A DNA stretch of 64,000 nt from Candidatus Bathyarchaeota archaeon (GTDB lineage: Archaea; Thermoproteota; Bathyarchaeia; Bathyarchaeales; Bathycorpusculaceae). A program made the position numbers and the translations under genes. Location of the stretch: NCBI GenBank assembly GCA_963775895.1, contig CAVZKL010000017.1, forward strand, positions 1 to 64,000, in the 5' to 3' direction. The number at the start of each line of letters is the position of its first letter. The first letter of the stretch is position 1. Under the pieces are notes generated by a model. That model had not been told where the DNA came from and did no database searches. It saw nothing but the letters and a program-made list of their open reading frames with translations. This document shows, one piece after another, positions 1 to 64,000 of this stretch.

Positions 1-657
1 TTGGCGATTCCCCAGCGTCCTCCTTCGAGTTTCGAGAGCACCTTTTCCTCTCTTATGAAAGCCAGAATCCTGCATGAACCGAGTATCCAGTACACGGTTA
101 CGTCATATCCGATATTCTCTGGTTTCTCATGCAGGTATCTTCTAGTGTGTTGGATATCTTCTATCACCGACATGAGGTGGTATTGAGCGGGGATTTCTGA
201 GAAAAGGTCACGTATCGGGGCTCCCCAAACGCAAAACCCTCTCTCCTTCGTCGTGTACAGGTTTGATAGGATTTCTTTGTCTCGTTCATTTTCGAAGATC
301 CCTCCCCAGTGTTCATAGTGCAAGTCAACCATCATTGGATATTGCGGGTTACGAACAGCATCCTCGCAGACCACGCTCAATTCAATGCGTCTGTCCTTTG
401 AGCAGGCTCCTTTCAAATATCGATTATCCTCTTTCTCTCCTTTTCGACAGTCTTTGCTTCGTTACGATTATGATGTCAATGTCGCTCGACCGCGGATTGT
501 AGCAGTCCATTGCAAGCGAACCATACAGGTATAGCCCAATCAGATTACCTTGGATAGTGGACTGAACGAATGAAAGTGTCTCTCTTAGAACCTTTCTCAC
601 AGCCTTTGGCGTGTTCTCAGGGAATCTAAGTCCCAACTGATTGCCCTCAGAGTTCAA
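1..657 (-). CDS. AadA/ANT-like aminoglycoside adenylyltransferase family nucleotidyltransferase (frameshift near 430, runs off window)
   Basis: LIGLYLYGSLAMDCYNPRSSDID Pol-beta motif; continuation in another frame reads IELSVV...VWGAPIRDLF...YCILGSCRILAF. Confidence 0.65.
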
Positions 658-851
658 ATGATGAATGTGGAGATAAAAACTCTACCACACCAGGAAAAAA
701 CCGTTCTGTTCAGGCTTGCCGCCCGCTAGGCGCGCGCGAGACTCGCGATATAATTGAGCGGTTAATAGTTTATGTTCAATCTAGCTATCGGAAATGTATG
801 GGACAATTTTTTCAAAATGGTTAGTGCAGTAACCGAGGCTAAACTCATTTC

Positions 852-1893
852 ATGGGTTGTCTGCTTTTTTTCAGCGTTAAATCAGTCAAAGCCGCGACTA
901 TAATTGTTCCAGATGATTATTCGACGATACAGGCGGCGATCAATGCTGCCAACAGTGGCGACACCGTATTCGTGCGAACTGGAACGTACTCAGAGCGCTT
1001 GGTCGTGAACAAAACTATATCCCTAACAGGAGGGAGCAGAGACGCAACAATCTTGAACGAAACCACGATTGATCCACTGATAACCATAACGGCAAACAAT
1101 GTGAAGATAAACGGTTTTACACTCAAGGGTGGGTCCTTCAAGAACATCCTCATAAACGAGACAACTGGCGTGATCGTTGTCGGAAACAGAAATCCTATTT
1201 AACGCTCAAGGTATTGACTCCGAGAATTCGACCGATGTAACGATAGAAGACAACATAATGATTGGAAACGGACTGGACAACATAGGAATAATGCTCTCAG
1301 ACTCCTCGAACTGCAGCGTAATAGACAACACAATCACCAATGCCATATACGATGGAATCAGACTTTGGTTCTCCAACGGAAACGTTTTCCGAAACAACAA
1401 GATCACCAACAACGACTACGGCATGTTCTTTCACGGATCAAGCCAGAACAACGTTTCAAACAATATGATCTCGCAGAACACAAACACAGGGATCTACCTC
1501 GAATCCGGCAGTTCTAACAACACCTTTGTCTTCAATGATCTCGTTGACAATTTCAATCAAGTCAGCATTCAGGACGGGTCGGCAAACTTTTGGGATGACA
1601 GTCTAATGGGAAACTACTGGAGCGACTATCAAACAAGATATCCAAAAGCCATAGGAATTCTTCCATGGAAGACATGGCTTACACCATACGTCATCGATGA
1701 GAACAACACAGATCATCACGCTCTATGGGACCCCGCAACAGTTCCAGAACTTCCACCATTCCTGATTCTACCCCTGCTTGTGGGTGTAACATTGCTTGCA
1801 AGCGTTGTCTACAAGAAACGCGCTCACTTAGAGAAAGATGAAAAAGAGCAAGATCTCGGCGAGAGCAACTTGGAGAACGTTTGCGCGCGCTAG
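852..1893 (+). CDS. NosD/CASH beta-helix surface protein with C-terminal VPEL-TM-basic anchor (frameshift near 1190)
   Basis: IIVPDDYSTIQAAINAA...GDTVFVRTGTY; N-rich beta-helix repeats; GNYWSDY; VPELP+TM+KKR. Confidence 0.8.
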
Positions 1894-1903
1894 GAACCAT
1901 TTT

Positions 1904-2677
1904 TTACTCCCTGCCTGTCAGCGGTTGGCCTGCAATCTCACAAGCATGGAAGACAACCTCACGCTGTCTCGGGTTCAGCAAGTGCCTGACTTCTCGCGCT
2001 GTCAACGCGAACAACTGAAGCGAGGCCTTGCAAGTGTCTTCGAAGCTTTCTCCGCCTTCTCCTAAGGCAACACTCTGCACTCGCCTCCATTCTGTTCCCA
2101 TTCTTGCAGAGACAAGATCCCATAACTGATTCTCTGAATCATAGAAAATTCGGTGATGAACAGCCAATATCGGTGCCATGCGGATTGCAAGCAGAGACCG
2201 TACAACTGAAGCGGCGCTTCTCCTCCTCAGCTGTAGGCTTCCGACTAATCTGTGGACCTCCTCAGCGTATCCCGTGAGTTCTTCAGCGACCCATTTGTCT
2301 GCTTGCTTCCCAATGGAGTCCCATTCCCATCGTTCAGCTTCTTGCTTCAGTGCCCTCGCTATTCCTTGCGGATCATAAATGATCAAGGCATTACGCCACG
2401 CTGGGATGACTCCGCCAACTTGACTCGGGTCTTTGAAGGCTTTCAAGTGTTGCTTTGAGGTTGCCCAAGATACTGACACTAAATAACCCTGATACCGTTC
2501 AAGCGTATAATGCGCTCCTTTGCCCAAGGCGTGGATGTCGACATCCGATTCTTCGTAAGCGTCTCCCCGCACCCAGCTACCGAAGAGGACTACTGCTTCT
2601 GCTCCCTGATCTATCAGCCTGCGGGAGAACGCCTTAGCCAACTGTAACACTCTTCGATTCATCATACGTCCAATCAC
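1904..2677 (-). CDS. Kanamycin nucleotidyltransferase-like nucleotidyltransferase
   Basis: VVLFGSWVRGDAYEESDVD motif, IIYDPQG, helical C-terminal domain. Confidence 0.6.
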   Translation of the reverse strand: MIGRMMNRRVLQLAKAFSRRLIDQGAEAVVLFGSWVRGDAYEESDVDIHALGKGAHYTLERYQGYLVSVSWATSKQHLKAFKDPSQVGGVIPAWRNALIIYDPQGIARALKQEAERWEWDSIGKQADKWVAEELTGYAEEVHRLVGSLQLRRRSAASVVRSLLAIRMAPILAVHHRIFYDSENQLWDLVSARMGTEWRRVQSVALGEGGESFEDTCKASLQLFALTAREVRHLLNPRQREVVFHACEIAGQPLTGRE

Positions 2678-2811
2678 ACTTCACTAACAGTTCTATTGAT
2701 CTTCTCCTTTTATATGAAAGCGCGGACAAAGTGCTCCCAGTTCGTCATTAATGCAAGAGCGTGCACGCTATCCTTAATTAGGGATAGATCGTTGGTTCTT
2801 GCTGGTTTGAA

Positions 2812-3325
2812 ATGAGCATTGTGAACAGGCCTGAGGTTTCGGGACCGCTTGCATGGTTCTACATTGGAACGGCTACGCTAGTTGGCTGCTTTGGCCTTGT
2901 TCTTCGTCTATCTGTACTTGCAGACACCAATTCTTGGAGGTCTTCTGGGCTTAGTTGTCATCATCGTTGTGGAGATAATAATCGTCTCTATAGTGGTTTC
3001 CTTATACACGACGCGTTACACTTTGACACAGAATGATTTGATTTTGAGAGCATCCATATTCATCGGTGGCACGAAAAAGATTTCCTTGGACACGATAGAA
3101 TCTGCTGAAAGAACGCTCATTCCTTTCGGCATCAGGCTTTTCGGCGCAAGCGGCTACGGCGGATACTTCTATTTCCCTAACATCGGCAGGGCATTCGTGG
3201 TGATGACTAACTTCAGGGACGGTGTGCTGATAAAAGCTAAACAGGGCATCTATCTAATCACTCCTAAGAACCCTGACGCGTTCATCGAATCCATCAAGAA
3301 AACGGGAAAACTAGACAAAGTGTGA
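2812..3325 (+). CDS. Membrane protein with bacterial PH domain (frameshift near 2880)
   Basis: Two TM helices then YTLT..LI, RLFGASGYGGYF, YLITPKNPDAF. Confidence 0.7.
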
Positions 3326-3434
3326 AGCCACGGTTGATCTGACGCGCGCGCCGAACGTATGAGCATATTCTAAAAATCACTAAGTAATCTTTATATCCAA
3401 AACACCGCCTCTGAAACCAAATCTGAAGGAAGCT

Positions 3435-3503
3435 GGAAACGTTTGTTAATGGCCCGTAACAGCCGGAACACGGCATCGATCTGTTCAGCTTCGCAGACCG
3501 GCA
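3435..3503 (-). pseudogene. Short relic of NiFe hydrogenase small subunit (MvhG-like)
   Basis: Minus strand reads AG-CEA...MPCSGCYGPLTNV, matching the MvhG AGCGA.CP...MPCxGCYGP motif. Confidence 0.45.
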
Positions 3504-3525
3504 AAACCCAAGGGCGTGTTGAACA

Positions 3526-4467
3526 ATGCCATTGAGAACCGTCAAGAAAGACACGTCAAATTCACTCTCACTGGAATGGATACTCCAGATCAAAAACTAC
3601 AAGCTTGACCTGGACAAGAACAGATGCACTGGCTGCGAAATCTGCAGCCTAGCTTGTCCTAAAGAAGCAATCAAGACCGAAAGACTCCCAAAACATCAAG
3701 GGGAGAAGGCACGCAAGGCCAAAGTGGACGTGGACCTCTCCAAATGCAACTTCTGCGGCATATGCGACATACTCTGCCCGTACGGAGCAATCAAGCTGTC
3801 CATTGATGGGCAACACGTGCTATCGGTCGTGGACAAGAAGAGCTTCCCAACTCTGACCCGCGACATCCAAACCAACCCCAAGAAGTTTCCCGCAAACCCT
3901 AAACAAGCTGAAGAAGCCTGCCCTCTCAAACTCATCACCGCCTCCTACTCAACGACCGACGGAAAAACGGTACAAGACCTCGCTTCATTGCTCGAGCCCC
4001 AACGCAGCTGGGTCAGCCTCAACGTCAAAATCGACAAAGAACACTGCCCCTGCTGCACCGTGTGCGAATCAAAACTTCCGCAAGGAGCCGTTCAAGTACG
4101 GAAATTTCTCTCCGGAAAAATCACGATTAACCAGCCAAAATGCCCGCAAGGCTGCACAGACTGCCTAGACGTCTGCCCCATCACGGGCGCGCTGTACCTA
4201 TCCAACCAAGACGGCAAGGTGCACACAAACGAAACTTTCTGCGTGTACTGTGGAGCATGCAAGACGGTCTGCCCAGTCGACGGAGCCTTGGAGCTTAAAC
4301 GAACCCGCATCAACCACTCACCCGTGCGTTCAGGAGCTTGGAACAAAGCTCTCGAGCGCCTTACCTCACCCATCGACATGACGAAAGAACTGAAAACCAA
4401 GGGTTCTCTGAGGGCAAGAGAATCGGTGAAGAGAAGGATGAGATTGGAGGAGGAGCAAGTTGCCTAG
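3526..4467 (+). CDS. Polyferredoxin, FwdF-like
   Basis: Four intact and two degenerate ferredoxin-type Cys motifs (CxxCxxCxxxCP-like); C-terminal SGAWNKALERL. Confidence 0.8.
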   Translation: MPLRTVKKDTSNSLSLEWILQIKNYKLDLDKNRCTGCEICSLACPKEAIKTERLPKHQGEKARKAKVDVDLSKCNFCGICDILCPYGAIKLSIDGQHVLSVVDKKSFPTLTRDIQTNPKKFPANPKQAEEACPLKLITASYSTTDGKTVQDLASLLEPQRSWVSLNVKIDKEHCPCCTVCESKLPQGAVQVRKFLSGKITINQPKCPQGCTDCLDVCPITGALYLSNQDGKVHTNETFCVYCGACKTVCPVDGALELKRTRINHSPVRSGAWNKALERLTSPIDMTKELKTKGSLRARESVKRRMRLEEEQVA

Positions 4468-6518
4468 GAAAACCACTCGAAAGAAACTCGCCACCGCAAA
4501 GAAGCCCAGAAAACGCAGCAGAGAAGAAGGCGTTGCCAAGACTTGAAGGTCCGCGCATAGGCGTGTTCGTCTGCCAATGCGGTTCAAACATATCGTCAGT
4601 GATAGACGTTGACGCGTTGACAAAGTACGCTCAGACTCTGCCAAACGTCGTACACGCTGAAAACATGAATTACCCGTGCAGCCACCAGGGCCAAGAACAG
4701 GTAAAGGCAGCGATCAAAAACAACAAACTCGACCGAGTCGTAGTAGCCGGTTGCTCACCCAGACTCTACGAACCCACCTTCCAGAGCTGCGTTTCACAAG
4801 CCGATCTAAACCCATGGCTCTTCGAGATGGCCAACATCCGAGAATTCGCATCCTACGTCCACAAGAACGCGCCCGAAGAAGCCAACGAAAAAGCAAGAGA
4901 CACGCTCAGAATGGCCGTTGCCAAAGCAAGGCTCCTTGAACCGCTGAAACCCCTGGAACTTCCAATGACGAAGAAAGTCATGGTCCTCGGCGGAGGAATA
5001 TCGGGCATCAACGCTGCCTTGGACCTCGCAGACATGGGCTTCAAAGTCTACGTGGTTGAAAAGACCGAAACGATCGGCGGGTACATGGCGCTCCTCGATA
5101 AGACCTTTCCAACCCTCGACTGCAGCATATGCATCGAAGGACCCAAAATGGTCGATGTCAGCAGGCATCCAAACATCGAGATAATCTCTTACGCGGACGT
5201 CTTGAAAGTCGACGGAAACGTCGGCAACTTCAAAGTGAGAGTCCGCAAGAACCCCCGGTACGTGATCGCAGCAAACTGCACGGGCTGCGGTGAATGTCGA
5301 GACGCATGTCCGATAGAATACCCGAACTACGCCGACATGTACCTCGGCGTGAGAAAAGCCATTTCGCCTCCGTACGGACAGGCTGTTCCGCTCACTCACA
5401 CGATCAATCGCGATTACTGCATCGAATGCTTCAAGTGCGTCGACGCGTGCGGCGCTCGTGAAGCGATAAACTTTGATCAGAAACCAGAAGAAGTCGAATT
5501 GAACGTCGGCGCCATAATCGTCAGCATCGGCTACGACATGTACAACCCCAAAGATTTGGAATGGACAGGCTACGGCAAATACACCAACGTCTTCACCGCC
5601 CTAGAGTTTGAGAGACTCATACTGGCAGCAGGACCCACGGGCGGCAAGGTCGTCCGCGCCTCCGACGGTGAAAAACCCCACTCAATAGCCTTCATCCAAT
5701 GCGTCGGCTCACGCGACATCAACCACTACGAGTACTGCTCAAGCTTTTGCTGCATGTACACCCTCAAACACGCCGTCATGCTCAAAGAAAAATACCGAGA
5801 TGCAATCGAAGTCCACGTTTTCTTCAACGACATGAGAAGCAACTTCAAAGGCTACGAAGAATTCTACAACAGAGCCAAAAAAGGCGGAGTAAAATTCGTC
5901 AGAGTCAAACTCGAAAACCGACGGATAACCGAAGACCCGAAGACCAACAACCTAACGGTCTGTGGCGAAACCGAAGAAGGGCAACCCGTGTCCGCGAACG
6001 TGGAAATGGTCGTCCTAGCAAACGCCGCCATACCGCAAACAACAGCGAGTGAACTCTCAAGGCTACTGGGCATCTCTCTGGGCAAAGACGGGTTCTTCGT
6101 CGAATGCCAACCCAAAATCAGACCTACAGACACTGCGGTCCCAGGAATATTCCTTTCAGGAGCATGTCAAGGACTCAAAGACATTCCTTACTGCGTCGCC
6201 CAAGGCAGTGCCGCTGCCGCTCAAGCAGCATCAATCCTCAGCAAGGACTCATGGAGCGTGGAACCCATCGTAGCCAAAGTCAACGAAGACCTGTGCAGCG
6301 GTTGCAGAGTGTGCGAATCGGCCTGCGGTTACAGAGCAATCAATGTCGAAAAAGTCGGCGAAAAATCAATCGCCAAAGTCGCAGAAGGGCTCTGTCGAGG
6401 ATGCGGAATATGCAGTTCAGCTTGTCCAATGGACGCTGTAACGATGCCGAACTACTCTGACAAGCAGATCGTCGCCCAGATCGAAGCCGTCATGGAGAAA
6501 AAGGTGAAGAGCAAATGA
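4460..6518 (+). CDS. hdrA: Heterodisulfide reductase subunit A (start uncertain, possible N-terminal frameshift)
   Basis: RIGVFVCQCG, GCSPR, VLGGGISG FAD motif, DKTFPTLDCSIC, IQCVGSRD, CSSFCCM, ferredoxin domains. Confidence 0.95.
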
Positions 6519-9022
6519 CCGAACAGGCAGCAGTAGTTCAAACACCGCAGAAAACCGAGGAGCTTCGCATCGGCGTGTACATCTGCTACTGCGGTCTCAA
6601 CATAGCCGGAACGGTTGACGTTGAAGCCGTGGCTGATTACGCACGTACACTTCCAGACGTCGTCTACGTCAAGACTAACCGTTACACGTGTGGGGACCCT
6701 GGGCAAGAAGAGATCAGGAAAGGCGTTAGAGAGCACAACTTGAACCGGGTCGTCGTTGCCGCGTGTTCACCAAGAATGCACGAACCCACTTTTCGAAGAA
6801 CGGTCTCGGAAGCTGGTTTGAATCAGTTCTTGTTTGAAATGGCCAACATCCGTGAATTCGCTTCATGGTGCCATCAAAGCACGCCCAAAGAAGCAACCGA
6901 GAAAGCCAAAGAAATAGTAAAAATGGCCATTGCCAAAGTCAGGTTTCTTGAACCATTAGACGTCATAGAGGTCCCCGTAACAAACAGAGCTTTAGTCGTC
7001 GGCGCAGGCGTGGCCGGCGCGAGCGCAGCGGTGGACCTCGCAGACATGGGCTACCAAGTCTACCTTGTGGATCGCGCAGAAATCATCGGAGGACACATGG
7101 CTCAGCTCGGCAAGACTTTCCCAGTGTTCGAATGCTCAAACTGCCCGCAACAGATACACTGTCCAAGGTTCTCATGCGTAGCCACGAGAATAGGCGCCGC
7201 AGCCGTTAACCCGAAGATCAACCTTCTCGCTTACTCAGACGTGAAACACGTCGAAGGCGTGATCGGAAGCTACAAAGTCACCGTTGAAAGAAAGCCCAGG
7301 TTCGTCGATGAAAACAAATGCACAAGCTGCGGCAAATGCACGGAAGTTTGCCCAGTCGAAACGCCCAACAAGTTTGACGCCGGAATCAAAAAGCGAAAAG
7401 CAATCTACATTCCATTTCCCAACGCCACCCCCAGCACGTACACGATAGACAAAGAAACGTGCCTCTACTTCAAGGACGGAAGCTGCAAGAAGTGCCAGGA
7501 AATCTGCCCCGAAGGCGCGGTGGACTTTGAACAAAAGCCGATTGAAGAGAAGCTTGAAGTCGGATGCTTGGTCGTTGCAACGGGCTACGAAATATACGAG
7601 CCAAACGACCTCGCAAACTACGGGTTCGGCAAGAGCAAGAACATCATCACGGCGTTGCAGCTCGAGAGGATAATCGACTCCAACACTCAGGTTCTCGGAG
7701 AACTCTACAAACCGTCAGACAGGACGATGCCTGAGAGTCTCACGTACATACAATGCGTCGGTTCAAGGGACATCAACAAGTTCGAATACTGCTCCGGCTT
7801 CTGCTGCATGCTCACACTCAAGAGCGCCGTGTTCCTCAAAGAAAAATACGGCGACAAACTGAAAATCAACGTGCTCTACACCGACATGCGAGCCAACAGA
7901 AAGGGCTACGAAGAACTGTTCCTAAAGGCCCAGCAATTGGGAGTCAAATTCATACGCGTCACTTTGACAAACAGAAACGTCACCGAGGATCCGCAGACAA
8001 AAAAACTCACAGTCCGCGCGGAAAAAGAGAACGGCGAACCCGTTGAAGTGACAAGCGACATGGTCGTGCTCGCCACTGCTGCAATACCAAGCAAAGGGTC
8101 GGAGGAAGTTGCGAGACTGTTCAACATCAGTCGAGACGGCGACGGCTACTTCATGGAAAGCCACCCGAAACTCAAACCCATCGACACCCCAGCAGACGGC
8201 GTCTTCGTGGCTGGCGGCTGCCAAGCACCCAAAGACGTTCCATACAGCGTGTCCCAAGGAATGGGAGCAGCCTCAAGAGCAGCGACGATACTATCACAGC
8301 CAAAATGGAAGATCCAACCTATCGTTGCAGTCGTTGACCCAGCGAAATGCCGAAACACAAAAGTCAAGTGTGGACTGTGCGCCAAAGCCTGCCCCTATGG
8401 AGCAATTCGCGCGCCCGAAGGCCAGGTGGCGGAACCCATAAGTGCGATGTGCCATGGATGCGGTACGTGTGTCGCAGAATGTCCAAGCGGTGCTCTTACT
8501 CAGAAGCATTTCACAGACGTTCAGATAATGTCACAGATACGAGCCGCGCTCGAAACGAACCCTGAAGAAAAAATACTTGCTTTCCTGTGCAACTGGTGCA
8601 GCTATGCAGGTGCGGATCTCGCAGGCATCAGCAGGTTTGATTATCCGCCGATAATAAGGCCCATCAGGGTGATGTGCTCGGGAAGAGTTGACCGCAGCTT
8701 CGTACTCGAAGCGCTGAGACTCGGGGCAGGTATGGTTCTCGTGGGCGCGTGCCACCTTCCCTACGACTGTCACTACATCAGCGGCAACTACAAGATGAAA
8801 GCCCGAATGGATGCTCTTGCACCGATGCTGCAGAAACTCGGCATGAGTCCTGAACGACTGCGCGTCGAGTACGTTTCAGCTGCCGAGGGTATCAAATTTG
8901 CCGAACTAATCAAGGAAATGGCGGCTCAGATGAACGCGTTAGGCAAAGAAAAAATCAAGGCTGAAAACGCCAAGCTGCACCCGATACTCGAGAACATGCT
9001 CAAACGAAAAGAACAAAAGTGA
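6515..9022 (+). CDS. hdrA: HdrA-MvhD fusion protein
   Basis: HdrA motifs followed by MvhD domain AFLCNWCSYAGAD, RVMCSGRV, GACHLPYDCHY. Confidence 0.95.
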   Translation: MTEQAAVVQTPQKTEELRIGVYICYCGLNIAGTVDVEAVADYARTLPDVVYVKTNRYTCGDPGQEEIRKGVREHNLNRVVVAACSPRMHEPTFRRTVSEAGLNQFLFEMANIREFASWCHQSTPKEATEKAKEIVKMAIAKVRFLEPLDVIEVPVTNRALVVGAGVAGASAAVDLADMGYQVYLVDRAEIIGGHMAQLGKTFPVFECSNCPQQIHCPRFSCVATRIGAAAVNPKINLLAYSDVKHVEGVIGSYKVTVERKPRFVDENKCTSCGKCTEVCPVETPNKFDAGIKKRKAIYIPFPNATPSTYTIDKETCLYFKDGSCKKCQEICPEGAVDFEQKPIEEKLEVGCLVVATGYEIYEPNDLANYGFGKSKNIITALQLERIIDSNTQVLGELYKPSDRTMPESLTYIQCVGSRDINKFEYCSGFCCMLTLKSAVFLKEKYGDKLKINVLYTDMRANRKGYEELFLKAQQLGVKFIRVTLTNRNVTEDPQTKKLTVRAEKENGEPVEVTSDMVVLATAAIPSKGSEEVARLFNISRDGDGYFMESHPKLKPIDTPADGVFVAGGCQAPKDVPYSVSQGMGAASRAATILSQPKWKIQPIVAVVDPAKCRNTKVKCGLCAKACPYGAIRAPEGQVAEPISAMCHGCGTCVAECPSGALTQKHFTDVQIMSQIRAALETNPEEKILAFLCNWCSYAGADLAGISRFDYPPIIRPIRVMCSGRVDRSFVLEALRLGAGMVLVGACHLPYDCHYISGNYKMKARMDALAPMLQKLGMSPERLRVEYVSAAEGIKFAELIKEMAAQMNALGKEKIKAENAKLHPILENMLKRKEQK

Positions 9023-9074
9023 AAAGTGGCCACCACATTTTCCTCCATCGGTGTGCTCCTAGCGCTTTGGAATG

Positions 9075-9605
9075 TCAGTTTTGGACATTATTTTGCTTTG
9101 GTCGTTCTATCTCTTCTTTCCGTAGATAAGTCAGTAGATTTCCTGCCAAGGGTGCTGCGAAAAGAGGAAGGAAATAGTAGAGTATTGATTGCCACAACAC
9201 CGGTAAAGGCTGAATCAACGAGACTATGAAAACACCTGCACCCGACAAGGTACAGAGCATTGCCGAGGCTATTGCGCCGTTTTGACTCTTTTTGCTGGAT
9301 ATTAACGCAGTTGCCAGTGCCCCAAATATCAGTCCTGAAAATGAGAAGACTGTGATTAACTGATCAAAAACGAACCACTGCTGAGCAACGAATTGAGGAT
9401 ACCAGCTGTAAACGCCCTGCAAAGCGGATACCGAAAGGATGAAAATGATCAACGAACCAGCCGTGGCTACGATCATCAGCGCAACTGCAACCCTCGTGTA
9501 AACAGTCGTGGCATTTGGCTTAAGCCCATGTCCACAGTAGGCGCAATAGGTCGCATCAGCCGACACTGGCCTGCCGCACTTTGGACATCGCGCAGACATG
9601 ACCAT
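9075..9605 (-). CDS. Zinc-ribbon membrane protein
   Basis: CPKCG...CAYCG followed by four TM helices. Confidence 0.75.
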   Translation of the reverse strand: MVMSARCPKCGRPVSADATYCAYCGHGLKPNATTVYTRVAVALMIVATAGSLIIFILSVSALQGVYSWYPQFVAQQWFVFDQLITVFSFSGLIFGALATALISSKKSQNGAIASAMLCTLSGAGVFIVSLIQPLPVLWQSILYYFLPLFAAPLAGNLLTYLRKEEIERPKQNNVQN

Positions 9606-9686
9606 AGATCTGTACCTGTCGAGATAAAGATTTGCGCAAGTCTTATCAAATTCTGCCCAGAAGTGTTCACGGTAGGGGTTAGATTA

Positions 9687-10796
9687 GTGAAAGGTAGCGG
9701 GTTTACACGAGCCTTTCTAATAGTCATTTTTGGGGCGCTGGTCGTTTCTGGAGTGAAAGGCTCCGATGTGCCCGCCTTCGATCTTGTGGCTGAACATCAT
9801 GTTGCTGCACTCAACTCCAATCTACCATACGTAGCAGGTTTCCACGTGATCGCTGACGATCTGAGCACACGAGAGACTGTTAATGCCACCGCTGTGACGA
9901 TCAGTTTTCTAACCACTGAATCTGGATATTTCCCATCTGACTCTTGGATTGGCGGCGGAATGTTCGTTCAGGCTCAAGATCACGCTTTTCGAAACGTAGA
10001 TTACGGATTTTACATGATGGCCGTGCTCGACGCCACTGGCAATTTGTTCATCGATTTGGGGTTGCATCAAACGGAGGAGATGACACCGCCGATTCATACA
10101 TCTATGTCAACTCTTGTTTACGCTTACACTTGGCAAATCAGCGGAATTGACAGGTCAACGCCGATTACATTGGTGCAGAGTTGGATTGACGGCGGTTTGG
10201 TGGAATATTCTATCTCCGTCTCGGGAAGCATTGAAACGCTGACACAAGTGAACGTGTCTGCCATGCCTAACTGTCAAAACATCATACCGAGGTTCTATGC
10301 AGGAAACGTAGTCATCGACCCCTTCCCGTTCAGCCGATACATCAATTATTTCCAGTTCGGCGTCATCAGCAGCGAAATCATATCTAACACTCATTGGCAC
10401 GTGAGCGTGAAAGATCCTGAACTGCTCACGCAAACAGGCTGGACGCTTGTTGACAAGGCATGGTCACTTCAAGGCGACCACTCATACCTCGATCATGACC
10501 TTATGTGGGGAGGCGCAGCGTACCCCGGCGTGGGGGCACAATACTATCAACATCCTTTGCCAAACCCCTACGAGATCATTTTCTCTCACGATACGCACGC
10601 CATGGCATCGGGCACCGTTCTTTGGGACGTCGGTAGAACCAGCAAGAATGAAACCGAGTCCTACGCGACTGAAAATCAAGACCTGGTCACGATCACGCGG
10701 CGTTTTCTCCCAGTCATAGTAGCGGTATTGGGGACGATGTGGCTTGTTGCCTTTTTGCTAGTTAGACGAAAGCGAATGAAAGCATCCGGGCCTTAG
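9687..10796 (+). CDS. Exported, C-terminally membrane-anchored hypothetical protein
   Basis: Signal-like N-terminus from GTG 9687, beta-rich body, TM+RRKR tail. Confidence 0.65.
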   Translation: MKGSGFTRAFLIVIFGALVVSGVKGSDVPAFDLVAEHHVAALNSNLPYVAGFHVIADDLSTRETVNATAVTISFLTTESGYFPSDSWIGGGMFVQAQDHAFRNVDYGFYMMAVLDATGNLFIDLGLHQTEEMTPPIHTSMSTLVYAYTWQISGIDRSTPITLVQSWIDGGLVEYSISVSGSIETLTQVNVSAMPNCQNIIPRFYAGNVVIDPFPFSRYINYFQFGVISSEIISNTHWHVSVKDPELLTQTGWTLVDKAWSLQGDHSYLDHDLMWGGAAYPGVGAQYYQHPLPNPYEIIFSHDTHAMASGTVLWDVGRTSKNETESYATENQDLVTITRRFLPVIVAVLGTMWLVAFLLVRRKRMKASGP

Positions 10797-10807
10797 CCAA
10801 CATGTGA

Positions 10808-10842
10808 GCGGGAATCCCCACGCCCTTCGAGGGTGGGATGAA
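10808..10842 (+). mobile_element. IS200/IS605-type right-end remnant
   Basis: GGGAATCCCCACGCCCTTCGAGGGTGGGATGAA hairpin resembling tnpB element ends; no transposase adjacent. Confidence 0.5.
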
Positions 10843-10870
10843 AAAGAACAGTTTATAGCGCGCGCTAGTT

Positions 10871-13784
10871 TCAACCGATCTTCGTCTGACTCTCTTTGTC
10901 TTCCCAATAGGCTCTTGTTCGCAAGTACTGAATCTTCGCCTTCAAAAGATCCATGTAGAATTCGTCCTCCTTCACGTGCATTTTACCGAGAATTCTCGAA
11001 GCTGTCTCAGGACCAACCCCCTTGACTTCCATGGCCACGATCGCTTTTTTTCCATAGCTCAGCGCTAAGTCGGCCTCGCGTCTCGCATGCGTGAGTTCCT
11101 TCAATTCCTCCTCGGTGACTTCTTTGCCCTCGTGCCTCTTTTTCCAAGTGTCACGCAAACGATTCAAATCTTGGCTTGGATAGAGAACTGCAAGGAGTCT
11201 CGACCCACATTTCTGGCATGCAGGTTGCTCAGCGAGATTTCTCACCTTCTCTTCGAGGGACCAGTTGCCGCAGGACATGCAGAAAACCTTCACAATTCGG
11301 GCTTCAATTGCCTTTTTCATCCTGTCGATGTTACTCAACAGTAACCGTTCGGGTGCCATCAACTCAGACATGTCTGAATACTTGAACAAAATGTGATAGG
11401 CCAGCGGCGTGGGTTTGTCAACACTGCAGAAAGTGCTAACCCTTATTTTGCCGCATCTGACGTGATGCAATATTCCTTTGGCTCTCTTCATATCGACTTT
11501 TTCAACCATAGCTTCCCGCAGAGTCTCGTCATAAATGGGCGTTCTGTCGAATCTGCTGGGAAGATGACTTAGCCTTTCGTAGCTCATTGTTTTCCCGCGT
11601 GGCAACGCTCCAAATCTTTCGGCCACGAACTTCATTTTGTAGGAGAAGGGAAACTTGGCCTCCATGTAGTCTTGGAAAGCTTTGTCCACTTCCTCCCCTG
11701 TCAAATCGAACAGTCTTGACGTGATCCTCATCACTTCTGGGCATGTCATTTTTCTGGGTGTTTCAATCAGTATACGGTAACCGTCATTCCACCAGCCGAC
11801 TATCATTTCTTCTTTTGAAAGAACAGCGTCAAAAATGCTGCCTAGTGTACGGTTCACGAGTTCGCCAAATGAAGCGTGAACTATCAAGTACTTGTCAAAG
11901 GATTCCACAACTATGTGGTTGTTCGTCGGTAGGGGAGCTCCAATCTTCAGTTGTTCCTCGACCTCTTTCACGGTATCGAGTAAATGCCTTCTTGTCGGTT
12001 GCGAATCTCGGAGCAAGTGCTTCTGCAGTTGCCTCAACGCCTGGAGTTTTCTGAAGTTGCTCTGCGATTCGTTCACGTAACTTTCCGGTTTCGTTGGCCA
12101 GGTCAAAAGGAACGGGAAGCATTTCGCCGTCCCATCCTGGAATAGCAGCCATAGGGTCCTCTGAGGGAACAACGTAGACGTTGCCTGTTTCTTCTTCTAT
12201 CTGGACTATTCTCCAGACTCTACCTCTGACGATAATGTTTAACCCCACTCGGGCTTTCAATGCCATGAACTCGTCGCCTAGAGTTCCGATTCTTCTGTCA
12301 GAAATCACGTTAATGATGGGATAGCGCACCTCGTCAGGTATCATCGATAGATTCCCGTAGTAGTAGCTCCTCGTTTTTCGGTTCATTTTCAGGACTTTGC
12401 CTTCTTCCTCAACCCTTATGTTGCCTAGACGAACTAAAAAATCTACCAGGTCCAAGAAACTTTCAAGTGAGAAATTCCTGTAAGCGTACGCCTGCTTAAC
12501 CATCGTCAGCAGATCTTCTGATTTCACAGAGTTCCTGTCCATTGCCACTCCTGCAACTTGGTGCGCTAGTACATCCAGCGCGTTTTCGTGAATCGACACA
12601 GGTTCAAGTCTGTTCTTGTACGCATTTTTCACAGCCGCGATTGATTCTAGCGTGTCATCTGGGAAAGCCGTTATTATCACGCCCTCCGAGAATGTGTCCA
12701 GACGATGACCACTTCGCCCCACTCTCTGTATCAGACTGCTGACCTGCCTCGGAGAAAGGTATTGGATCACAAGATCAACACTTCCAATGTCAATGCCCAG
12801 CTCCAACGTGCTCGTGCACACTATCGCTTTCAAATTGCCCGTTTTGAATTCGTCTTCGATCTGTGCACGCTCTTCTTTTGATAATGAACCGTGATGAACG
12901 GCGATATCGTTGCGTTCGAGTTGGTGAAATCTGTAACCCAACATTTCGGCGATGGTTCTGGCGTTCACGAATATGAGAGTCGATTTGTGACTGTCGACCA
13001 GTTCCAGCATGCGCCTAATTCTTGCGGCAGCTTCAGGCGAAGTGTCAAGTTTCGCAGCAAGATCGTAATCTGTTGCAGTCGGGGTGGGGTTTTCAACGTG
13101 GTACTTGTATTCTTTGAAAAAGGAGGCTTCTATGACTTCAATGTCTCTTTTTGAACCCGCGATGAAACGCGCCACTTCATCGGGGTTGCCGACGGTAGCA
13201 GACAAGCCTATTCTCTGGAATTCCTTGCCAACTAGTCCGCGAAGTCTCTCTAGAGCTAAAGTCAGTTGGACACCACGCTTGCTTGATGCAAGCTCATGGA
13301 CCTCATCTATGACAACGTGGCTAACGTTGGACAAGTGTTGTCTCATGCGCGTGCCTGGCAGAATGGCTTGAAGTGTTTCAGGCGTAGTTACAAGCACCTC
13401 GGGTGGAAACAGGGCTTGTCTTCGGCGCAGTTTGAGTTCGGTGTCGCCGTGTCTGACTTCGATAGAAATGTCCAGTCTTGAAGACCAGAAAGACAAGCGT
13501 TTCAGCAGATCACGGTTCAGAGCTCTCATAGGTGTGACGTAGATTACGCATATTCCTTTCCTGTTTGCTTTTTGAACGAGTTTTGAGAAGATCGGTAGAA
13601 GCACTGCTTCGGTTTTGCCGCTTCCGGTAGGTGCGATTAGAAGAATATTCTCTCCTCTGAGGATGTGGGGAATGGCCATCCGCTGTGGGAGTGTCGGTTC
13701 GGTGAACCCGAGTTCTGACAGAGAACGACGTATGGGCTTGGCCAGAAGATCGAAAGGCCCGTTATCAGAGTTCTGAACGTGCAT
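10871..13784 (-). CDS. lhr: Lhr family SF2 helicase (frameshift near 11970)
   Basis: APTGSGKT, DEVH, GLSAT, HHGSLS, LELGIDIG, QRVGRSGH; C-terminal Zn ribbon and HhH. Confidence 0.92.
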
Positions 13785-13826
13785 TTTCGTAATCCAATGT
13801 TGATGGGTTGCTCAAGGCTTTATTCC

Positions 13827-14612
13827 TTATCCAGTGACTAGTGGACAGGAAAGAATGAGGCCGGCGTCTTCGTGGTATCCTATCGTGACCTTCTCTTTGA
13901 ACCTGCCTTTCTTGATTATTTCGTCGAACTCTTGTATCACAGGCTTTCTCCTTGAGCAGAAAATGAGTTCGCCTCTGTCGTTCTTCCAGACCACGAGCCC
14001 CCTTGTTCTTTTCTTGTGTATCAAATGAACGAACGAGTTCTCCTCGCCTAACTGAAGAATGGCAAGTGCATTTGGCCCTTGCAAGCTGCAGAAGTAACTG
14101 TAGAGTGCTTTCGTCACGTCCTCTGTCTCGCTGACCATTTCTTCAAAGAAGTGAGGAACGACTTCTGAATCGATGAGCCCAAACTTCTCTGATTCAAACA
14201 CGTGATCCGAACCTAGATTTGCTCTGATCTCTTTGTAGTTCTCCATCTTGCCGTTGTGAACGGAGACGACTGTCAACTCCGGATTTCTTGCCACTATGTA
14301 GGGCTGCGCAGTTTCGATATGACGGGCTGTTTTCATGAATTCTGGACTCGGCATTCTAACGTGTCCAAGCAGCACCGATGTTTTTTCCACATCAACCATT
14401 TCAGGTAGCCTCTTGGCTGGTGATCCGTCGATCTGCCCGAGCTTCTTCACCAACACGTTGCCATCTTCGAGAAGAACCGCCACTCCAGCTCCATAACCTC
14501 CAAGGGGTAAGGGTTCCTCTGGGAGCTGGTCAACCTCCAATTTCTGAAGGATTCTGAAAGCCTTGTCCATTCGGACGGTTTTCTTCAATGAAAAGCCGAA
14601 TATTCCACACAT
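13827..14612 (-). CDS. Stand-alone class II glutamine amidotransferase (Ntn hydrolase)
   Basis: MCGIFG N-terminal Cys, LGHVR, VHNG, DSEV. Confidence 0.8.
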   Translation of the reverse strand: MCGIFGFSLKKTVRMDKAFRILQKLEVDQLPEEPLPLGGYGAGVAVLLEDGNVLVKKLGQIDGSPAKRLPEMVDVEKTSVLLGHVRMPSPEFMKTARHIETAQPYIVARNPELTVVSVHNGKMENYKEIRANLGSDHVFESEKFGLIDSEVVPHFFEEMVSETEDVTKALYSYFCSLQGPNALAILQLGEENSFVHLIHKKRTRGLVVWKNDRGELIFCSRRKPVIQEFDEIIKKGRFKEKVTIGYHEDAGLILSCPLVTG

Positions 14613-14764
14613 TCAGGTCATTCCCTGCAACAATTCTGGACTTGAGAAAAGCTGTTGCTTGCTGTTTAAAACTCTTATCGTTTCAGGTCATGGGACCGTG
14701 AAATCTCCACTAACGCAAGTTCAGCAACCGAAAGGCTGAAATTTCAAGAAGATGACACCTTAAA

Positions 14765-14831
14765 TGGACTATGACGAAATCGAGGTACGGGAACGCTATG
14801 CGGATGACCTCTTTTTCCGCTTCTGAGTCCA
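14765..14831 (+). ncRNA. C/D box sRNA candidate 1
   Basis: Terminal stem TGGACT/AGTCCA, C box ATGACGA (14771), D box CTGA (14823). Confidence 0.7.
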
Positions 14832-14849
14832 CTTAAAATTGATTTCTTC

Positions 14850-14917
14850 GGACATATGAAGACAATCGAGGTACGAGTACGCTTTTGCGGATGACATCTT
14901 TTTCCGCTCCTGAGTCC
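14850..14917 (+). ncRNA. C/D box sRNA candidate 2 (paralog of 1)
   Basis: Stem GGAC/GTCC, C box ATGAAGA (14856), D box CTGA (14910); guide segments shared with copy 1. Confidence 0.7.
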
Positions 14918-15017
14918 AGAACAGAATGACTGCTCTCCTTCCTTGAATTACGAGACAAAATAATGTTTGAGCGCGTCACTTATGGTAGGATGATTAAAGA
15001 AAGGGGAGGGGAGAAGG

Positions 15018-15245
15018 CTACCGTTGTGGTGTTCCGCTGATGTAGGCCCAAACGCTGACTAAGACGAGTGTTAGACAAGCTCCTGCGAATCCTGAAAGCA
15101 GGTATCTGGCGTTCAGGAAGGCAGGTAACAGTTGTACGAGTGCTGGAATTGCGTAGGTGGAGGCCAAGTCTGCGATGACGCCTGCGAAGAAACCTAGGAT
15201 AGCGACAAAGACGAAAACCTTTAACCTTTCGCCCATTTGATTCAC
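15018..15245 (-). CDS. Small two-TM membrane protein
   Basis: 75 aa with two hydrophobic helices, divergent from the cdv operon. Confidence 0.7.
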   Translation of the reverse strand: MNQMGERLKVFVFVAILGFFAGVIADLASTYAIPALVQLLPAFLNARYLLSGFAGACLTLVLVSVWAYISGTPQR

Positions 15246-15406
15246 CTTTTGGTTAGCAAATGAATTCAGCCGCTTTTTAGTTTAACTTACACGTTTTCTG
15301 TCTATTCTCGGAAAAGGGGACACATTGGCTTTTAGTTGGAAAATTAAAGCCCAAAGCCGCCCTGACTCGGACATATACTCCTACATGTATACGTGCATGT
15401 TCTAGT

Positions 15407-15417
15407 CATGTTAACAA
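15407..15417 (+). promoter_or_regulatory. CATGTTAACAA putative cdv regulatory box
   Basis: Palindromic TGTTAACA core, 48 nt upstream of cdvB start; identical copy upstream of the second cdvA-like gene. Confidence 0.45.
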
Positions 15418-15465
15418 TGCATAAGATCGTTTTACGCGACTTGTGTTTTTCAGGAGGTAATTAAT

Positions 15466-16140
15466 TTGTCAGAAAGGTTTAGCAAAAAGTGGGAATCGAG
15501 AAGAGACGAACAACCGCTAACAAACCGCGTCAAAGATGCAGTTAGGCCACCGGGTCCTCTGAAACCAAGATTGGACTTCGCCGTTCGACGCATAGAATTG
15601 CAGGTGCAGAAGCTGGATCAGGCTACGGAGAGATTCTCCCAAAGAGACAAGACAATCTTTGCAAGAATAGTCGATGCTTACACCAAACACGATACGTCAC
15701 GAGCAAACGTCTTCGCAAACGAATTAGCCGAAATTCGCAAGATGGAAAGACTCATCATAAATGCCCGACTAGCGCTTGAACAAATAGTGTTAAGATTACG
15801 CACCGTTTCAGAGCTTGGAGACGTAGTATCCACACTCGGACCAGCAGTCAGCGTATTGAGATCGGTCAAGACGGGCCTCGTAAGCGTCTTCCCAGAGGCC
15901 GAAAGCGAACTTGGCGAAATCGGCAACATGCTCAGCGGCATAATGATCGAAGCTGGACAAGGCTCCTCAGGAATGACACTAAGTTTCGACAGCGTAAACG
16001 AAGATGCAGCCAAAATTCTCACAGAAGCTTCAACAGTTGCAGAGCAAAGAATCAAAGAGAAGTTCCCAGACCTGCCACCAGGAATCCCAGGACTACCAAC
16101 AGCCCCAGTGAGCGAAAAATCGACTACAGAGAGTTCCTAG
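15466..16140 (+). CDS. cdvB: ESCRT-III / CdvB1/2-like Snf7 protein
   Basis: Snf7 core RANVFANELAEIRK...ALEQIVLRLRT; Pro-rich FPDLPP tail; GGAGGT RBS. Confidence 0.9.
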   Translation: MSERFSKKWESRRDEQPLTNRVKDAVRPPGPLKPRLDFAVRRIELQVQKLDQATERFSQRDKTIFARIVDAYTKHDTSRANVFANELAEIRKMERLIINARLALEQIVLRLRTVSELGDVVSTLGPAVSVLRSVKTGLVSVFPEAESELGEIGNMLSGIMIEAGQGSSGMTLSFDSVNEDAAKILTEASTVAEQRIKEKFPDLPPGIPGLPTAPVSEKSTTESS

Positions 16141-16152
16141 ACTCGGAGTTGA

Positions 16153-16878
16153 ATGACTATGTCTCAAAACTCCAATCTTTTTCTTTCCGTCGGAAAACAA
16201 GTGAAAGATGAATACGGATGCCCAATAGGAAAGATCGCGTCTTTTGCAGTAACTCCAAGTGGAAAATTCGAATCTGTCTTCATTGAATTAGGCAATGGAC
16301 GATTCTCAAAACATTCTACCGAGCACCTGAAGATCGATGGTGCTGACATAACACTAGTTTCAAACATCAAGGCTCAAGCAGCTATTCTCAGTGATCAATT
16401 GCCTCTGATCTGGCGAAAGGACCAAGCTTTGAAGGAGCTTACGGACAAGAAGAAGATTTCCAGAGAACTCTACTCTGAGTTGCACGCTGGCTTCGAAGGT
16501 TTGTTGACGCAACTGAAGACAGAAGCTCAGGCTCTAATGGAGGACATAGACGACCAAACCGCAAGATGCATCGATGAAATCAAAGGTTTGAATTACGCTT
16601 TCGTCAACCTCGAAATCGAGCATGAAATCGGAAAGATCGACAACCAAAACTATGAAATCGCATTCGCGATGATTCAAGCGAACCTCAAAAGAATCAACAA
16701 CGAAAAGACCGACCTGGAACTTACAAGAGGCAAACTTTCCAACATCGTGCTAGGTGAGTCTAGTAAGATCAGAGGAGTCGAAATGCCCAGAGCGCCAAGC
16801 GCGGTTCCATCAGCTCCAGAGCTACCTGAACCACCAGTAGTCGTTTACGTGAAAGAAATCGGGAAGACCGGTATCTAA
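16153..16878 (+). CDS. cdvA: Cell division protein CdvA
   Basis: GKQVKDEYGCPIG PRC barrel, coiled coil with LEIEHEIGKI, C-terminal PPVVVYV ESCRT-III-binding strand. Confidence 0.88.
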   Translation: MTMSQNSNLFLSVGKQVKDEYGCPIGKIASFAVTPSGKFESVFIELGNGRFSKHSTEHLKIDGADITLVSNIKAQAAILSDQLPLIWRKDQALKELTDKKKISRELYSELHAGFEGLLTQLKTEAQALMEDIDDQTARCIDEIKGLNYAFVNLEIEHEIGKIDNQNYEIAFAMIQANLKRINNEKTDLELTRGKLSNIVLGESSKIRGVEMPRAPSAVPSAPELPEPPVVVYVKEIGKTGI

Positions 16879-16912
16879 GACTGAAACGAGAGAGTGACGC
16901 GCGGAGGGACCG

Positions 16913-17815
16913 TTTATCAAAGGCTTTATTCGTCCGCGCCCTCCGCCGTTTCGAGAGACCGTTAATCAATCCATTCAGACTCTAAGAGTGCAGCAAGGCA
17001 AACTCGGACTTGCAACTCATAGACTCAAAGAGCGAGACAGAGTTCTCTTCCAAACGTGTGTCAACGCTCTGAAAAACAAGAACAGAGACAAGGCCTCAAT
17101 ATGCGCGAACGAACTCTCTGAAGTGCGGAAACTGATACAATTTCTGTGCAACGTCGAACTAGCGATAGAACGCGTCGTTCTGAGGCTTGAAACAATAAAA
17201 GAGCTCAGCGAAATAGTTGTCGACCTCAAACCCGCTTTGAGATTATTGCAAGGCGTGTCCCAAGAACTCATGTCAGTACTGCCTGACGTTTCATCAGAAT
17301 TAGACCTAGTAAAAGACACGATAAGCGAAACTCTGTATTCAACGAAATTGACAGCGGATGAATCCACAATTCCCGTTGAATGCAAAACAGTCGGTGGACA
17401 AGAGATACTGAAAGAAGTCTCGTGCTATCTTGAACAGAAAATTGCTGAGAATCTGCCAGAGCCTCCGGCCACTTCAAAGGCTTCCGAAACTGAACACAGT
17501 GCAATAAGAGAAATGGTGGCGCTTGCTTCCGACATTGCAGAAGCCACGGGCAAAAAGTCCGTTGAGTCTTCTCAAAAAGATTCCTCTCAAACCCTCTTTT
17601 CTTATAAGAAAGCGGAGATCAAGGAGATCTCCCTAAAGGTCGAGAATCGAGACTTGGAGGACATCCTCCTCGATTACGTCAAGAAGAGTAATGGACAAAT
17701 CGACATGACGAGATGTTCAGTCGATTTGGAAACCTCAAATGAGGAGATAGAAAAGGCCCTACAAAACTTGGGGTCGAAAGGTAAGATAAAGATTGAATTG
17801 AATACAGGAGAATGA
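16913..17815 (+). CDS. cdvB: ESCRT-III CdvB with C-terminal winged helix (start uncertain)
   Basis: Snf7 core, LPEPP MIM2-like motif, wH tail ILLDYVKKSNGQID...GKIKIE; frame open upstream to 16898. Confidence 0.88.
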   Translation, partial: FIKGFIRPRPPPFRETVNQSIQTLRVQQGKLGLATHRLKERDRVLFQTCVNALKNKNRDKASICANELSEVRKLIQFLCNVELAIERVVLRLETIKELSEIVVDLKPALRLLQGVSQELMSVLPDVSSELDLVKDTISETLYSTKLTADESTIPVECKTVGGQEILKEVSCYLEQKIAENLPEPPATSKASETEHSAIREMVALASDIAEATGKKSVESSQKDSSQTLFSYKKAEIKEISLKVENRDLEDILLDYVKKSNGQIDMTRCSVDLETSNEEIEKALQNLGSKGKIKIELNTGE

Positions 17816-18999
17816 ACACGTTGAGTGCTTCATCAGAACTTGAAAAATCCGCAACCAATTATGCGTTGGAAGCGGTGCGCTTGGACAAGCATGGCTCTAA
17901 GGGCCTGGCGATAACCATGTATCAGAAGGCCATCGAAAATCTTCTTCAGCTTGTCCAACTTTATCCCGAATACAGTCTCAACAAGGTCTATGTGCAAAGA
18001 GCCATAGCCTATCAGGAACGAATAAAGGCGATTCAAGGTGCCGTCAGTCCCCGTGAAATGCCCCATGTCACGGAGACAAAAAATGGGGATTCCGAAGTGG
18101 AACCCAAGAACGGTGATGGTAGCAAGTCCACCTACGAAGAATTGATTCTGACAGAGAAGCCGAATGTGAAATGGGAAGAAGTTGTCGGCCTCGACCCTGC
18201 TAAAAAAGCTGTCAAGGAAGCAATAATCTATCCTGTTCAGAGGCCAGATCTGTTTCCGCTGGGCTGGCCGCGTGGCATTCTTCTCTTCGGTCCACCCGGA
18301 TGCGGAAAAACACTGTTGGCGGCAGCCGTAGCTACCGAGATTGACGCAACCTTCCTCTCCATCGACGCAGCTTCAGTCATGTCCAAGTGGCTCGGTGAGG
18401 CAGAGCAGAACGTCGCCCGATTATTTGGCAATGTCAGAAAATCTGCGCAGGAAGGAAAACCAGCGATAGTCTTCGTCGACGAACTGGATTCGCTGATGGG
18501 TAAACACTCGAACGAGGTCGGCGGCGAGATACGCGTTCGCAATCAGTTTTTGAAAGAAATGGACGGAATCGTGGACAAAGGCAAGAACCTCCACGTCTAC
18601 GTGATAGGTGCGACCAACAAACCGTGGGACTTGGATTGGGCTTTCATAAGAAGGTTTCAGAAGAGAATCCTGGTTCCTCTACCGGATCATCACACTCGAT
18701 TGATGATGTTCAAACTGTACACGGTCAATCTTCAGTTGGCCCCAGACGTTGACTTGCATGAACTCGCAAGGCTCTCCGAGGGCTTCTCAGGAAGCGACAT
18801 CAGGGACGTAAACCAGTCTGCACAATTGAAACTAATAGGCGAATTCTTTGAATCCGGAAAGGCCAGTGACAAAATGGCGAAGCCTCGTGCGTTGACGATG
18901 GAGGATTTCAGGCAGATACTAGAAGATAGGAAACCAAGCGTGTCCCTTGACATGTTAGCCCTGTACAACCGATGGTTCGACGCCTTCAAAGCTCTCTAA
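17812..18999 (+). CDS. cdvC: Vps4-like AAA ATPase CdvC
   Basis: N-terminal MIT domain, GPPGCGKT, SKWLGEAE, VDELD, ATNKPW, RRFQKR. Confidence 0.95.
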   Translation: MNTLSASSELEKSATNYALEAVRLDKHGSKGLAITMYQKAIENLLQLVQLYPEYSLNKVYVQRAIAYQERIKAIQGAVSPREMPHVTETKNGDSEVEPKNGDGSKSTYEELILTEKPNVKWEEVVGLDPAKKAVKEAIIYPVQRPDLFPLGWPRGILLFGPPGCGKTLLAAAVATEIDATFLSIDAASVMSKWLGEAEQNVARLFGNVRKSAQEGKPAIVFVDELDSLMGKHSNEVGGEIRVRNQFLKEMDGIVDKGKNLHVYVIGATNKPWDLDWAFIRRFQKRILVPLPDHHTRLMMFKLYTVNLQLAPDVDLHELARLSEGFSGSDIRDVNQSAQLKLIGEFFESGKASDKMAKPRALTMEDFRQILEDRKPSVSLDMLALYNRWFDAFKAL

Positions 19000-19138
19000 A
19001 GGAGGATGACACAAAAAGGCGTGTTGAAGTGCGGGGTGGAAAGGTTTGGAGAGTCATAACGTACTTTTACCAATCTCCTTTCTCCCATCTCCCCCTCAAT
19101 TAATCTCTCCAGACCCCACAACCCAGCGCCAACACGAC

Positions 19139-19675
19139 TCATGTCACAACTCTTCTTGAAACAAGTCTTTCCACAAGGTCCACAAGCTTCTCGGGCTCTT
19201 TCAAAACGTCCACGTAAGGAGCCTGGTTGTTCGATGGAACCAAACCGTAAGATCCGGTGAAAGCCAATATCGGCTCAAAAGTCTTCAAGCTTTCTGCGAA
19301 TTGTTGTTCAGAGTTCACTACGACTATTTTGTAAACCCTGTTGTTCTTAGCCACACGATCCTTGAAACCTTCCAGGAAGACCAAGTTGCATGTTCTGCAT
19401 TTTCGCAGGATTTCCGCAAGAGGCTTTTTTCTAAGATCTATCTTTTCTATCGTCGCGATTTCGCATGCCGACACGGCTATGACTGTTGTGGCTCCAGACT
19501 GCGCGTACTTCCATGTATCTTTTCCTTCTTTATCAATCGTAAAATCCTGTTCTGGGATGTGTTTTACGGCGGCGATTTTGTATCCTTTCTTTGCGAGATG
19601 TTTGATCAGTATTTCTATCGTCCTTGTTTTTCCGGATTTCTTGCCTCCCACGACTGCTATGACAACAGGCTTCAT
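19139..19675 (-). CDS. mobB: Molybdopterin-guanine dinucleotide biosynthesis protein B
   Basis: VVGGKKSGKT, AVKH, DKEGKDT, LEGFK. Confidence 0.9.
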   Translation of the reverse strand: MKPVVIAVVGGKKSGKTRTIEILIKHLAKKGYKIAAVKHIPEQDFTIDKEGKDTWKYAQSGATTVIAVSACEIATIEKIDLRKKPLAEILRKCRTCNLVFLEGFKDRVAKNNRVYKIVVVNSEQQFAESLKTFEPILAFTGSYGLVPSNNQAPYVDVLKEPEKLVDLVERLVSRRVVT

Positions 19676-19688
19676 GTTCGTATCCCTC

Positions 19689-20186
19689 CTACTTCATCTC
19701 TTCTTCGAATGCTCTTTCGAGTTTCGCCCGGTCCATGTGCAGTCTTTCTGACAGATCTTTCACCCATCGAACGTACGTTCTGAAAAGATCTTGCAGTATC
19801 TCTGCCTTTTCTGCTTCTTTGAGGTCCTTTTCTTCAGCAAGTAAAAGTGCAAACCATCTCCCAGCGTCGGTCAGCCTGTAAGTCTTGATCCACGTAATTC
19901 TTCCCTTCATCTGGGCTTTTTCCATGTTTTCGTCCAGAATTCTGAGTTTTGTTAGAGACTTGAGGTTTTCAATAACCGTTTTGTTTGAATACGTCAGTCT
20001 TTTGACAAGATCTTTCTGATAGATTTTTCTGGATATGCCCTGCCTCAAAGAGAACTTCAGTATGTCAACGGCTGCTTTAGAGCCGAAGATCGCGCTCAGG
20101 ATTCTGGTCTTGTGTTCGGCTGGAAGGAAAACTACATAGGGATGTGAACTCTCATCCACACTGTTCACTTCAATCTGCTCTGACAC
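19689..20186 (-). CDS. Winged-helix protein / putative regulator
   Basis: YQKDL...YSNKTVIENLKSL...YRLTDAGRW. Confidence 0.65.
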   Translation of the reverse strand: MSEQIEVNSVDESSHPYVVFLPAEHKTRILSAIFGSKAAVDILKFSLRQGISRKIYQKDLVKRLTYSNKTVIENLKSLTKLRILDENMEKAQMKGRITWIKTYRLTDAGRWFALLLAEEKDLKEAEKAEILQDLFRTYVRWVKDLSERLHMDRAKLERAFEEEMK

Positions 20187-20229
20187 TGGCGTGTCTTAAA
20201 CGTTTTGCAATTCTGCAATAGGTTTTTTA

Positions 20230-21288
20230 ATGTTTCAGTCTCATTCTTCCGCGGTGCTTGGGACGAACTTGAAGAATTGGGTTCCTGAGGACGGGGACAC
20301 CTTCGAAACCGGTGATGGCTTCATTTTCAACGTCTTTGGATACGAACATCCTGAGAATCGAGTTTTTGCCTTTCTGAAATACATACCGGCAAAGTTCAAG
20401 ACCTTGTTCAGCATCAATTATCTTGAAAACGCGTGGAAATACGAAGGGCAGCAAGTTTTTCGAGCTGAGAAGCTCTACACCGCCTATAACTATCAAAGCT
20501 TCCTTGCAACCTTCAGAACCAGTTTTCCAGATTACGTCTACTTCTGCCCTTTCAGAGGAAAAGAAGTCATAAGCTCGCCCGTAGGCTCAATACGACGGGT
20601 CTACGATCCAAAGGAATGTCTAGATCGTTTAACCAAAGTTCATGAAAGAGACAGTCTTCAAGAATCGGCACTCAGCTTGGTCAAACTTCTGTCTGATGAA
20701 TCTGATGTTGGAGTCGACGATTTCGGGCTTCACGGTTCAATCGCACTGAACATGCACACGTCAAAGTCAGACATCGACTTGGTTGTCTATGGGGCGCAGA
20801 ATTTTCGGAGGTTAGAAGCGGCGATAGACCGTCTAGTCAAGAGTCGAAGGCTCAGTTATGCGTCAAAGAATCGAATCGAAGCAGCTAGGCGATTCAAGGG
20901 AAAATACGAAGGCAGAATTTTCATGTACAACGCCGTCCGAAAACCCTATGAAATCAACTCCAAATATGGCCTGTTCAAGTACTCCCCAATTTCTCACATC
21001 CAGTTTACCTGCAGCGTAAGAGACGACTCGGAAACCATGTTTCGCCCAGCGATCTACAAAATCGAAAACTACGAACCTGAGTCTGCAGCATCCAAACTTG
21101 GCAACGAAGTAACTCCGCACGCTGTGGTTTCGATGATAGGATGCTATCGAAACGTCGCATGCAACGGCGATAGAATCCGCGTTTCAGGAACACTTGAACG
21201 TGTGGAAAACGTCGAAACAGGAGAGATCCATCATGAGGTCGCCGTTGGCACGGGAACTAGCGAGGATGAGCGGATTTGGCCGATTTGA
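20230..21288 (+). CDS. COG1665-like nucleotidyltransferase, paralog 1
   Basis: DGD..ET.DGFIFNVFGYEHP; FGLHGSIAL...SDID; C-terminal OB-like domain. Confidence 0.75.
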   Translation: MFQSHSSAVLGTNLKNWVPEDGDTFETGDGFIFNVFGYEHPENRVFAFLKYIPAKFKTLFSINYLENAWKYEGQQVFRAEKLYTAYNYQSFLATFRTSFPDYVYFCPFRGKEVISSPVGSIRRVYDPKECLDRLTKVHERDSLQESALSLVKLLSDESDVGVDDFGLHGSIALNMHTSKSDIDLVVYGAQNFRRLEAAIDRLVKSRRLSYASKNRIEAARRFKGKYEGRIFMYNAVRKPYEINSKYGLFKYSPISHIQFTCSVRDDSETMFRPAIYKIENYEPESAASKLGNEVTPHAVVSMIGCYRNVACNGDRIRVSGTLERVENVETGEIHHEVAVGTGTSEDERIWPI

Positions 21289-22350
21289 GGCTTCGTGATC
21301 GAGATGCAATAGTCACCAAAGAAGGGCTGATTTTCCGTGTATTCGGCTATTCACACCCAGCAAAATCCTTTATCTGCGACGTTGAATATGCTTCCGAACG
21401 TATTTTCACGTCGAGTAACCCGAAGGCGCCTAGAAACGGTGCGCAGAACGTCTGGTACAAATTCTACGAAGATGAGGGATGGAGATTCCTCAAAAAGACC
21501 TTCCCGCAGTACCTGCTGTTCAACCCCATGCTTCAGAGGCAGATCGTTGGTGTTGATAGGCAGGACGTTTTGGAAGTTGGAAAGCCCGAAGAAAAACTTC
21601 GAGCCATAATGTCAACAGTAGCGAAAGATGATTTGCTAAGAGCTGCCCAAGAGGTGGTTGGCACCGTAACGAAACATTCAGGATTGAAGCTTGAGAACTT
21701 CGGCGTCTTCGGTTCCTTGCTGCATGATTTCTATCATCCCAAGTATTCGGACATTGACTTGACAGTTTACGGAAAAGAGAATGCTCTCAAACTTTCAAAA
21801 GTGTTGAATGAGGTCTACCAGTCTACATCTTCGTTAACCAACGAGTTTGCAAGCGAAGAATCGGTCAGAGCCAAGGATTGGCGTTTTCGGAACTTCAGTC
21901 GTAGAAGAATACTGGCGGCATCAACGCAGAAAATTGATGTACGCGGTGTTTGACGATAAGACGAGCCGAAGGAAAATAAAGGTAGAGTTTGAACCAGTGA
22001 GGGACTGGAAAGAGATCAACAACGATTACGACCCGAAGACTAGGGTTCAACAGATGGGCTGGGTCAAAGTTCTGGCCGAAGTGACCGAAGATGAACAAGC
22101 GCTTTTCATCCCGTCGATTTATGGCGTTGAACCCAGAGAAGTCATTGAAGGACCAAGTGAAGCCGCGCAAGCCACGCGAATCCTCTCCTATGTTGAAGAG
22201 TTTCGGAAACAGGCTACGGCGGGTGAAGTAGTGTACGTAGAGGGTAATCTGGAACAAGTGATAACTTCCACCAGCAGTTTCTATCAAATTGCTTTGACCT
22301 ATTGCCCCAGGTATTATGAGCAGGCTCTGAAAGTAAAAGGTCAAGCCTAG
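21276..22350 (+). CDS. COG1665-like nucleotidyltransferase, paralog 2 (frameshift near 21900)
   Basis: RDRDAIVTKEGLIFRVFGYSHP; FGVFGSLL...SDID; EGNLE. Confidence 0.75.
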
Positions 22351-23369
22351 ATGAGTATCATGTTGTCAGCCGGGTGGTTGCCAATCAACAGTCTAAAGTG
22401 TGCGCGGTCTGTTCTCATGTCCATGACTTTTTCGACTTTTCCTTGAGCCATCACGGTCTCTCCCTTTCTGGCTTGCTCACAAAATCTTCCACGGAACGAA
22501 CAGATCTCCGTAATCGCGACATTTTTCAGCCCTTCAATAACAGTCATGTTTTCGATTGAGTATCTGCAAGGAGTGAAAATTGATTCTGAATCATTCGAGA
22601 TGGTAGCTCTGATCTTTGCGCATCCCAAGTTCTTGTATTGAAAATCACCGTATTTCTCGTCAATTTCGTTCCAGTCTTTCACGAACCGGATGAAATAGTC
22701 GGTGTCCATGAACTTTCCCTGAAATGCCTTCCTCGATTCGGTTCGAACAAAGTCCTCAAAACCCATAGCGGTGTCCTTCGAACGAAAATCGAACAAACGC
22801 TTCAAATCGCTTGAATCGTAGGGTCTGAGAGCCGAATCAAGATCATTCAGCATCTTTCTGAGTGCGATATTGACTTTTCTGCAGTTCGCTGAACCATAAA
22901 CGATCAGGTCTAGGTCAGAATTGGCTCTGTGCAAGCCGACCAGGATAGAACCAGAAATCCCGATGCTATTCCGAGGCGTACCAGCTTTTTCTCCTAGAAG
23001 TAAGGCTAGGTTCAGAGCTTTGCTTTCAAGGGCATCCATGCTCTCACCTTTTTCCAACTGCTGGAGCTTTGCGATCGGGTCGTATTTTTCCTTCAAGCAG
23101 TCAATGGGTACTTCACACATTCTTTCATCAAATACGGGATCGAGAACGAGATACTGCGGATAATTCTCCTTCAGCAATGCGTAACGATCTGAAAGGGAAT
23201 AGACCTTGCCATACGACGACCCATTTCTGATTCTGTCGCCTGTTTCTTCAGGGAAATAGCGGATGAACGCGACTACTCGGTCTGAAGGATGAACTAGGCC
23301 CTTCACGTCAAAAATCAAGCCTTCTATGGTCTCGATCAGGTCTCCTTCACGGGTCTTCAAGGACATCAC
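22347..23369 (-). CDS. COG1665-like nucleotidyltransferase, paralog 3
   Basis: REGDLIETIEGLIFDVKGLVHP; GISGSILVG...SDLD; SFRGRFCEQA. Confidence 0.78.
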   Translation of the reverse strand: MMSLKTREGDLIETIEGLIFDVKGLVHPSDRVVAFIRYFPEETGDRIRNGSSYGKVYSLSDRYALLKENYPQYLVLDPVFDERMCEVPIDCLKEKYDPIAKLQQLEKGESMDALESKALNLALLLGEKAGTPRNSIGISGSILVGLHRANSDLDLIVYGSANCRKVNIALRKMLNDLDSALRPYDSSDLKRLFDFRSKDTAMGFEDFVRTESRKAFQGKFMDTDYFIRFVKDWNEIDEKYGDFQYKNLGCAKIRATISNDSESIFTPCRYSIENMTVIEGLKNVAITEICSFRGRFCEQARKGETVMAQGKVEKVMDMRTDRAHFRLLIGNHPADNMILI

Positions 23370-23551
23370 CCGCTTTCCTCACAATGAAGATCATTCACTC
23401 AAGTCTTATTTGAGCGACTCGGTAAACCTCATTTGCATCAAACGGTAATGACGCCCGCGCGACACCTTGTGTAATTTATTTGCTACCAGTGTAAGCTTTT
23501 ACACAATCTTAATAAACTCTCAGTAAAGGCCAAGACTGATAGGGTAATAGG

Positions 23552-24487
23552 ATGAATCCAACTGATGACGCGAAGAACGTTGCAAGGTGCCTGGAACTTG
23601 CTATTCTTCTAGAAACGAGCGCACACAAACCTGGCAACGTAAGTGTGGTCACAGACTTTGACCATACGCGCTACGAGCATTTTCTTGCATCTGCCGTGGC
23701 AGCAGCTTCATCATTTGAATCAGCAGCCATGCGAGGATTAAACGCTTCTGAAAAGGGAACAAATCTCAGCGTAGGGCTTTCAATAAAAGAATGCGTCGAG
23801 GACATTGCAGCATGGCAACACGGTGGGAACACGCTACTCGGGACCATTATCTTGCTATCACCGATGGCAACGGCTGCTGGCGTGACTTTGCGAAAAAGAG
23901 ACTTCGATATCCCTTCCTTCAGGAAGAATTTGAAGCTCGTCGTCGAATCAACGACACCAGAAGACGCGGTCGACGTGTACTCTGCCATAGAAATAGCCAA
24001 TCCTGCAGGACTCGGAAAAGCACCTGACTTGGACGTCACCGATCCGACATCTGAGAAAAGGATACTTGATGAGAAAATCTCTCTTTACAAAGTATTCAAG
24101 ATAGCTGAAAAATACGATACGATATGTTCAGAGTGGACCAGTAACTATCGGGTAACCTTCGACATCGCCTACCCTTCTCTTGCTAAGCGACTGAAAAATG
24201 ATGCAGACCCGAGCAGAGCTATCGTTCAGACTTTCTTAGAAGTTCTTGCCGAAGTTCCAGACACGTTCATAGCTAGGAAGACAAGCATGAAGAAAGCTCG
24301 CGAAGTGTCGTTGGAGGCAAAAGAAATAGTGCAGCTAGGCGGAATTGAAACTTCCAAAGGCAGAGAAAGCCTGCGCGCATTTGACGGGAGACTTAGGTCG
24401 TTCAGTAACTTGCTGAATCCTGGAACGACAGCGGACCTTATGGCTGCTGCATTGGCAGTATGCGTTCTGAATGGTTACAGGCCTTGA
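23552..24487 (+). CDS. citG: CitG family triphosphoribosyl transferase (archaeal / Orf7 type)
   Basis: LETSAHKPGNV, GGNTLLG, PDTFIARK, LNPGTTAD. Confidence 0.88.
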   Translation: MNPTDDAKNVARCLELAILLETSAHKPGNVSVVTDFDHTRYEHFLASAVAAASSFESAAMRGLNASEKGTNLSVGLSIKECVEDIAAWQHGGNTLLGTIILLSPMATAAGVTLRKRDFDIPSFRKNLKLVVESTTPEDAVDVYSAIEIANPAGLGKAPDLDVTDPTSEKRILDEKISLYKVFKIAEKYDTICSEWTSNYRVTFDIAYPSLAKRLKNDADPSRAIVQTFLEVLAEVPDTFIARKTSMKKAREVSLEAKEIVQLGGIETSKGRESLRAFDGRLRSFSNLLNPGTTADLMAAALAVCVLNGYRP

Positions 24488-24608
24488 TTTACTGATACTA
24501 TGCGTACGTGTTTGAAACAGGGGTAGTTGTTCAGGTAACTTAAATAGACTCATGAATTCAACAATAACTTCAATTAGCAATCTGTTAGGATCGAACAGTG
24601 ATAATTCG

Positions 24609-25016
24609 ATGGCAAAAACCTCTAGGCTGCGCGTGACTCTGCTGACAGGGCGGACGATAGACCAAGGCGTGGGCAAAGAGCGCGGCAAATCTTCAGATGA
24701 ATACAGAAACAGTGTTTCGGTGTGTTTTATCGACCAAGACGATATGAAGAAACTGGGCATAAAGTCCAACACGAACGTATGTGTTTCCACAGAATACGGT
24801 TCAGTGGTTGTTAAGGCCTTGAAATCGCCCAGAGGGCGACATCTTGGGGTGATTTACATTCCTTACGGTCCATGGGCAAACGTGATCGTCAGTCCAGTGA
24901 CAGACGATATCGGAATGCCTTCGTTCAAAGGGATCCCTGCGGAGATAGAAGCGGCCTCGGAAAAGCCGGTGCTTGATCTTCGCGATCTTCTTTCGGAACA
25001 GTTTAGGAAGGATTGA
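24609..25016 (+). CDS. fwdD: Formylmethanofuran dehydrogenase subunit D
   Basis: LLTGRTIDQG, IPYGPWAN, GMPSFKG. Confidence 0.92.
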   Translation: MAKTSRLRVTLLTGRTIDQGVGKERGKSSDEYRNSVSVCFIDQDDMKKLGIKSNTNVCVSTEYGSVVVKALKSPRGRHLGVIYIPYGPWANVIVSPVTDDIGMPSFKGIPAEIEAASEKPVLDLRDLLSEQFRKD

Positions 25017-25017
25017 C

Positions 25018-26469
25018 ATGGTAGTCATCAAATCCGTTCCTTGTCCCGTTTGCGGATGCCTGTGCGACGACATAGAACTCACAGTTGAGGATGGAAAAAT
25101 AGTCAAAGTCAAGAACGGATGTTCCATGTCCGAATCAAAATTCCTCAACTATGCAGGACACAGAGTGAGGAGTCCTCTTGCCAGAAAAAACGGCAAAATG
25201 GTGGAAGTGCCACTCGATGAGGCCATTTCAGAGGCCGCACGGATTCTGGCGAATTCCCGATACCCTCTGCTTTACGGGTGGAGCTCCACCAGCTGTGAGG
25301 CTATTCGCGTCGGTGTTGAATTGGCCGAAGAGGTTGGAGGAGTGATCGATAACACTTCAACAGTCTGCCACGGTCCATCCGTGTTAGCCATACAAGACGT
25401 TGGAATTCCATCATGCACTCTCGGGCAGATCAGACATAGAGCAGACCTGGTGGTCTACTGGGCTAGCGACCCGTGGAGTTCGCATCCCAGACACATCGAA
25501 AGATACACCAGTCTATCCGAGGGGAAATTCGAGAAGAGCGAATGGAGAGAATACGTTTCGAAAACAAAGGCTGGAGCCGCCCGAAAAAAAGTGGAACGCG
25601 CCTTGGACATGGTTCAGGCGAAACAACAGTTCTTTGCTCCTCCGCCTTCTAGCGAGGGACCGTGTCCCGCCATTTTGAAAGGTGGCAGGAAACTCGTCGT
25701 TGTAGACGTTAGAAAGACGAGAACTGCGGAGATTGCAGACTACTTCATACAGGTGGAACCGAACAAGGATTACGAGCTTCTTCAAGCTTTGAGGGCATTG
25801 ATTCGAGATCAGGAGCTCGAGGTCGAAAAGGTTGCAGGGGTGCCCGTTGAATACTTGGAAGAAGTCGCAGAAGCAATGATCGATTGTAGTTTTGGAGTGA
25901 TTTTCTTCGGGCTGGGGTTGACGATGAGCAAGGGAAAGAATAGAAATGTGGACGTTGCGATCGCCCTGACGCGAGATTTGAACATGCGCACCAAATTTGC
26001 GATAATGCCCATGAGAGGTCACTTCAACGTGTCGGGTGCGGACACTGTTTTTACGTGGCAGACTGGTTATCCTTACGCCATCGACTTTTCGATGGGCTAT
26101 CCGAGGTACAACCCTGGAGAAACAACAGCCGTGGACGTTCTCATGCGAGGAGACACGGACGCTGCGTTGGTGATTGCTTCTGACCCTGTTTCGAACTTTC
26201 CGAGACCCGCCGCTGAACACTTGGTGAAGAACCCGCTGATCGTCATAGACCCGCACATGAACGCGACCAGTCAGATGGCTGACGTGGTTTTTCCGTCCGC
26301 ATTCGTCGGCATAGAGACGAGTGGGACCGCGTATCGTATGGATCACGTTCCGATCGCGCTCAGGAAGATCCTTGATCCGCCAGAAGGATTGATTACTGAC
26401 GAGGAGATTTTGAAGAGAATACTCGCGGAAGTCAGAAGAATAAAGAACAAAGAAAAGGGGGCATACTAG
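25018..26469 (+). CDS. fwdB: Formylmethanofuran dehydrogenase subunit B (Cys ligand)
   Basis: CPVCGCLCDD, TVCHGP, MRGHFNV, TGYP, GTAYRMD. Confidence 0.95.
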   Translation: MVVIKSVPCPVCGCLCDDIELTVEDGKIVKVKNGCSMSESKFLNYAGHRVRSPLARKNGKMVEVPLDEAISEAARILANSRYPLLYGWSSTSCEAIRVGVELAEEVGGVIDNTSTVCHGPSVLAIQDVGIPSCTLGQIRHRADLVVYWASDPWSSHPRHIERYTSLSEGKFEKSEWREYVSKTKAGAARKKVERALDMVQAKQQFFAPPPSSEGPCPAILKGGRKLVVVDVRKTRTAEIADYFIQVEPNKDYELLQALRALIRDQELEVEKVAGVPVEYLEEVAEAMIDCSFGVIFFGLGLTMSKGKNRNVDVAIALTRDLNMRTKFAIMPMRGHFNVSGADTVFTWQTGYPYAIDFSMGYPRYNPGETTAVDVLMRGDTDAALVIASDPVSNFPRPAAEHLVKNPLIVIDPHMNATSQMADVVFPSAFVGIETSGTAYRMDHVPIALRKILDPPEGLITDEEILKRILAEVRRIKNKEKGAY

Positions 26470-28162
26470 ACGGAATTGCTGATCCGTAATGGCATCGTGT
26501 GCGATCCTTTCAAGCGGGATCAACTGCGAAAAGAAGGACATTGCGGTCAAGGATGGGAAGATTGTCGAAAGAGTCAATGAAAGGAGTGCACAAGAGATCG
26601 ATGCCTCTGGAATGCTGGTCATGCCCGGCGGTGTTGACATTCACACTCACATTGCAGGGGCAGAAGTCAACACTGGTAGACTGTTGAGGCCCGAAGATCA
26701 CTTCAGGGATTTTGAACGAAAGACTTCCATCACACGATCTGGCGTCGGGCGTTCAATTCCCTCCACCTTCACGACTGGTTACCGCTATGCAAGAATGGGT
26801 TACACCACGATAATGAACCCCTCAATGCCTCCGTTAGAGGCGAAACACACTCATGAAGAACTGAACGATACGCCTATGGTTGACAAGGCCACGTACCCGC
26901 TTCTCGGTGACTGGTGGTTTGTGCTCGAGTATTTGGCACGAGGAGACATTGAAGAGTGCGCGAGACACGTGGCTTGGATAATGAATTCCACCAAAGGATA
27001 CGCCATAAAAGTCGTGAACCCAGGTGGGTTAGAAGCGTGGGGTTTCGGACACAACGTCAGAAGACTCGATGATCAGGTTCCTTACTTCTGCATCACTCCT
27101 CGAGAAATTGTTCGGGGACTGTGCAAAGTGAACAAGTTGCTTGCCCTTCCGCACACCATTCATGTTCACACGAACAGTCTTGGAAAACCAGGAAACTACG
27201 TCAACGCGTTGGAAACGATGAAATGCGTCGATGACATGGCGGTTGACAACAAACCCGTGATCCACATAACACACTGCCAATTCTCAGCTTACAAAGGAGA
27301 CGACTGGGGAACTCTCCAATCAGGTGCAGATGACATAGCAAAATACGTCAACAATCACAATCACGTCACGATGGATATGGGGCAAATCATCTTCACTGAC
27401 ACCACGACGATGACCGCTGACGGCCCGTTTCAATACGACCTGTACGGTATCACAGGAAACAAATGGGTAAATCATGACGTCGAAACCGAAACAAGCGCCG
27501 GAATCGTCCCCTTCCGTTATCGCCGCAAGAGCTACGTGCACGCAACTCAGTGGTCGATAGGCTTGGAGCTGGCCTTACTCATTGAAGATCCTTGGAAAAT
27601 ATTCTTGACCACCGATCACCCGAACGCTGGACCCTTCACCTCGTACCCGCGAATCATCGCTTGGCTCATGAGCCGAAAGGCGAGGGAAGCAACGATGAAA
27701 AGGATCAACTCACGATCGAGAAGTAGAAGTCTGCTTCCTTCGATAACTCGAGAGTTGAGCTTCTACGAGATCGCGATTATGACTAGGGCTGGACCAGCCA
27801 AAGCTTTGGGGCTTGGACAAAAAGGACATCTGGCTCCTGGGGCAGACGCGGACATAGCCATCTACGATGTTAACCCTGAGAAAATCGACCCGTCGAGGAA
27901 GTACAAGACCGTGAGAAGAGCGTTCAAGAAAGCTGCCTACACGATAAAAGGCGGAGAGATCGTCGCGAAAGCAGGAGAGGTAGTGAGGCACAAGAACGGA
28001 GCAACGATGTGGCTCGACGTACAAGTGTCCGAACCTAAGGAAATATCGGATGACATGAAGAAACGGTTCAGAGACTACTGGACCGTGGAGTACGAGAATT
28101 ATCCGGTGGGCCAAGAATATCTCAAAGTTCCACACCGAATAGCTGTCAGGGCAAGTGTGTAA
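26470..28162 (+). CDS. fwdA: Formylmethanofuran dehydrogenase subunit A (frameshift near 26510)
   Basis: ELLIRNGIVCDP, PGGVDIHTH, KVVNPGG, TTDHPN amidohydrolase motifs. Confidence 0.95.
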
Positions 28163-28990
28163 ATGATAAGACTGCGTCCGTTGAACCAGTTCAGGTATCC
28201 GATAATTGCAGAGTGCATTACTCCGAATGATCTGGAAGGGAAGAGCATCAATGAAATAGAGGAATTGAAGGTCTGGGAAGGGAACAGACAAAGAAAGCTG
28301 ACAGAACTTTTCAGAGTCGAGCAGCTCAAAGACAAGTCTCAATCAGAAAGCAATTCAACAGTGGAAATTGAGGGTGACGTCAGCAAGGTCCGAAGAATTG
28401 GATGTGGCATGAAAAACGGGGAGATCATCATCAAGGGCGACGTCGGTATGCATTTGGGTGAGGAAATGAAAGGCGGCAAGATCACGGTCTACGGCAATGT
28501 CGCCGCTTGGGCTGGTTCGATGATGAAAAACGGGGTCATCGAGATCCATGGGAACGCTGGAAGCTATTTGGCTGCGCCGTACCGCGGAAGCAGCACCGGC
28601 ATGAAAGACGGAAAAATATCGGTCTTTGGAAACGTTGGACACGAAGCAGGGGCTCACATGAAAAAAGGAACGATCAAGATTTACGGAAACTCGGGACAAT
28701 TCACTGGTTTCCGAATGCAAAACGGTACAATCTACGTTCAAGGAGACTGTGACGAGAGAGTAGGCGCATGCATGGCTGATGGCAAGATCATCGTAGGGGG
28801 AAGCCTGCAGTCAGTTCTGCCGAGTTTCTCCATTGACAGCGTCAAGCCCAAGGCAAAAATCGAGGAGAACGAGACAGCTCAAGGGCCATTCTATGTTTTT
28901 ATAGGGGATCTAACGGAACATGGAAACGGAAGACTCCACGTTTCAAAACCGAAAAATCCGCACCTAAGCTCTTACGAAAAGTTCCTTTAA
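28163..28990 (+). CDS. fwdC: Formylmethanofuran dehydrogenase subunit C
   Basis: GxxMxxG beta-helix repeats, YRG, FIGDL. Confidence 0.95.
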   Translation: MIRLRPLNQFRYPIIAECITPNDLEGKSINEIEELKVWEGNRQRKLTELFRVEQLKDKSQSESNSTVEIEGDVSKVRRIGCGMKNGEIIIKGDVGMHLGEEMKGGKITVYGNVAAWAGSMMKNGVIEIHGNAGSYLAAPYRGSSTGMKDGKISVFGNVGHEAGAHMKKGTIKIYGNSGQFTGFRMQNGTIYVQGDCDERVGACMADGKIIVGGSLQSVLPSFSIDSVKPKAKIEENETAQGPFYVFIGDLTEHGNGRLHVSKPKNPHLSSYEKFL

Positions 28991-29003
28991 GGAGCAACTC
29001 TGC

Positions 29004-29966
29004 TTGAAAAAACCCTTCAGCGTAAATCGCATGGCATGGCGTTTATTGGAGGAGTTAATCGAAAATCACGTCTTCTATGGCGTACAGACGGAAAGGGCGT
29101 CTCAAGGAACAGTCATTCTGGACGCTGGCGCAACTGCAAGGGGCGGTTTTCGGGCTGGGGAACTCGTCACTGAAATCTGTTTGGGCGGAATGGGTCAAGC
29201 GCGAGTATCTTTGAGAAAATACGATGACTTGGATTTGCCGTCGATTTTCGTGTACACGGATCACCCCGCCGTCGCAGCACTCGGTTGCCAATTTGCAGGG
29301 TGGCAATTGAGCCAAGAAGGTTATTCTGCAATAGGCTCGGGTCCGGCTAGAGCTTTGGCCTTGAAACCTAGGGAATTGTTTGAAGAAATCCAGTACTGCG
29401 ATGAAAGCGACTGTGCAGTTATGGTAATGGAAAGCGACAAGCCGCCGCCCGCAGAATTGATCGATCGCATAGCCAGGGACTGCAAGGTCAAGCCGTCGAG
29501 GTTAGCAATTATTCTGGCTCCCACGGCAAGCTTGATTGGAGCAATTCAAATATCAGGACGAATCGTAGAAACGGGGCTCCACAAGCTGAGGCGACTGGGA
29601 TTAGACCCCAAGAAGGTTCACTACGCGTGTGGATGCGCCCCTATACCGCCGCTTCATCCGAAGTTTTCAAGGGCAATGGGAAGAACCAATGATGCGATTC
29701 TGTACGGCGGAGTATCATATTACGCTGTTGAGTCAGATGACGAAGAGAAGCTGAACAAGATTGTCCAGAAGGCCCCATCAACGGCTTCCAAGGCCTATGG
29801 AAAACCTTTCTTCGAAGTCTTCAAAGAAGCCAATCACGATTTCTACAAGATAGACTCGGATCTTTTTGCACCTGCGACCGTCGTTGTCAACAATATCAAG
29901 ACCGGCAACACCTTCGCAAGCGGCGAAATCAACGTTCAAATACTAAAAAAATCCTTTGAAATATGA
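29004..29966 (+). CDS. mch: Methenyl-H4MPT cyclohydrolase
   Basis: ICLGG, QFAGW, GSGPARAL, GRTND, DFYKID..LFAP. Confidence 0.95.
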   Translation: MKKPFSVNRMAWRLLEELIENHVFYGVQTERASQGTVILDAGATARGGFRAGELVTEICLGGMGQARVSLRKYDDLDLPSIFVYTDHPAVAALGCQFAGWQLSQEGYSAIGSGPARALALKPRELFEEIQYCDESDCAVMVMESDKPPPAELIDRIARDCKVKPSRLAIILAPTASLIGAIQISGRIVETGLHKLRRLGLDPKKVHYACGCAPIPPLHPKFSRAMGRTNDAILYGGVSYYAVESDDEEKLNKIVQKAPSTASKAYGKPFFEVFKEANHDFYKIDSDLFAPATVVVNNIKTGNTFASGEINVQILKKSFEI

Positions 29967-29983
29967 GAGCACTGAACTCGGTC

Positions 29984-30613
29984 TCATTGTGTATTCATTG
30001 ATTTCTTGTTTGCTTTGAAATAGAAGACTCTTCCGACGAATTCTCGGAACCCAGTGTTTCCAGCAAGTGCGCCCATGAGAAGACTCATGACCAATATCTC
30101 TATCCACGCTTTTGGAATGACCAGCGGAATCATGAAAGCCATCGCCGGTATCCCGACCAGCTGAACTGCGAACAGAAAGTAGAAGACTGTGTAAATGGAT
30201 TCAGGAACGTAAGCCAACAGAGTCAACGGCAGCGCCCAGGCAGAGCGTCTTGAACCGCTGACCAGTCCCGATCTCCTGTAGAGAAATCCGGCCAATAAGC
30301 CAGTTATCGCCTTTCCAATAGGTACGCCTATCACTGAAAGCAGGCCTAACGTGCCCAATACATAGCCAAAGTAATACCCTGCATAAATTCCGCTCAAGAA
30401 CCCAACGAGCGCGCCGATGTAAGGTCCGCCGAAGAAAGCCGCCACAAATGTCGCAATATGCGAAAGATCCAACGCTGCGCCTCCCTGTCCGACAGGGAGT
30501 AATGGAGCTACGTTCAAAGATATCAAAGACAGCGTGGTTCCCAGCGCACTTAGCATCGCAACGAAAGCAGTCTGTTTGGCATCCATCTTTTTCAACTCGC
30601 TTCGGCGACCCAT
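29984..30613 (-). CDS. ECF transporter S component, substrate unknown
   Basis: AFVAMLSAL, LDLSHI...AFFGGPYIGALVG; six TM helices. Confidence 0.75.
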   Translation of the reverse strand: MGRRSELKKMDAKQTAFVAMLSALGTTLSLISLNVAPLLPVGQGGAALDLSHIATFVAAFFGGPYIGALVGFLSGIYAGYYFGYVLGTLGLLSVIGVPIGKAITGLLAGFLYRRSGLVSGSRRSAWALPLTLLAYVPESIYTVFYFLFAVQLVGIPAMAFMIPLVIPKAWIEILVMSLLMGALAGNTGFREFVGRVFYFKANKKSMNTQ

Positions 30614-30720
30614 GATACCTTCTAATTCTTATTTAAGAGTAGCTACTCACAAAAGGGTACAAGTAATGAGGCTTGAAACATAAATATCTAGGCTGTATAT
30701 CATCATAATGGGAACTACCG

Positions 30721-31969
30721 TTGTCTGAAGCTCTCAAATTCTCAACGACAAGCCTAAAAGTGTGGCTTGAACGCGAGACAAAGTCCATTTTCGTTCCAGT
30801 CCACACGAAAGCACAAAGACTGTTCGACGATATGCGCAAGGCTCTTGATAATCTCCAAGATGTTTCGAAGATGCTTCTCGAAAACAGTGGAAAAGAGATT
30901 GAAAAAAGAAATATGAAGACCTATGGACGAGCGAGAGCATTGAATAAACTTGCGAAATTATTCGTTGACAGATTACGTCAACTCAAGATTCCGAACAAAG
31001 TTACCTACGAAAGTCTGGAAGGCTTTGTGAAGGACGTGCAGAAAGCATTTATGGTAACCGAAATTGACGTGAGAAACTATTTTCCGAGGATTTCGCCCTT
31101 CTTTATACTTGACAGAAGAAAGTTCCTCGCAGTTTTCGAGAAAGCGAAAGAGATGCTGAGAGAACTGGAAGGCTTCGTTTCAAAAGAGTATATCAAGACA
31201 AAAACGCTTGAAGACACGTTTCAACTCATAGACAAGCTGGCCGCCCTTGAGAAACAACTCGGAGAACTCGGAGATCAGAAGGCAAAGGCCGAAGCCAATA
31301 GGAAACTTGTTGAGAACCAGATTGATGAGCTGGCAACGGAGAATCACCGAGATGAAGACGATAGGTAGTATGGGCCAGCTCAGCCAGACTAGCAACGAAA
31401 TCGCAAGCCTGTGCGAAGAACTGAAGCACAATCTGCAGCATCTTCAGAAGCCTTTCATCAAGCTCCAGTCTTTGGCAACCCACGGCGAAGGAAGCGGTTT
31501 GACGCCTGAAGAGTTGAAGAAACTCGCCCAATATTTGGACAACCCCTTCGAAGCACTCGCGACAGAAGAAACAGGACATCGCATTCTAAAAGGAATCCTC
31601 GAGAAACTGAACAAAGCGATTTCGGAAGACAAGCTCAAGTTGAAACCTGAAAAAGCTCGCAAAGCAGAACAGACCATAAACAGCATCATCAACAACAATT
31701 CGCTCGCAAATGTGCACCAAAAGTGCAAGGACACTATGACCAAGAGAACTCGACTTTCTACCTCAGAGGAAATGGCCGCAACACTGAAGGACCTTGCAAA
31801 ACTCGATGAACAATCGGACGCCTTGAGAAGGAACAAGGGAGTCCTAGAATCTGAAGAACTCTCAATAAGAAGGAACTATACGGAAACAGCTGAAAAGATA
31901 CGAAATCACAGGAGCGACATAGAAAAGAACGTTTTCAGTTTCACAGCCAAGAAAATCGTCGTGGAATAG
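30721..31969 (+). CDS. Coiled-coil hypothetical protein (frameshift near 31335)
   Basis: Two overlapping helical ORFs; YFPRISPFFI. Confidence 0.6.
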
Positions 31970-31985
31970 GCCTGAGGCACTCTGT

Positions 31986-32916
31986 TTGAAGGCCGATCTT
32001 TCTCAGATAGTAAAAGAGGCAATGGAAGCTCCTCTTGCTGGCTTCAATAAGACCGTCGAGGACGCAACTCAGCTGCTTCGAGACGAAAACGCCAAAGTTG
32101 GAAACCTCGAAATCATCGGGCGGTTCGTTAGAATGGAGCCGTCGGGCGAGGCGGTGATAATAGGCGATCTGCACGGAGATCTTGAGAGTCTTGTTCACAT
32201 TCTGCAAGAGAGCAGCATTCTTCAAAGAATGGATAAATCCGATTCTGTTCATCTTGTCTTTCTAGGTGACTATGGGGATCGAGGAGACTTTTTCTTCAGA
32301 AGTAATATGCACCGTTCTGAAACTCAAGCTTCATTTTCCGGCCCAGGTCATCTTGATGAGAGGAAACCATGAAGGACCTAAAGACATTATGGCCTATCCT
32401 CATGACTTGCCATCTCAACTGAAGTATAGATTCGGCAAGGATTGGACTGCTGCGTATGACAGAATCTTTGAGCTGTTTCGATATCTCTACACCTCGGTCT
32501 TGGTGAGGAACACGTGTCTGATGGTTCACGGCGGTCCATCCGAACAAGTCCATACGGTTGAAGATCTAGCCTACGCTCATGTGAGTCATCCCAAAACCTC
32601 CATGCTCGAAGACATTCTTTGGAGCGATCCTTCAGATTCTATCAGAGGAGTTTATCCTTCCCCTAGAGGTGCTGGCAAACTCTTCGGAAAAGACGTGACG
32701 GCGAGATTTTTGAAGATCTTCAAAGTCAGGATTCTCGTGAGGGGTCACGAATCTTGTAACGATGGTTTCAAAATCGATCACGATGACAGGGTACTAACGC
32801 TGTTTTCAAGAAAGGGTCCACCCTATTTCAACGTCCATGGCGCCTACTTGGACCTCATGTTGTCTAAAGAATTCCAAAACGCGACGCATATGATTCCGTA
32901 CGTTCACGAATTTTGA
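31986..32916 (+). CDS. PPP family Ser/Thr protein phosphatase (frameshift near 32290)
   Basis: GDLHG, GDYGDRG, RGNHE, HGG, DILWSDP, SPRGAG, RGHE, TLFS. Confidence 0.9.
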
Positions 32917-32923
32917 TTGTTCA

Positions 32924-33871
32924 TTGAACCTCGGAAACTTTAAGAACGTCGCGAAACGCATTTTTCACAGACTCAAGACAACGGAGAGTGGTTTTCTGAG
33001 ATTCGGTATCGTTACTCGAAACAAAGAAGCCTACAGTTCATCTCAGCTGCAGAAAGCTTTGAAAAGGCGTGGGCTTGACTGCGTATGCTTTACGTTCCCA
33101 AAATTGATTGCCCACGTAGGATTCAAACCTATGGCCAAAGTCGCCGAACTTGACATCAGCGAGTTGAATGCGCTCATAATTCGTCCGATCGGACGAGGTT
33201 CTCTTGAAGAGCTGGTTTTCAGAATGGATGTTCTGTACGCTCTCCAGCGTGCAGGCTTGTACATCGTGAATCCGCCGCAAGCCATTGAACACTGCGTCGA
33301 CAAGTACGACATACTTACGCTCATGGAAGAGAATGGGATTCCTGTGCCACGCACTGCGACAACCGAAAGCTTGGACGAGGCACTGAAGGCTTTCAAAGAG
33401 CTTGGAAATGATGTGGTGGTTAAGCCCTTGTTCGGCTCGAGAGGAGTTGGTGCCACGAGAGTGAATGACGCCGAGGTGGCTGTAACAGTCTTTCGGGCAA
33501 TACTGTTCTATCATGGTGTCATCTACATTCAAGAGTTTGTGAATCACGGGTTCTCGGATATCCGTGCCTTCGTGATTGGCAACCGGGTTGTTGCCGCGAT
33601 GCGGCGTGTTGCTAAGGATTGGAAAACGAACTACAGCCAAGGAGCCAAAGCAAAACGTACCAAGCTTGAGAAAACCCTCGAAGATCTCGCCATCAAATCA
33701 GCAAGAGCCATAGACTGTAAGATAGCTGGAGTCGACATATTGGAAAGTCCGTCAGGGCCCGTTGTCGTCGAGGTCAACAGTCAACCTGGATGGAGAGGAT
33801 TACAATCAGTGGCAACAGTCAACATTGCAGACGAAATCATTGCCTTCGTACTATCAGAGCTGAAGAAGTGA
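32924..33871 (+). CDS. RimK-family ATP-grasp ligase, MptN-like (H4MPT/methanofuran glutamylation)
   Basis: KPLFGSRG, QEF, DIRAFV, WKTNYSQG, GVD, EVNSQPGW; C1 cluster context; start may be CTG 32996. Confidence 0.82.
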   Translation: MNLGNFKNVAKRIFHRLKTTESGFLRFGIVTRNKEAYSSSQLQKALKRRGLDCVCFTFPKLIAHVGFKPMAKVAELDISELNALIIRPIGRGSLEELVFRMDVLYALQRAGLYIVNPPQAIEHCVDKYDILTLMEENGIPVPRTATTESLDEALKAFKELGNDVVVKPLFGSRGVGATRVNDAEVAVTVFRAILFYHGVIYIQEFVNHGFSDIRAFVIGNRVVAAMRRVAKDWKTNYSQGAKAKRTKLEKTLEDLAIKSARAIDCKIAGVDILESPSGPVVVEVNSQPGWRGLQSVATVNIADEIIAFVLSELKK

Positions 33872-33876
33872 AGGGT

Positions 33877-34659
33877 ATGTTAGAGGTTGAGGTTGTTAGA
33901 GTCGACGTTTCAACTAAGATGGTTCAGAAAACGACAGACCTTGTGGCCGAAGAGAGACCGCTTCACGTGTTTCTGAACCGGACCCATTACGCTACGATTT
34001 TCTGTTCTCCAACTGACCTTAAGGAACTCGCGGTTGGACACGCTCTATCTGAGGGAATAGTGAAATCTCCAGAGGAGATAGAAGAGATCATTCTGGAAGA
34101 GCATGGAATCTGTCGCGTGCGCTTAAAAGACGAAGTCGAACTTCCAAAAAGGCTGAAACTTTCGAAACAGTTCTCTCGCATCATTTTCTCGGCGTGCGGA
34201 AGCCAAGAACCCTTCCGGCCAACCGTGCGGCTTCACAAAATCGAATCTACGTTAAAGGTCAGAGCTGAGACTTTGCTGAATTGCGTGGCCAACCTAAATC
34301 ATGTTGCGGAGACTTTCAGAAAAACGGGTGGGACTCATGTCGCTGCTGTCTACACGCGCGACGGGGATCTCTTGGCTTTAGCGGAGGATGTCGGTCGTCA
34401 CAACGCGGTTGATAAGGTTATTGGTATTTGTGCGTTGAAGAAGGTCGACTTTGACGAATGCTTCTTAGCCCTCAGCGGGCGTTTGACAGGCGACATCGTC
34501 TTCAAGGCTGCAAGGATGGGCATTCCTATCGTAGGTTCTTTGTCTGCAGCAATAGATTCTGGGATCAATATAGCAAAGGATATTGATTTGACTTTAGTGG
34601 GTTTTGTTCGCGGCAAGCGCATGAACGTCTACAGTTTCGCTGAAAGAATCCTCTCGTAA
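33877..34659 (+). CDS. fdhD: Formate dehydrogenase accessory sulfurtransferase
   Basis: SACG, FRKTGGTH, EDVGRHNAVDK, SGR, GFVRG. Confidence 0.93.
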   Translation: MLEVEVVRVDVSTKMVQKTTDLVAEERPLHVFLNRTHYATIFCSPTDLKELAVGHALSEGIVKSPEEIEEIILEEHGICRVRLKDEVELPKRLKLSKQFSRIIFSACGSQEPFRPTVRLHKIESTLKVRAETLLNCVANLNHVAETFRKTGGTHVAAVYTRDGDLLALAEDVGRHNAVDKVIGICALKKVDFDECFLALSGRLTGDIVFKAARMGIPIVGSLSAAIDSGINIAKDIDLTLVGFVRGKRMNVYSFAERILS

Positions 34660-35633
34660 GGGTCTTGTGCCTCTTCTGGAAAAGAGACTTCTTTTCCCTT
34701 CGTGACTAGAATTCGATCTTTCATCTTTGTGAAAGTGCCCAAAAAGCTGGTCTGCAGATCGTTCTGTTCCATCGTTTTCACTATCTGAAGAGTTTTTTCA
34801 GGGCTGATGCTAGCCACGATGGTGCCAGTTGAAGACATTGAAAGCAGCTGCTCGTTTGACAGGTCAAAGTACTCCTGCAATTTGATTGCCTCTTTGCAAA
34901 TGGGGATCTTCTTGAAGTCTATTCTGAAACCGACTTTGGAAGCTTCAGCCATCTCGTTCAGGGCAGCAGTCAAGCCTCCTTCGGTCGCGTCGTGCATAGC
35001 ATGGGCATAGCCTGTCTTTGAAAGCAGCAGTGCTTCTTTCACGCAGCTTTGCAGGGTAACCTGCCCTCTGAGTTCTCTTGCTCTTTCTGCTCCGAAGATC
35101 TTCTTCGCCAATTCTCGATGGGTTATTGCGAAGTTGACGGCCAATTCCAAGCCTATGGGCTTTGTGCACAGTACTAGATCACCTGGTCTAGCACCGGCTG
35201 GAGTAATCAGTTTGTCTTCTTTTATGATGCCGTAGGCCGTACAGACTCCGACTGGAACAAGCAGACCACGGTAAGTTCCGGTGTGTCCTGTTATTATTGT
35301 CATTCCAAGTTCGTCAGCAGCCTTGCACGTCTGGTTCATGATCTTCTGGAAAGTCTCTGGACTCGTCGATGGTGGACCTAAAAGGTTGACAGTGCAGAAC
35401 TGCGGCTTGGCACCGAACAAGGCGACGTCCGAGGAAGCATAATGTATCAGTAACCAGCCGAACCACTCTGTGGGAACACCGATACAAGGGTCAGTCGAGA
35501 TAACCAAGCACTGCCCGCCAGGTAGTCGGTGGACGCCCGAATCGAAACCGGGCAGTGGAGGCACCACCACGTTGGGATCTTTCTTAATGCAACTGAGTAA
35601 TCTCGCAAGGTCTTCAGTGGCAAGCTTTCCCAT
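34629..35633 (-). CDS. AIR synthase-related (PurM/HypE-like) protein
   Basis: MGKL, STDP, GHT, MHDATEGG. Confidence 0.82.
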   Translation of the reverse strand: MGKLATEDLARLLSCIKKDPNVVVPPLPGFDSGVHRLPGGQCLVISTDPCIGVPTEWFGWLLIHYASSDVALFGAKPQFCTVNLLGPPSTSPETFQKIMNQTCKAADELGMTIITGHTGTYRGLLVPVGVCTAYGIIKEDKLITPAGARPGDLVLCTKPIGLELAVNFAITHRELAKKIFGAERARELRGQVTLQSCVKEALLLSKTGYAHAMHDATEGGLTAALNEMAEASKVGFRIDFKKIPICKEAIKLQEYFDLSNEQLLSMSSTGTIVASISPEKTLQIVKTMEQNDLQTSFLGTFTKMKDRILVTKGKEVSFPEEAQDPYERILSAKL

Positions 35634-35775
35634 TTCACGTCTGGCCTCTCTGCATTTATTGCGTCATGCGGCGCTTATTAGTTGGTGTGAAAGCCTTCCA
35701 TCCAAGAGGTTTTTTGCACCTTCCACCTTCGAGGTAAGACGCGGTTAAGGTGTAGTGTTATCGATCGGCAAATTG

Positions 35776-36318
35776 TCAACGGCCATAGGTAAATATGCTC
35801 CTCGCTGAAAGCAAGAGGGCAGTCATGATTGCCAAGCTTATTCCCAACTCTGGCAAGAGGTAGGCTCCGTTGTAGATTATGGAGTATATCACGGGGTTGA
35901 GGGATCCTGCGTTCATGTACCAAAAGAAGACACCTGAAAGAAAATGTGCAATGAAACGACCGAATACACCTACTACGACTCCAATGATTGGCCCTACTGT
36001 TCGCCACTTTCTAAACAAACCTGCCAATCCTAGGGCTCCAAACGCAATCGGATAATCCAATAACACCTGCACGGGACTTACAAGAAATGGTTCAAAAACC
36101 ATCACGACAAAACCAAAAACCACTCCTGCGTAAGTCCCGATTAGTGCGCCTCTTCGAAGAGAAAGCACGAAAATGGGAACCATGCAGCCAAGAGTTATTT
36201 CTCCTCCGTTTGGAAACTGATACAGTTTAATGTTAAACAAAACCGTTGCCAAGGCAACAAAAGAAACTACTTCGGCAAGAATTCTTGGATCAAACCTTGT
36301 TTCTGACTTCAACTTCAA
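35776..36318 (-). CDS. thiT: Thiamine ECF transporter S component
   Basis: PNGGEIT, PVQVLLDY, HFLSGVFFW, YSIIYN; TPP riboswitch upstream. Confidence 0.92.
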   Translation of the reverse strand: MKLKSETRFDPRILAEVVSFVALATVLFNIKLYQFPNGGEITLGCMVPIFVLSLRRGALIGTYAGVVFGFVVMVFEPFLVSPVQVLLDYPIAFGALGLAGLFRKWRTVGPIIGVVVGVFGRFIAHFLSGVFFWYMNAGSLNPVIYSIIYNGAYLLPELGISLAIMTALLLSARSIFTYGR

Positions 36319-36321
36319 TTC

Positions 36322-36412
36322 TATCCCTCCGCCAGTATTACCTGGATCAGGTTCTATGGGTCGACGATGCTCAATCGTCCTCTCAGCCGGGTCACGTGCC
36401 CAGCTCCCCCTT
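36322..36412 (-). promoter_or_regulatory. TPP riboswitch
   Basis: Minus strand GGGGAGC...GCTGAGA...ACCC..GAACCTGATCCAGGTAATACTGGCGGAGGGA directly before thiT. Confidence 0.93.
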
Positions 36413-36471
36413 AAACCTATGAGGACAATTGTTATCTATCCATAAATAAAGCTTCTGGGTGATACTCTGTA

Positions 36472-36654
36472 TCATGGTTTGTCTTTTGCGTTGAGCAGTT
36501 CTTTCCTCATCATGTCTTTCAGGGCTACGCTTAAGTTTTCGATTTGTTCCTCTTCGCACGATGCGGGACCTGTACAGGCTGTGTATGGGCGGGTCAAGGC
36601 CTCTCTGGTCAAGACTTCTTCAGGGTTCAAACTCCGCGCGGTTCTGACGTATGC
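36472..36654 (-). pseudogene. Possible C-terminal remnant of a tyrosine integrase
   Basis: Startless frame LNPEEVLTREALTRP...EQIENLSVALKDMMRKELL resembles recalled bathyarchaeal integrase tails. Confidence 0.35.
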
Positions 36655-36905
36655 TAGAGGATCAGTCCCATGATTATTTCCAATACTCCAAATACTGCTC
36701 CTATACCATAGAAAACGGTCATCAATGAAACATTGTTTGGAGGCAAGTTAGCAAACGAAGCAGCAGACACATACTCTATTAGTAAAAGAATTGTTCCAAG
36801 ACACGTTAAGATTCTGATGAGTATGAGTACGTGACCCACCACTCTGGGAAGAGTTTTGGTTCTGTCTCTGGTTTTCTCTTTGGTTTTGTCGTTTCTGGTT
36901 TTCAC
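36654..36905 (-). CDS. Small membrane protein
   Basis: KT-rich N-terminal repeat then two TM helices. Confidence 0.45.
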   Translation of the reverse strand: MKTRNDKTKEKTRDRTKTLPRVVGHVLILIRILTCLGTILLLIEYVSAASFANLPPNNVSLMTVFYGIGAVFGVLEIIMGLIL

Positions 36906-36969
36906 TCATTCTTTTAGTTCCTAGTTTGTCTTCTGTTTGTCGTGCAGCGCGCGCTTGCAGATCAGCTTT

Positions 36970-37347
36970 TCATAGCACGCGTGATTTCATAGTGTGAGCG
37001 CGTGTTTCGTCAAGGTACTGTCGAATTTTCTCTATGCCTTGATATTTTTTTCCTTGAACTATTGCTGTTGGAGTTTTCCGAATTCCCCGTACAAACGCTT
37101 TGATCAAGTCAATCGTTCTTGAAGTATCAAGCAATTTGACCTCTTCACCAGATTCCTTCACTAATGGTTCCAACAGCTCTAAGGCTTGAAAATCCTCTGG
37201 TGAAAGAATTCGTCCCTTAAAAGATGATGCAAGACCTTTCACGAGTCCTTCCGATGTGCCTGGACGGCAGTGGGAGTGTGCGCTTGTTTCTCGGTACGCA
37301 TCCATATCTACGCTCTCGGAATATGAGCGCACATAGATTTCGATCAC
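36970..37347 (-). CDS. Hypothetical protein, possible thioredoxin-like fold
   Basis: GIRKTPTAIVQGKKYQG cis-Pro-like segment; HSHC. Confidence 0.55.
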   Translation of the reverse strand: MIEIYVRSYSESVDMDAYRETSAHSHCRPGTSEGLVKGLASSFKGRILSPEDFQALELLEPLVKESGEEVKLLDTSRTIDLIKAFVRGIRKTPTAIVQGKKYQGIEKIRQYLDETRAHTMKSRVL

Positions 37348-37430
37348 AGAGCTTCTCCATCTCTATTAAGCGTTATGAATATTAACGTCTAACGTTTCGC
37401 GAGCGCTGACAGCACTGTGAAGATTTTCGT

Positions 37431-37733
37431 TCAGAAGAATCTCTGCTTCTTTCCTTGTAGAGGTATGGTAATGAAGAAAGCTATCCAACAGATTCCGATG
37501 AAGAGGGCAGAGCCGAAGAGAAAATTCCTTAGTGGATGCATATATGGAAGCCAATTTATGAGGACGTCAGGGTTTAGTTTTCGGTACAACTCAACTATCT
37601 CTGGCTGCTGTGAATTAACCCCCTGTTCTACACCAGCTACATAGGCTACTGCCATTGTCAAAACAACAGTTCCTATGGCTAGGAAGACTACCATCAACCT
37701 TAACATCTTATCCACGGCTTTTAACCCATCCAA
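37431..37733 (-). CDS. Two-TM membrane protein
   Basis: Two hydrophobic helices, basic tail. Confidence 0.55.
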   Translation of the reverse strand: MDGLKAVDKMLRLMVVFLAIGTVVLTMAVAYVAGVEQGVNSQQPEIVELYRKLNPDVLINWLPYMHPLRNFLFGSALFIGICWIAFFITIPLQGKKQRFF

Positions 37734-38014
37734 GAAATGATTAGCTTGGCTCCCGTATAATCCTAGAGATTAGAACAGAAAATCCAGAGATTAGGACACG
37801 GGCGGAGTCTCTGTTTCCTAGTCAATTGCTTTCACTCATATGTTGTTCTTTTGATATGGCAAGTTTCTACGAAAACCCGACTTTGCGGGAGATATTCCGT
37901 TTTCTTTGCTCGTACATGTCAAGTTTGGGTTTGGGTTTTGGTTTGGGCGCGCGCGCACTATTTCAGGGACTCCTTAGAAGTATGGTATCACCCAGAATCT
38001 TTGCTCCGAAAATC

Positions 38015-38578
38015 TCAGTTTTTGGAAGCTTGGAGATCTGTCTTTTTCTCGTGGCTCAATAGACTCAGTGTGAAGGCGGCTATGAAGAGCAGCATTGAGG
38101 GATATGTAAGCCAGTAGCCTTGTTGATAGGAGATTTCCCAAGATCTAAAACTCGTGCCCACGTAGACCATTAATGCAGTGACCGTTGGGCATAGGATTGC
38201 TGGGGCAAGAGCCAGAATCCTCTTGTTGAGAAAAACAGAAGCTACTCCAGTAATCAACGTCAGGATTTGAGCTACAAGCATGAATACAAACACCAATGGA
38301 AGCTCGGATTTATAGGCATATTCTTTGACCCAATAGTCATAGAACCAATATTCAACAGTCTGATTAAGGAACAGGGATCTAACCTGTTGGGTGGAACACT
38401 TTAACGACCAATAACTAGTTCGATCCGAATCCTCAGGAATAATGCTTGCGGGACGAATTTCATGAAGAAAAGGAAAAATGGTTGAGCCTAGGAAAAGCAA
38501 GCATCCAAGTATGAGCAGGACCATTCTCAATATGCCCATGTGCTTAACAGAGTTGCCTTTTGAATCAACCATTATCAA
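38015..38578 (-). CDS. Four-TM membrane protein
   Basis: TM-loop-3TM topology; GYWLTYPS. Confidence 0.65.
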   Translation of the reverse strand: MIMVDSKGNSVKHMGILRMVLLILGCLLFLGSTIFPFLHEIRPASIIPEDSDRTSYWSLKCSTQQVRSLFLNQTVEYWFYDYWVKEYAYKSELPLVFVFMLVAQILTLITGVASVFLNKRILALAPAILCPTVTALMVYVGTSFRSWEISYQQGYWLTYPSMLLFIAAFTLSLLSHEKKTDLQASKN

Positions 38579-38684
38579 AACCCCATCTGAAGAATATACT
38601 TCGATTCTCTTATAATTCCACGTTTTAGAACAGAGCGTTCTTACAATTCTTCAGGTAAATGATAGACTTTAGAGGTGTGGTGAA

Positions 38685-38864
38685 ATGGGAATTGACGCGC
38701 GTGCTGTGATCGGTGTTCTAGCGGCTGTGTCCATAATAGTGATTGGAATAACCATAATGACGTATCTTAATTCCATAAATCCACTTGGCGCAATTCTCGG
38801 TATAATAGTGCTAATAGCCGTAGCCATTGCCATAGTTGTCGGCTTCGCTCGATCACATACCTAA
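38685..38864 (+). CDS. 59-aa two-TM membrane protein (not in ORF track)
   Basis: GAGGTG RBS; MGIDARAVIGVLAAV...FARSHT. Confidence 0.6.
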   Translation: MGIDARAVIGVLAAVSIIVIGITIMTYLNSINPLGAILGIIVLIAVAIAIVVGFARSHT

Positions 38865-38988
38865 CGCGCGCTAGAATATGTGTTTCGTTGCTTCTTGCTT
38901 GGATTGAGTGAGGATTGCGTGTTAGTGTTGAAGTGCGTCCAGAAGGCTTTTTTAGCCGTACATTTACTTTTCCTAGACATAATCCAAT

Positions 38989-41481
38989 TTGCTTCAGGAC
39001 GTTGTCAACGTGAAGAAAGCACTGCCAAAACTCGATATTCCAGTGATTGAAAAGAAATGGCAGAATGAATGGGAAAAACGCCGCGCTTACCTTTTTGACT
39101 GGAAGGACCATAAACGACCTAGCTTCAGCATCGACACTCCGCCGCCCTATCCGTCCGGTGAGTTTCACGTTGGAACAGTTCTGAACTGGACCTACATCGA
39201 CATAGTGGCACGTTACAAACGTATGCGTGGTTTTAACGTTCATTTTCCTCAAGGTTGGGACTGCCACGGTTTGCCAGTTGAGGTTGAAGTGGAAAAACAG
39301 CACAACATCAAGAAAACCGACGTCCCACCAGACCAGTTCAGTAAACTCTGTGAGCAGTTAGTGAACGAGAACATAGCTTCTATGAAAGATTCTATGGTAC
39401 GCATGGGTTTTTCGATGGATTGGACAACAGAGTTCAAGACGATGGACCCTGACTACTGGAGGCGCACGCAACTTTCATTCATCATGCTGTACAACAAAGA
39501 TTTCATCTACAAAGGAACGCACCCAGTCAACTGGTGTCCTCGCTGCGAAACTGCCATAGCCGACGCTGAAGTGCGGTATGATCGCAGAAACGCCGATCTA
39601 CAACACGTCAAATTTGAGCTTGAGGACGGCGGTTCTCTTGAAATAGCCACGACAAGGCCTGAACTGATTCCCGCATGCGTTAGCGTTGCGGTTCATCCTG
39701 ATGACGATCGCTACAAAAAGTACGTCGGAAAACGGGTCAAAGTACCTACAACAGGTCGAGCTGTTGAAATCTTGGCCGACGATATGGTCGATCCAAAATT
39801 CGGAACTGGCGTGGTGATGATCTGCACTTACGGTGATAAGGCTGACGTAAAAACAGTCATGAAACATCATTTGCCAGTGATAATGTGCATAGATGAGAAA
39901 GGCAGAATGACGAAGAACGCAGGGAAGTACGCGGGCCTGTCAACTGGAAACGCCAAGAAGGCTATTCTGGAAGACCTGAAGCTTCAGAGGCTGGTCGATA
40001 GGACCGAAAGCCTGGAGCAGGAAGTCAGCATCTGCTGGAGATGCCGGACTCCGATCGAAATTCTCGAGAGAGAACAATGGTTCATGAAAACTCGAATTCT
40101 GACGGACAAAGTGGAGAAGAATGCTCTAGAGATCACTTGGTATCCTGATTACATGAAACACCGGCTGATCGATTGGGCTCGATCACTCGAATGGGACTGG
40201 GTAATATCTCGACAACGCGTGTTTGCTACGCCAATACCGATCTGGTATTGCAAGAAATGTGGCGAAGTAATTCTTGCCAAACCCGATTGGGTGCCGATTG
40301 ACCCGCGCATTGAAAAGCCAAAAATCCAGAAGTGCCCAAAATGCGGCGGCAATGATTTCAAGCCGGAAACCGACGTGCTTGACACATGGTTCGATTCTTC
40401 GATAACATGCGCGGTCCACGCAGGATGGCCAGACAGGAAAGATTGGAGGAGACTGTTCCCTGCAGACGTTCATCCTTCAGGAGTCGACATCATACGCACA
40501 TGGGCTTACTATTTAATGGTGAGGCATCTCGCTCTGTTCGACGAGAAACCCTACAAGAGTTGCTTGATAAACGGTATGGTTCTCGGCACTGATGGACGTG
40601 AAATGCACAAGTCTCTGGGCAACTATGTTTCGTCAGTTGAAGTTCTTTCAAAATACGGCGCAGACGCGATGAGACAATGGGCCGCAGCTGGAGGGGCCAC
40701 AGGTTCAGACATATCTTTCAGGTGGCCCGACGCAGAGTATGGATGGCGTTTCTTGATCAAACTCTGGAACGCGTCGAGCTTTGTCAGTAATCTACTGAAA
40801 GACTATGAGCGGGCCGAAGACTCTGATCCAGACCTTCAGCCACTGGACAAGTGGATTTTAAGCAAGACTGAACAAATCACGCAGAAAGTGACCGAGGCCT
40901 TGGAAACGTGTCAGTTTAACATTGCCCTTGAGGAAACGCGCAACTTTACTTGGCATACGTTCTGTGACTGTTATTTAGAGGCAGTGAAGGATCGACTTTA
41001 CAGACCGGAAGTCTACGGTGAGCCAAAGAAAAGGGCAGCACAGTATACGCTGCATACGGTTCTCAAGAGGATTCTTTTGCTACTTGCACCGATGATACCT
41101 CACGTGACCGAGGAAGTGTACTCCATACTCTACGCAGAAGAAGATGAACAGACAAGCATTCATAGTTCCGCTTGGCCAGAACCTAGGAAAGCCACAATTG
41201 ACGCAGACGCAGAAAGAAAGGGCGAGATCATAATAGCAATTATAGCCGAACTTCGAAAAGAAAAAGCTGAGAAACATCTTCCGCTGAATACGCAGATCAA
41301 AAATCTGAAGATATTCACCGAAGAAAAGGACATAGCGGAAACTATCAATCAGGGAAAAGGAGACATCAAAGGAACCTGCAAAGTCGCAGAAATGCAGATC
41401 CTTTCCGAAAAAGGTGCAGGCCGAGAAATCAAACCGTACAACATCCGTTTCAGAACGGAGTTTCAACCGAAGCAAGAGTGA
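38989..41481 (+). CDS. valS: Valine--tRNA ligase
   Basis: DTPPPY, HVGT, GWDCHGLP, WVISRQR, EMHKS, anticodon domain. Confidence 0.97.
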   Translation: MLQDVVNVKKALPKLDIPVIEKKWQNEWEKRRAYLFDWKDHKRPSFSIDTPPPYPSGEFHVGTVLNWTYIDIVARYKRMRGFNVHFPQGWDCHGLPVEVEVEKQHNIKKTDVPPDQFSKLCEQLVNENIASMKDSMVRMGFSMDWTTEFKTMDPDYWRRTQLSFIMLYNKDFIYKGTHPVNWCPRCETAIADAEVRYDRRNADLQHVKFELEDGGSLEIATTRPELIPACVSVAVHPDDDRYKKYVGKRVKVPTTGRAVEILADDMVDPKFGTGVVMICTYGDKADVKTVMKHHLPVIMCIDEKGRMTKNAGKYAGLSTGNAKKAILEDLKLQRLVDRTESLEQEVSICWRCRTPIEILEREQWFMKTRILTDKVEKNALEITWYPDYMKHRLIDWARSLEWDWVISRQRVFATPIPIWYCKKCGEVILAKPDWVPIDPRIEKPKIQKCPKCGGNDFKPETDVLDTWFDSSITCAVHAGWPDRKDWRRLFPADVHPSGVDIIRTWAYYLMVRHLALFDEKPYKSCLINGMVLGTDGREMHKSLGNYVSSVEVLSKYGADAMRQWAAAGGATGSDISFRWPDAEYGWRFLIKLWNASSFVSNLLKDYERAEDSDPDLQPLDKWILSKTEQITQKVTEALETCQFNIALEETRNFTWHTFCDCYLEAVKDRLYRPEVYGEPKKRAAQYTLHTVLKRILLLLAPMIPHVTEEVYSILYAEEDEQTSIHSSAWPEPRKATIDADAERKGEIIIAIIAELRKEKAEKHLPLNTQIKNLKIFTEEKDIAETINQGKGDIKGTCKVAEMQILSEKGAGREIKPYNIRFRTEFQPKQE

Positions 41482-41487
41482 TCTACC

Positions 41488-42226
41488 GTGAAGAAGGTCG
41501 GTGTCATTGGGTGCGGCGTAATCGGGGCACTCATTGCGAAGTCATTCGCAGAAAGACTGATCCCGTGTGACGAACTAATCCTATTCGACAAAGACATTGA
41601 AAAAGCGCAGAAAATACGAAGCGTTATTGAAGGCTCCGATCACGCCTGTGAACAGTGTTGATGAGATGATCAGGGCAAAACCCGCAATCATCGTTGAAGC
41701 CGCGTCACAACAGGCCGTCAGAGAGTATCTTCACAAAATCTTGTCAGCTGACATAGAAGTCGTGATCATGAGCGTGGGCGCGCTCTTGGACATGGACTTG
41801 GAGAGTGGCAAGATTCACATACCATCCGGGGCCATCGGCGGTCTGGACGCTATTTCTACCGCTTCGCTTGCGGGAATCAAAGAAATAACTTTGACGACTA
41901 GGAAAAACCCGAAGACTCTTGACACGAGCAGCGACTTGGAGAAAATCGCTTACGAAGGGTTCGCGGAGGAAGCAGCCAAGCTTTTTCCGAGAGAAATGAA
42001 TGTTGCAGCCACTTTGGCGTTGACCGTCAAACCCCACAAAGTGAGAGTCAAGGTAATTTCAGACCCTAAGGTCATACGAAACGTTCACGAGATTCAACTG
42101 GTCTGGAAACACGGAGACATGTTCTTCCGATTCGAGAACGATCCTCATCCCGAGAATCCGGGCACGAGCGCACTGGCAGCTTGGTCAGCCATTAAGCTTA
42201 TCAGAGACCTGTTGGAAAGGAACTAG
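41488..42226 (+). CDS. nadX: L-aspartate dehydrogenase (frameshift near 41597)
   Basis: IGCGVIG, VEAAS, PSGAIGGLD, FPREMNVA, PENPGTS. Confidence 0.85.
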
Positions 42227-42227
42227 G

Positions 42228-43020
42228 TTAGGGCATCAGTCCAGTTCCAACGTCCACCCAGGTCTTCTCGCCAATCTTTTTGTACCCGATTTTCTCGTAA
42301 ACCCTTATGGCAGGGTAATTGTCTGATCTAACAAAAAGAGCAGCCGACTCAGCTTGTCTAAGAGCTTCTTGAGTAACCGCTGACGTGGCAAGAAGTGCGT
42401 AGCCTTTGTTCCTCTTTTCTGGTGCCGTATAGACTCCTCCTATCATCCACACTTGAGGAAGCTGAATGAAGGAGCCCGCGTATGAGACTAGTTGGTCATT
42501 GTCGAAAACGCCGTACAGTGGCATTTTCGTTATCCAGTTTTGATACCTGCGAAGATTTCGTCTTGGGCGATCCTTTCTGTCAAGGAGAAGGTTAGAGAGC
42601 AATTTGGCATCCGATCTTGTTTCAAGCTTTCTCACCTTTTGTGATCTAAACGTGTTAGCTTGGCTTCTCCTTACTAACATCCAGTTTTCAACGTAGCTCT
42701 TGGCATTCGGAAATCTCTCTAATACGGTCTGAACGTTCTTCGGCGGGGTATGCAGAATGAAGCCGTTCTCAGGTGCGTATTCCACGAGTTTTCTTGCAGT
42801 TTCTTCTTCACATTCTAAGATTACACTTGGAACATCTGTTGCCGTATACACTAGGACGTATCCGACAACCTCTTTGTTCTCTAAAGCAACGTGCATCGTG
42901 GTGCGGTCAAACTCGTGCTGAATGTCGTAGAAGGCAAAAACGTGCCTGATTATGTCTGATTTCAGATATTCAACGATGCGTTATACTTGCGCCTTCGTTA
43001 CCTTTCTTACAGTTATCATC
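42228..43020 (-). CDS. GNAT acetyltransferase (frameshift near 42985)
   Basis: IGGVYTAPEKRNKGYA, NYPAIRVYEKIGY. Confidence 0.88.
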
Positions 43021-43055
43021 AATTCATCGGCCGAACGGTGGGTTAGGCTTGTCAG

Positions 43056-44186
43056 TTAACTCTTTGCTTTTTTGATTTCGGCGATCAAGTTGTCGATTTC
43101 TTCCTCGGTGTTGTAGAAATGGGGAGAAACCCTTATGCCGTTAGCTCTGGCTGACACGATTATGCCTTTTCTGTTCAATTTCTCAGTCAGCTTCTGTGGA
43201 GCCTTGATCTTGAAATTCACTATCCCTGAGCGGCATTGCTTGTCCTCTGGTGTCTGAAGTTCAAGTCCGAGAGACTTGATGCGATCTATTAGATGGTCTG
43301 TAAGCTTCATGATTCTGTGCTTCACGTTCTCGATTCCGTAGCTGAGGAGCATTTTCATGGCTTCCTCTGCGCCCACGAAGCTTATCGTCGCTGGGGAGCC
43401 TGTTTCGAAGCGGCTTGCAGTTTTCGAGAGTCTGAGGCTCCATATTTCCCAGAAGTTCTCGGTTGCAAAAACGTCTTGGTCTACGCTCGCCCATCCAACC
43501 ATTGGTGGTTCAAGTTTCTCGATGAGTTCGCCTTTCACGTAGAAATAGGCTGCGCCAGGCGGGCTTAAGAGCCACTTGTAACAAGCGGCTGACAAGAAAT
43601 CCACGTCGTCTCTGACAACGTCGATCGGCATAGTTCCCACGGACTGTATGGCATCTACTATTAGGTACGCTCCGTGCTCGTGGACTATTTCGCTTAGAAT
43701 CTTCAGGTTTTGCCGGAATCCGTTGAAATATGACACGTGACTTACTGTGACGGCGACTGTTTTGTCGTCGACGGCTTTTTCCATTTCGTCCAAAGACACT
43801 CTGCAGCCATCACTTTTGACGTAGTGAACTTTTACTCCGAGGTTCTTGCGGAGCCAAGGGTAAACGACAGAGGGATATTCCATGTCGGTTGTGACCACTT
43901 TTGATCCTTTGGGGCAATGAAGCATGTTTGTTGCTAAGCTCATTCCGGTTGAGGTGTTCTCAACCAGGGCTATCTCTTCGGGCCTGGCTCCGATGAGTTT
44001 GGCGAAGCAGGGTTTTCCGTTGCGGTCACACTCTAGGGAACTGGTTCCGAATTTTGAATACTCATTTACGTACTTACGAACCGCGTCGGCTACGGGTTTT
44101 GGAAGCGGAGATTGGGCGGCATGATTCAGGAAAGTCCTGTGCTTTGTGACGGGAAACTGTTCCCTGAGTTTCTTTATGTCTTCCAT
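43056..44186 (-). CDS. Class V PLP aminotransferase / cysteine desulfurase-like
   Basis: FLNHAA, VDAIQ, YKWLL, RVSPHFYN. Confidence 0.88.
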   Translation of the reverse strand: MEDIKKLREQFPVTKHRTFLNHAAQSPLPKPVADAVRKYVNEYSKFGTSSLECDRNGKPCFAKLIGARPEEIALVENTSTGMSLATNMLHCPKGSKVVTTDMEYPSVVYPWLRKNLGVKVHYVKSDGCRVSLDEMEKAVDDKTVAVTVSHVSYFNGFRQNLKILSEIVHEHGAYLIVDAIQSVGTMPIDVVRDDVDFLSAACYKWLLSPPGAAYFYVKGELIEKLEPPMVGWASVDQDVFATENFWEIWSLRLSKTASRFETGSPATISFVGAEEAMKMLLSYGIENVKHRIMKLTDHLIDRIKSLGLELQTPEDKQCRSGIVNFKIKAPQKLTEKLNRKGIIVSARANGIRVSPHFYNTEEEIDNLIAEIKKAKS

Positions 44187-44266
44187 ACACGGTTCACCGG
44201 ATGTTTTCGATTTGAGTGTAGATTATTCATCGTTGGGCTATTAAAGTGTGGAGCCTGATGTCATTT

Positions 44267-45364
44267 CTAATTGACACCCGAGATCGCAAAGCCATCTAGG
44301 CACGTCCAATGTTTTCTCAATGTTCGTTTGAGCTCATCCACCGTGCTCTCGACAATCCTCCGACAATCAGGAGGCTCATGGGGTGCGGTTCCGGGGTCTT
44401 CCAAGTTGATCTGTTCGAGACCCACCGCTCCTGCCAAAAGCGCGTACCAACATAGGGGCAGGACTTCTGAGTTGTATCCGCTTCCGAGCAAGAAAACGAG
44501 CTTTCCGTCGCACACTCTTTCAGCTGTCTGTCTGATCACCTTTGATAATCTAAAGAAGCCGTTGGCTGTCAATGCCAATTGCCCGAGCGTGTCGGCGTAG
44601 TGCGAGTCGCTCCCGCCGTTGGCGATGATGATTTCTGGCGCGAACTCTTCGGCCAGCGGCACGAAAATCTCGTTCAGAGCATACAGGTAGGTTGAGTCTC
44701 CTGTGTGTGGCGGTAATGGAACGTTTACGTTGTAGCCTGTTCCCTTTCCTTCTCCGATCTGAGAGGCAAACCCTGTGCCAGGGTACAGCGTCTTGGGATC
44801 TTGGTGCAGACTGATGTACAGAACTGTTGGATCCCGATAGTAAATGTCGCTCGTGCCGTTTCCGAAATGAACGTCGTAATCGAGAATCAGAAATCGTTCA
44901 ATTTTGAATTTGGCTCTCAAGTACTCTGTAAGCACGGCGACATCGTTGAAGAGGCAGAACCCTCCGCCGTAATCTCTTCCTGCATGATGATAGCCTCCGC
45001 CAACGGAGACGGCTCTGCTTACGTCGTTGTTCATGACTGCTTTCCCGCATTCCATCGCGCTTCCGCAGATGTAGAGTGCGGCCTCGAGGATTTCAGGTGT
45101 GACCGGCGTTTCGATGTCGTAGGGTCTGTGCTGCTTTGCGAGGTTGTAAATCAAATTCACGTATTTCTCGTCGTGCACTCTGAGCAGATCGTTCTTGGAC
45201 GCGGGTTGTGGCTGAAGCAGCCTGATCTGCGGGTTGGACAGCAGTCCTTGTTGTTGAAAGTATTTCATTGCGTCTGAAAAACGGTCGCCTCTGAACGGAT
45301 GGCCTTTCCCAAGATCATAGCCTTTGAATTTTTCGTGGAAGCTTACGCCTGTTACGTCGATCAA
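44267..45364 (-). CDS. Histone deacetylase family protein (AcuC-like)
   Basis: GHP, GGYHHA, GFC.FND, DYDVHFGNG, YPGTG. Confidence 0.92.
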   Translation of the reverse strand: MIDVTGVSFHEKFKGYDLGKGHPFRGDRFSDAMKYFQQQGLLSNPQIRLLQPQPASKNDLLRVHDEKYVNLIYNLAKQHRPYDIETPVTPEILEAALYICGSAMECGKAVMNNDVSRAVSVGGGYHHAGRDYGGGFCLFNDVAVLTEYLRAKFKIERFLILDYDVHFGNGTSDIYYRDPTVLYISLHQDPKTLYPGTGFASQIGEGKGTGYNVNVPLPPHTGDSTYLYALNEIFVPLAEEFAPEIIIANGGSDSHYADTLGQLALTANGFFRLSKVIRQTAERVCDGKLVFLLGSGYNSEVLPLCWYALLAGAVGLEQINLEDPGTAPHEPPDCRRIVESTVDELKRTLRKHWTCLDGFAISGVN

Positions 45365-45459
45365 TTTGCGGTTCGCCAGAATTCAGGAAGTGCAGGCGGA
45401 TATAAAATGGTGTCTCGTGACGAAGTGTGAAAGAAGAAAAAAGGTGAGTGGTGGAAGAG

Positions 45460-46054
45460 TTAGGTTTCTTGTTTCTCTTCAACCTTGTTTTCGGTTTCTG
45501 TTGGAGTGGCTTCTGCGACTGTTACGGCTTGGACCACTGTTTCTTCTGAACTTTTTTCCTCTGCAGTCTCGGTTTCGTTTAGGAATTTGACTTCTGGCTC
45601 ATTGCTTCTGATTTGTGTCAGGTTGTGGTTCACTGTTTTCGTCCATCGTGAAGTCGCCTACGGCAAGCTGGTCTGCTGCTTCTTTGACCTGGTTCAGTTC
45701 TTGTTTTGCGTTTTCAAGTCCGACGGAGAGAAGGTTGCTGTCTCTTTGGTACGTTTCATCGTCTATTTCTTCCGTGACGTGTCGAATCTCGAAGTTCGCG
45801 ACAAGGATCTCTAAGGTTTTGATCTGGCCTTCAAGTTCGAAGACTTTGGCGGCCATCTTTTCAAGAAGGGCTTTCTGCTGCTTCTCGATGTCTGCGATGC
45901 CGTCCTCTATTTCTTTCTTGAACATGTCGTGCGTGGACTGCGAGATTCTGCCGGTGTTCAGTAAATTGTCCAAGGCTTGTTTCTTTTTCCTCGCCACTTC
46001 GAATTCTTCGCTTAATCTTCTAAAAGAGTGTTTCCAAGAGATCAATTTGTACAC
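45460..46054 (-). CDS. CdvA-like coiled-coil protein with acidic tail (frameshift near 45600)
   Basis: KKKQALDNLLNTGRIS, FEIRHVTEEID parallel CdvA RKDQALKEL, LEIEHEIGKID. Confidence 0.75.
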
Positions 46055-46090
46055 CGCGCATCTCTGTTCCTTAGAACTGGCAAATAACCT

Positions 46091-46101
46091 TTGTTAACAT
46101 G
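46091..46101 (-). promoter_or_regulatory. CATGTTAACAA putative cdv regulatory box (copy 2)
   Basis: Identical to 15407-15417; 45 nt upstream of TTG 46045. Confidence 0.45.
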
Positions 46102-46282
46102 CAGATATATCTCAGAGTATTTGGTGGGGCTTCTTTTCGCATTTGGGGGAAAGATTGAGGGCCAAAAAAGTTGCGATTCATAGGACCAATCTTCTGCGTG
46201 GAAAGGATGATGCTCAAGAGTCTATAGAAACCCTAAAAAACACCTTCCAAGACTCTCTAGAAACGAAAGATCGGCGTATGAT

Positions 46283-46378
46283 GGGCCCGTAGCTCAGTAA
46301 GGATAGAGCACCGGACTTTTAGGCAACGAGGGTTGCGGAGAAATCCGGGGGTCCCGGGTTCAATTCCCGGCGGGCCCG
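46283..46378 (+). tRNA. tRNA-Lys(UUU) with 21-nt intron at 37/38 (46322-46342)
   Basis: GGGCCCG/CGGGCCC acceptor, CCGGA/TCCGG anticodon stem, GTTCAAT T loop, BHB motif. Confidence 0.85.
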
Positions 46379-46694
46379 CTTCAAATCAGCTCGATTCTTA
46401 TGGTTTTTTGCTGGACGCAGATGCTGAAAACGCTCGAGATGAGACATATTTGGATCCTAATATTCATGATACATTGAAACCGAGGAGGGGAGGGTACACA
46501 ATAAGCTTTTTTCAGCGAATAAGTCAACGAATTTCGTTAATGTCGCCTCATAATTCTGATGAGGAAAACTGATTTTCCGAATGTCCAAGATTCCAACCTC
46601 CCGAAACGGAATGGTCTAAGACTAATAAGAGTTGCCAGACCAAGCATCATCACAGGCGCACGTTGTCAAGATAACTCACGCGCACTTGTATTGT

Positions 46695-47150
46695 TCATGC
46701 TTTGTCAAGAATGTTTCCGTTCAACTCGACCGTTGCAACGTAGCTGATAACTTGACCAATCGTTGCGTTCATGTCCACCGATATTCCAAACGACTGATCT
46801 ACTTCTTGTCCACTGCGAAGATTGACTGGATAGTGGCTCTCCCTTCCGAGTTCGCTTCCGTTGCCAAGAACCTTCACGGTCAATGTCAAGTTACTCACGT
46901 CATTAATCCCTTGATTCGCGACTTTCAAATCGAAATCGTAGATCATCTCATCCGGAGTCTGCCCACCACCTGACTTGATAAACTTTGTTATCTTGACGAA
47001 ATTGGTTCTTGATTGCCAATAATAGATCGATGAATGCGATAGTTATGGATGGCGATGATGATGACAGCAACTGCTGTAAAGTCTTTTTTTGCTGCTTGTC
47101 GCCTTGCTGCTCTGCTTTTGCTCTTCCATTGGACCACAGAATTCTATCAG
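46695..47150 (-). CDS. Membrane-anchored hypothetical protein (frameshifted)
   Basis: Basic N-terminus plus TM, then Ig-like beta domain. Confidence 0.45.
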
Positions 47151-47411
47151 TTCAGACGATGTATTATGGATTTTGGAAGAACGGATCGAGTCCATGAAGT
47201 GGCAGTCCAAACGAAATTGCGGCGCCTCTCAAAGGACCAGCAGGCGCCGAACGTAATGGCTTCAAGTGACGTGGTTTTCGTTGCCGATCAAGGCTTTGCT
47301 TGTTTAGTTTCGCTCTAGAAGATTTTTCCATAAGTATTTATCTATGCAGAAAACTGATAGACCTTAGGAGAGGGAGACAGACAAGTAGGCTTCAGGCAAG
47401 GAGGTGAGCGT

Positions 47412-47654
47412 GTGGAGTTTTCGATAAACGCTAAGCAGGCTGTGGCATTGATATGGACGATTATCGCAATCATAATCGCTCTGATAGTCGTGCTGGCAAT
47501 GGGCAACCCATCCTTTGGAACGGTCGAAGGTGTATTCGTTGAGCCTTGGCAATGGTTGATCGTGCTGTTCTTCGGTTTGGTTCTGATAATTACCGTTCCA
47601 GTCTACCTGGTAATAGTACTTTGGCACATCTCCTCCAGATGGGAGACTACGTAG
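47412..47654 (+). CDS. Small two-TM membrane protein
   Basis: GGAGGTGA RBS, two hydrophobic helices. Confidence 0.65.
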   Translation: MEFSINAKQAVALIWTIIAIIIALIVVLAMGNPSFGTVEGVFVEPWQWLIVLFFGLVLIITVPVYLVIVLWHISSRWETT

Positions 47655-47892
47655 ATCACAGGTAGAACACCCAGTTTTCTTTCTCTGAGGAACAGTACTT
47701 ATCGTGTTTTCTGCCGAGGTGCGAGGGCTAGGCTGCACTCTAAACTCATCCTTGTCTGAAGCGAGCAGAGTCCTCAATCCCGTGGTTGCAAGTTTGTTTT
47801 GGTTCTTTCGGCAGCCGAGCAGATGTGTGATACGAGTCAATCCATCAGAAAGCCAAAAAATCGATTGAAGCTAAACCCGTTGATGAATCGTT

Positions 47893-49562
47893 CTAGATGT
47901 GTGGATGAGCTATGACCGTGTAGGTTGCTCTTGGTCGTCTTCTTCGGCGCGTTCTGCCCAGGGCCATTACGAGGAACAGCAGTATTACCCCTGCCAAGCC
48001 GCCTAAGATTATCACTATGTAAATGATCAACCAGTCCAACGTCGGGAAGAAAGGTGGGTACGGTGAAATCGTCACCGTTCCGTCGACAAAGGTGTTGTCC
48101 GACAAGTGAGTTTCGCCATCGACTTTGTCGGCCACTGCAGCTTATGACGTATTTCAATGGGAACACGCCGCTTGTGTTCCATGCGAACACCATCAGTCTC
48201 TCTGCGGACGGTGCTAAGTTTTGAACGAGTTTTCTGTCGATCAGAACTCGCCCATAATAAGCGTTCACGTAGAAGGTCTCATTGAACATTCCTTCGTTCT
48301 TCACGGTTACGTTGATGGTTACGATTTCTCCGCTTTTACAACTGTGGGCGATGGAACAACATGCGTAACCGCGACATCATGAGCGTTCTGCGGAGGTTTT
48401 CCGGATTTGACTTCAACCAATCCGTCCACGTAAGTGTTGTCAGCAGGTGTTGGATCTCCAGGTAATGGTGCGGAAGCGCTTATCTGGTAGAAGCCAGGGT
48501 TCACTGCGCTCGTGTTCCAATTGAACGCAAGCGTTTTCTGCGATGAAGGCGCAAGTTCGGTGACTTGGCGAGTTTCAATCAACGTTGCGTTGTCGTAGAC
48601 GCTCAGATCGAACATCACCGATTGGTTGCCATCGTTCAGCACCGTGACGCTTATGGTTACTGTCGTGCCGAGTGAGACTTGGCTGCTTGAAGGTACCACG
48701 TTCGTGATCGCGATGTCTCCTCCTGCAGAAACGTTGAACGTCGTGTAGATTGCAGGACTGTAGAGTCTGCCTCCCTGATCAGGCGCTGCCGTGAACGGTT
48801 CAGCAGAAGCGTTAGCCACGCCGCTCTCTGCTAGGATGGGTATTTCTGAATTTGCCTTCACGTTTGTTTTGCCCGGTTGGAACAGCATGTTGTCCATTTC
48901 AACGTGGATGATAGGATAGTCGGAGGAGTCTTTGGCGTCGACATTTATAGTCGCGTTCTTCGCTGTCCTCGCGATGTTTTCCACGGTCAGATTGAAGACT
49001 ATTGGTTCCTGCCTGAGCAAACACGGATTGCGGCTTGAGTCCTGAATTCAAAGTTGCAATTTGGACAATCCTGATTATCCAGCCAACTTGAAAAGGCATC
49101 GTATCAACGGAGACGTTGTCTGCGATTTTTACTGTGGCGAAGGCGACCCATTGGCCAAAGATTTCTGCTTCAGAGTGAGTTCTGTCCAGGCCATGGAATT
49201 CTGAAGGAGAAATCCGCGATCCCAGTGTCACTGGTGTTTGCTGACCCAACTATTGTCAGGTTCTCAGACTTGTTTCTTGGTCCATCCGCCTCGAAAGCGA
49301 CTAACATCTTGCTCAGCGGTCCTCCATTGTAAGTAACGAGCGCGTGAAAAACAGCCAGTTCTTGCGGTTCAAAAGCGTCACAGGAAACGTTCGCTCCCTT
49401 CCCGTCGAAGGGCGTTTTATCCGTGAAAAGATCGATGACTGCGCCCGCTTGAGTCTCGGCTGACACCAGTCGCGTAGTCGGGAAAAGTGAGAATACTAGA
49501 AAAGTCGCGAGAATCAGGCCTAGGAAAACTGTGTATTTCGCCTTCTCCGTTCTCCCCAGCAT
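47893..49562 (-). CDS. CARDB-domain surface protein (multiple frameshifts)
   Basis: Signal peptide, IDLFTDK.PFDGKG, HDVAVT/DIAIT...WNTS...DNT CARDB repeats, TM+RRRRR. Confidence 0.75.
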
Positions 49563-49869
49563 TGGTCTTTTCCTTCTTGAACCAGCGTCTTTACATATGT
49601 TCTTGATGTTTAGACGCTACCGTATGTTATCCAGAGGAGCTTCTCCCTACTCTCATTGAAGCCTTTGGATAGCGCCCTATTTAGACTGCTATGGAACACT
49701 ATTCTAGTACGCCTCAGTCGATGCATTGCCTTCACCTCTTTCTGTTATCATCTTGAGTACAAAAGGCGTACTTCAGATATGTAATATGTCGCAAGAGACA
49801 ATATGTTGCTTCCTTCCACCTGAAATAGTGGTACGTAAAACATAAATCAAGCACAAGAGCTTACAAGGA

Positions 49870-50094
49870 TTGGGAAAAGACTTGAGCTTTGAAGAAATCG
49901 AGGAATTTGCCAATTCTTTGAAAACCTGCCCAAAATGCGGCTCAAACGAAGGGTTTTGGCTCGCAGCAAACCGAGAAAAGAGCTATGCCCAATGCAAGCA
50001 CTGCGGGGCCATATTGGAGTTCTGCGAGGTCATTTCTTATTCGGACAAGCCCAAGCCTCCGCCGAAGAACGCATTTCGAAAGTTGAGATTCTGA
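49870..50094 (+). CDS. Small zinc-ribbon protein
   Basis: CPKCGS...CKHCG. Confidence 0.7.
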   Translation: MGKDLSFEEIEEFANSLKTCPKCGSNEGFWLAANREKSYAQCKHCGAILEFCEVISYSDKPKPPPKNAFRKLRF

Positions 50095-50505
50095 TCTGCA
50101 GGATTTCAAAACTCGTGAATATCAGAAAATGTTTGCTGAAGAGTTAATTGACGATCATCAACTCGGTCTTAGAGTTGATGACCGCCTTCTCCTGTTCTCC
50201 TTCTCAGGTCAAGAACTAACAATTGTCGATCTGTATTAAAATGCTTACTGCCTCTCTGGGCATATGTCAGGTCCCAGCGTATGTTCTTTTCAAGCTCATT
50301 TCAGACTGCGCAATTATACTACTTAAGACATTGTGGTGTAGTTACTGTTGATCAAGAATGTTTGAGGCTTTGATTTACGCGTCGACCCACACTCTGATTG
50401 CACTGTTCTGGACTTTCTTGATCCTGATTTTGGTAGGCGGCATTGTTGGAGCACGCTTTTGCAGAAGAGCAATCTGAAACTAAATACTTTGCAGGTCAAT
50501 TTTCT

Positions 50506-50652
50506 TCAAGCTTCTGTTCGGTAACAGGCTACGAGATGGCCAGGTTTTACAGTCGTCAGTTCGGGTTCGACTCTGCATCTGTCTTCCGTGTAGGGGCATC
50601 TCGGGTTGAAACGGCACCCCTTAGGGATGTCTATTGCGCGCGTGGTACGTCA
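50506..50652 (-). pseudogene. C-terminal fragment of oligopeptide ABC ATPase (OppD/F)
   Basis: [16 protein letters not shown]...C...HLVACY; no upstream ATPase domain. Confidence 0.7.
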
Positions 50653-50829
50653 CAACGATGCGGGCGCTGAGGAGAGGTGTTTATTCGCTGAAAAAAGGCT
50701 TATTGTGTACCTCCCCTCCTCGGTTTCAATGTATCATGAATATTAGGATCCAAATATGCACGTGACTTGTAATGCGGGCATGAATTGGGTTTTCTGTTTT
50801 TCTCTGGTGATCTGATTGGCGCTCGTGTG

Positions 50830-51140
50830 GGCTATTTTAGCATGGGCATCTTGATGCCTTTTTTTGGCTATTCTCTGTGCTTTTTGTAGCCTGCGTCTGC
50901 GTGGCGTACGATTCCTATTCCAGGGTCAGTCGTGAGGACGGTAACTATTCGTTTTTCCATTTTCTTGGTTCCGTCTGCTACGAGGCACATGCCGGCGTGA
51001 ATGCTGTAGCCGATGCCTACGCCTCCTCCGTGATGCACGCTGACCCACGTTGCACCGCTGACGGCGTTTATCAAGGCGTTCAGTATTGGCAGTCTGCGAT
51101 CGCGTCGCTTCCGTCCTTCATTCCTTCAGTTTCGCGTCTG
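50830..51140 (-). pseudogene. hutU: C-terminal fragment of urocanate hydratase
   Basis: [41 protein letters not shown]; only the last ~100 aa. Confidence 0.88.
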
Positions 51141-51185
51141 AACGCTGTAATAAGAGAAAAAATGCGTTCCCATTTGAGGAACACA

Positions 51186-51456
51186 CTATTGAGTCTTTTG
51201 CGGTTGCTGTGTTTTCGGTTTGGGTTTCTGTGCCCTTGCTGCCAGACTATAGATTAGCCATATTATTACGCCGTAGATCACGCCGTTGAACACTGCTTTA
51301 ACAAGTGTCGCTACTGGAATTCCTAACACTTGGGTAATCCGTGCTTGGTACGTTGAGGGCGTCGTAGATCTGTTTGCCAGGTGGCAAGTCAGCGTACGCT
51401 AAAGTTGCCGCTAGGAACAGTATGAAAGCTATGATAAATACTAAAGCGCCTTTCAT
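51186..51456 (-). CDS. Small membrane protein (frameshifted)
   Basis: MKGALVFIIAFILF..., second TM in another frame. Confidence 0.5.
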
Positions 51457-51632
51457 GTCGATCAGCCTTTGTTTATTCGTTATAGTGTTCTTTAAGAACT
51501 GATTTTCGGTTAAAAGCCTTGTTCTTCCTGCACGTGCTTTCAACAATCGCTTTCCATCTGAATCGAATTGCGGATGGAGAGTGACTAAAGCTAATATATT
51601 CGTTTTCAGTCTTCTGTTTTCTGATTTGGCAA

Positions 51633-51794
51633 CGGGCGGTAGCTCAGCCTGGCAGAGCTTCCGAGTCAGCTCAGAATCGATGTTTGGCTGACGGAGACGC
51701 TGTAGATGCCTACCCACGGTGGGTGTCGCCCAGCCTACCAGGCTAACACGCAGAAACCGGATTGTCGCAGGTTCAAATCCTGCCCGCCCGACCA
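51633..51794 (+). tRNA. tRNA-Tyr(GUA) with two introns (30/31: 51664-51698; 37/38: 51706-51755), CCA encoded
   Basis: C1:G72, A73; spliced arm TCCGG-CTGTAGA-CCGGA; BHB-like motifs at both junctions. Confidence 0.9.
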
Positions 51795-51907
51795 AAGCTT
51801 TCGATCTCTTTGAATGGAGCTTATCACATAGGTTTGCTCTTTAGTAAAATCTGTCTGTCAGCTTATGCGATACAGTGATCTTGGCTGCTTGAAAACACGA
51901 AAAGATG

Positions 51908-52339
51908 CTACGCTTTCGATTTCGCGATCGTGACTGTGCCCTTGTCTGCGTCTACTTTGACGAAATCGCCGTTGTGGATTATCCTAAATGGATCTTTGTC
52001 CAGTTTGTCTACCAAAGGGATTTTCGCTATGAAAGCGCTCACTACGAGCACTGTTTCCACGTCTTTAACTATCATAGCCCTCGGAGCCAAACCGTGCTGT
52101 ATGAGCTTGAAGAGGCCGTCTATTTGGACGACCGAGCTTGCTTTTCCAGATGGGAATACCAAGACTTTGTTCGCGATGTTCTTGCCAGCAAGCTCATGGT
52201 TTTTTTCCCTCACAACTCCAGTCTTTGGGTCGGTGAGGTAGAAGCAGATGGGCTCGTGCGAAATGAGCGCCTCTCCTTCACCGTAGCCTCCTATGATTCT
52301 GTGACACTTCACCGTGGTTTCCATGTTGTTTATCTCCAC
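51908..52339 (-). CDS. Aconitase X small (swivel) subunit, DUF126
   Basis: GEALIS, DPKTG, VLVFPSGKASS, IPLVD. Confidence 0.88.
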   Translation of the reverse strand: MEINNMETTVKCHRIIGGYGEGEALISHEPICFYLTDPKTGVVREKNHELAGKNIANKVLVFPSGKASSVVQIDGLFKLIQHGLAPRAMIVKDVETVLVVSAFIAKIPLVDKLDKDPFRIIHNGDFVKVDADKGTVTIAKSKA

Positions 52340-53544
52340 CTGCCCTTCAACGCGGCTTCTACGCAGTCTTCAAGTCTTCCTACCATGACATCTTTGAATC
52401 GCCTGTAGTAGGCGCATTTGGGTGAGTCGGTCATGCCCACCTTCTGCTTGTACGCGATCCAGCACGGTTCATCTATACAGGTGTCAACCACCAAACGTGC
52501 CCCCGCCTTCTCTATAATTCTCGTGTAACCAATCCTGTCAGCCAGCAATTTGGCAGTAGCAGACGTGCAGACCCAGAATGCGACGCCCTCGTGCACTCTC
52601 TTTCCTTCTAACCTTCGTGCAACATCTGCAATCTGCTTAAGAGTGTAGTGAGGACATCCCAGCTGCACGAAATCTATCTTCCCACTGGTCGTCTGAAGCT
52701 CTTCCTGAGCTTTTTTCAGGTCTCTGTCCGTGACCGTTGCCTTTTCCTTCGGTATGTCGCCGTGGAAGGCTTCTTTCACTGTTGAAGCCTCAACGGTGTA
52801 TCCAGGAATGTAAAACATCGAGATGGCCCCGCTCGTGTTTGACATGGCACAGAAGTTTATCAATTCCTCAGTGCTCGGCGCACTGGTTATCCCTGTCAAC
52901 GCAGGAATTCCGTAACCCACTATCTTCCCCACGTGGTATCCGAGAAGAGTGTAGTCGAACTCGTCTGTCAGTTTTGCTTTCACGTCAAGAAGAAACGTGG
53001 CTTTCCTGTTCTGTTTGATGAGCAATCCGTACTTTGGGACTTTCCCGATGACTCCGGCGGCAAGTGCGCTCTGGGCCGCTTCTCGGTTTGTGTACGCGCC
53101 TATTACCGAGTTCACGAAAGGGGTGGCGCTTGATTCTGAGAAGGCAACGGTTTCGCCGCGAAGGGGAATGTTTTCACACAGGTAAGGTATGCAGCTCCAG
53201 CTGATTATGGCGCCTAACTTCTTGTAGGCTTCCATCACTCTTCGGGCGACTTCAGCTTCGTCTTTTGGGATGTCTTTGAACGTTTTGTGGAAGTACTTCA
53301 AGTCGTAAACTGGGTTTGTGCTCGTGGGCACTTTGCATTTGGCGCCTCCTTCAGCAAGCAGTTCAACCCAGTACAGATCTCCTTCTTGTCCGCTCGCGGC
53401 TGCGTGCGCACGGGTTATGGGAACCATTTTTTCCGAATCGTACGCATCTCCTATCGCAACGAGCATCTCCATGGCATTCTGTGTTCCGATTCCTGATTCG
53501 CCTTTGAGTATTCTCTCCTCGTCTCTTGACAGATGCATACCCAT
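52330..53544 (-). CDS. Aconitase X large subunit, DUF521
   Basis: SCIPY, FSESSA, NSVIGA.TNRE, LGCPH, DTC, TDSPK. Confidence 0.9.
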   Translation of the reverse strand: MGMHLSRDEERILKGESGIGTQNAMEMLVAIGDAYDSEKMVPITRAHAAASGQEGDLYWVELLAEGGAKCKVPTSTNPVYDLKYFHKTFKDIPKDEAEVARRVMEAYKKLGAIISWSCIPYLCENIPLRGETVAFSESSATPFVNSVIGAYTNREAAQSALAAGVIGKVPKYGLLIKQNRKATFLLDVKAKLTDEFDYTLLGYHVGKIVGYGIPALTGITSAPSTEELINFCAMSNTSGAISMFYIPGYTVEASTVKEAFHGDIPKEKATVTDRDLKKAQEELQTTSGKIDFVQLGCPHYTLKQIADVARRLEGKRVHEGVAFWVCTSATAKLLADRIGYTRIIEKAGARLVVDTCIDEPCWIAYKQKVGMTDSPKCAYYRRFKDVMVGRLEDCVEAALKGRWR

Positions 53545-53575
53545 TCACCTTTCTAAGGTGGAAACTCCTTGCTGT

Positions 53576-54514
53576 TTAACAAGCGTTTTGCTTTTTTCCT
53601 TCTGTGAACTTCACGACGTTGTCAACGCAGATATCGGAACATCTCGCTTCCGCTTCCACCGTATTGAACGCTATGTGAGGAGAAAGCACAGTGTTTTCAA
53701 GCTTGAACAACGGGTTGTTTTTTGGCGGTGGCTCCTCTTCAAGGACGTCCAACCCTGCGGAACGCAATTTGCCTGACTTCAGCGCTTCAGCCATCGCCTT
53801 TTCGTCTATCACTCTGCCCTGCGAAGTATTGATTATGACCACGCCGTTTTTCATCAGGGCGATTTCTGCTTTTCCAATCATCCGTTCTGTCTCAGGGTTC
53901 AACGTGACGTGCACCGAGATGACGTCGCTTTGTCTGAGCAGAGTCTTCAAGTCAGCATACTTAAACCCTATTTCCTTCGCCCTCTTGAGATTAGGATACT
54001 TGTCGTAGCCGATGACCTCCATCTTCAGCGTCCGGGCTATTTCTGCCACGCGAAGTCCGATTGCTCCAGTGCCTATCAGACCCAAGGTCTTTCCTGCAAG
54101 CTCTCGTCCTTCGAAGTGTCTGTAATCAAATTCACCACTTCTGACATGTTTGTCTGCCAGTGTGATCTTTCTCACTGCTGTTAATAACAAAGCGACTGCA
54201 TACTCTGCAACCGATTCAGTTGCATAGCCTGGCACGTGAGTCACCAGAATCCCTTTTTGCCTTGCGGCTTCAAGGTCAGCGTAATGGCAAGTGGTCGCCC
54301 ATATCGCGATCATTTTCAGTTTTTTCGCAGAATCGATTACGTTCCTCGTCAGATTCGTCCAACCGACTATGACAACGTCTGCGTTAGCTATTCTCTGTTT
54401 GAGCTCATCGGTCGTCTTGGGCGCTTCCTTGAAAACTTCAAGGTCACCTAGTGATTTAAGAATCTTGATATGTTTGTCCTCTAGATGCACGTGGTCTATC
54501 ACAATTATTTTCAT
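53576..54514 (-). CDS. D-2-hydroxyacid dehydrogenase
   Basis: IGTGAIG, INTSQG, LDV..EEP, SPHIA. Confidence 0.9.
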   Translation of the reverse strand: MKIIVIDHVHLEDKHIKILKSLGDLEVFKEAPKTTDELKQRIANADVVIVGWTNLTRNVIDSAKKLKMIAIWATTCHYADLEAARQKGILVTHVPGYATESVAEYAVALLLTAVRKITLADKHVRSGEFDYRHFEGRELAGKTLGLIGTGAIGLRVAEIARTLKMEVIGYDKYPNLKRAKEIGFKYADLKTLLRQSDVISVHVTLNPETERMIGKAEIALMKNGVVIINTSQGRVIDEKAMAEALKSGKLRSAGLDVLEEEPPPKNNPLFKLENTVLSPHIAFNTVEAEARCSDICVDNVVKFTEGKKQNAC

Positions 54515-54618
54515 TTTGATTCACTTCGTTAGTGAGATGCGTGTTTACTTAAGTTTTTGCGGCTGAGCTGAATCTCGTCGCGATGCGGCGAACACGGGTG
54601 GAAAGAGAAGGTTGGTCT

Positions 54619-55314
54619 TTACCTGGCTTTTGATTGTACCTTTGACTCCATCAACGTCCACAGCCAGTCCACGAATTCTTTCAAGTTCTTGGTTTGTATG
54701 TAAATGTCCCCGGGGCCGGTGATCTGCGTCACCAAGCCTTCTCCGCCGAGCAGCGTCTCCTTCAATCCTCCGAACTTCGTGACTTTGTAGCTGCAAGTGC
54801 TGGTGAAAGCCACTAGGTGAAAGTTGTCAACGATCATCGTCTGTCCAGCTGCTAGCGTGTGTTTGTCAATTGCTCCGAAAGTGTTTATGAAGAGGCTGCC
54901 GTTTCCTGTTGCTTTGAGCATAAACAGTCCTTGACCGAAGAGTCCTTTCGTGAAGCCTTCCCATTTGACGTCCAGATCGACGTCTCCTGTCGAAGCCACG
55001 AAAGCCGACTTCTGTATCACGTAGCCTTGGTTCGGTTTGACTTCCAAGGTTTCTATGTCTCCAACGGGCGCTGCGACAAAGGCGGCTTCTCCCGATCCTT
55101 GCGAGGCTGTGTATTCGTTTACCCAGAAGGACTGCTTGCCTATTATCGATAGTCCCAGGCTGCCGAGAAGGCTCTTTTCTCTCTTGCGAGTGTGGACCTC
55201 GATGTTGGGGTCCATGTAGGTCATTGATCCTGCCTCTGCGACGATGCTTTCCCCTTGTTCCAATGTGGCGACGAGCATTGAGTAGGATGGCTTGTATTTT
55301 ATTTCGTACTTCAT
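54619..55314 (-). CDS. TIGR00266 / AIM24 family protein
   Basis: AEAGSM, VDNFHLVAF, GGEGLV, GPG.IYIQT. Confidence 0.9.
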   Translation of the reverse strand: MKYEIKYKPSYSMLVATLEQGESIVAEAGSMTYMDPNIEVHTRKREKSLLGSLGLSIIGKQSFWVNEYTASQGSGEAAFVAAPVGDIETLEVKPNQGYVIQKSAFVASTGDVDLDVKWEGFTKGLFGQGLFMLKATGNGSLFINTFGAIDKHTLAAGQTMIVDNFHLVAFTSTCSYKVTKFGGLKETLLGGEGLVTQITGPGDIYIQTKNLKEFVDWLWTLMESKVQSKAR

Positions 55315-55489
55315 GTGGTTCCCTGATTTGAGAAGTGTGTGTGAATGTTATTTTTGATTTGCGCACAAAACCGAAGGACAAGAGAAAAGGTGTGTTTGTG
55401 TCTTCGATGTGCAATTTGTTTTTCATAAGGCTTTTATATGTGATGACTTGTGGTTATGAGTAATTGTATTCAAAGACTAAGGTGCTTGC

Positions 55490-55729
55490 ATGGAGCCTAG
55501 CAAGAAGCCACTCAACGTGCTTATCAAACAATTGAACGCTGGAATCGCGGTCGTGCTCAAGAACGGCGGTGAGTATAAGGGCAAGATGGTCAAGTGCGAC
55601 GGGCACATGAACATACTCTTGGAAGGAGCGACTGAGTCCAAAGACGATCAGTTGATAACCAACTATGGAAGCGTCCTGCTGAGAGGCAACAACGTCCTCT
55701 ACATAATGCTGGACGTGCCTACAAGATAA
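55490..55729 (+). CDS. Sm-like protein (SmAP/Lsm)
   Basis: LKNG.EY.G, DGHMN, LLRGNNV. Confidence 0.92.
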   Translation: MEPSKKPLNVLIKQLNAGIAVVLKNGGEYKGKMVKCDGHMNILLEGATESKDDQLITNYGSVLLRGNNVLYIMLDVPTR

Positions 55730-56625
55730 GCGCCCTGTCCTCTCCAACAACGTATTTCAAACTTTCTTCGAGCCCAACGTGCAGTTTGTGCTTTCTTTCA
55801 AAATACTGAAGGACGTTCTGAACGTCTCGTTTCAGCATTTCTCTAGCGTTTGGATGCTCTCTTGTGACAAACTGTGGCCAGTCTATTATCAAAATGTGTT
55901 TATTCGGCTGAAGTATTATGTTGTATTCACTGAGATCTCCATGAATCACTCCTGCTTTCAAGAATGCTTTTCTAACGTTCCGCAAGATCTCTTTCAGGAT
56001 CTTCTCCGGTTTCGAGAGTCTCTTCCAGTTTGCCAGTTCAGCGCCTTCAATCATTCCCATCACTACCACGTGTCGATTCTGACTGAAGGGCTCTGGCACG
56101 GCGATTTTGAAGGGAAAAAGAAGCCTTAAGGCTTGGAACTCCCTTTCAGCAGCAAGTCGGGACTGGTAGAGCCACCCTGCACTGTGCTGAGCAGTGTAGC
56201 CTCTCTTTCGAATAGTCTGCCGAAAGCTGATCCTTCCCAGTCTGTGAAATTTGACGGCTATGCGTTCTCCCTTCGGGTTCAAAGCATCATAAGACATCTG
56301 CTTCTTTTCCCACGCCCAGAGGCTTGCCGAACGCTTCAAGCACTCCAGACTTAACTAGAGCGTTGATGGCGAGACAATCGTACCCAGCATAGTTCATCGT
56401 GTAGCCTACGTAAGAGCCGCTCATGCGGTAGATCAGACCGAGTTTGTTCAACCTGCTCAGCCTAAAATCTGTGTCCCGGTCGAGATGGAACTTCGTGAAC
56501 CTGGATATCTGTTCTTTAGGCACGTATTCGTGTTGGCTCATCAGAGTCTCGATTGCTTGAAGTACTCGAAGGTCTTCGTTTTGAAGTTCCCGATAGACCT
56601 TGACCGCAACTTCTGCTGAAGACAT
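55719..56625 (-). CDS. rio2: RIO2 kinase (frameshift near 56290)
   Basis: wHTH N-terminus, GVGKEADV, KFHRLGRISF, HGDLSEYN, IDWPQ. Confidence 0.92.
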
Positions 56626-56743
56626 GTCACACTGGATTAGAAGCATTTCAACTAATAAGTCTCATCGAAACGTATTGTCACGAATTTCGCGAGTTTGCGC
56701 AAGCCAACCTATTGTTCCAAGACGAAAATTGGATATCCGTAGA

Positions 56744-57677
56744 CTACTTGTTCTGTTCGATTGCTTCGGCGACTATTAGATAGAAAGACGCGAGTCCCTT
56801 CCACTTTCCCCATCTCTCGGAGATTTTGCGAGCCTGTTCTCCTGTTATCTTCTTATCGTTGCAGTAGAAGTGAGAGATCACTCTTCTGAGTCCCAAGTCG
56901 TCAGCGGGAATCGCTTCATACTTCTGCATGCCTCTAACTATCGTCAGTTCAGCCGTCCAAACTCCTATGCCTCTTATCTCGTCAAGTTCCTTGATGATTT
57001 TCTCGACGTCGTTGTACTGTTTGAAAGCTTCGAGGTCCAACTTTCCATCAGCAACCATTTTGGAAATATCCCTGATGTACTCGGATTTCTTTGCGGACAA
57101 ACCGCATTTTCGCAGTTCTTCAATGGATGCCTCTGCAAGCTGTTTCGGTGTCGGATAAGCGAAGTAGACTCTGGAATCCAAGCGCAAGAAGTCGCCGAAC
57201 TTTTTGATAAGATTCGTTTGCAGAACGTGGGCGACGTTTAATGAAATCTGCTGTTCGATTATTGAATCGATGAGCGCTTCGAAAACGGTAACTGCCGAGG
57301 GAACCTTGAGTCCATTCAATCTCGTGGCAATTTCAGCCAGGATTTCTTCTTTTCTGATATCTGCGTAGAAAGGTCGAAGATCAAAATTAGCGTTCTACGA
57401 GGGAGCTAGCCAATTGACTGATTCTTTGTTCATCGACATCGTTGAGGATTCCGTTTGATTGCAGCTCTAACGAGACTGTCGGCCTTGCGACCGTTCCAGA
57501 AGCCTTGATGGTAACGAGAGTTAGTTTGTCATCAGTTCTAATTACCTGCCAGAATTTTCCTCCCTCGTATCTGCGAATCTGTCTGTCTCCGTCTGAGAAA
57601 AGACTGAAACTCAGACCAAAATCAAACGGAGGCACACATTTCACGGTCAGCGTTCTAATCAAATGCTTCACTCCCAT
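56744..57677 (-). CDS. alkA: AlkA-family DNA glycosylase (frameshifts)
   Basis: PPFDF, IIEQQIS, PTP..LA, IRGIGVWTAE, PADD. Confidence 0.85.
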
Positions 57678-57785
57678 TCGAAAGATGGTTGCATAACCAT
57701 CTGATTTACACACTAAAACACTTTCTGAGTGACGAGTGCAGAAAAACATAAGTTGCGAATCAAACTGCTCTAGTTCTGGAAATTC

Positions 57786-58623
57786 ATGGACTCCGATTTC
57801 AGAATAGTCCTTCTCGGAACGGGCGGCGGCCGTTTTGTCACGATGACTCAGAAGAGACGCACCGCGGGAATCAGGATAATGGGTAAGGGTCTAAACCTCC
57901 ACCTGGACCCCGGACCGGGAGCTCTTGTACATTCAATAGAGCAAGGGTTGAACCCGCAACGTCTGAACGCTGTACTGGTTTCACACTGCCACCCTGATCA
58001 TTACACTGACGCGGAAATACTCATTGAAGCCATGACGCACGGAATGACTCGCAGACAAGGACTCTTAGCTGCGCCCAAGAGCGTCTTGGAAGGAAGTGAT
58101 GTGTGTGACGCCTCTATTTCAAAGTACCATCAACAGATGGTAGAGCGGAAGATAGAGGTTGCTCCAGGCTCAGAATTCACAATGGACAACATCAGCGTTC
58201 TGACAACGCATGCTAAACATACTGATCCCGGTGCCGTCGGTTTCAGGTTCGTGACTGCATTTGGAGATTTTGCTTACACAAGTGATTCCGAATATTACGA
58301 GGGCTATAGTCAAATATTATCAAGGCGTCCGTCTGCTCTTCCTCTGTGTCATGCGTCCTTCTGGAAAACCGTGGAAAGGGCACATGTCAACCGATGATGC
58401 AATAAGAATTCTCGACGTGGTGCGTCCTGAACTTGCCGTGATGACTCATCTTGGCATGAGTATGCTTCGACAGGGGCCTGAAAAGGAAGCTGAAAAGATT
58501 CAAGAGGTGACGGGTGTCCGGACGATTGCGGCGGTAGATGGCATGGTGCTGCTGTTCGGCGCGAGCATAGGGGTTCAAGCCCAAAGAAAACCAGACTCGA
58601 GCAATCTGACGAATTTTATGTGA
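57786..58623 (+). CDS. Metallo-beta-lactamase fold hydrolase (frameshift near 58305)
   Basis: LGTGGGR, DPGPG, SHCHPDH, YTSD, MTH. Confidence 0.88.
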
Positions 58624-58673
58624 AGGATATTTAACTAACCATCTTGTATAGCTGGTTCAAGGATGCAAGCTTC

Positions 58674-59348
58674 ATGCGTGTCGTACTCAGAATAGGCGGA
58701 TCAGTGATTGCCACGCCAATCAACCCCGAACTGATCGAGAAATACTCCGCGCTACTGATTGGCCTGAGAGGAGAAAAGCACGAGTTAGCCGTCGTCGTTG
58801 GAGGCGGCAAACTGGCAAGAGAGCTGATCTTGGTTGGCAAACAGATCGGCTTAGATGAGTCAGCGCAAGACCGCATTGCAATATCGGTTTCAAGGGTTTT
58901 TGCCCAGCTTTTTATGGAAAAACTCGGTGAGGCAGGGTGTGGAGTGATTCCGACGACCGTGGAAGAAGCTGCGGATTATTTGGCCAAAGGAAAAGTGGTG
59001 GTCATGGGAGGACTCATGCCCGGAATGACGACGGATAGTGTCGCAGCTTTGGTGGCTGAAAAAGTGAAAGCAGGATTAGTTTTGAAAGCCACCGATCAAG
59101 ACGGCGTGTACGACAAGGATCCGAAAATCTACCCTGACGCCGTGAAACTAGATCATTTGAGCTTTGATAATTTGTCGAGTGTTTTCTCGGAGGACAAGCA
59201 CAAGGCTGGTATCCATCAGATTCTGGATCCAGAAGCTATTAGAATTCTGATGCGGCACCGCGTCAAAGTCGTGGTTGTAAACGGCTTCAAGCTCGACAAC
59301 GTTTTAGCAGCTGTCAACGGGAGCGATATTGGAACTGTGATTGAATAG
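58674..59348 (+). CDS. pyrH: UMP kinase
   Basis: IGGS, VVGGG, PGMTTD, DGVYDKDP, GT. Confidence 0.92.
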   Translation: MRVVLRIGGSVIATPINPELIEKYSALLIGLRGEKHELAVVVGGGKLARELILVGKQIGLDESAQDRIAISVSRVFAQLFMEKLGEAGCGVIPTTVEEAADYLAKGKVVVMGGLMPGMTTDSVAALVAEKVKAGLVLKATDQDGVYDKDPKIYPDAVKLDHLSFDNLSSVFSEDKHKAGIHQILDPEAIRILMRHRVKVVVVNGFKLDNVLAAVNGSDIGTVIE

Positions 59349-59381
59349 GCGGGTTCACTCTTTTTGTCCGATATGTTTAAA

Positions 59382-59419
59382 TATCACCATTGATATCGAC
59401 GGCGATATCAACAGTGATA
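59382..59419 (+). promoter_or_regulatory. Inverted-repeat operator for PadR operon
   Basis: TTGATATCG-N4-CGATATCAA flanked by TATCAC/GTGATA, just after TTTAAA TATA box. Confidence 0.7.
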
Positions 59420-59423
59420 AAAA

Positions 59424-59978
59424 ATGCGCGAGCAACAAGGACATTGGATGAAACATACGGCAATGGTGCCTAAGGGGTTCATACGCTATCACGTTCTTGA
59501 GTCCCTGGCGGAGAAGCCAATGTCTGGTTCTGAGATAATGGATGATATTCAGAGGAGGGCCAATGGACGGTGGAAACCCAGTCCGGGTTCTGTCTATCCG
59601 CTCCTAGCTTTGTTGCAGGAAAATGACTACTTGAAAGAACTGCCGACAGACCAAAATGGTCTAAAAAGATACGAGCTTACAGAAAAGGGGAAGAAGTTTC
59701 TCGACGAGCAAAGAAAGATCAGAAAGCAGTTAAGAAAACAAGCGAAGTTGTTCACTCCTCCTTTTCTGGGCGCATTGTGGTTCAGAATACCTCCCGAAAA
59801 AACGGTCCATGTCAGAGACTCCATGCACAGGTTGATGTCGGCATTCTTTGAGCTCGGAGCAAGCTTGGAGGAGAAATTCTCTGAAGAAGTTCTGGAGCAG
59901 GCTCGCGAAGTTTTGGATGAAACTTCAGAAAAACTAGAAAAAATAAACAAAAAACTCAAGGTGAAGAAAAATGAGTGA
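59424..59978 (+). CDS. PadR family regulator
   Basis: PMSGSEI, WKPSPGSVYP, YELTEKG. Confidence 0.92.
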   Translation: MREQQGHWMKHTAMVPKGFIRYHVLESLAEKPMSGSEIMDDIQRRANGRWKPSPGSVYPLLALLQENDYLKELPTDQNGLKRYELTEKGKKFLDEQRKIRKQLRKQAKLFTPPFLGALWFRIPPEKTVHVRDSMHRLMSAFFELGASLEEKFSEEVLEQAREVLDETSEKLEKINKKLKVKKNE

Positions 59979-60973
59979 AGATATAATAAAAGCTGAAGGA
60001 CTGACAAAAGTCTTCAACAGTCACCTGGTGGCTGTTGACCACGTCAACTTCAGCGTTAAACATGGTGAAATATTCGGTTTTCTGGGCCCCAACGGCGCCG
60101 GCAAAACGACTACGATCAACATGCTGATTACTATCCTGAAACCAACCGAAGGCAAAGCTTCTGTCCTGGGTTTTGACATATCAAAACAGAACATCGAAGT
60201 CAGAAACGTCATCGGGGTGGTCCCGCAGGAATACACTGCTGACGAAGACTTGACAGCTACGGAGAACATCCTCTTGTGCGCTGATTTGTACGGTATTCCG
60301 CGCAATGTCGCGAAAGACCGTGCAATGGATCTGTTGAAGTTAGTTGAACTGACCGAATTCAAGGACAAAAGGGTCCAGACATTTTCAGGCGGAATGCGTC
60401 GTCGACTTGAACTTGCGTGTGGTCTGATCAACAGGCCGAAGATGCTTTTCCTGGACGAACCCACGCTGGGTCTTGACGTACAGACTAGGACTGCAACTTG
60501 GAACTACATTAGAAAGCTGAAGAACGAGTATGGAATGACTCTGTTCATGACAACCCATTATCTTGAAGAAGCTGACGCGCTCTGCGATCGCATTGCAATA
60601 ATCGATCACGGGAAAATAGTTGTCGTAGGTCCTCCGGAAGAACTGAAGCACAACCTCGGCGGCGATTTGATAACCCTTTCAATTAAGGAAAATGAAGACG
60701 TGAGCGAATTGATCAAGAAAGTTGAAAACGTCAAAGAGGTCCGCAAAGAAAATGGATCCTATCGCATCAAAGCCGAACTTGGCGAAATAACCACACCTTT
60801 CATAATTGAATCTCTGCGGAAGAAAGGCTACAGTGTAACGAAGCTTTCTCTTGACGGAGCCTACTCTGAACGAAGTTTACCTCGAATACACGGGCAAGTC
60901 TATGCGCGACGCGGAAGAGTCTAGAGAAGCCTTTGCTTCGCAAAGAATGACTATGAGGAGGGCTCGACAGTGA
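59971..60973 (+). CDS. DrrA-type ABC-2 ATPase (frameshift near 60855)
   Basis: GPNGAGKT, FSGGM, LDEPT, TTHY. Confidence 0.92.
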
Positions 60974-61890
60974 GCGAAACAAACGGCAATTCAAAGAACA
61001 AAATGCACGGTCTCTGGGCCTTGACGAACAGAGAGCTCAAGAAATGGTACAAAGCCCCCGTAATATTCATACTCTCTATAATTCAGCCGATTCTTTGGAT
61101 GGGTCTGCTCGGAAAAGCTATGAACATCGGTGCTATTTTCTCAAGCGGTTCACTGGAGCAACTAATGAGCAAATTAGTTTTGACCCCACCTCTGACCCAA
61201 ACGCAAACTCAACAATTCGGTGTGTTCTTTCAAGGTCTGCAGACAAGTATCATCCAGAATACGTTCCATACGAGTGATTACTTTTCCTTTATGGCTGTTG
61301 GTATGATTGCCTTCACAGCCCTCTTCACAACGGCATTCAGCGGCATGTCAGTGGTTTGGGACAGACGCTTAGGCTTCCTGAACAAGGCTCTTAGTACACC
61401 CGTGTCAAGAGGGGTCATAATTTTCTCCAAAGTTCTTTCTGCAACTCTGCGGTCGATGTTCCAAGCAGGCGTAATAATACTCATCGCCATTGCATTCGGT
61501 CTTCAATTTGGAGCCAGTTTCAATCCGGTCTACGTACTCGGCGTATTCGCAATTCTGTTCCTAATCTGCGTCGGTTTGTCTTCAATGTTCATCGCGATTA
61601 CAATTAGATCGACAAGGATAGAAACTCCGATGGCCGTTATGAACCTGGTAACCTTGCCTCTGATGTTTGCCAGCAATGCGTTCTTCCCGACCAGCATAAT
61701 GCCTTCCTGGCTTCAGACAGTTGCACAGGTTAACCCTATGACGTACACTACAGAAGCAGTGAGAGAGCTCTTGATATACAACACTACTGATTTCGTGGTG
61801 GTTGCGAAGGACTTCGCGTTCGTAGGAGTGTTTGCGGTGATAGTCGCAATGATTGGCATACTGCTCTCGTGGAGATTTCTGAACAAATAG
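60970..61890 (+). CDS. ABC-2 permease
   Basis: WDRRLGFL, SNAFFP, NPMTY. Confidence 0.9.
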   Translation: MSETNGNSKNKMHGLWALTNRELKKWYKAPVIFILSIIQPILWMGLLGKAMNIGAIFSSGSLEQLMSKLVLTPPLTQTQTQQFGVFFQGLQTSIIQNTFHTSDYFSFMAVGMIAFTALFTTAFSGMSVVWDRRLGFLNKALSTPVSRGVIIFSKVLSATLRSMFQAGVIILIAIAFGLQFGASFNPVYVLGVFAILFLICVGLSSMFIAITIRSTRIETPMAVMNLVTLPLMFASNAFFPTSIMPSWLQTVAQVNPMTYTTEAVRELLIYNTTDFVVVAKDFAFVGVFAVIVAMIGILLSWRFLNK

Positions 61891-61915
61891 GCAGGCAGCG
61901 AACAAAACAAAGCGG

Positions 61916-62608
61916 GTGATCTATTTGCCAACGATTGTTGAAGCGGTGAATCTTCAGAAGACGTACTTGCTCGGAAAAGTCCCTGTCAACGCACTTCGAG
62001 GCGTCAACCTGAAAGTTGAGGATGGCGATTTCCTTGCCATCCTAGGCCCATCTGGAAGCGGCAAATCGACATTGCTTAACCTGATCGGAGCTCTGGATAA
62101 GCCAACTTCGGGGAAAATGATCATAGAGGGCGTTGACATCTCAACACTTAATGACAATCAACTGACAGACCTCCGACGTCGAGTCGGTTTCGTTTTCCAG
62201 TTTTTCAATCTCATTCCACGCTTTTCAGCGAGAGAAAACGTTGAACTCTCATTATCGATATCAGACATAAGTAGATCTGAAAGAAGAAAAAGAGCAGAAG
62301 ACCTTCTTGCAACCGTAGGCTTGAAAGACCGAATGGCTCATAAGCCCGCCGAACTGAGCGGCGGCGAACAACAACGCGTTGCCATTGCGAGAGCCTTGGC
62401 AAACAATCCTCGATTTCTACTGATGGATGAACCCACCGGGAACATAGACTCCAAGACCGCGAATGAAATCATTGGACTGATCAAGGTTCTAAATGAAGAG
62501 AAGCACGTTACAGCAATCATGGTTACTCATGATCAGCGTTTGGCCGCTCAGTCAAAGAAGACAGTGCTGATGCTTGACGGTTTAATCGTTCAAGAAACGG
62601 TGAACTGA
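61916..62608 (+). CDS. LolD/MacB-type ABC ATPase
   Basis: GPSGSGKS, FVFQFFNL, LSGGEQQR, DEPTGN. Confidence 0.92.
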   Translation: MIYLPTIVEAVNLQKTYLLGKVPVNALRGVNLKVEDGDFLAILGPSGSGKSTLLNLIGALDKPTSGKMIIEGVDISTLNDNQLTDLRRRVGFVFQFFNLIPRFSARENVELSLSISDISRSERRKRAEDLLATVGLKDRMAHKPAELSGGEQQRVAIARALANNPRFLLMDEPTGNIDSKTANEIIGLIKVLNEEKHVTAIMVTHDQRLAAQSKKTVLMLDGLIVQETVN

Positions 62609-62609
62609 C

Positions 62610-63900
62610 ATGAAAGCCCGAGACATTCTTTCCTATTCATTCAGCGCAATAAGACTGAGAAAACTTCGCGCAGGCTTAACGACCTTAGGCGTGGTGATCG
62701 GCATAGCCGCAATCGTCGCCCTTCTCTCAATCAGTCAAGGACTGCAAAGCACCATAACGGCGCAACTTCAAAGAGGATTCGCAACCGACACGTTGATTGT
62801 CACCGCAGGGGAGGAGGCTTAGGCGTCGGAGGAGGTCTAGGCGGGGGCGGAGACACTGGTTTCAAGTTGTTCGTCAGCGACGCGCAGACAATCAGAGGAT
62901 TGCAGAACGTTGACATAGCCGTAGCGGTAATTGAAAGAGTTGGCAACGTCACGGTCGGCGGAAAAAACGAGCTCGTCACGATAGTTGGCGTTGATTTTGC
63001 TCAGTATAGCCAAATTTACGGTGACACTTTTGTAGCTGACAGGGGAACGATTCCCGCAAACCCTGATAATAATACAGTTGTGGTGGGAAAGCGCGTCGTT
63101 GACCCTAGACTGAATGGGACAACGCTCGCAGATGCGAACGATCCGATCGTCATAACCTGGATTAACGCGACCGCACGTCCACCCACAACTGTGACTCTAG
63201 ATAGGAACATTACTAGTATTCTTAAGCAGATAGGGTCTTTCGGCGTGGGAGGTCCATCAGATTCTGGCGTTTACATTCCGATCAACCAAGCTGAAACGCT
63301 TTTTGGGACGAATGAATGTGACACGATAATTGTGAAGTTGAAAAGCAGTGATCAAACGGTCATCGATGACACGTCCAAATCCATCAAGGACGCCTTCAAT
63401 GGTGAAGTATCAGTGCTGTCTGCCACGGCAGTCCTTAACATTATTTCCAGCATTTTCTCCGTCATAACGCTCTTCTTGGGCGGCATTGCTGCAATTTCGC
63501 TCATCGTGGCCGGCGTGGGCATAATGAACATCATGATAGTCTCGTTAATGGAACGCACAAGAGAGATAGGCATTCTCAAGGCTTTGGGAACGAAGAGTCG
63601 AACCGTCCTCCTGATTTTCCTCAGCGAAGCAGTGATCATCGGTTTCTTGGGCGGCGCAATAGGCGTGGGATTAGGCTGGGTTCTAGCAAACGTCGTTGCA
63701 GTAATCTTCAGGGGAAACGGAGGCATCATGGGAAACCAGACAGCCAGAGGAGGACAGGAATGACGATAACCCCAATCCTAACACCAACGGTGCTCTTTGG
63801 CGCCATAGCCTTTGGCATAGGCGTCAGCGTAGTCTTTGCGCTTTATCCAGCTTGGCGAGCCTCGAAACTCAAACCTGTGGACGCGTTGAGGTACGAATAA
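62610..63900 (+). CDS. MacB/FtsX-type ABC permease (frameshifts near 62815 and 63750)
   Basis: LTTLGVVIG, GIMNIM, ERTREIG, YPAWRAS.L.PVDALRYE. Confidence 0.9.
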
Positions 63901-64000
63901 ACTCTTTTCTTTGGACGGTTACAGCTCTGCGCGCATCAAAGCTTAAGCTTGAGTATGGCAAAATCTTAGACAACGCTTAGCGCAGGTGTTATTACTTTGA

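Follow-up and report, generated by a model that had tools for sequence, protein, structure and literature searches.

A Pol-beta nucleotidyltransferase family associated with CitG homologues and methanopterin-type genes in archaea

We analysed a 64,000-nucleotide stretch of DNA (the window) from a Bathyarchaeia genome, that of a soil or sediment archaeon. Three paralogous Pol-beta nucleotidyltransferase (NTase) genes lie beside a CitG-family gene at positions 20230-24487, and the features of this region and of the DNA downstream are as follows.

20230-21288, + strand: NT1, Pol-beta NTase of 352 aa with an N-domain and an OB tail
21276-22350, + strand: NT2, split into ORFs 21276-21953 and 21847-22350 in different frames
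22347-23369, - strand: NT3, A-clade NTase of 340 aa
23370-23551, no strand: spacer of 182 bp between the divergent NT3 and CitG-family genes
23552-24487, + strand: CitG-family protein of 311 aa (PF01874, E 2e-69)
24552-25016, + strand: fwdD, formylmethanofuran dehydrogenase subunit
24973-26469, + strand: fwdB, formylmethanofuran dehydrogenase subunit
26489-28162, + strand: fwdA, formylmethanofuran dehydrogenase subunit
28163-28990, + strand: fwdC, formylmethanofuran dehydrogenase subunit
29004-29966, + strand: mch, methenyl-H4MPT cyclohydrolase (PF02289, E 9.8e-123)
29984-30613, - strand: ECF-transporter S component (PF12822, 29.7 bits, just under the cut-off of 30.7)
32266-32916, + strand: calcineurin-like phosphoesterase (PF00149, E 8e-16), adjoining the MptN-like ligase
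32924-33871, + strand: RimK-family ATP-grasp ligase, MptN-like (best match MptN, below that family's cut-off)

The CitG-like gene heads a same-strand series of fwdD, fwdB, fwdA, fwdC and mch, in which the fwd subunits were named from their Pfam matches (Molydop_binding, Molybdopterin, Amidohydro_3 and GXGXG) and from gene order. NT3 is transcribed divergently from this series, and the intervening spacer is presumed to hold the promoter region shared by NT3 and the CitG-like gene. The ECF S component might import a cofactor or a precursor. The MptN-like ligase scores 273 bits against NF040720 (cut-off 350) and 211 bits against TIGR00768 (cut-off 143). No citrate-lyase or ACP families were detected among the window ORFs that were scanned. 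The organization proposed in the first-pass annotation was thus borne out: ORFs, alignment and an AlphaFold model all support three paralogous NTases with an N-domain, a GS...SDxD motif and an OB-like tail, one of them is divergent from a CitG gene heading fwdDBAC-mch, an MptN-like ligase lies nearby, albeit under the MptN cut-off, and citrate lyase and ACP genes were not seen in the scanned ORFs.

The CitG-like gene is single-copy in the host genome. Its product contains a full-length domain, covering positions 1-283 of the 284 in the PF01874 profile, and its best NCBIfam score of 55.9 bits, against a cut-off of 282.35, does not reach the CitG/MdcB equivalog level. The citrate lyase carrier gene citD (TIGR01608) was found in none of 41 related genomes, including the host's own, whilst the E. 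coli control was positive. We exclude a canonical CitG role because citD was not found in these relatives and the CitG scores fall far under the equivalog cut-offs.

The break in NT2 is a +1 frameshift of one base near 21902-21905. It is private to assembly GCA_963775895.1. Contigs from three public runs in two studies (X1, X2 and X4) each contain one base fewer at this site. Without the extra base, NT2 is a single 357-aa ORF that covers positions 3-341 of the family profile and is thus full length, and NT2 is intact, at around 360 aa, in relatives.

The three genes belong to an archaeal NTase family without prior characterization, consisting of an N-domain, a Pol-beta core and an OB fold. NT1 shares 23-29% identity with its paralogues and contains the GS and SDxD motifs. 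Scores against PF01909 (cut-off 21) were 25.7 bits for NT1, 21.2 for the N-terminal part of NT2 and 17.7 for NT3. In an alignment that represents all four paralogue types with 23 sequences, G140-S141 and S151-D152-x-D154 (NT3 numbering) are invariant in all 23, and the GS and DxD catalytic motifs, which fit the patterns hG[GS] and [DE]x[DE], are kept in both clade alignments. PF01909 was matched at E<=5 by 19 of the 23 members; at this threshold no member hit CitX, MdcG or a further specific Pfam family, and no sequence match for the family was found in the PDB. In the AlphaFold model of NT3 (pLDDT 94.2), a beta-rich N-domain precedes the NTase core (residues 110-234), and an OB fold forms the C-terminal part (residues 245-340). 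The core adopts the palm-like alpha/beta fold of the Pol-beta superfamily and aligns to Pol X, TUT7, Pol beta, GLD-2 and Trf4 with middling Z scores of 6.8-8.1 over 86-91 residues. The OB fold is closest to SSB, RPA, MCM and the anticodon-binding domains of aminoacyl-tRNA synthetases, again at middling Z scores (7-9, with the OB fold at 8-8.9). The gene neighbours are pterin and C1 genes, none of them RNA-related. In B-type members the OB domain is acidic, with a median pI of 4.9.

A phylogenetic tree revealed an old A/B pair and two divergent offshoots. Clades A and B usually occur as a pair, and the family is mostly present as at least two paralogues. NT3 is A-type, the kind usually found directly beside CitG. 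NT2 branches from the A clade as a divergent offshoot, and NT1, likewise divergent, represents an offshoot confined to Bathyarchaeia and grouping with clade B. Nothing was seen that points to the new, extended C1 carrier built by three paralogues that had been suggested earlier. One natural fusion joins HPPK (PF01288, E 3e-40) to an NTase of the family (P0192, a single case).

We examined the linkage of the family to CitG across genomes. Among the 41 relatives, 30 of 34 CitG-positive genomes have an NTase match on the same contig within 5 kb of CitG, and the three-gene NTase block is conserved together with CitG. In 80 CitG-centred loci, an NTase was present in 50 and lay within two ORFs of CitG in 43. 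Adjacent same-strand CitG-NTase pairs also occur outside Bathyarchaeia, in families f27, f33 and f36, in Methanomethylicia and in Culexarchaeum, and the CitG, NTase and DUF1464 genes of one Metallosphaera genome overlap in a single operon. In 151 Thermoproteota genomes, the NTase and CitG were found together in 62, the NTase only in 9, CitG only in 3 and neither in 77. The corresponding numbers for 101 Asgard genomes were 62, 5, 17 and 17, such that the NTase is missing from 17 of 79 CitG-positive Asgard genomes.

The family also follows the methanopterin genes. An NTase was present in 87 of 91 MptG-positive genomes (44/48 Thermoproteota, 43/43 Asgard), and MptG or Mch was present in 68 of 71 NTase-positive versus 6 of 80 NTase-negative Thermoproteota; since genomes of the same lineage are not independent, such co-occurrence counts overstate the statistics. 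The NTase occurs without MptG in 27 Thermoproteota and 24 Asgard genomes. Conversely, four of the 48 MptG-positive Thermoproteota (G054, G061, G132 and G178, each ~99% complete) had no NTase at E<=1e-5, and the family is therefore either not universally required or too diverged in these genomes. In Bathyarchaeia, Methanomethylicia and Asgard archaea, NTase genes lie inside clusters of MptA, MptD, MptE, MptG and MptH with DUF447. One such locus (L032) reads NTase, NTase, CitG, DUF447, MptE, flavoprotein-Fer4, DUF1464, PTPS, MptG and MptH-like, and another (L023) reads MptE, MptA, DUF447, CitG, NTase and NTase; L102 contains MptD and a pterin methylase in addition, and L090 is also a methanopterin-cluster setting. 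In Asgard archaea, MptG is followed by the NTase pair and then by CitG within ~14 kb. The window itself has only fwd, mch and the MptN-like gene nearby, and no Mpt biosynthesis cluster around its NTases. Co-occurrence, adjacency, placement in biosynthetic clusters in several phyla and the HPPK fusion together connect the family with the CitG homologue and with genes for methanopterin-type cofactors, as the first-pass annotation had claimed. The linkage of NTase to citG is conserved in relatives and occurs beyond Bathyarchaeia, and the profiling that the annotation had proposed (mch, mptG and citG) gave the predicted result within Thermoproteota and Asgard archaea. That the family belongs to the methanopterin pathway is thus well supported, and we hold this with high confidence.

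The closest known systems are CitG with CitX (citrate lyase) and MdcB with MdcG (malonate decarboxylase), which synthesize protein prosthetic groups, CitX and MdcG acting on an acyl carrier protein. As in those systems, a CitG-family gene is paired, often with overlap, with a gene for a Pol-beta-fold NTase, and by analogy the chemistry may also be shared, with a triphosphoribosyl intermediate made from ATP, attack by a hydroxyl and release of PPi. The archaeal NTases differ from CitX and MdcG in having no sequence similarity to them, in their size of ~340 aa, which includes an additional N-domain and an OB fold, and in usually occurring as at least two paralogues; no ACP or lyase genes were found. 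Their pterin cofactor context also differs, which would make the acceptor a small molecule. Methylotrophs, which make dephospho-H4MPT, encode the CitG homologue Orf7. As in the window, this CitG-like gene adjoins mch and further H4MPT-linked genes, and the DUF447 and ATP-grasp neighbours of the H4MPT islands recur in the archaeal loci. One such island is ordered mch-orf5-orf7-fae-orf17 (PMC3615186). The MptN-like gene 8.4 kb downstream recalls side-chain tailoring of the same cofactor by MptN (tetrahydromethanopterin:alpha-L-glutamate ligase), an ATP-grasp enzyme that, unlike the NTases, makes an amide bond. The copy in the window falls under the MptN cut-off.

From the observed fold, catalytic motifs and genomic linkage, we infer substrates, an order of steps and roles for the paralogues by analogy with CitG and CitX. 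The CitG-like enzyme would transfer a 5-triphospho-alpha-ribosyl group from ATP onto the hydroxyl at the end of the aminophenyl-ribitol part. With the help of an NTase, the hydroxyl of 2-hydroxyglutarate, or of a different alcohol specific to the lineage, would then attack the alpha-phosphate; PPi would leave and the ribose-5-phosphodiester would stay, much as CitX and MdcG use the products of CitG and MdcB. We consider the chances about even that the CitG-like protein and the NTases make the methanopterin-type side chain in this manner. Several observations count against it: none of the 23 members matches CitX or MdcG in sequence, the OB fold is nearest to nucleic-acid binders and the core to NTases that polymerise RNA and DNA, the NTase is missing from the four MptG-positive Thermoproteota and 17 CitG-positive Asgard genomes mentioned above, and the host lacks the early pathway. 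A single phosphodiester also creates no obvious need for a conserved A/B pair.

A less probable alternative keeps the pathway and changes the chemistry. Side chains of F420 and of cobamides are joined via a phosphodiester by CofC/CofD and by CobU/CobY-CobS, in which a nucleotidyltransferase supplies the activated phosphate, and the archaeal NTases could likewise activate a phosphate by nucleotidylation, or catalyse some other step that has no assigned enzyme. One possibility is that a ribose-5-phosphate intermediate is adenylylated and then transferred to hydroxyglutarate with release of AMP, and the A and B paralogues might each perform one half-reaction. The genomic ties to methanopterin genes speak for this reading too, the conserved A/B pair hints at a heteromer or at two reactions, the HPPK fusion connects the family with the pterin end of the pathway, and the 5 Asgard and 9 Thermoproteota genomes with an NTase and no CitG fit as well. 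Cell extracts studied by R. H. White reportedly used PRPP, not ATP, as the ribosyl donor and had a separate ATP-dependent hydroxyglutarate step, so that nucleotidyl activation fits these requirements better than the triphosphate route does. However, the simplest explanation of the tight, often overlapping CitG-NTase pairs is consecutive steps sharing one intermediate, as in CitG-CitX, and no separate transferase resembling CofD or CobS recurred as a partner. CofC/CofD and CobU/CobY-CobS are other protein families, with no CitG partner and with activation by GMP transfer rather than by a ribosyl triphosphate.

It is improbable that the CitG-like enzyme works with the NTases to load a protein carrier of C1 metabolism with a phosphoribosyl-linked prosthetic group. 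The combination of CitG and an NTase is known solely from the making of protein prosthetic groups, a protein could be what the additional N-domain and OB domain recognize, and the window genes adjoin those for the Fwd and Mch enzymes; against this, citD was found in none of the 41 relatives, the annotated loci show no recurrent gene for a small carrier next to the pair, and the recurrent neighbours are small-molecule pterin enzymes. Modification or extension of RNA or DNA (tRNA editing, tailing or repair), with only a coincidental proximity to CitG and C1 genes, is suggested by the nearest structural matches of the OB fold (Z 7-9) and of the core (Pol X, TUT7, GLD-2 and Trf4, Z 7-8) and is very improbable, given that the distribution tracks MptG and Mch rather than universal RNA processes, that 80 of 151 Thermoproteota genomes yielded no family member, that it is embedded in pterin operons and fused to HPPK and, as a weak point, that the B-type OB domain is acidic.

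To our knowledge, no enzymes have been assigned to the late methanopterin steps, the addition of alpha-ribose-5-phosphate and of hydroxyglutarate, since they were outlined with cell extracts in the 1990s, and our literature searches found no paper linking CitG-like proteins or any nucleotidyltransferase to them. The NTase family offers concrete gene candidates for these side-chain steps. Sulfolobus acidocaldarius, which is genetically tractable, carries one orthologue of the family, and the question of the methanopterin tail is therefore directly testable. Because methanogenesis, anaerobic methane oxidation and the archaeal Wood-Ljungdahl pathway are built on methanopterin-type carriers, the enzymes are also potential inhibitor targets.

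In the host genome and its genus, MptG, MptH, MptA, MptE, MptD and DUF447 were not found, and CitG, the NTases, the pterin methylase, Fwd, Ftr and Mch are kept. The CitG-NTase module in this host thus appears to work without the early pathway. The lack of the early genes with retention of the tail module and of Fwd, Ftr and Mch suggests salvage or re-tailing. It is possible, though we regard it as doubtful, that the module serves this purpose in the host genus and that de novo synthesis of the pterin-arylamine core has been lost. The host would import a fragment of methanopterin, or a methanopterin-type cofactor of foreign origin, perhaps via the ECF S component beside mch, and CitG, the NTases, the phosphoesterase and the MptN-like ligase would rebuild or exchange the ribose-phosphate-acid tail, with the divergent NT1 and NT2 broadening the range of heads or tails accepted. 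If true, this would be cofactor remodelling comparable to that of cobamides, and H4MPT would be a public good that is traded in anoxic sediments. Many Mch-positive Bathyarchaeia are without the first committed enzyme and have kept the tail module, a pattern suggesting that cofactor auxotrophy and exchange may be widespread. A broken MptA remnant is present in one near-complete relative. An ECF S-like gene also lies beside CitG and the NTase in a further locus (L022).

The reading at issue is that CitG and the nucleotidyltransferases next to it build the methanopterin side chain, or tail. The first-pass annotation had described three paralogous Pol-beta nucleotidyltransferases (NT1, NT2 and NT3; their family is called NTase here) beside a CitG-family gene at the fwd-mch cluster, together with an MptN-like ligase. 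We found this arrangement at 20230-24487, with fwdDBAC-mch lying 3' of CitG, and the ligase gene a short way further on. The genes of the region are as follows.

Upstream genes: winged-helix protein, MobB, CdvA, ESCRT-III-like protein (Snf7), Vps4-like protein (CdvC-type)
20230-21288, plus strand: NT1, 352 aa
21276-22350, plus strand: NT2, two ORFs in differing frames in the window assembly
22347-23369, minus strand: NT3, 340 aa
23552-24487, plus strand: CitG-family gene (PF01874, E 2e-69, whole profile covered)
3' of CitG, ending at 29966, plus strand as CitG: fwdD, fwdB, fwdA, fwdC, mch
29984-30613, minus strand: ECF S component, downstream of mch
32266-32916: calcineurin-like phosphoesterase, downstream of mch
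32924-33871: RimK-family ligase, top match MptN, under the MptN family cut-off
Downstream part of the same region: FdhD

The stretch 15466-18999 is a cell-division cluster (Snf7-like protein, CdvA, Snf7-like protein and a Vps4-type AAA ATPase with a MIT domain), which fits a TACK archaeon. At 4338-9022 lie genes for a pair of large HdrA-like proteins (FAD and Fe-S), and the second carries a fused MvhD/FlpD domain.

The distribution of the NTase family tracks mch, mptG and citG in Thermoproteota and Asgard archaea, as had been anticipated. We called MptG with TIGR00144 at E<=1e-15 and NTase absence at E<=1e-5. MptG occurs in 48 genomes of an even sample of 151 Thermoproteota, and 44 of these encode an NTase and 45 CitG. 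Among 101 Asgard genomes, 43 encode MptG; all 43 have an NTase and 39 have CitG. Mch was detected in 38 of the 151 Thermoproteota, 36 of them with an NTase. Overall, MptG or Mch is present in 68/71 NTase-positive versus 6/80 NTase-negative Thermoproteota. In four MptG-positive Thermoproteota, each ~99% complete, no NTase was detected (E<=1e-5), which counts against the reading. The following gene orders were observed at loci in other genomes.

L032 (Bathyarchaeia): NTase, NTase, CitG, DUF447, MptE-like, flavoprotein-Fer4, DUF1464, PTPS, MptG, MptH-like
L023: MptE, MptA, DUF447, CitG, NTase, NTase
L102 (Methanomethylicia): flavoprotein-Fer4, MptD, MptE, MptA, DUF447, CitG, NTase, Mrr-like, NTase, radical-SAM pterin methylase, DUF1152
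L035: Ftr and Mtd, flanked by NTases
L024: FwdA, FwdC, Mch, NTase
Asgard genomes G187, G189, G197, G208, G229, G253, G259 and G271: MptG, NTase pair and CitG in ~14 kb
L090 (Freyarchaeota): NTase pair, then MptA and an MptH-like gene

We consider it very likely that the NTase family belongs to the methanopterin pathway. A search of openly accessible literature returned no paper on a function for the family or on a link between CitG and methanopterin, and nothing relevant on DUF447, DUF1464, COG1767 or COG2457. CitG is not mentioned in the available extracts of PMC8305020 and PMC3087415.

The linkage to citG, which the first-pass annotation had also put forward, is conserved. Among 41 relatives, 37 encode an NTase and 34 encode CitG, and in 30 of these 34 an NTase lies <=5 kb from CitG on the same contig; the four genomes that lack an NTase likewise lack CitG. 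Counted over genomes that are related and are not independent samples, both genes occur together in 62 of the 151 Thermoproteota (NTase only, 9; CitG only, 3; neither, 77) and in 62 of the 101 Asgard genomes (NTase only, 5; CitG only, 17; neither, 17). The 14 genomes with an NTase and no CitG count against the reading, as do the 17 CitG-positive Asgard genomes without an NTase, none of which encodes MptG. A narrow CitG alignment retrieved 80 CitG-centred loci in named public genomes, with ORFs called by an in-house script; an NTase was present in 50 of these loci and lay <=2 ORFs from CitG in 43. Direct same-strand CitG-NTase pairs are found well beyond Bathyarchaeia. A Metallosphaera genome contains overlapping genes for CitG, a 297-aa NTase and DUF1464, and Sulfolobus acidocaldarius has an orthologue of this NTase. 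citD was found in 0/41 relatives, and the window CitG scores far under the CitG and MdcB equivalog cut-offs. Therefore, the classical citrate-lyase role of this gene is excluded.

Two further proteins were observed next to CitG. In clusters of Freyarchaeota and Jordarchaeia, a ~380-aa protein is encoded between CitG and the two NTases (L090:10539-11660, L072:10524-11675, L076:3678-4829, L084:10464-11612) and is possibly another candidate for a missing pathway enzyme; the L090 copy contains a TiaS TCKD-like domain. One Hadarchaeota genome and Scotarchaeum encode an ATP-grasp_3 protein directly 3' of CitG (L085:3207-4394, L086:8980-10152). This order resembles the orf5-orf7 pair of the methylotroph H4MPT islands, in which we take Orf7 to be CitG-like. 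The methylotroph island mch-orf5-orf7-fae-orf17 is described as H4MPT-linked in an extract of PMC3615186.

We calculated a FastTree phylogeny of 116 rows, obtained from 151 profile matches (133 distinct sequences) after removal of 17 near-copies (>=75% identity); it carries local support values only and is midpoint-rooted. The tree resolves two old clades. Clade A contains NT3, nearly all CitG-adjacent copies and the Asgard, Methanomethylicia and Hadarchaeota members, with the divergent NT2 type as its sister group. Clade B comprises a fourth paralogue type from other Bathyarchaeia, the one Sulfolobales copy, and the second members of the pairs found in Asgard, Methanomethylicia and other Thermoproteota. 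The divergent NT1 type, found only in Bathyarchaeia, is sister to clade B. These two clades point to an A/B pair as the basic unit of the family. In the window's own genome (G000), clade A is represented by NT3 and by its offshoot type NT2, and clade B by its offshoot type NT1; NT1 shares 23-29% identity with the other two. Match counts in Thermoproteota, though not in Asgard archaea, hinted at a higher NTase copy number in genomes without MptG; matches are not gene counts, and the idea was dropped.

The single-sequence structure prediction of NT3 (pLDDT 31) was unusable, and we used a model predicted from a 23-row alignment (pLDDT 94.2, pTM 0.90). It comprises a beta-rich N-domain, a Pol-beta core (residues 110-234) that aligns to Pol X, TUT7, Pol beta and GLD-2 with Z 6.8-8.1, and an OB fold (residues 245-340) that aligns to SSB, MCM and RPA with Z up to 8.9. 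The OB fold filled the structural match lists, and no full-length match was obtained in the PDB by sequence or by structure (Foldseek, E<=0.001). Pfam places the NTases in generic nucleotidyltransferase families only, and NCBIfam gave no match. The residues G140-S141 and D152-x-D154 (NT3 numbering) are present in 23/23 sequences of all paralogue types, so every copy looks catalytically competent as judged from its motifs. Within the OB domain, C268 and C297 are invariant in 23/23 A-type sequences of a separate alignment and are not conserved in B-type sequences; they may form a metal or redox site. A complex prediction for NT3 (A-type) with NT1 (B-derived) returned scores of 0.00 and 0.00, uninformative on binding, and domain charge was not decisive.

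The chemistry of the CitG-CitX and MdcB-MdcG pairs is established and serves as the model for the proposed mechanism. By analogy, the CitG-like enzyme would move the 5-triphospho-alpha-ribosyl group of ATP to the ribitol hydroxyl, and the NTase would then join the alpha-phosphate to 2-hydroxyglutarate with release of PPi. We are evenly divided on whether triphosphoribosyl transfer and such coupling would be the actual chemistry. Searches at E up to 5 linked no member of the NTase family to CitX or MdcG, and this lack of similarity counts against the reading. Under the main rival, the pathway is the same and the NTases would activate a phosphate by nucleotidylating it, with A and B possibly performing one half-reaction each. 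This agrees with the conserved A/B pair, and also with studies of extracts in which the ribosyl step reportedly required PRPP and the hydroxyglutarate step ATP. It is less likely that CitG and the NTases attach a prosthetic group to a protein, or that the NTases act on RNA, since the gene contexts speak against both, although the OB fold and polymerase-like core keep them alive. In archaea, chemical modification gives rise to at least six C1 carriers (PMC9931769), and Sulfolobus uses sulfopterin (PMC3697235), consistent with lineage-specific tails. At 53576-54514, 30 kb from the NTase region, the window encodes a D-2-hydroxyacid dehydrogenase beside aconitase X genes, which is in principle a conceivable source of a 2-hydroxy acid.

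G000 (1.77 Mb, completeness 88.8%) is a Bathyarchaeia genome, with close homologues that carry the names Bathyarchaeia or Bathyarchaeota. It encodes a pterin methylase (G000:C5:19629-21092; 47% identity, full length), two Ftr copies, Fwd, Mch, CitG and the NTases. Pfam and NCBIfam family searches of this genome found no MptG, MptH-like protein (PF14251), Pterin_bind, MptA, MptE, DUF447 or DUF1464. A tblastn search with queries from Bathyarchaeia, Methanomethylicia, Asgard archaea and Hadarchaeota found no MptG, MptH-like protein, MptA, MptE, DUF447, DUF1464, MptD, PTPS, DUF1152 or Mtd. A single missing contig carrying a clustered pathway could explain these absences at this level of completeness. 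Against this explanation, MptG was detected in 0/11 genomes of the genus and the MptH-like gene in 0/5 near-complete relatives (one a single-contig genome 97% complete), and MptA was detected in only one of these five, as a stop-interrupted copy. Because of this pattern, we argue that the early-pathway loss in the genus is real. An MptA remnant with an internal TAG stop lies at G001:C1:901905-902644; apart from it, searches of the relatives G001, G002, G008, G009 and G018 also gave no MptG, MptH-like protein, MptA, MptE, MptD or DUF447. Of the 27 sampled Thermoproteota that have an NTase and no MptG, 24 encode Mch. These organisms use methanopterin-dependent enzymes and keep CitG-NTase without the first committed enzyme; they may salvage the cofactor, import a precursor and re-tail it, or have an unrecognised early route. 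A second Mch-like gene in G000 (G000:C27:62972-63906) is broken in two and contains an in-frame TAG; it is possibly a pseudogene or an assembly error.

The NT2 frame break in the window was compared with contigs from public sequencing runs. Those of three runs (two studies) have one base fewer at 21902-21905, and a fourth run gave no coverage. Scripted removal of the extra base yields a single 357-aa ORF that matches family profile positions 3-341 with E ~1e-109, and the counterparts in relatives are intact at ~360 aa. The frameshift (window 21895-21910) therefore reflects either an error of assembly or a lesion private to the strain. In another genome, G030 (L018:2279-3345), the NT2 reading frame is likewise broken in two, at a different place (near residues 133-159); the gene may be undergoing decay in some lineages, or its sequence may tend to be misassembled.

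No classical methanogen names were found among the 24 and 48 proteins matched by the Metallosphaera and Hadarchaeota NTase queries, respectively, and ESM Atlas matches carried TACK-type labels only. A contig labelled 'Acidiferrales bacterium' (L108) encodes three NTases and CitG; it is probably a mis-binned archaeal contig, because its NT1 is 66% identical to that of the window and is nested among Bathyarchaeia in the tree. In G162, a single 769-aa ORF (L124:1850-4159) runs from an NTase of the family into an M20 peptidase domain, which may be a genuine fusion or an artefact of assembly. The 505-aa protein P0192 consists of an N-terminal, bacterial-type HPPK domain (PF01288, E 3e-40) fused to an NTase.
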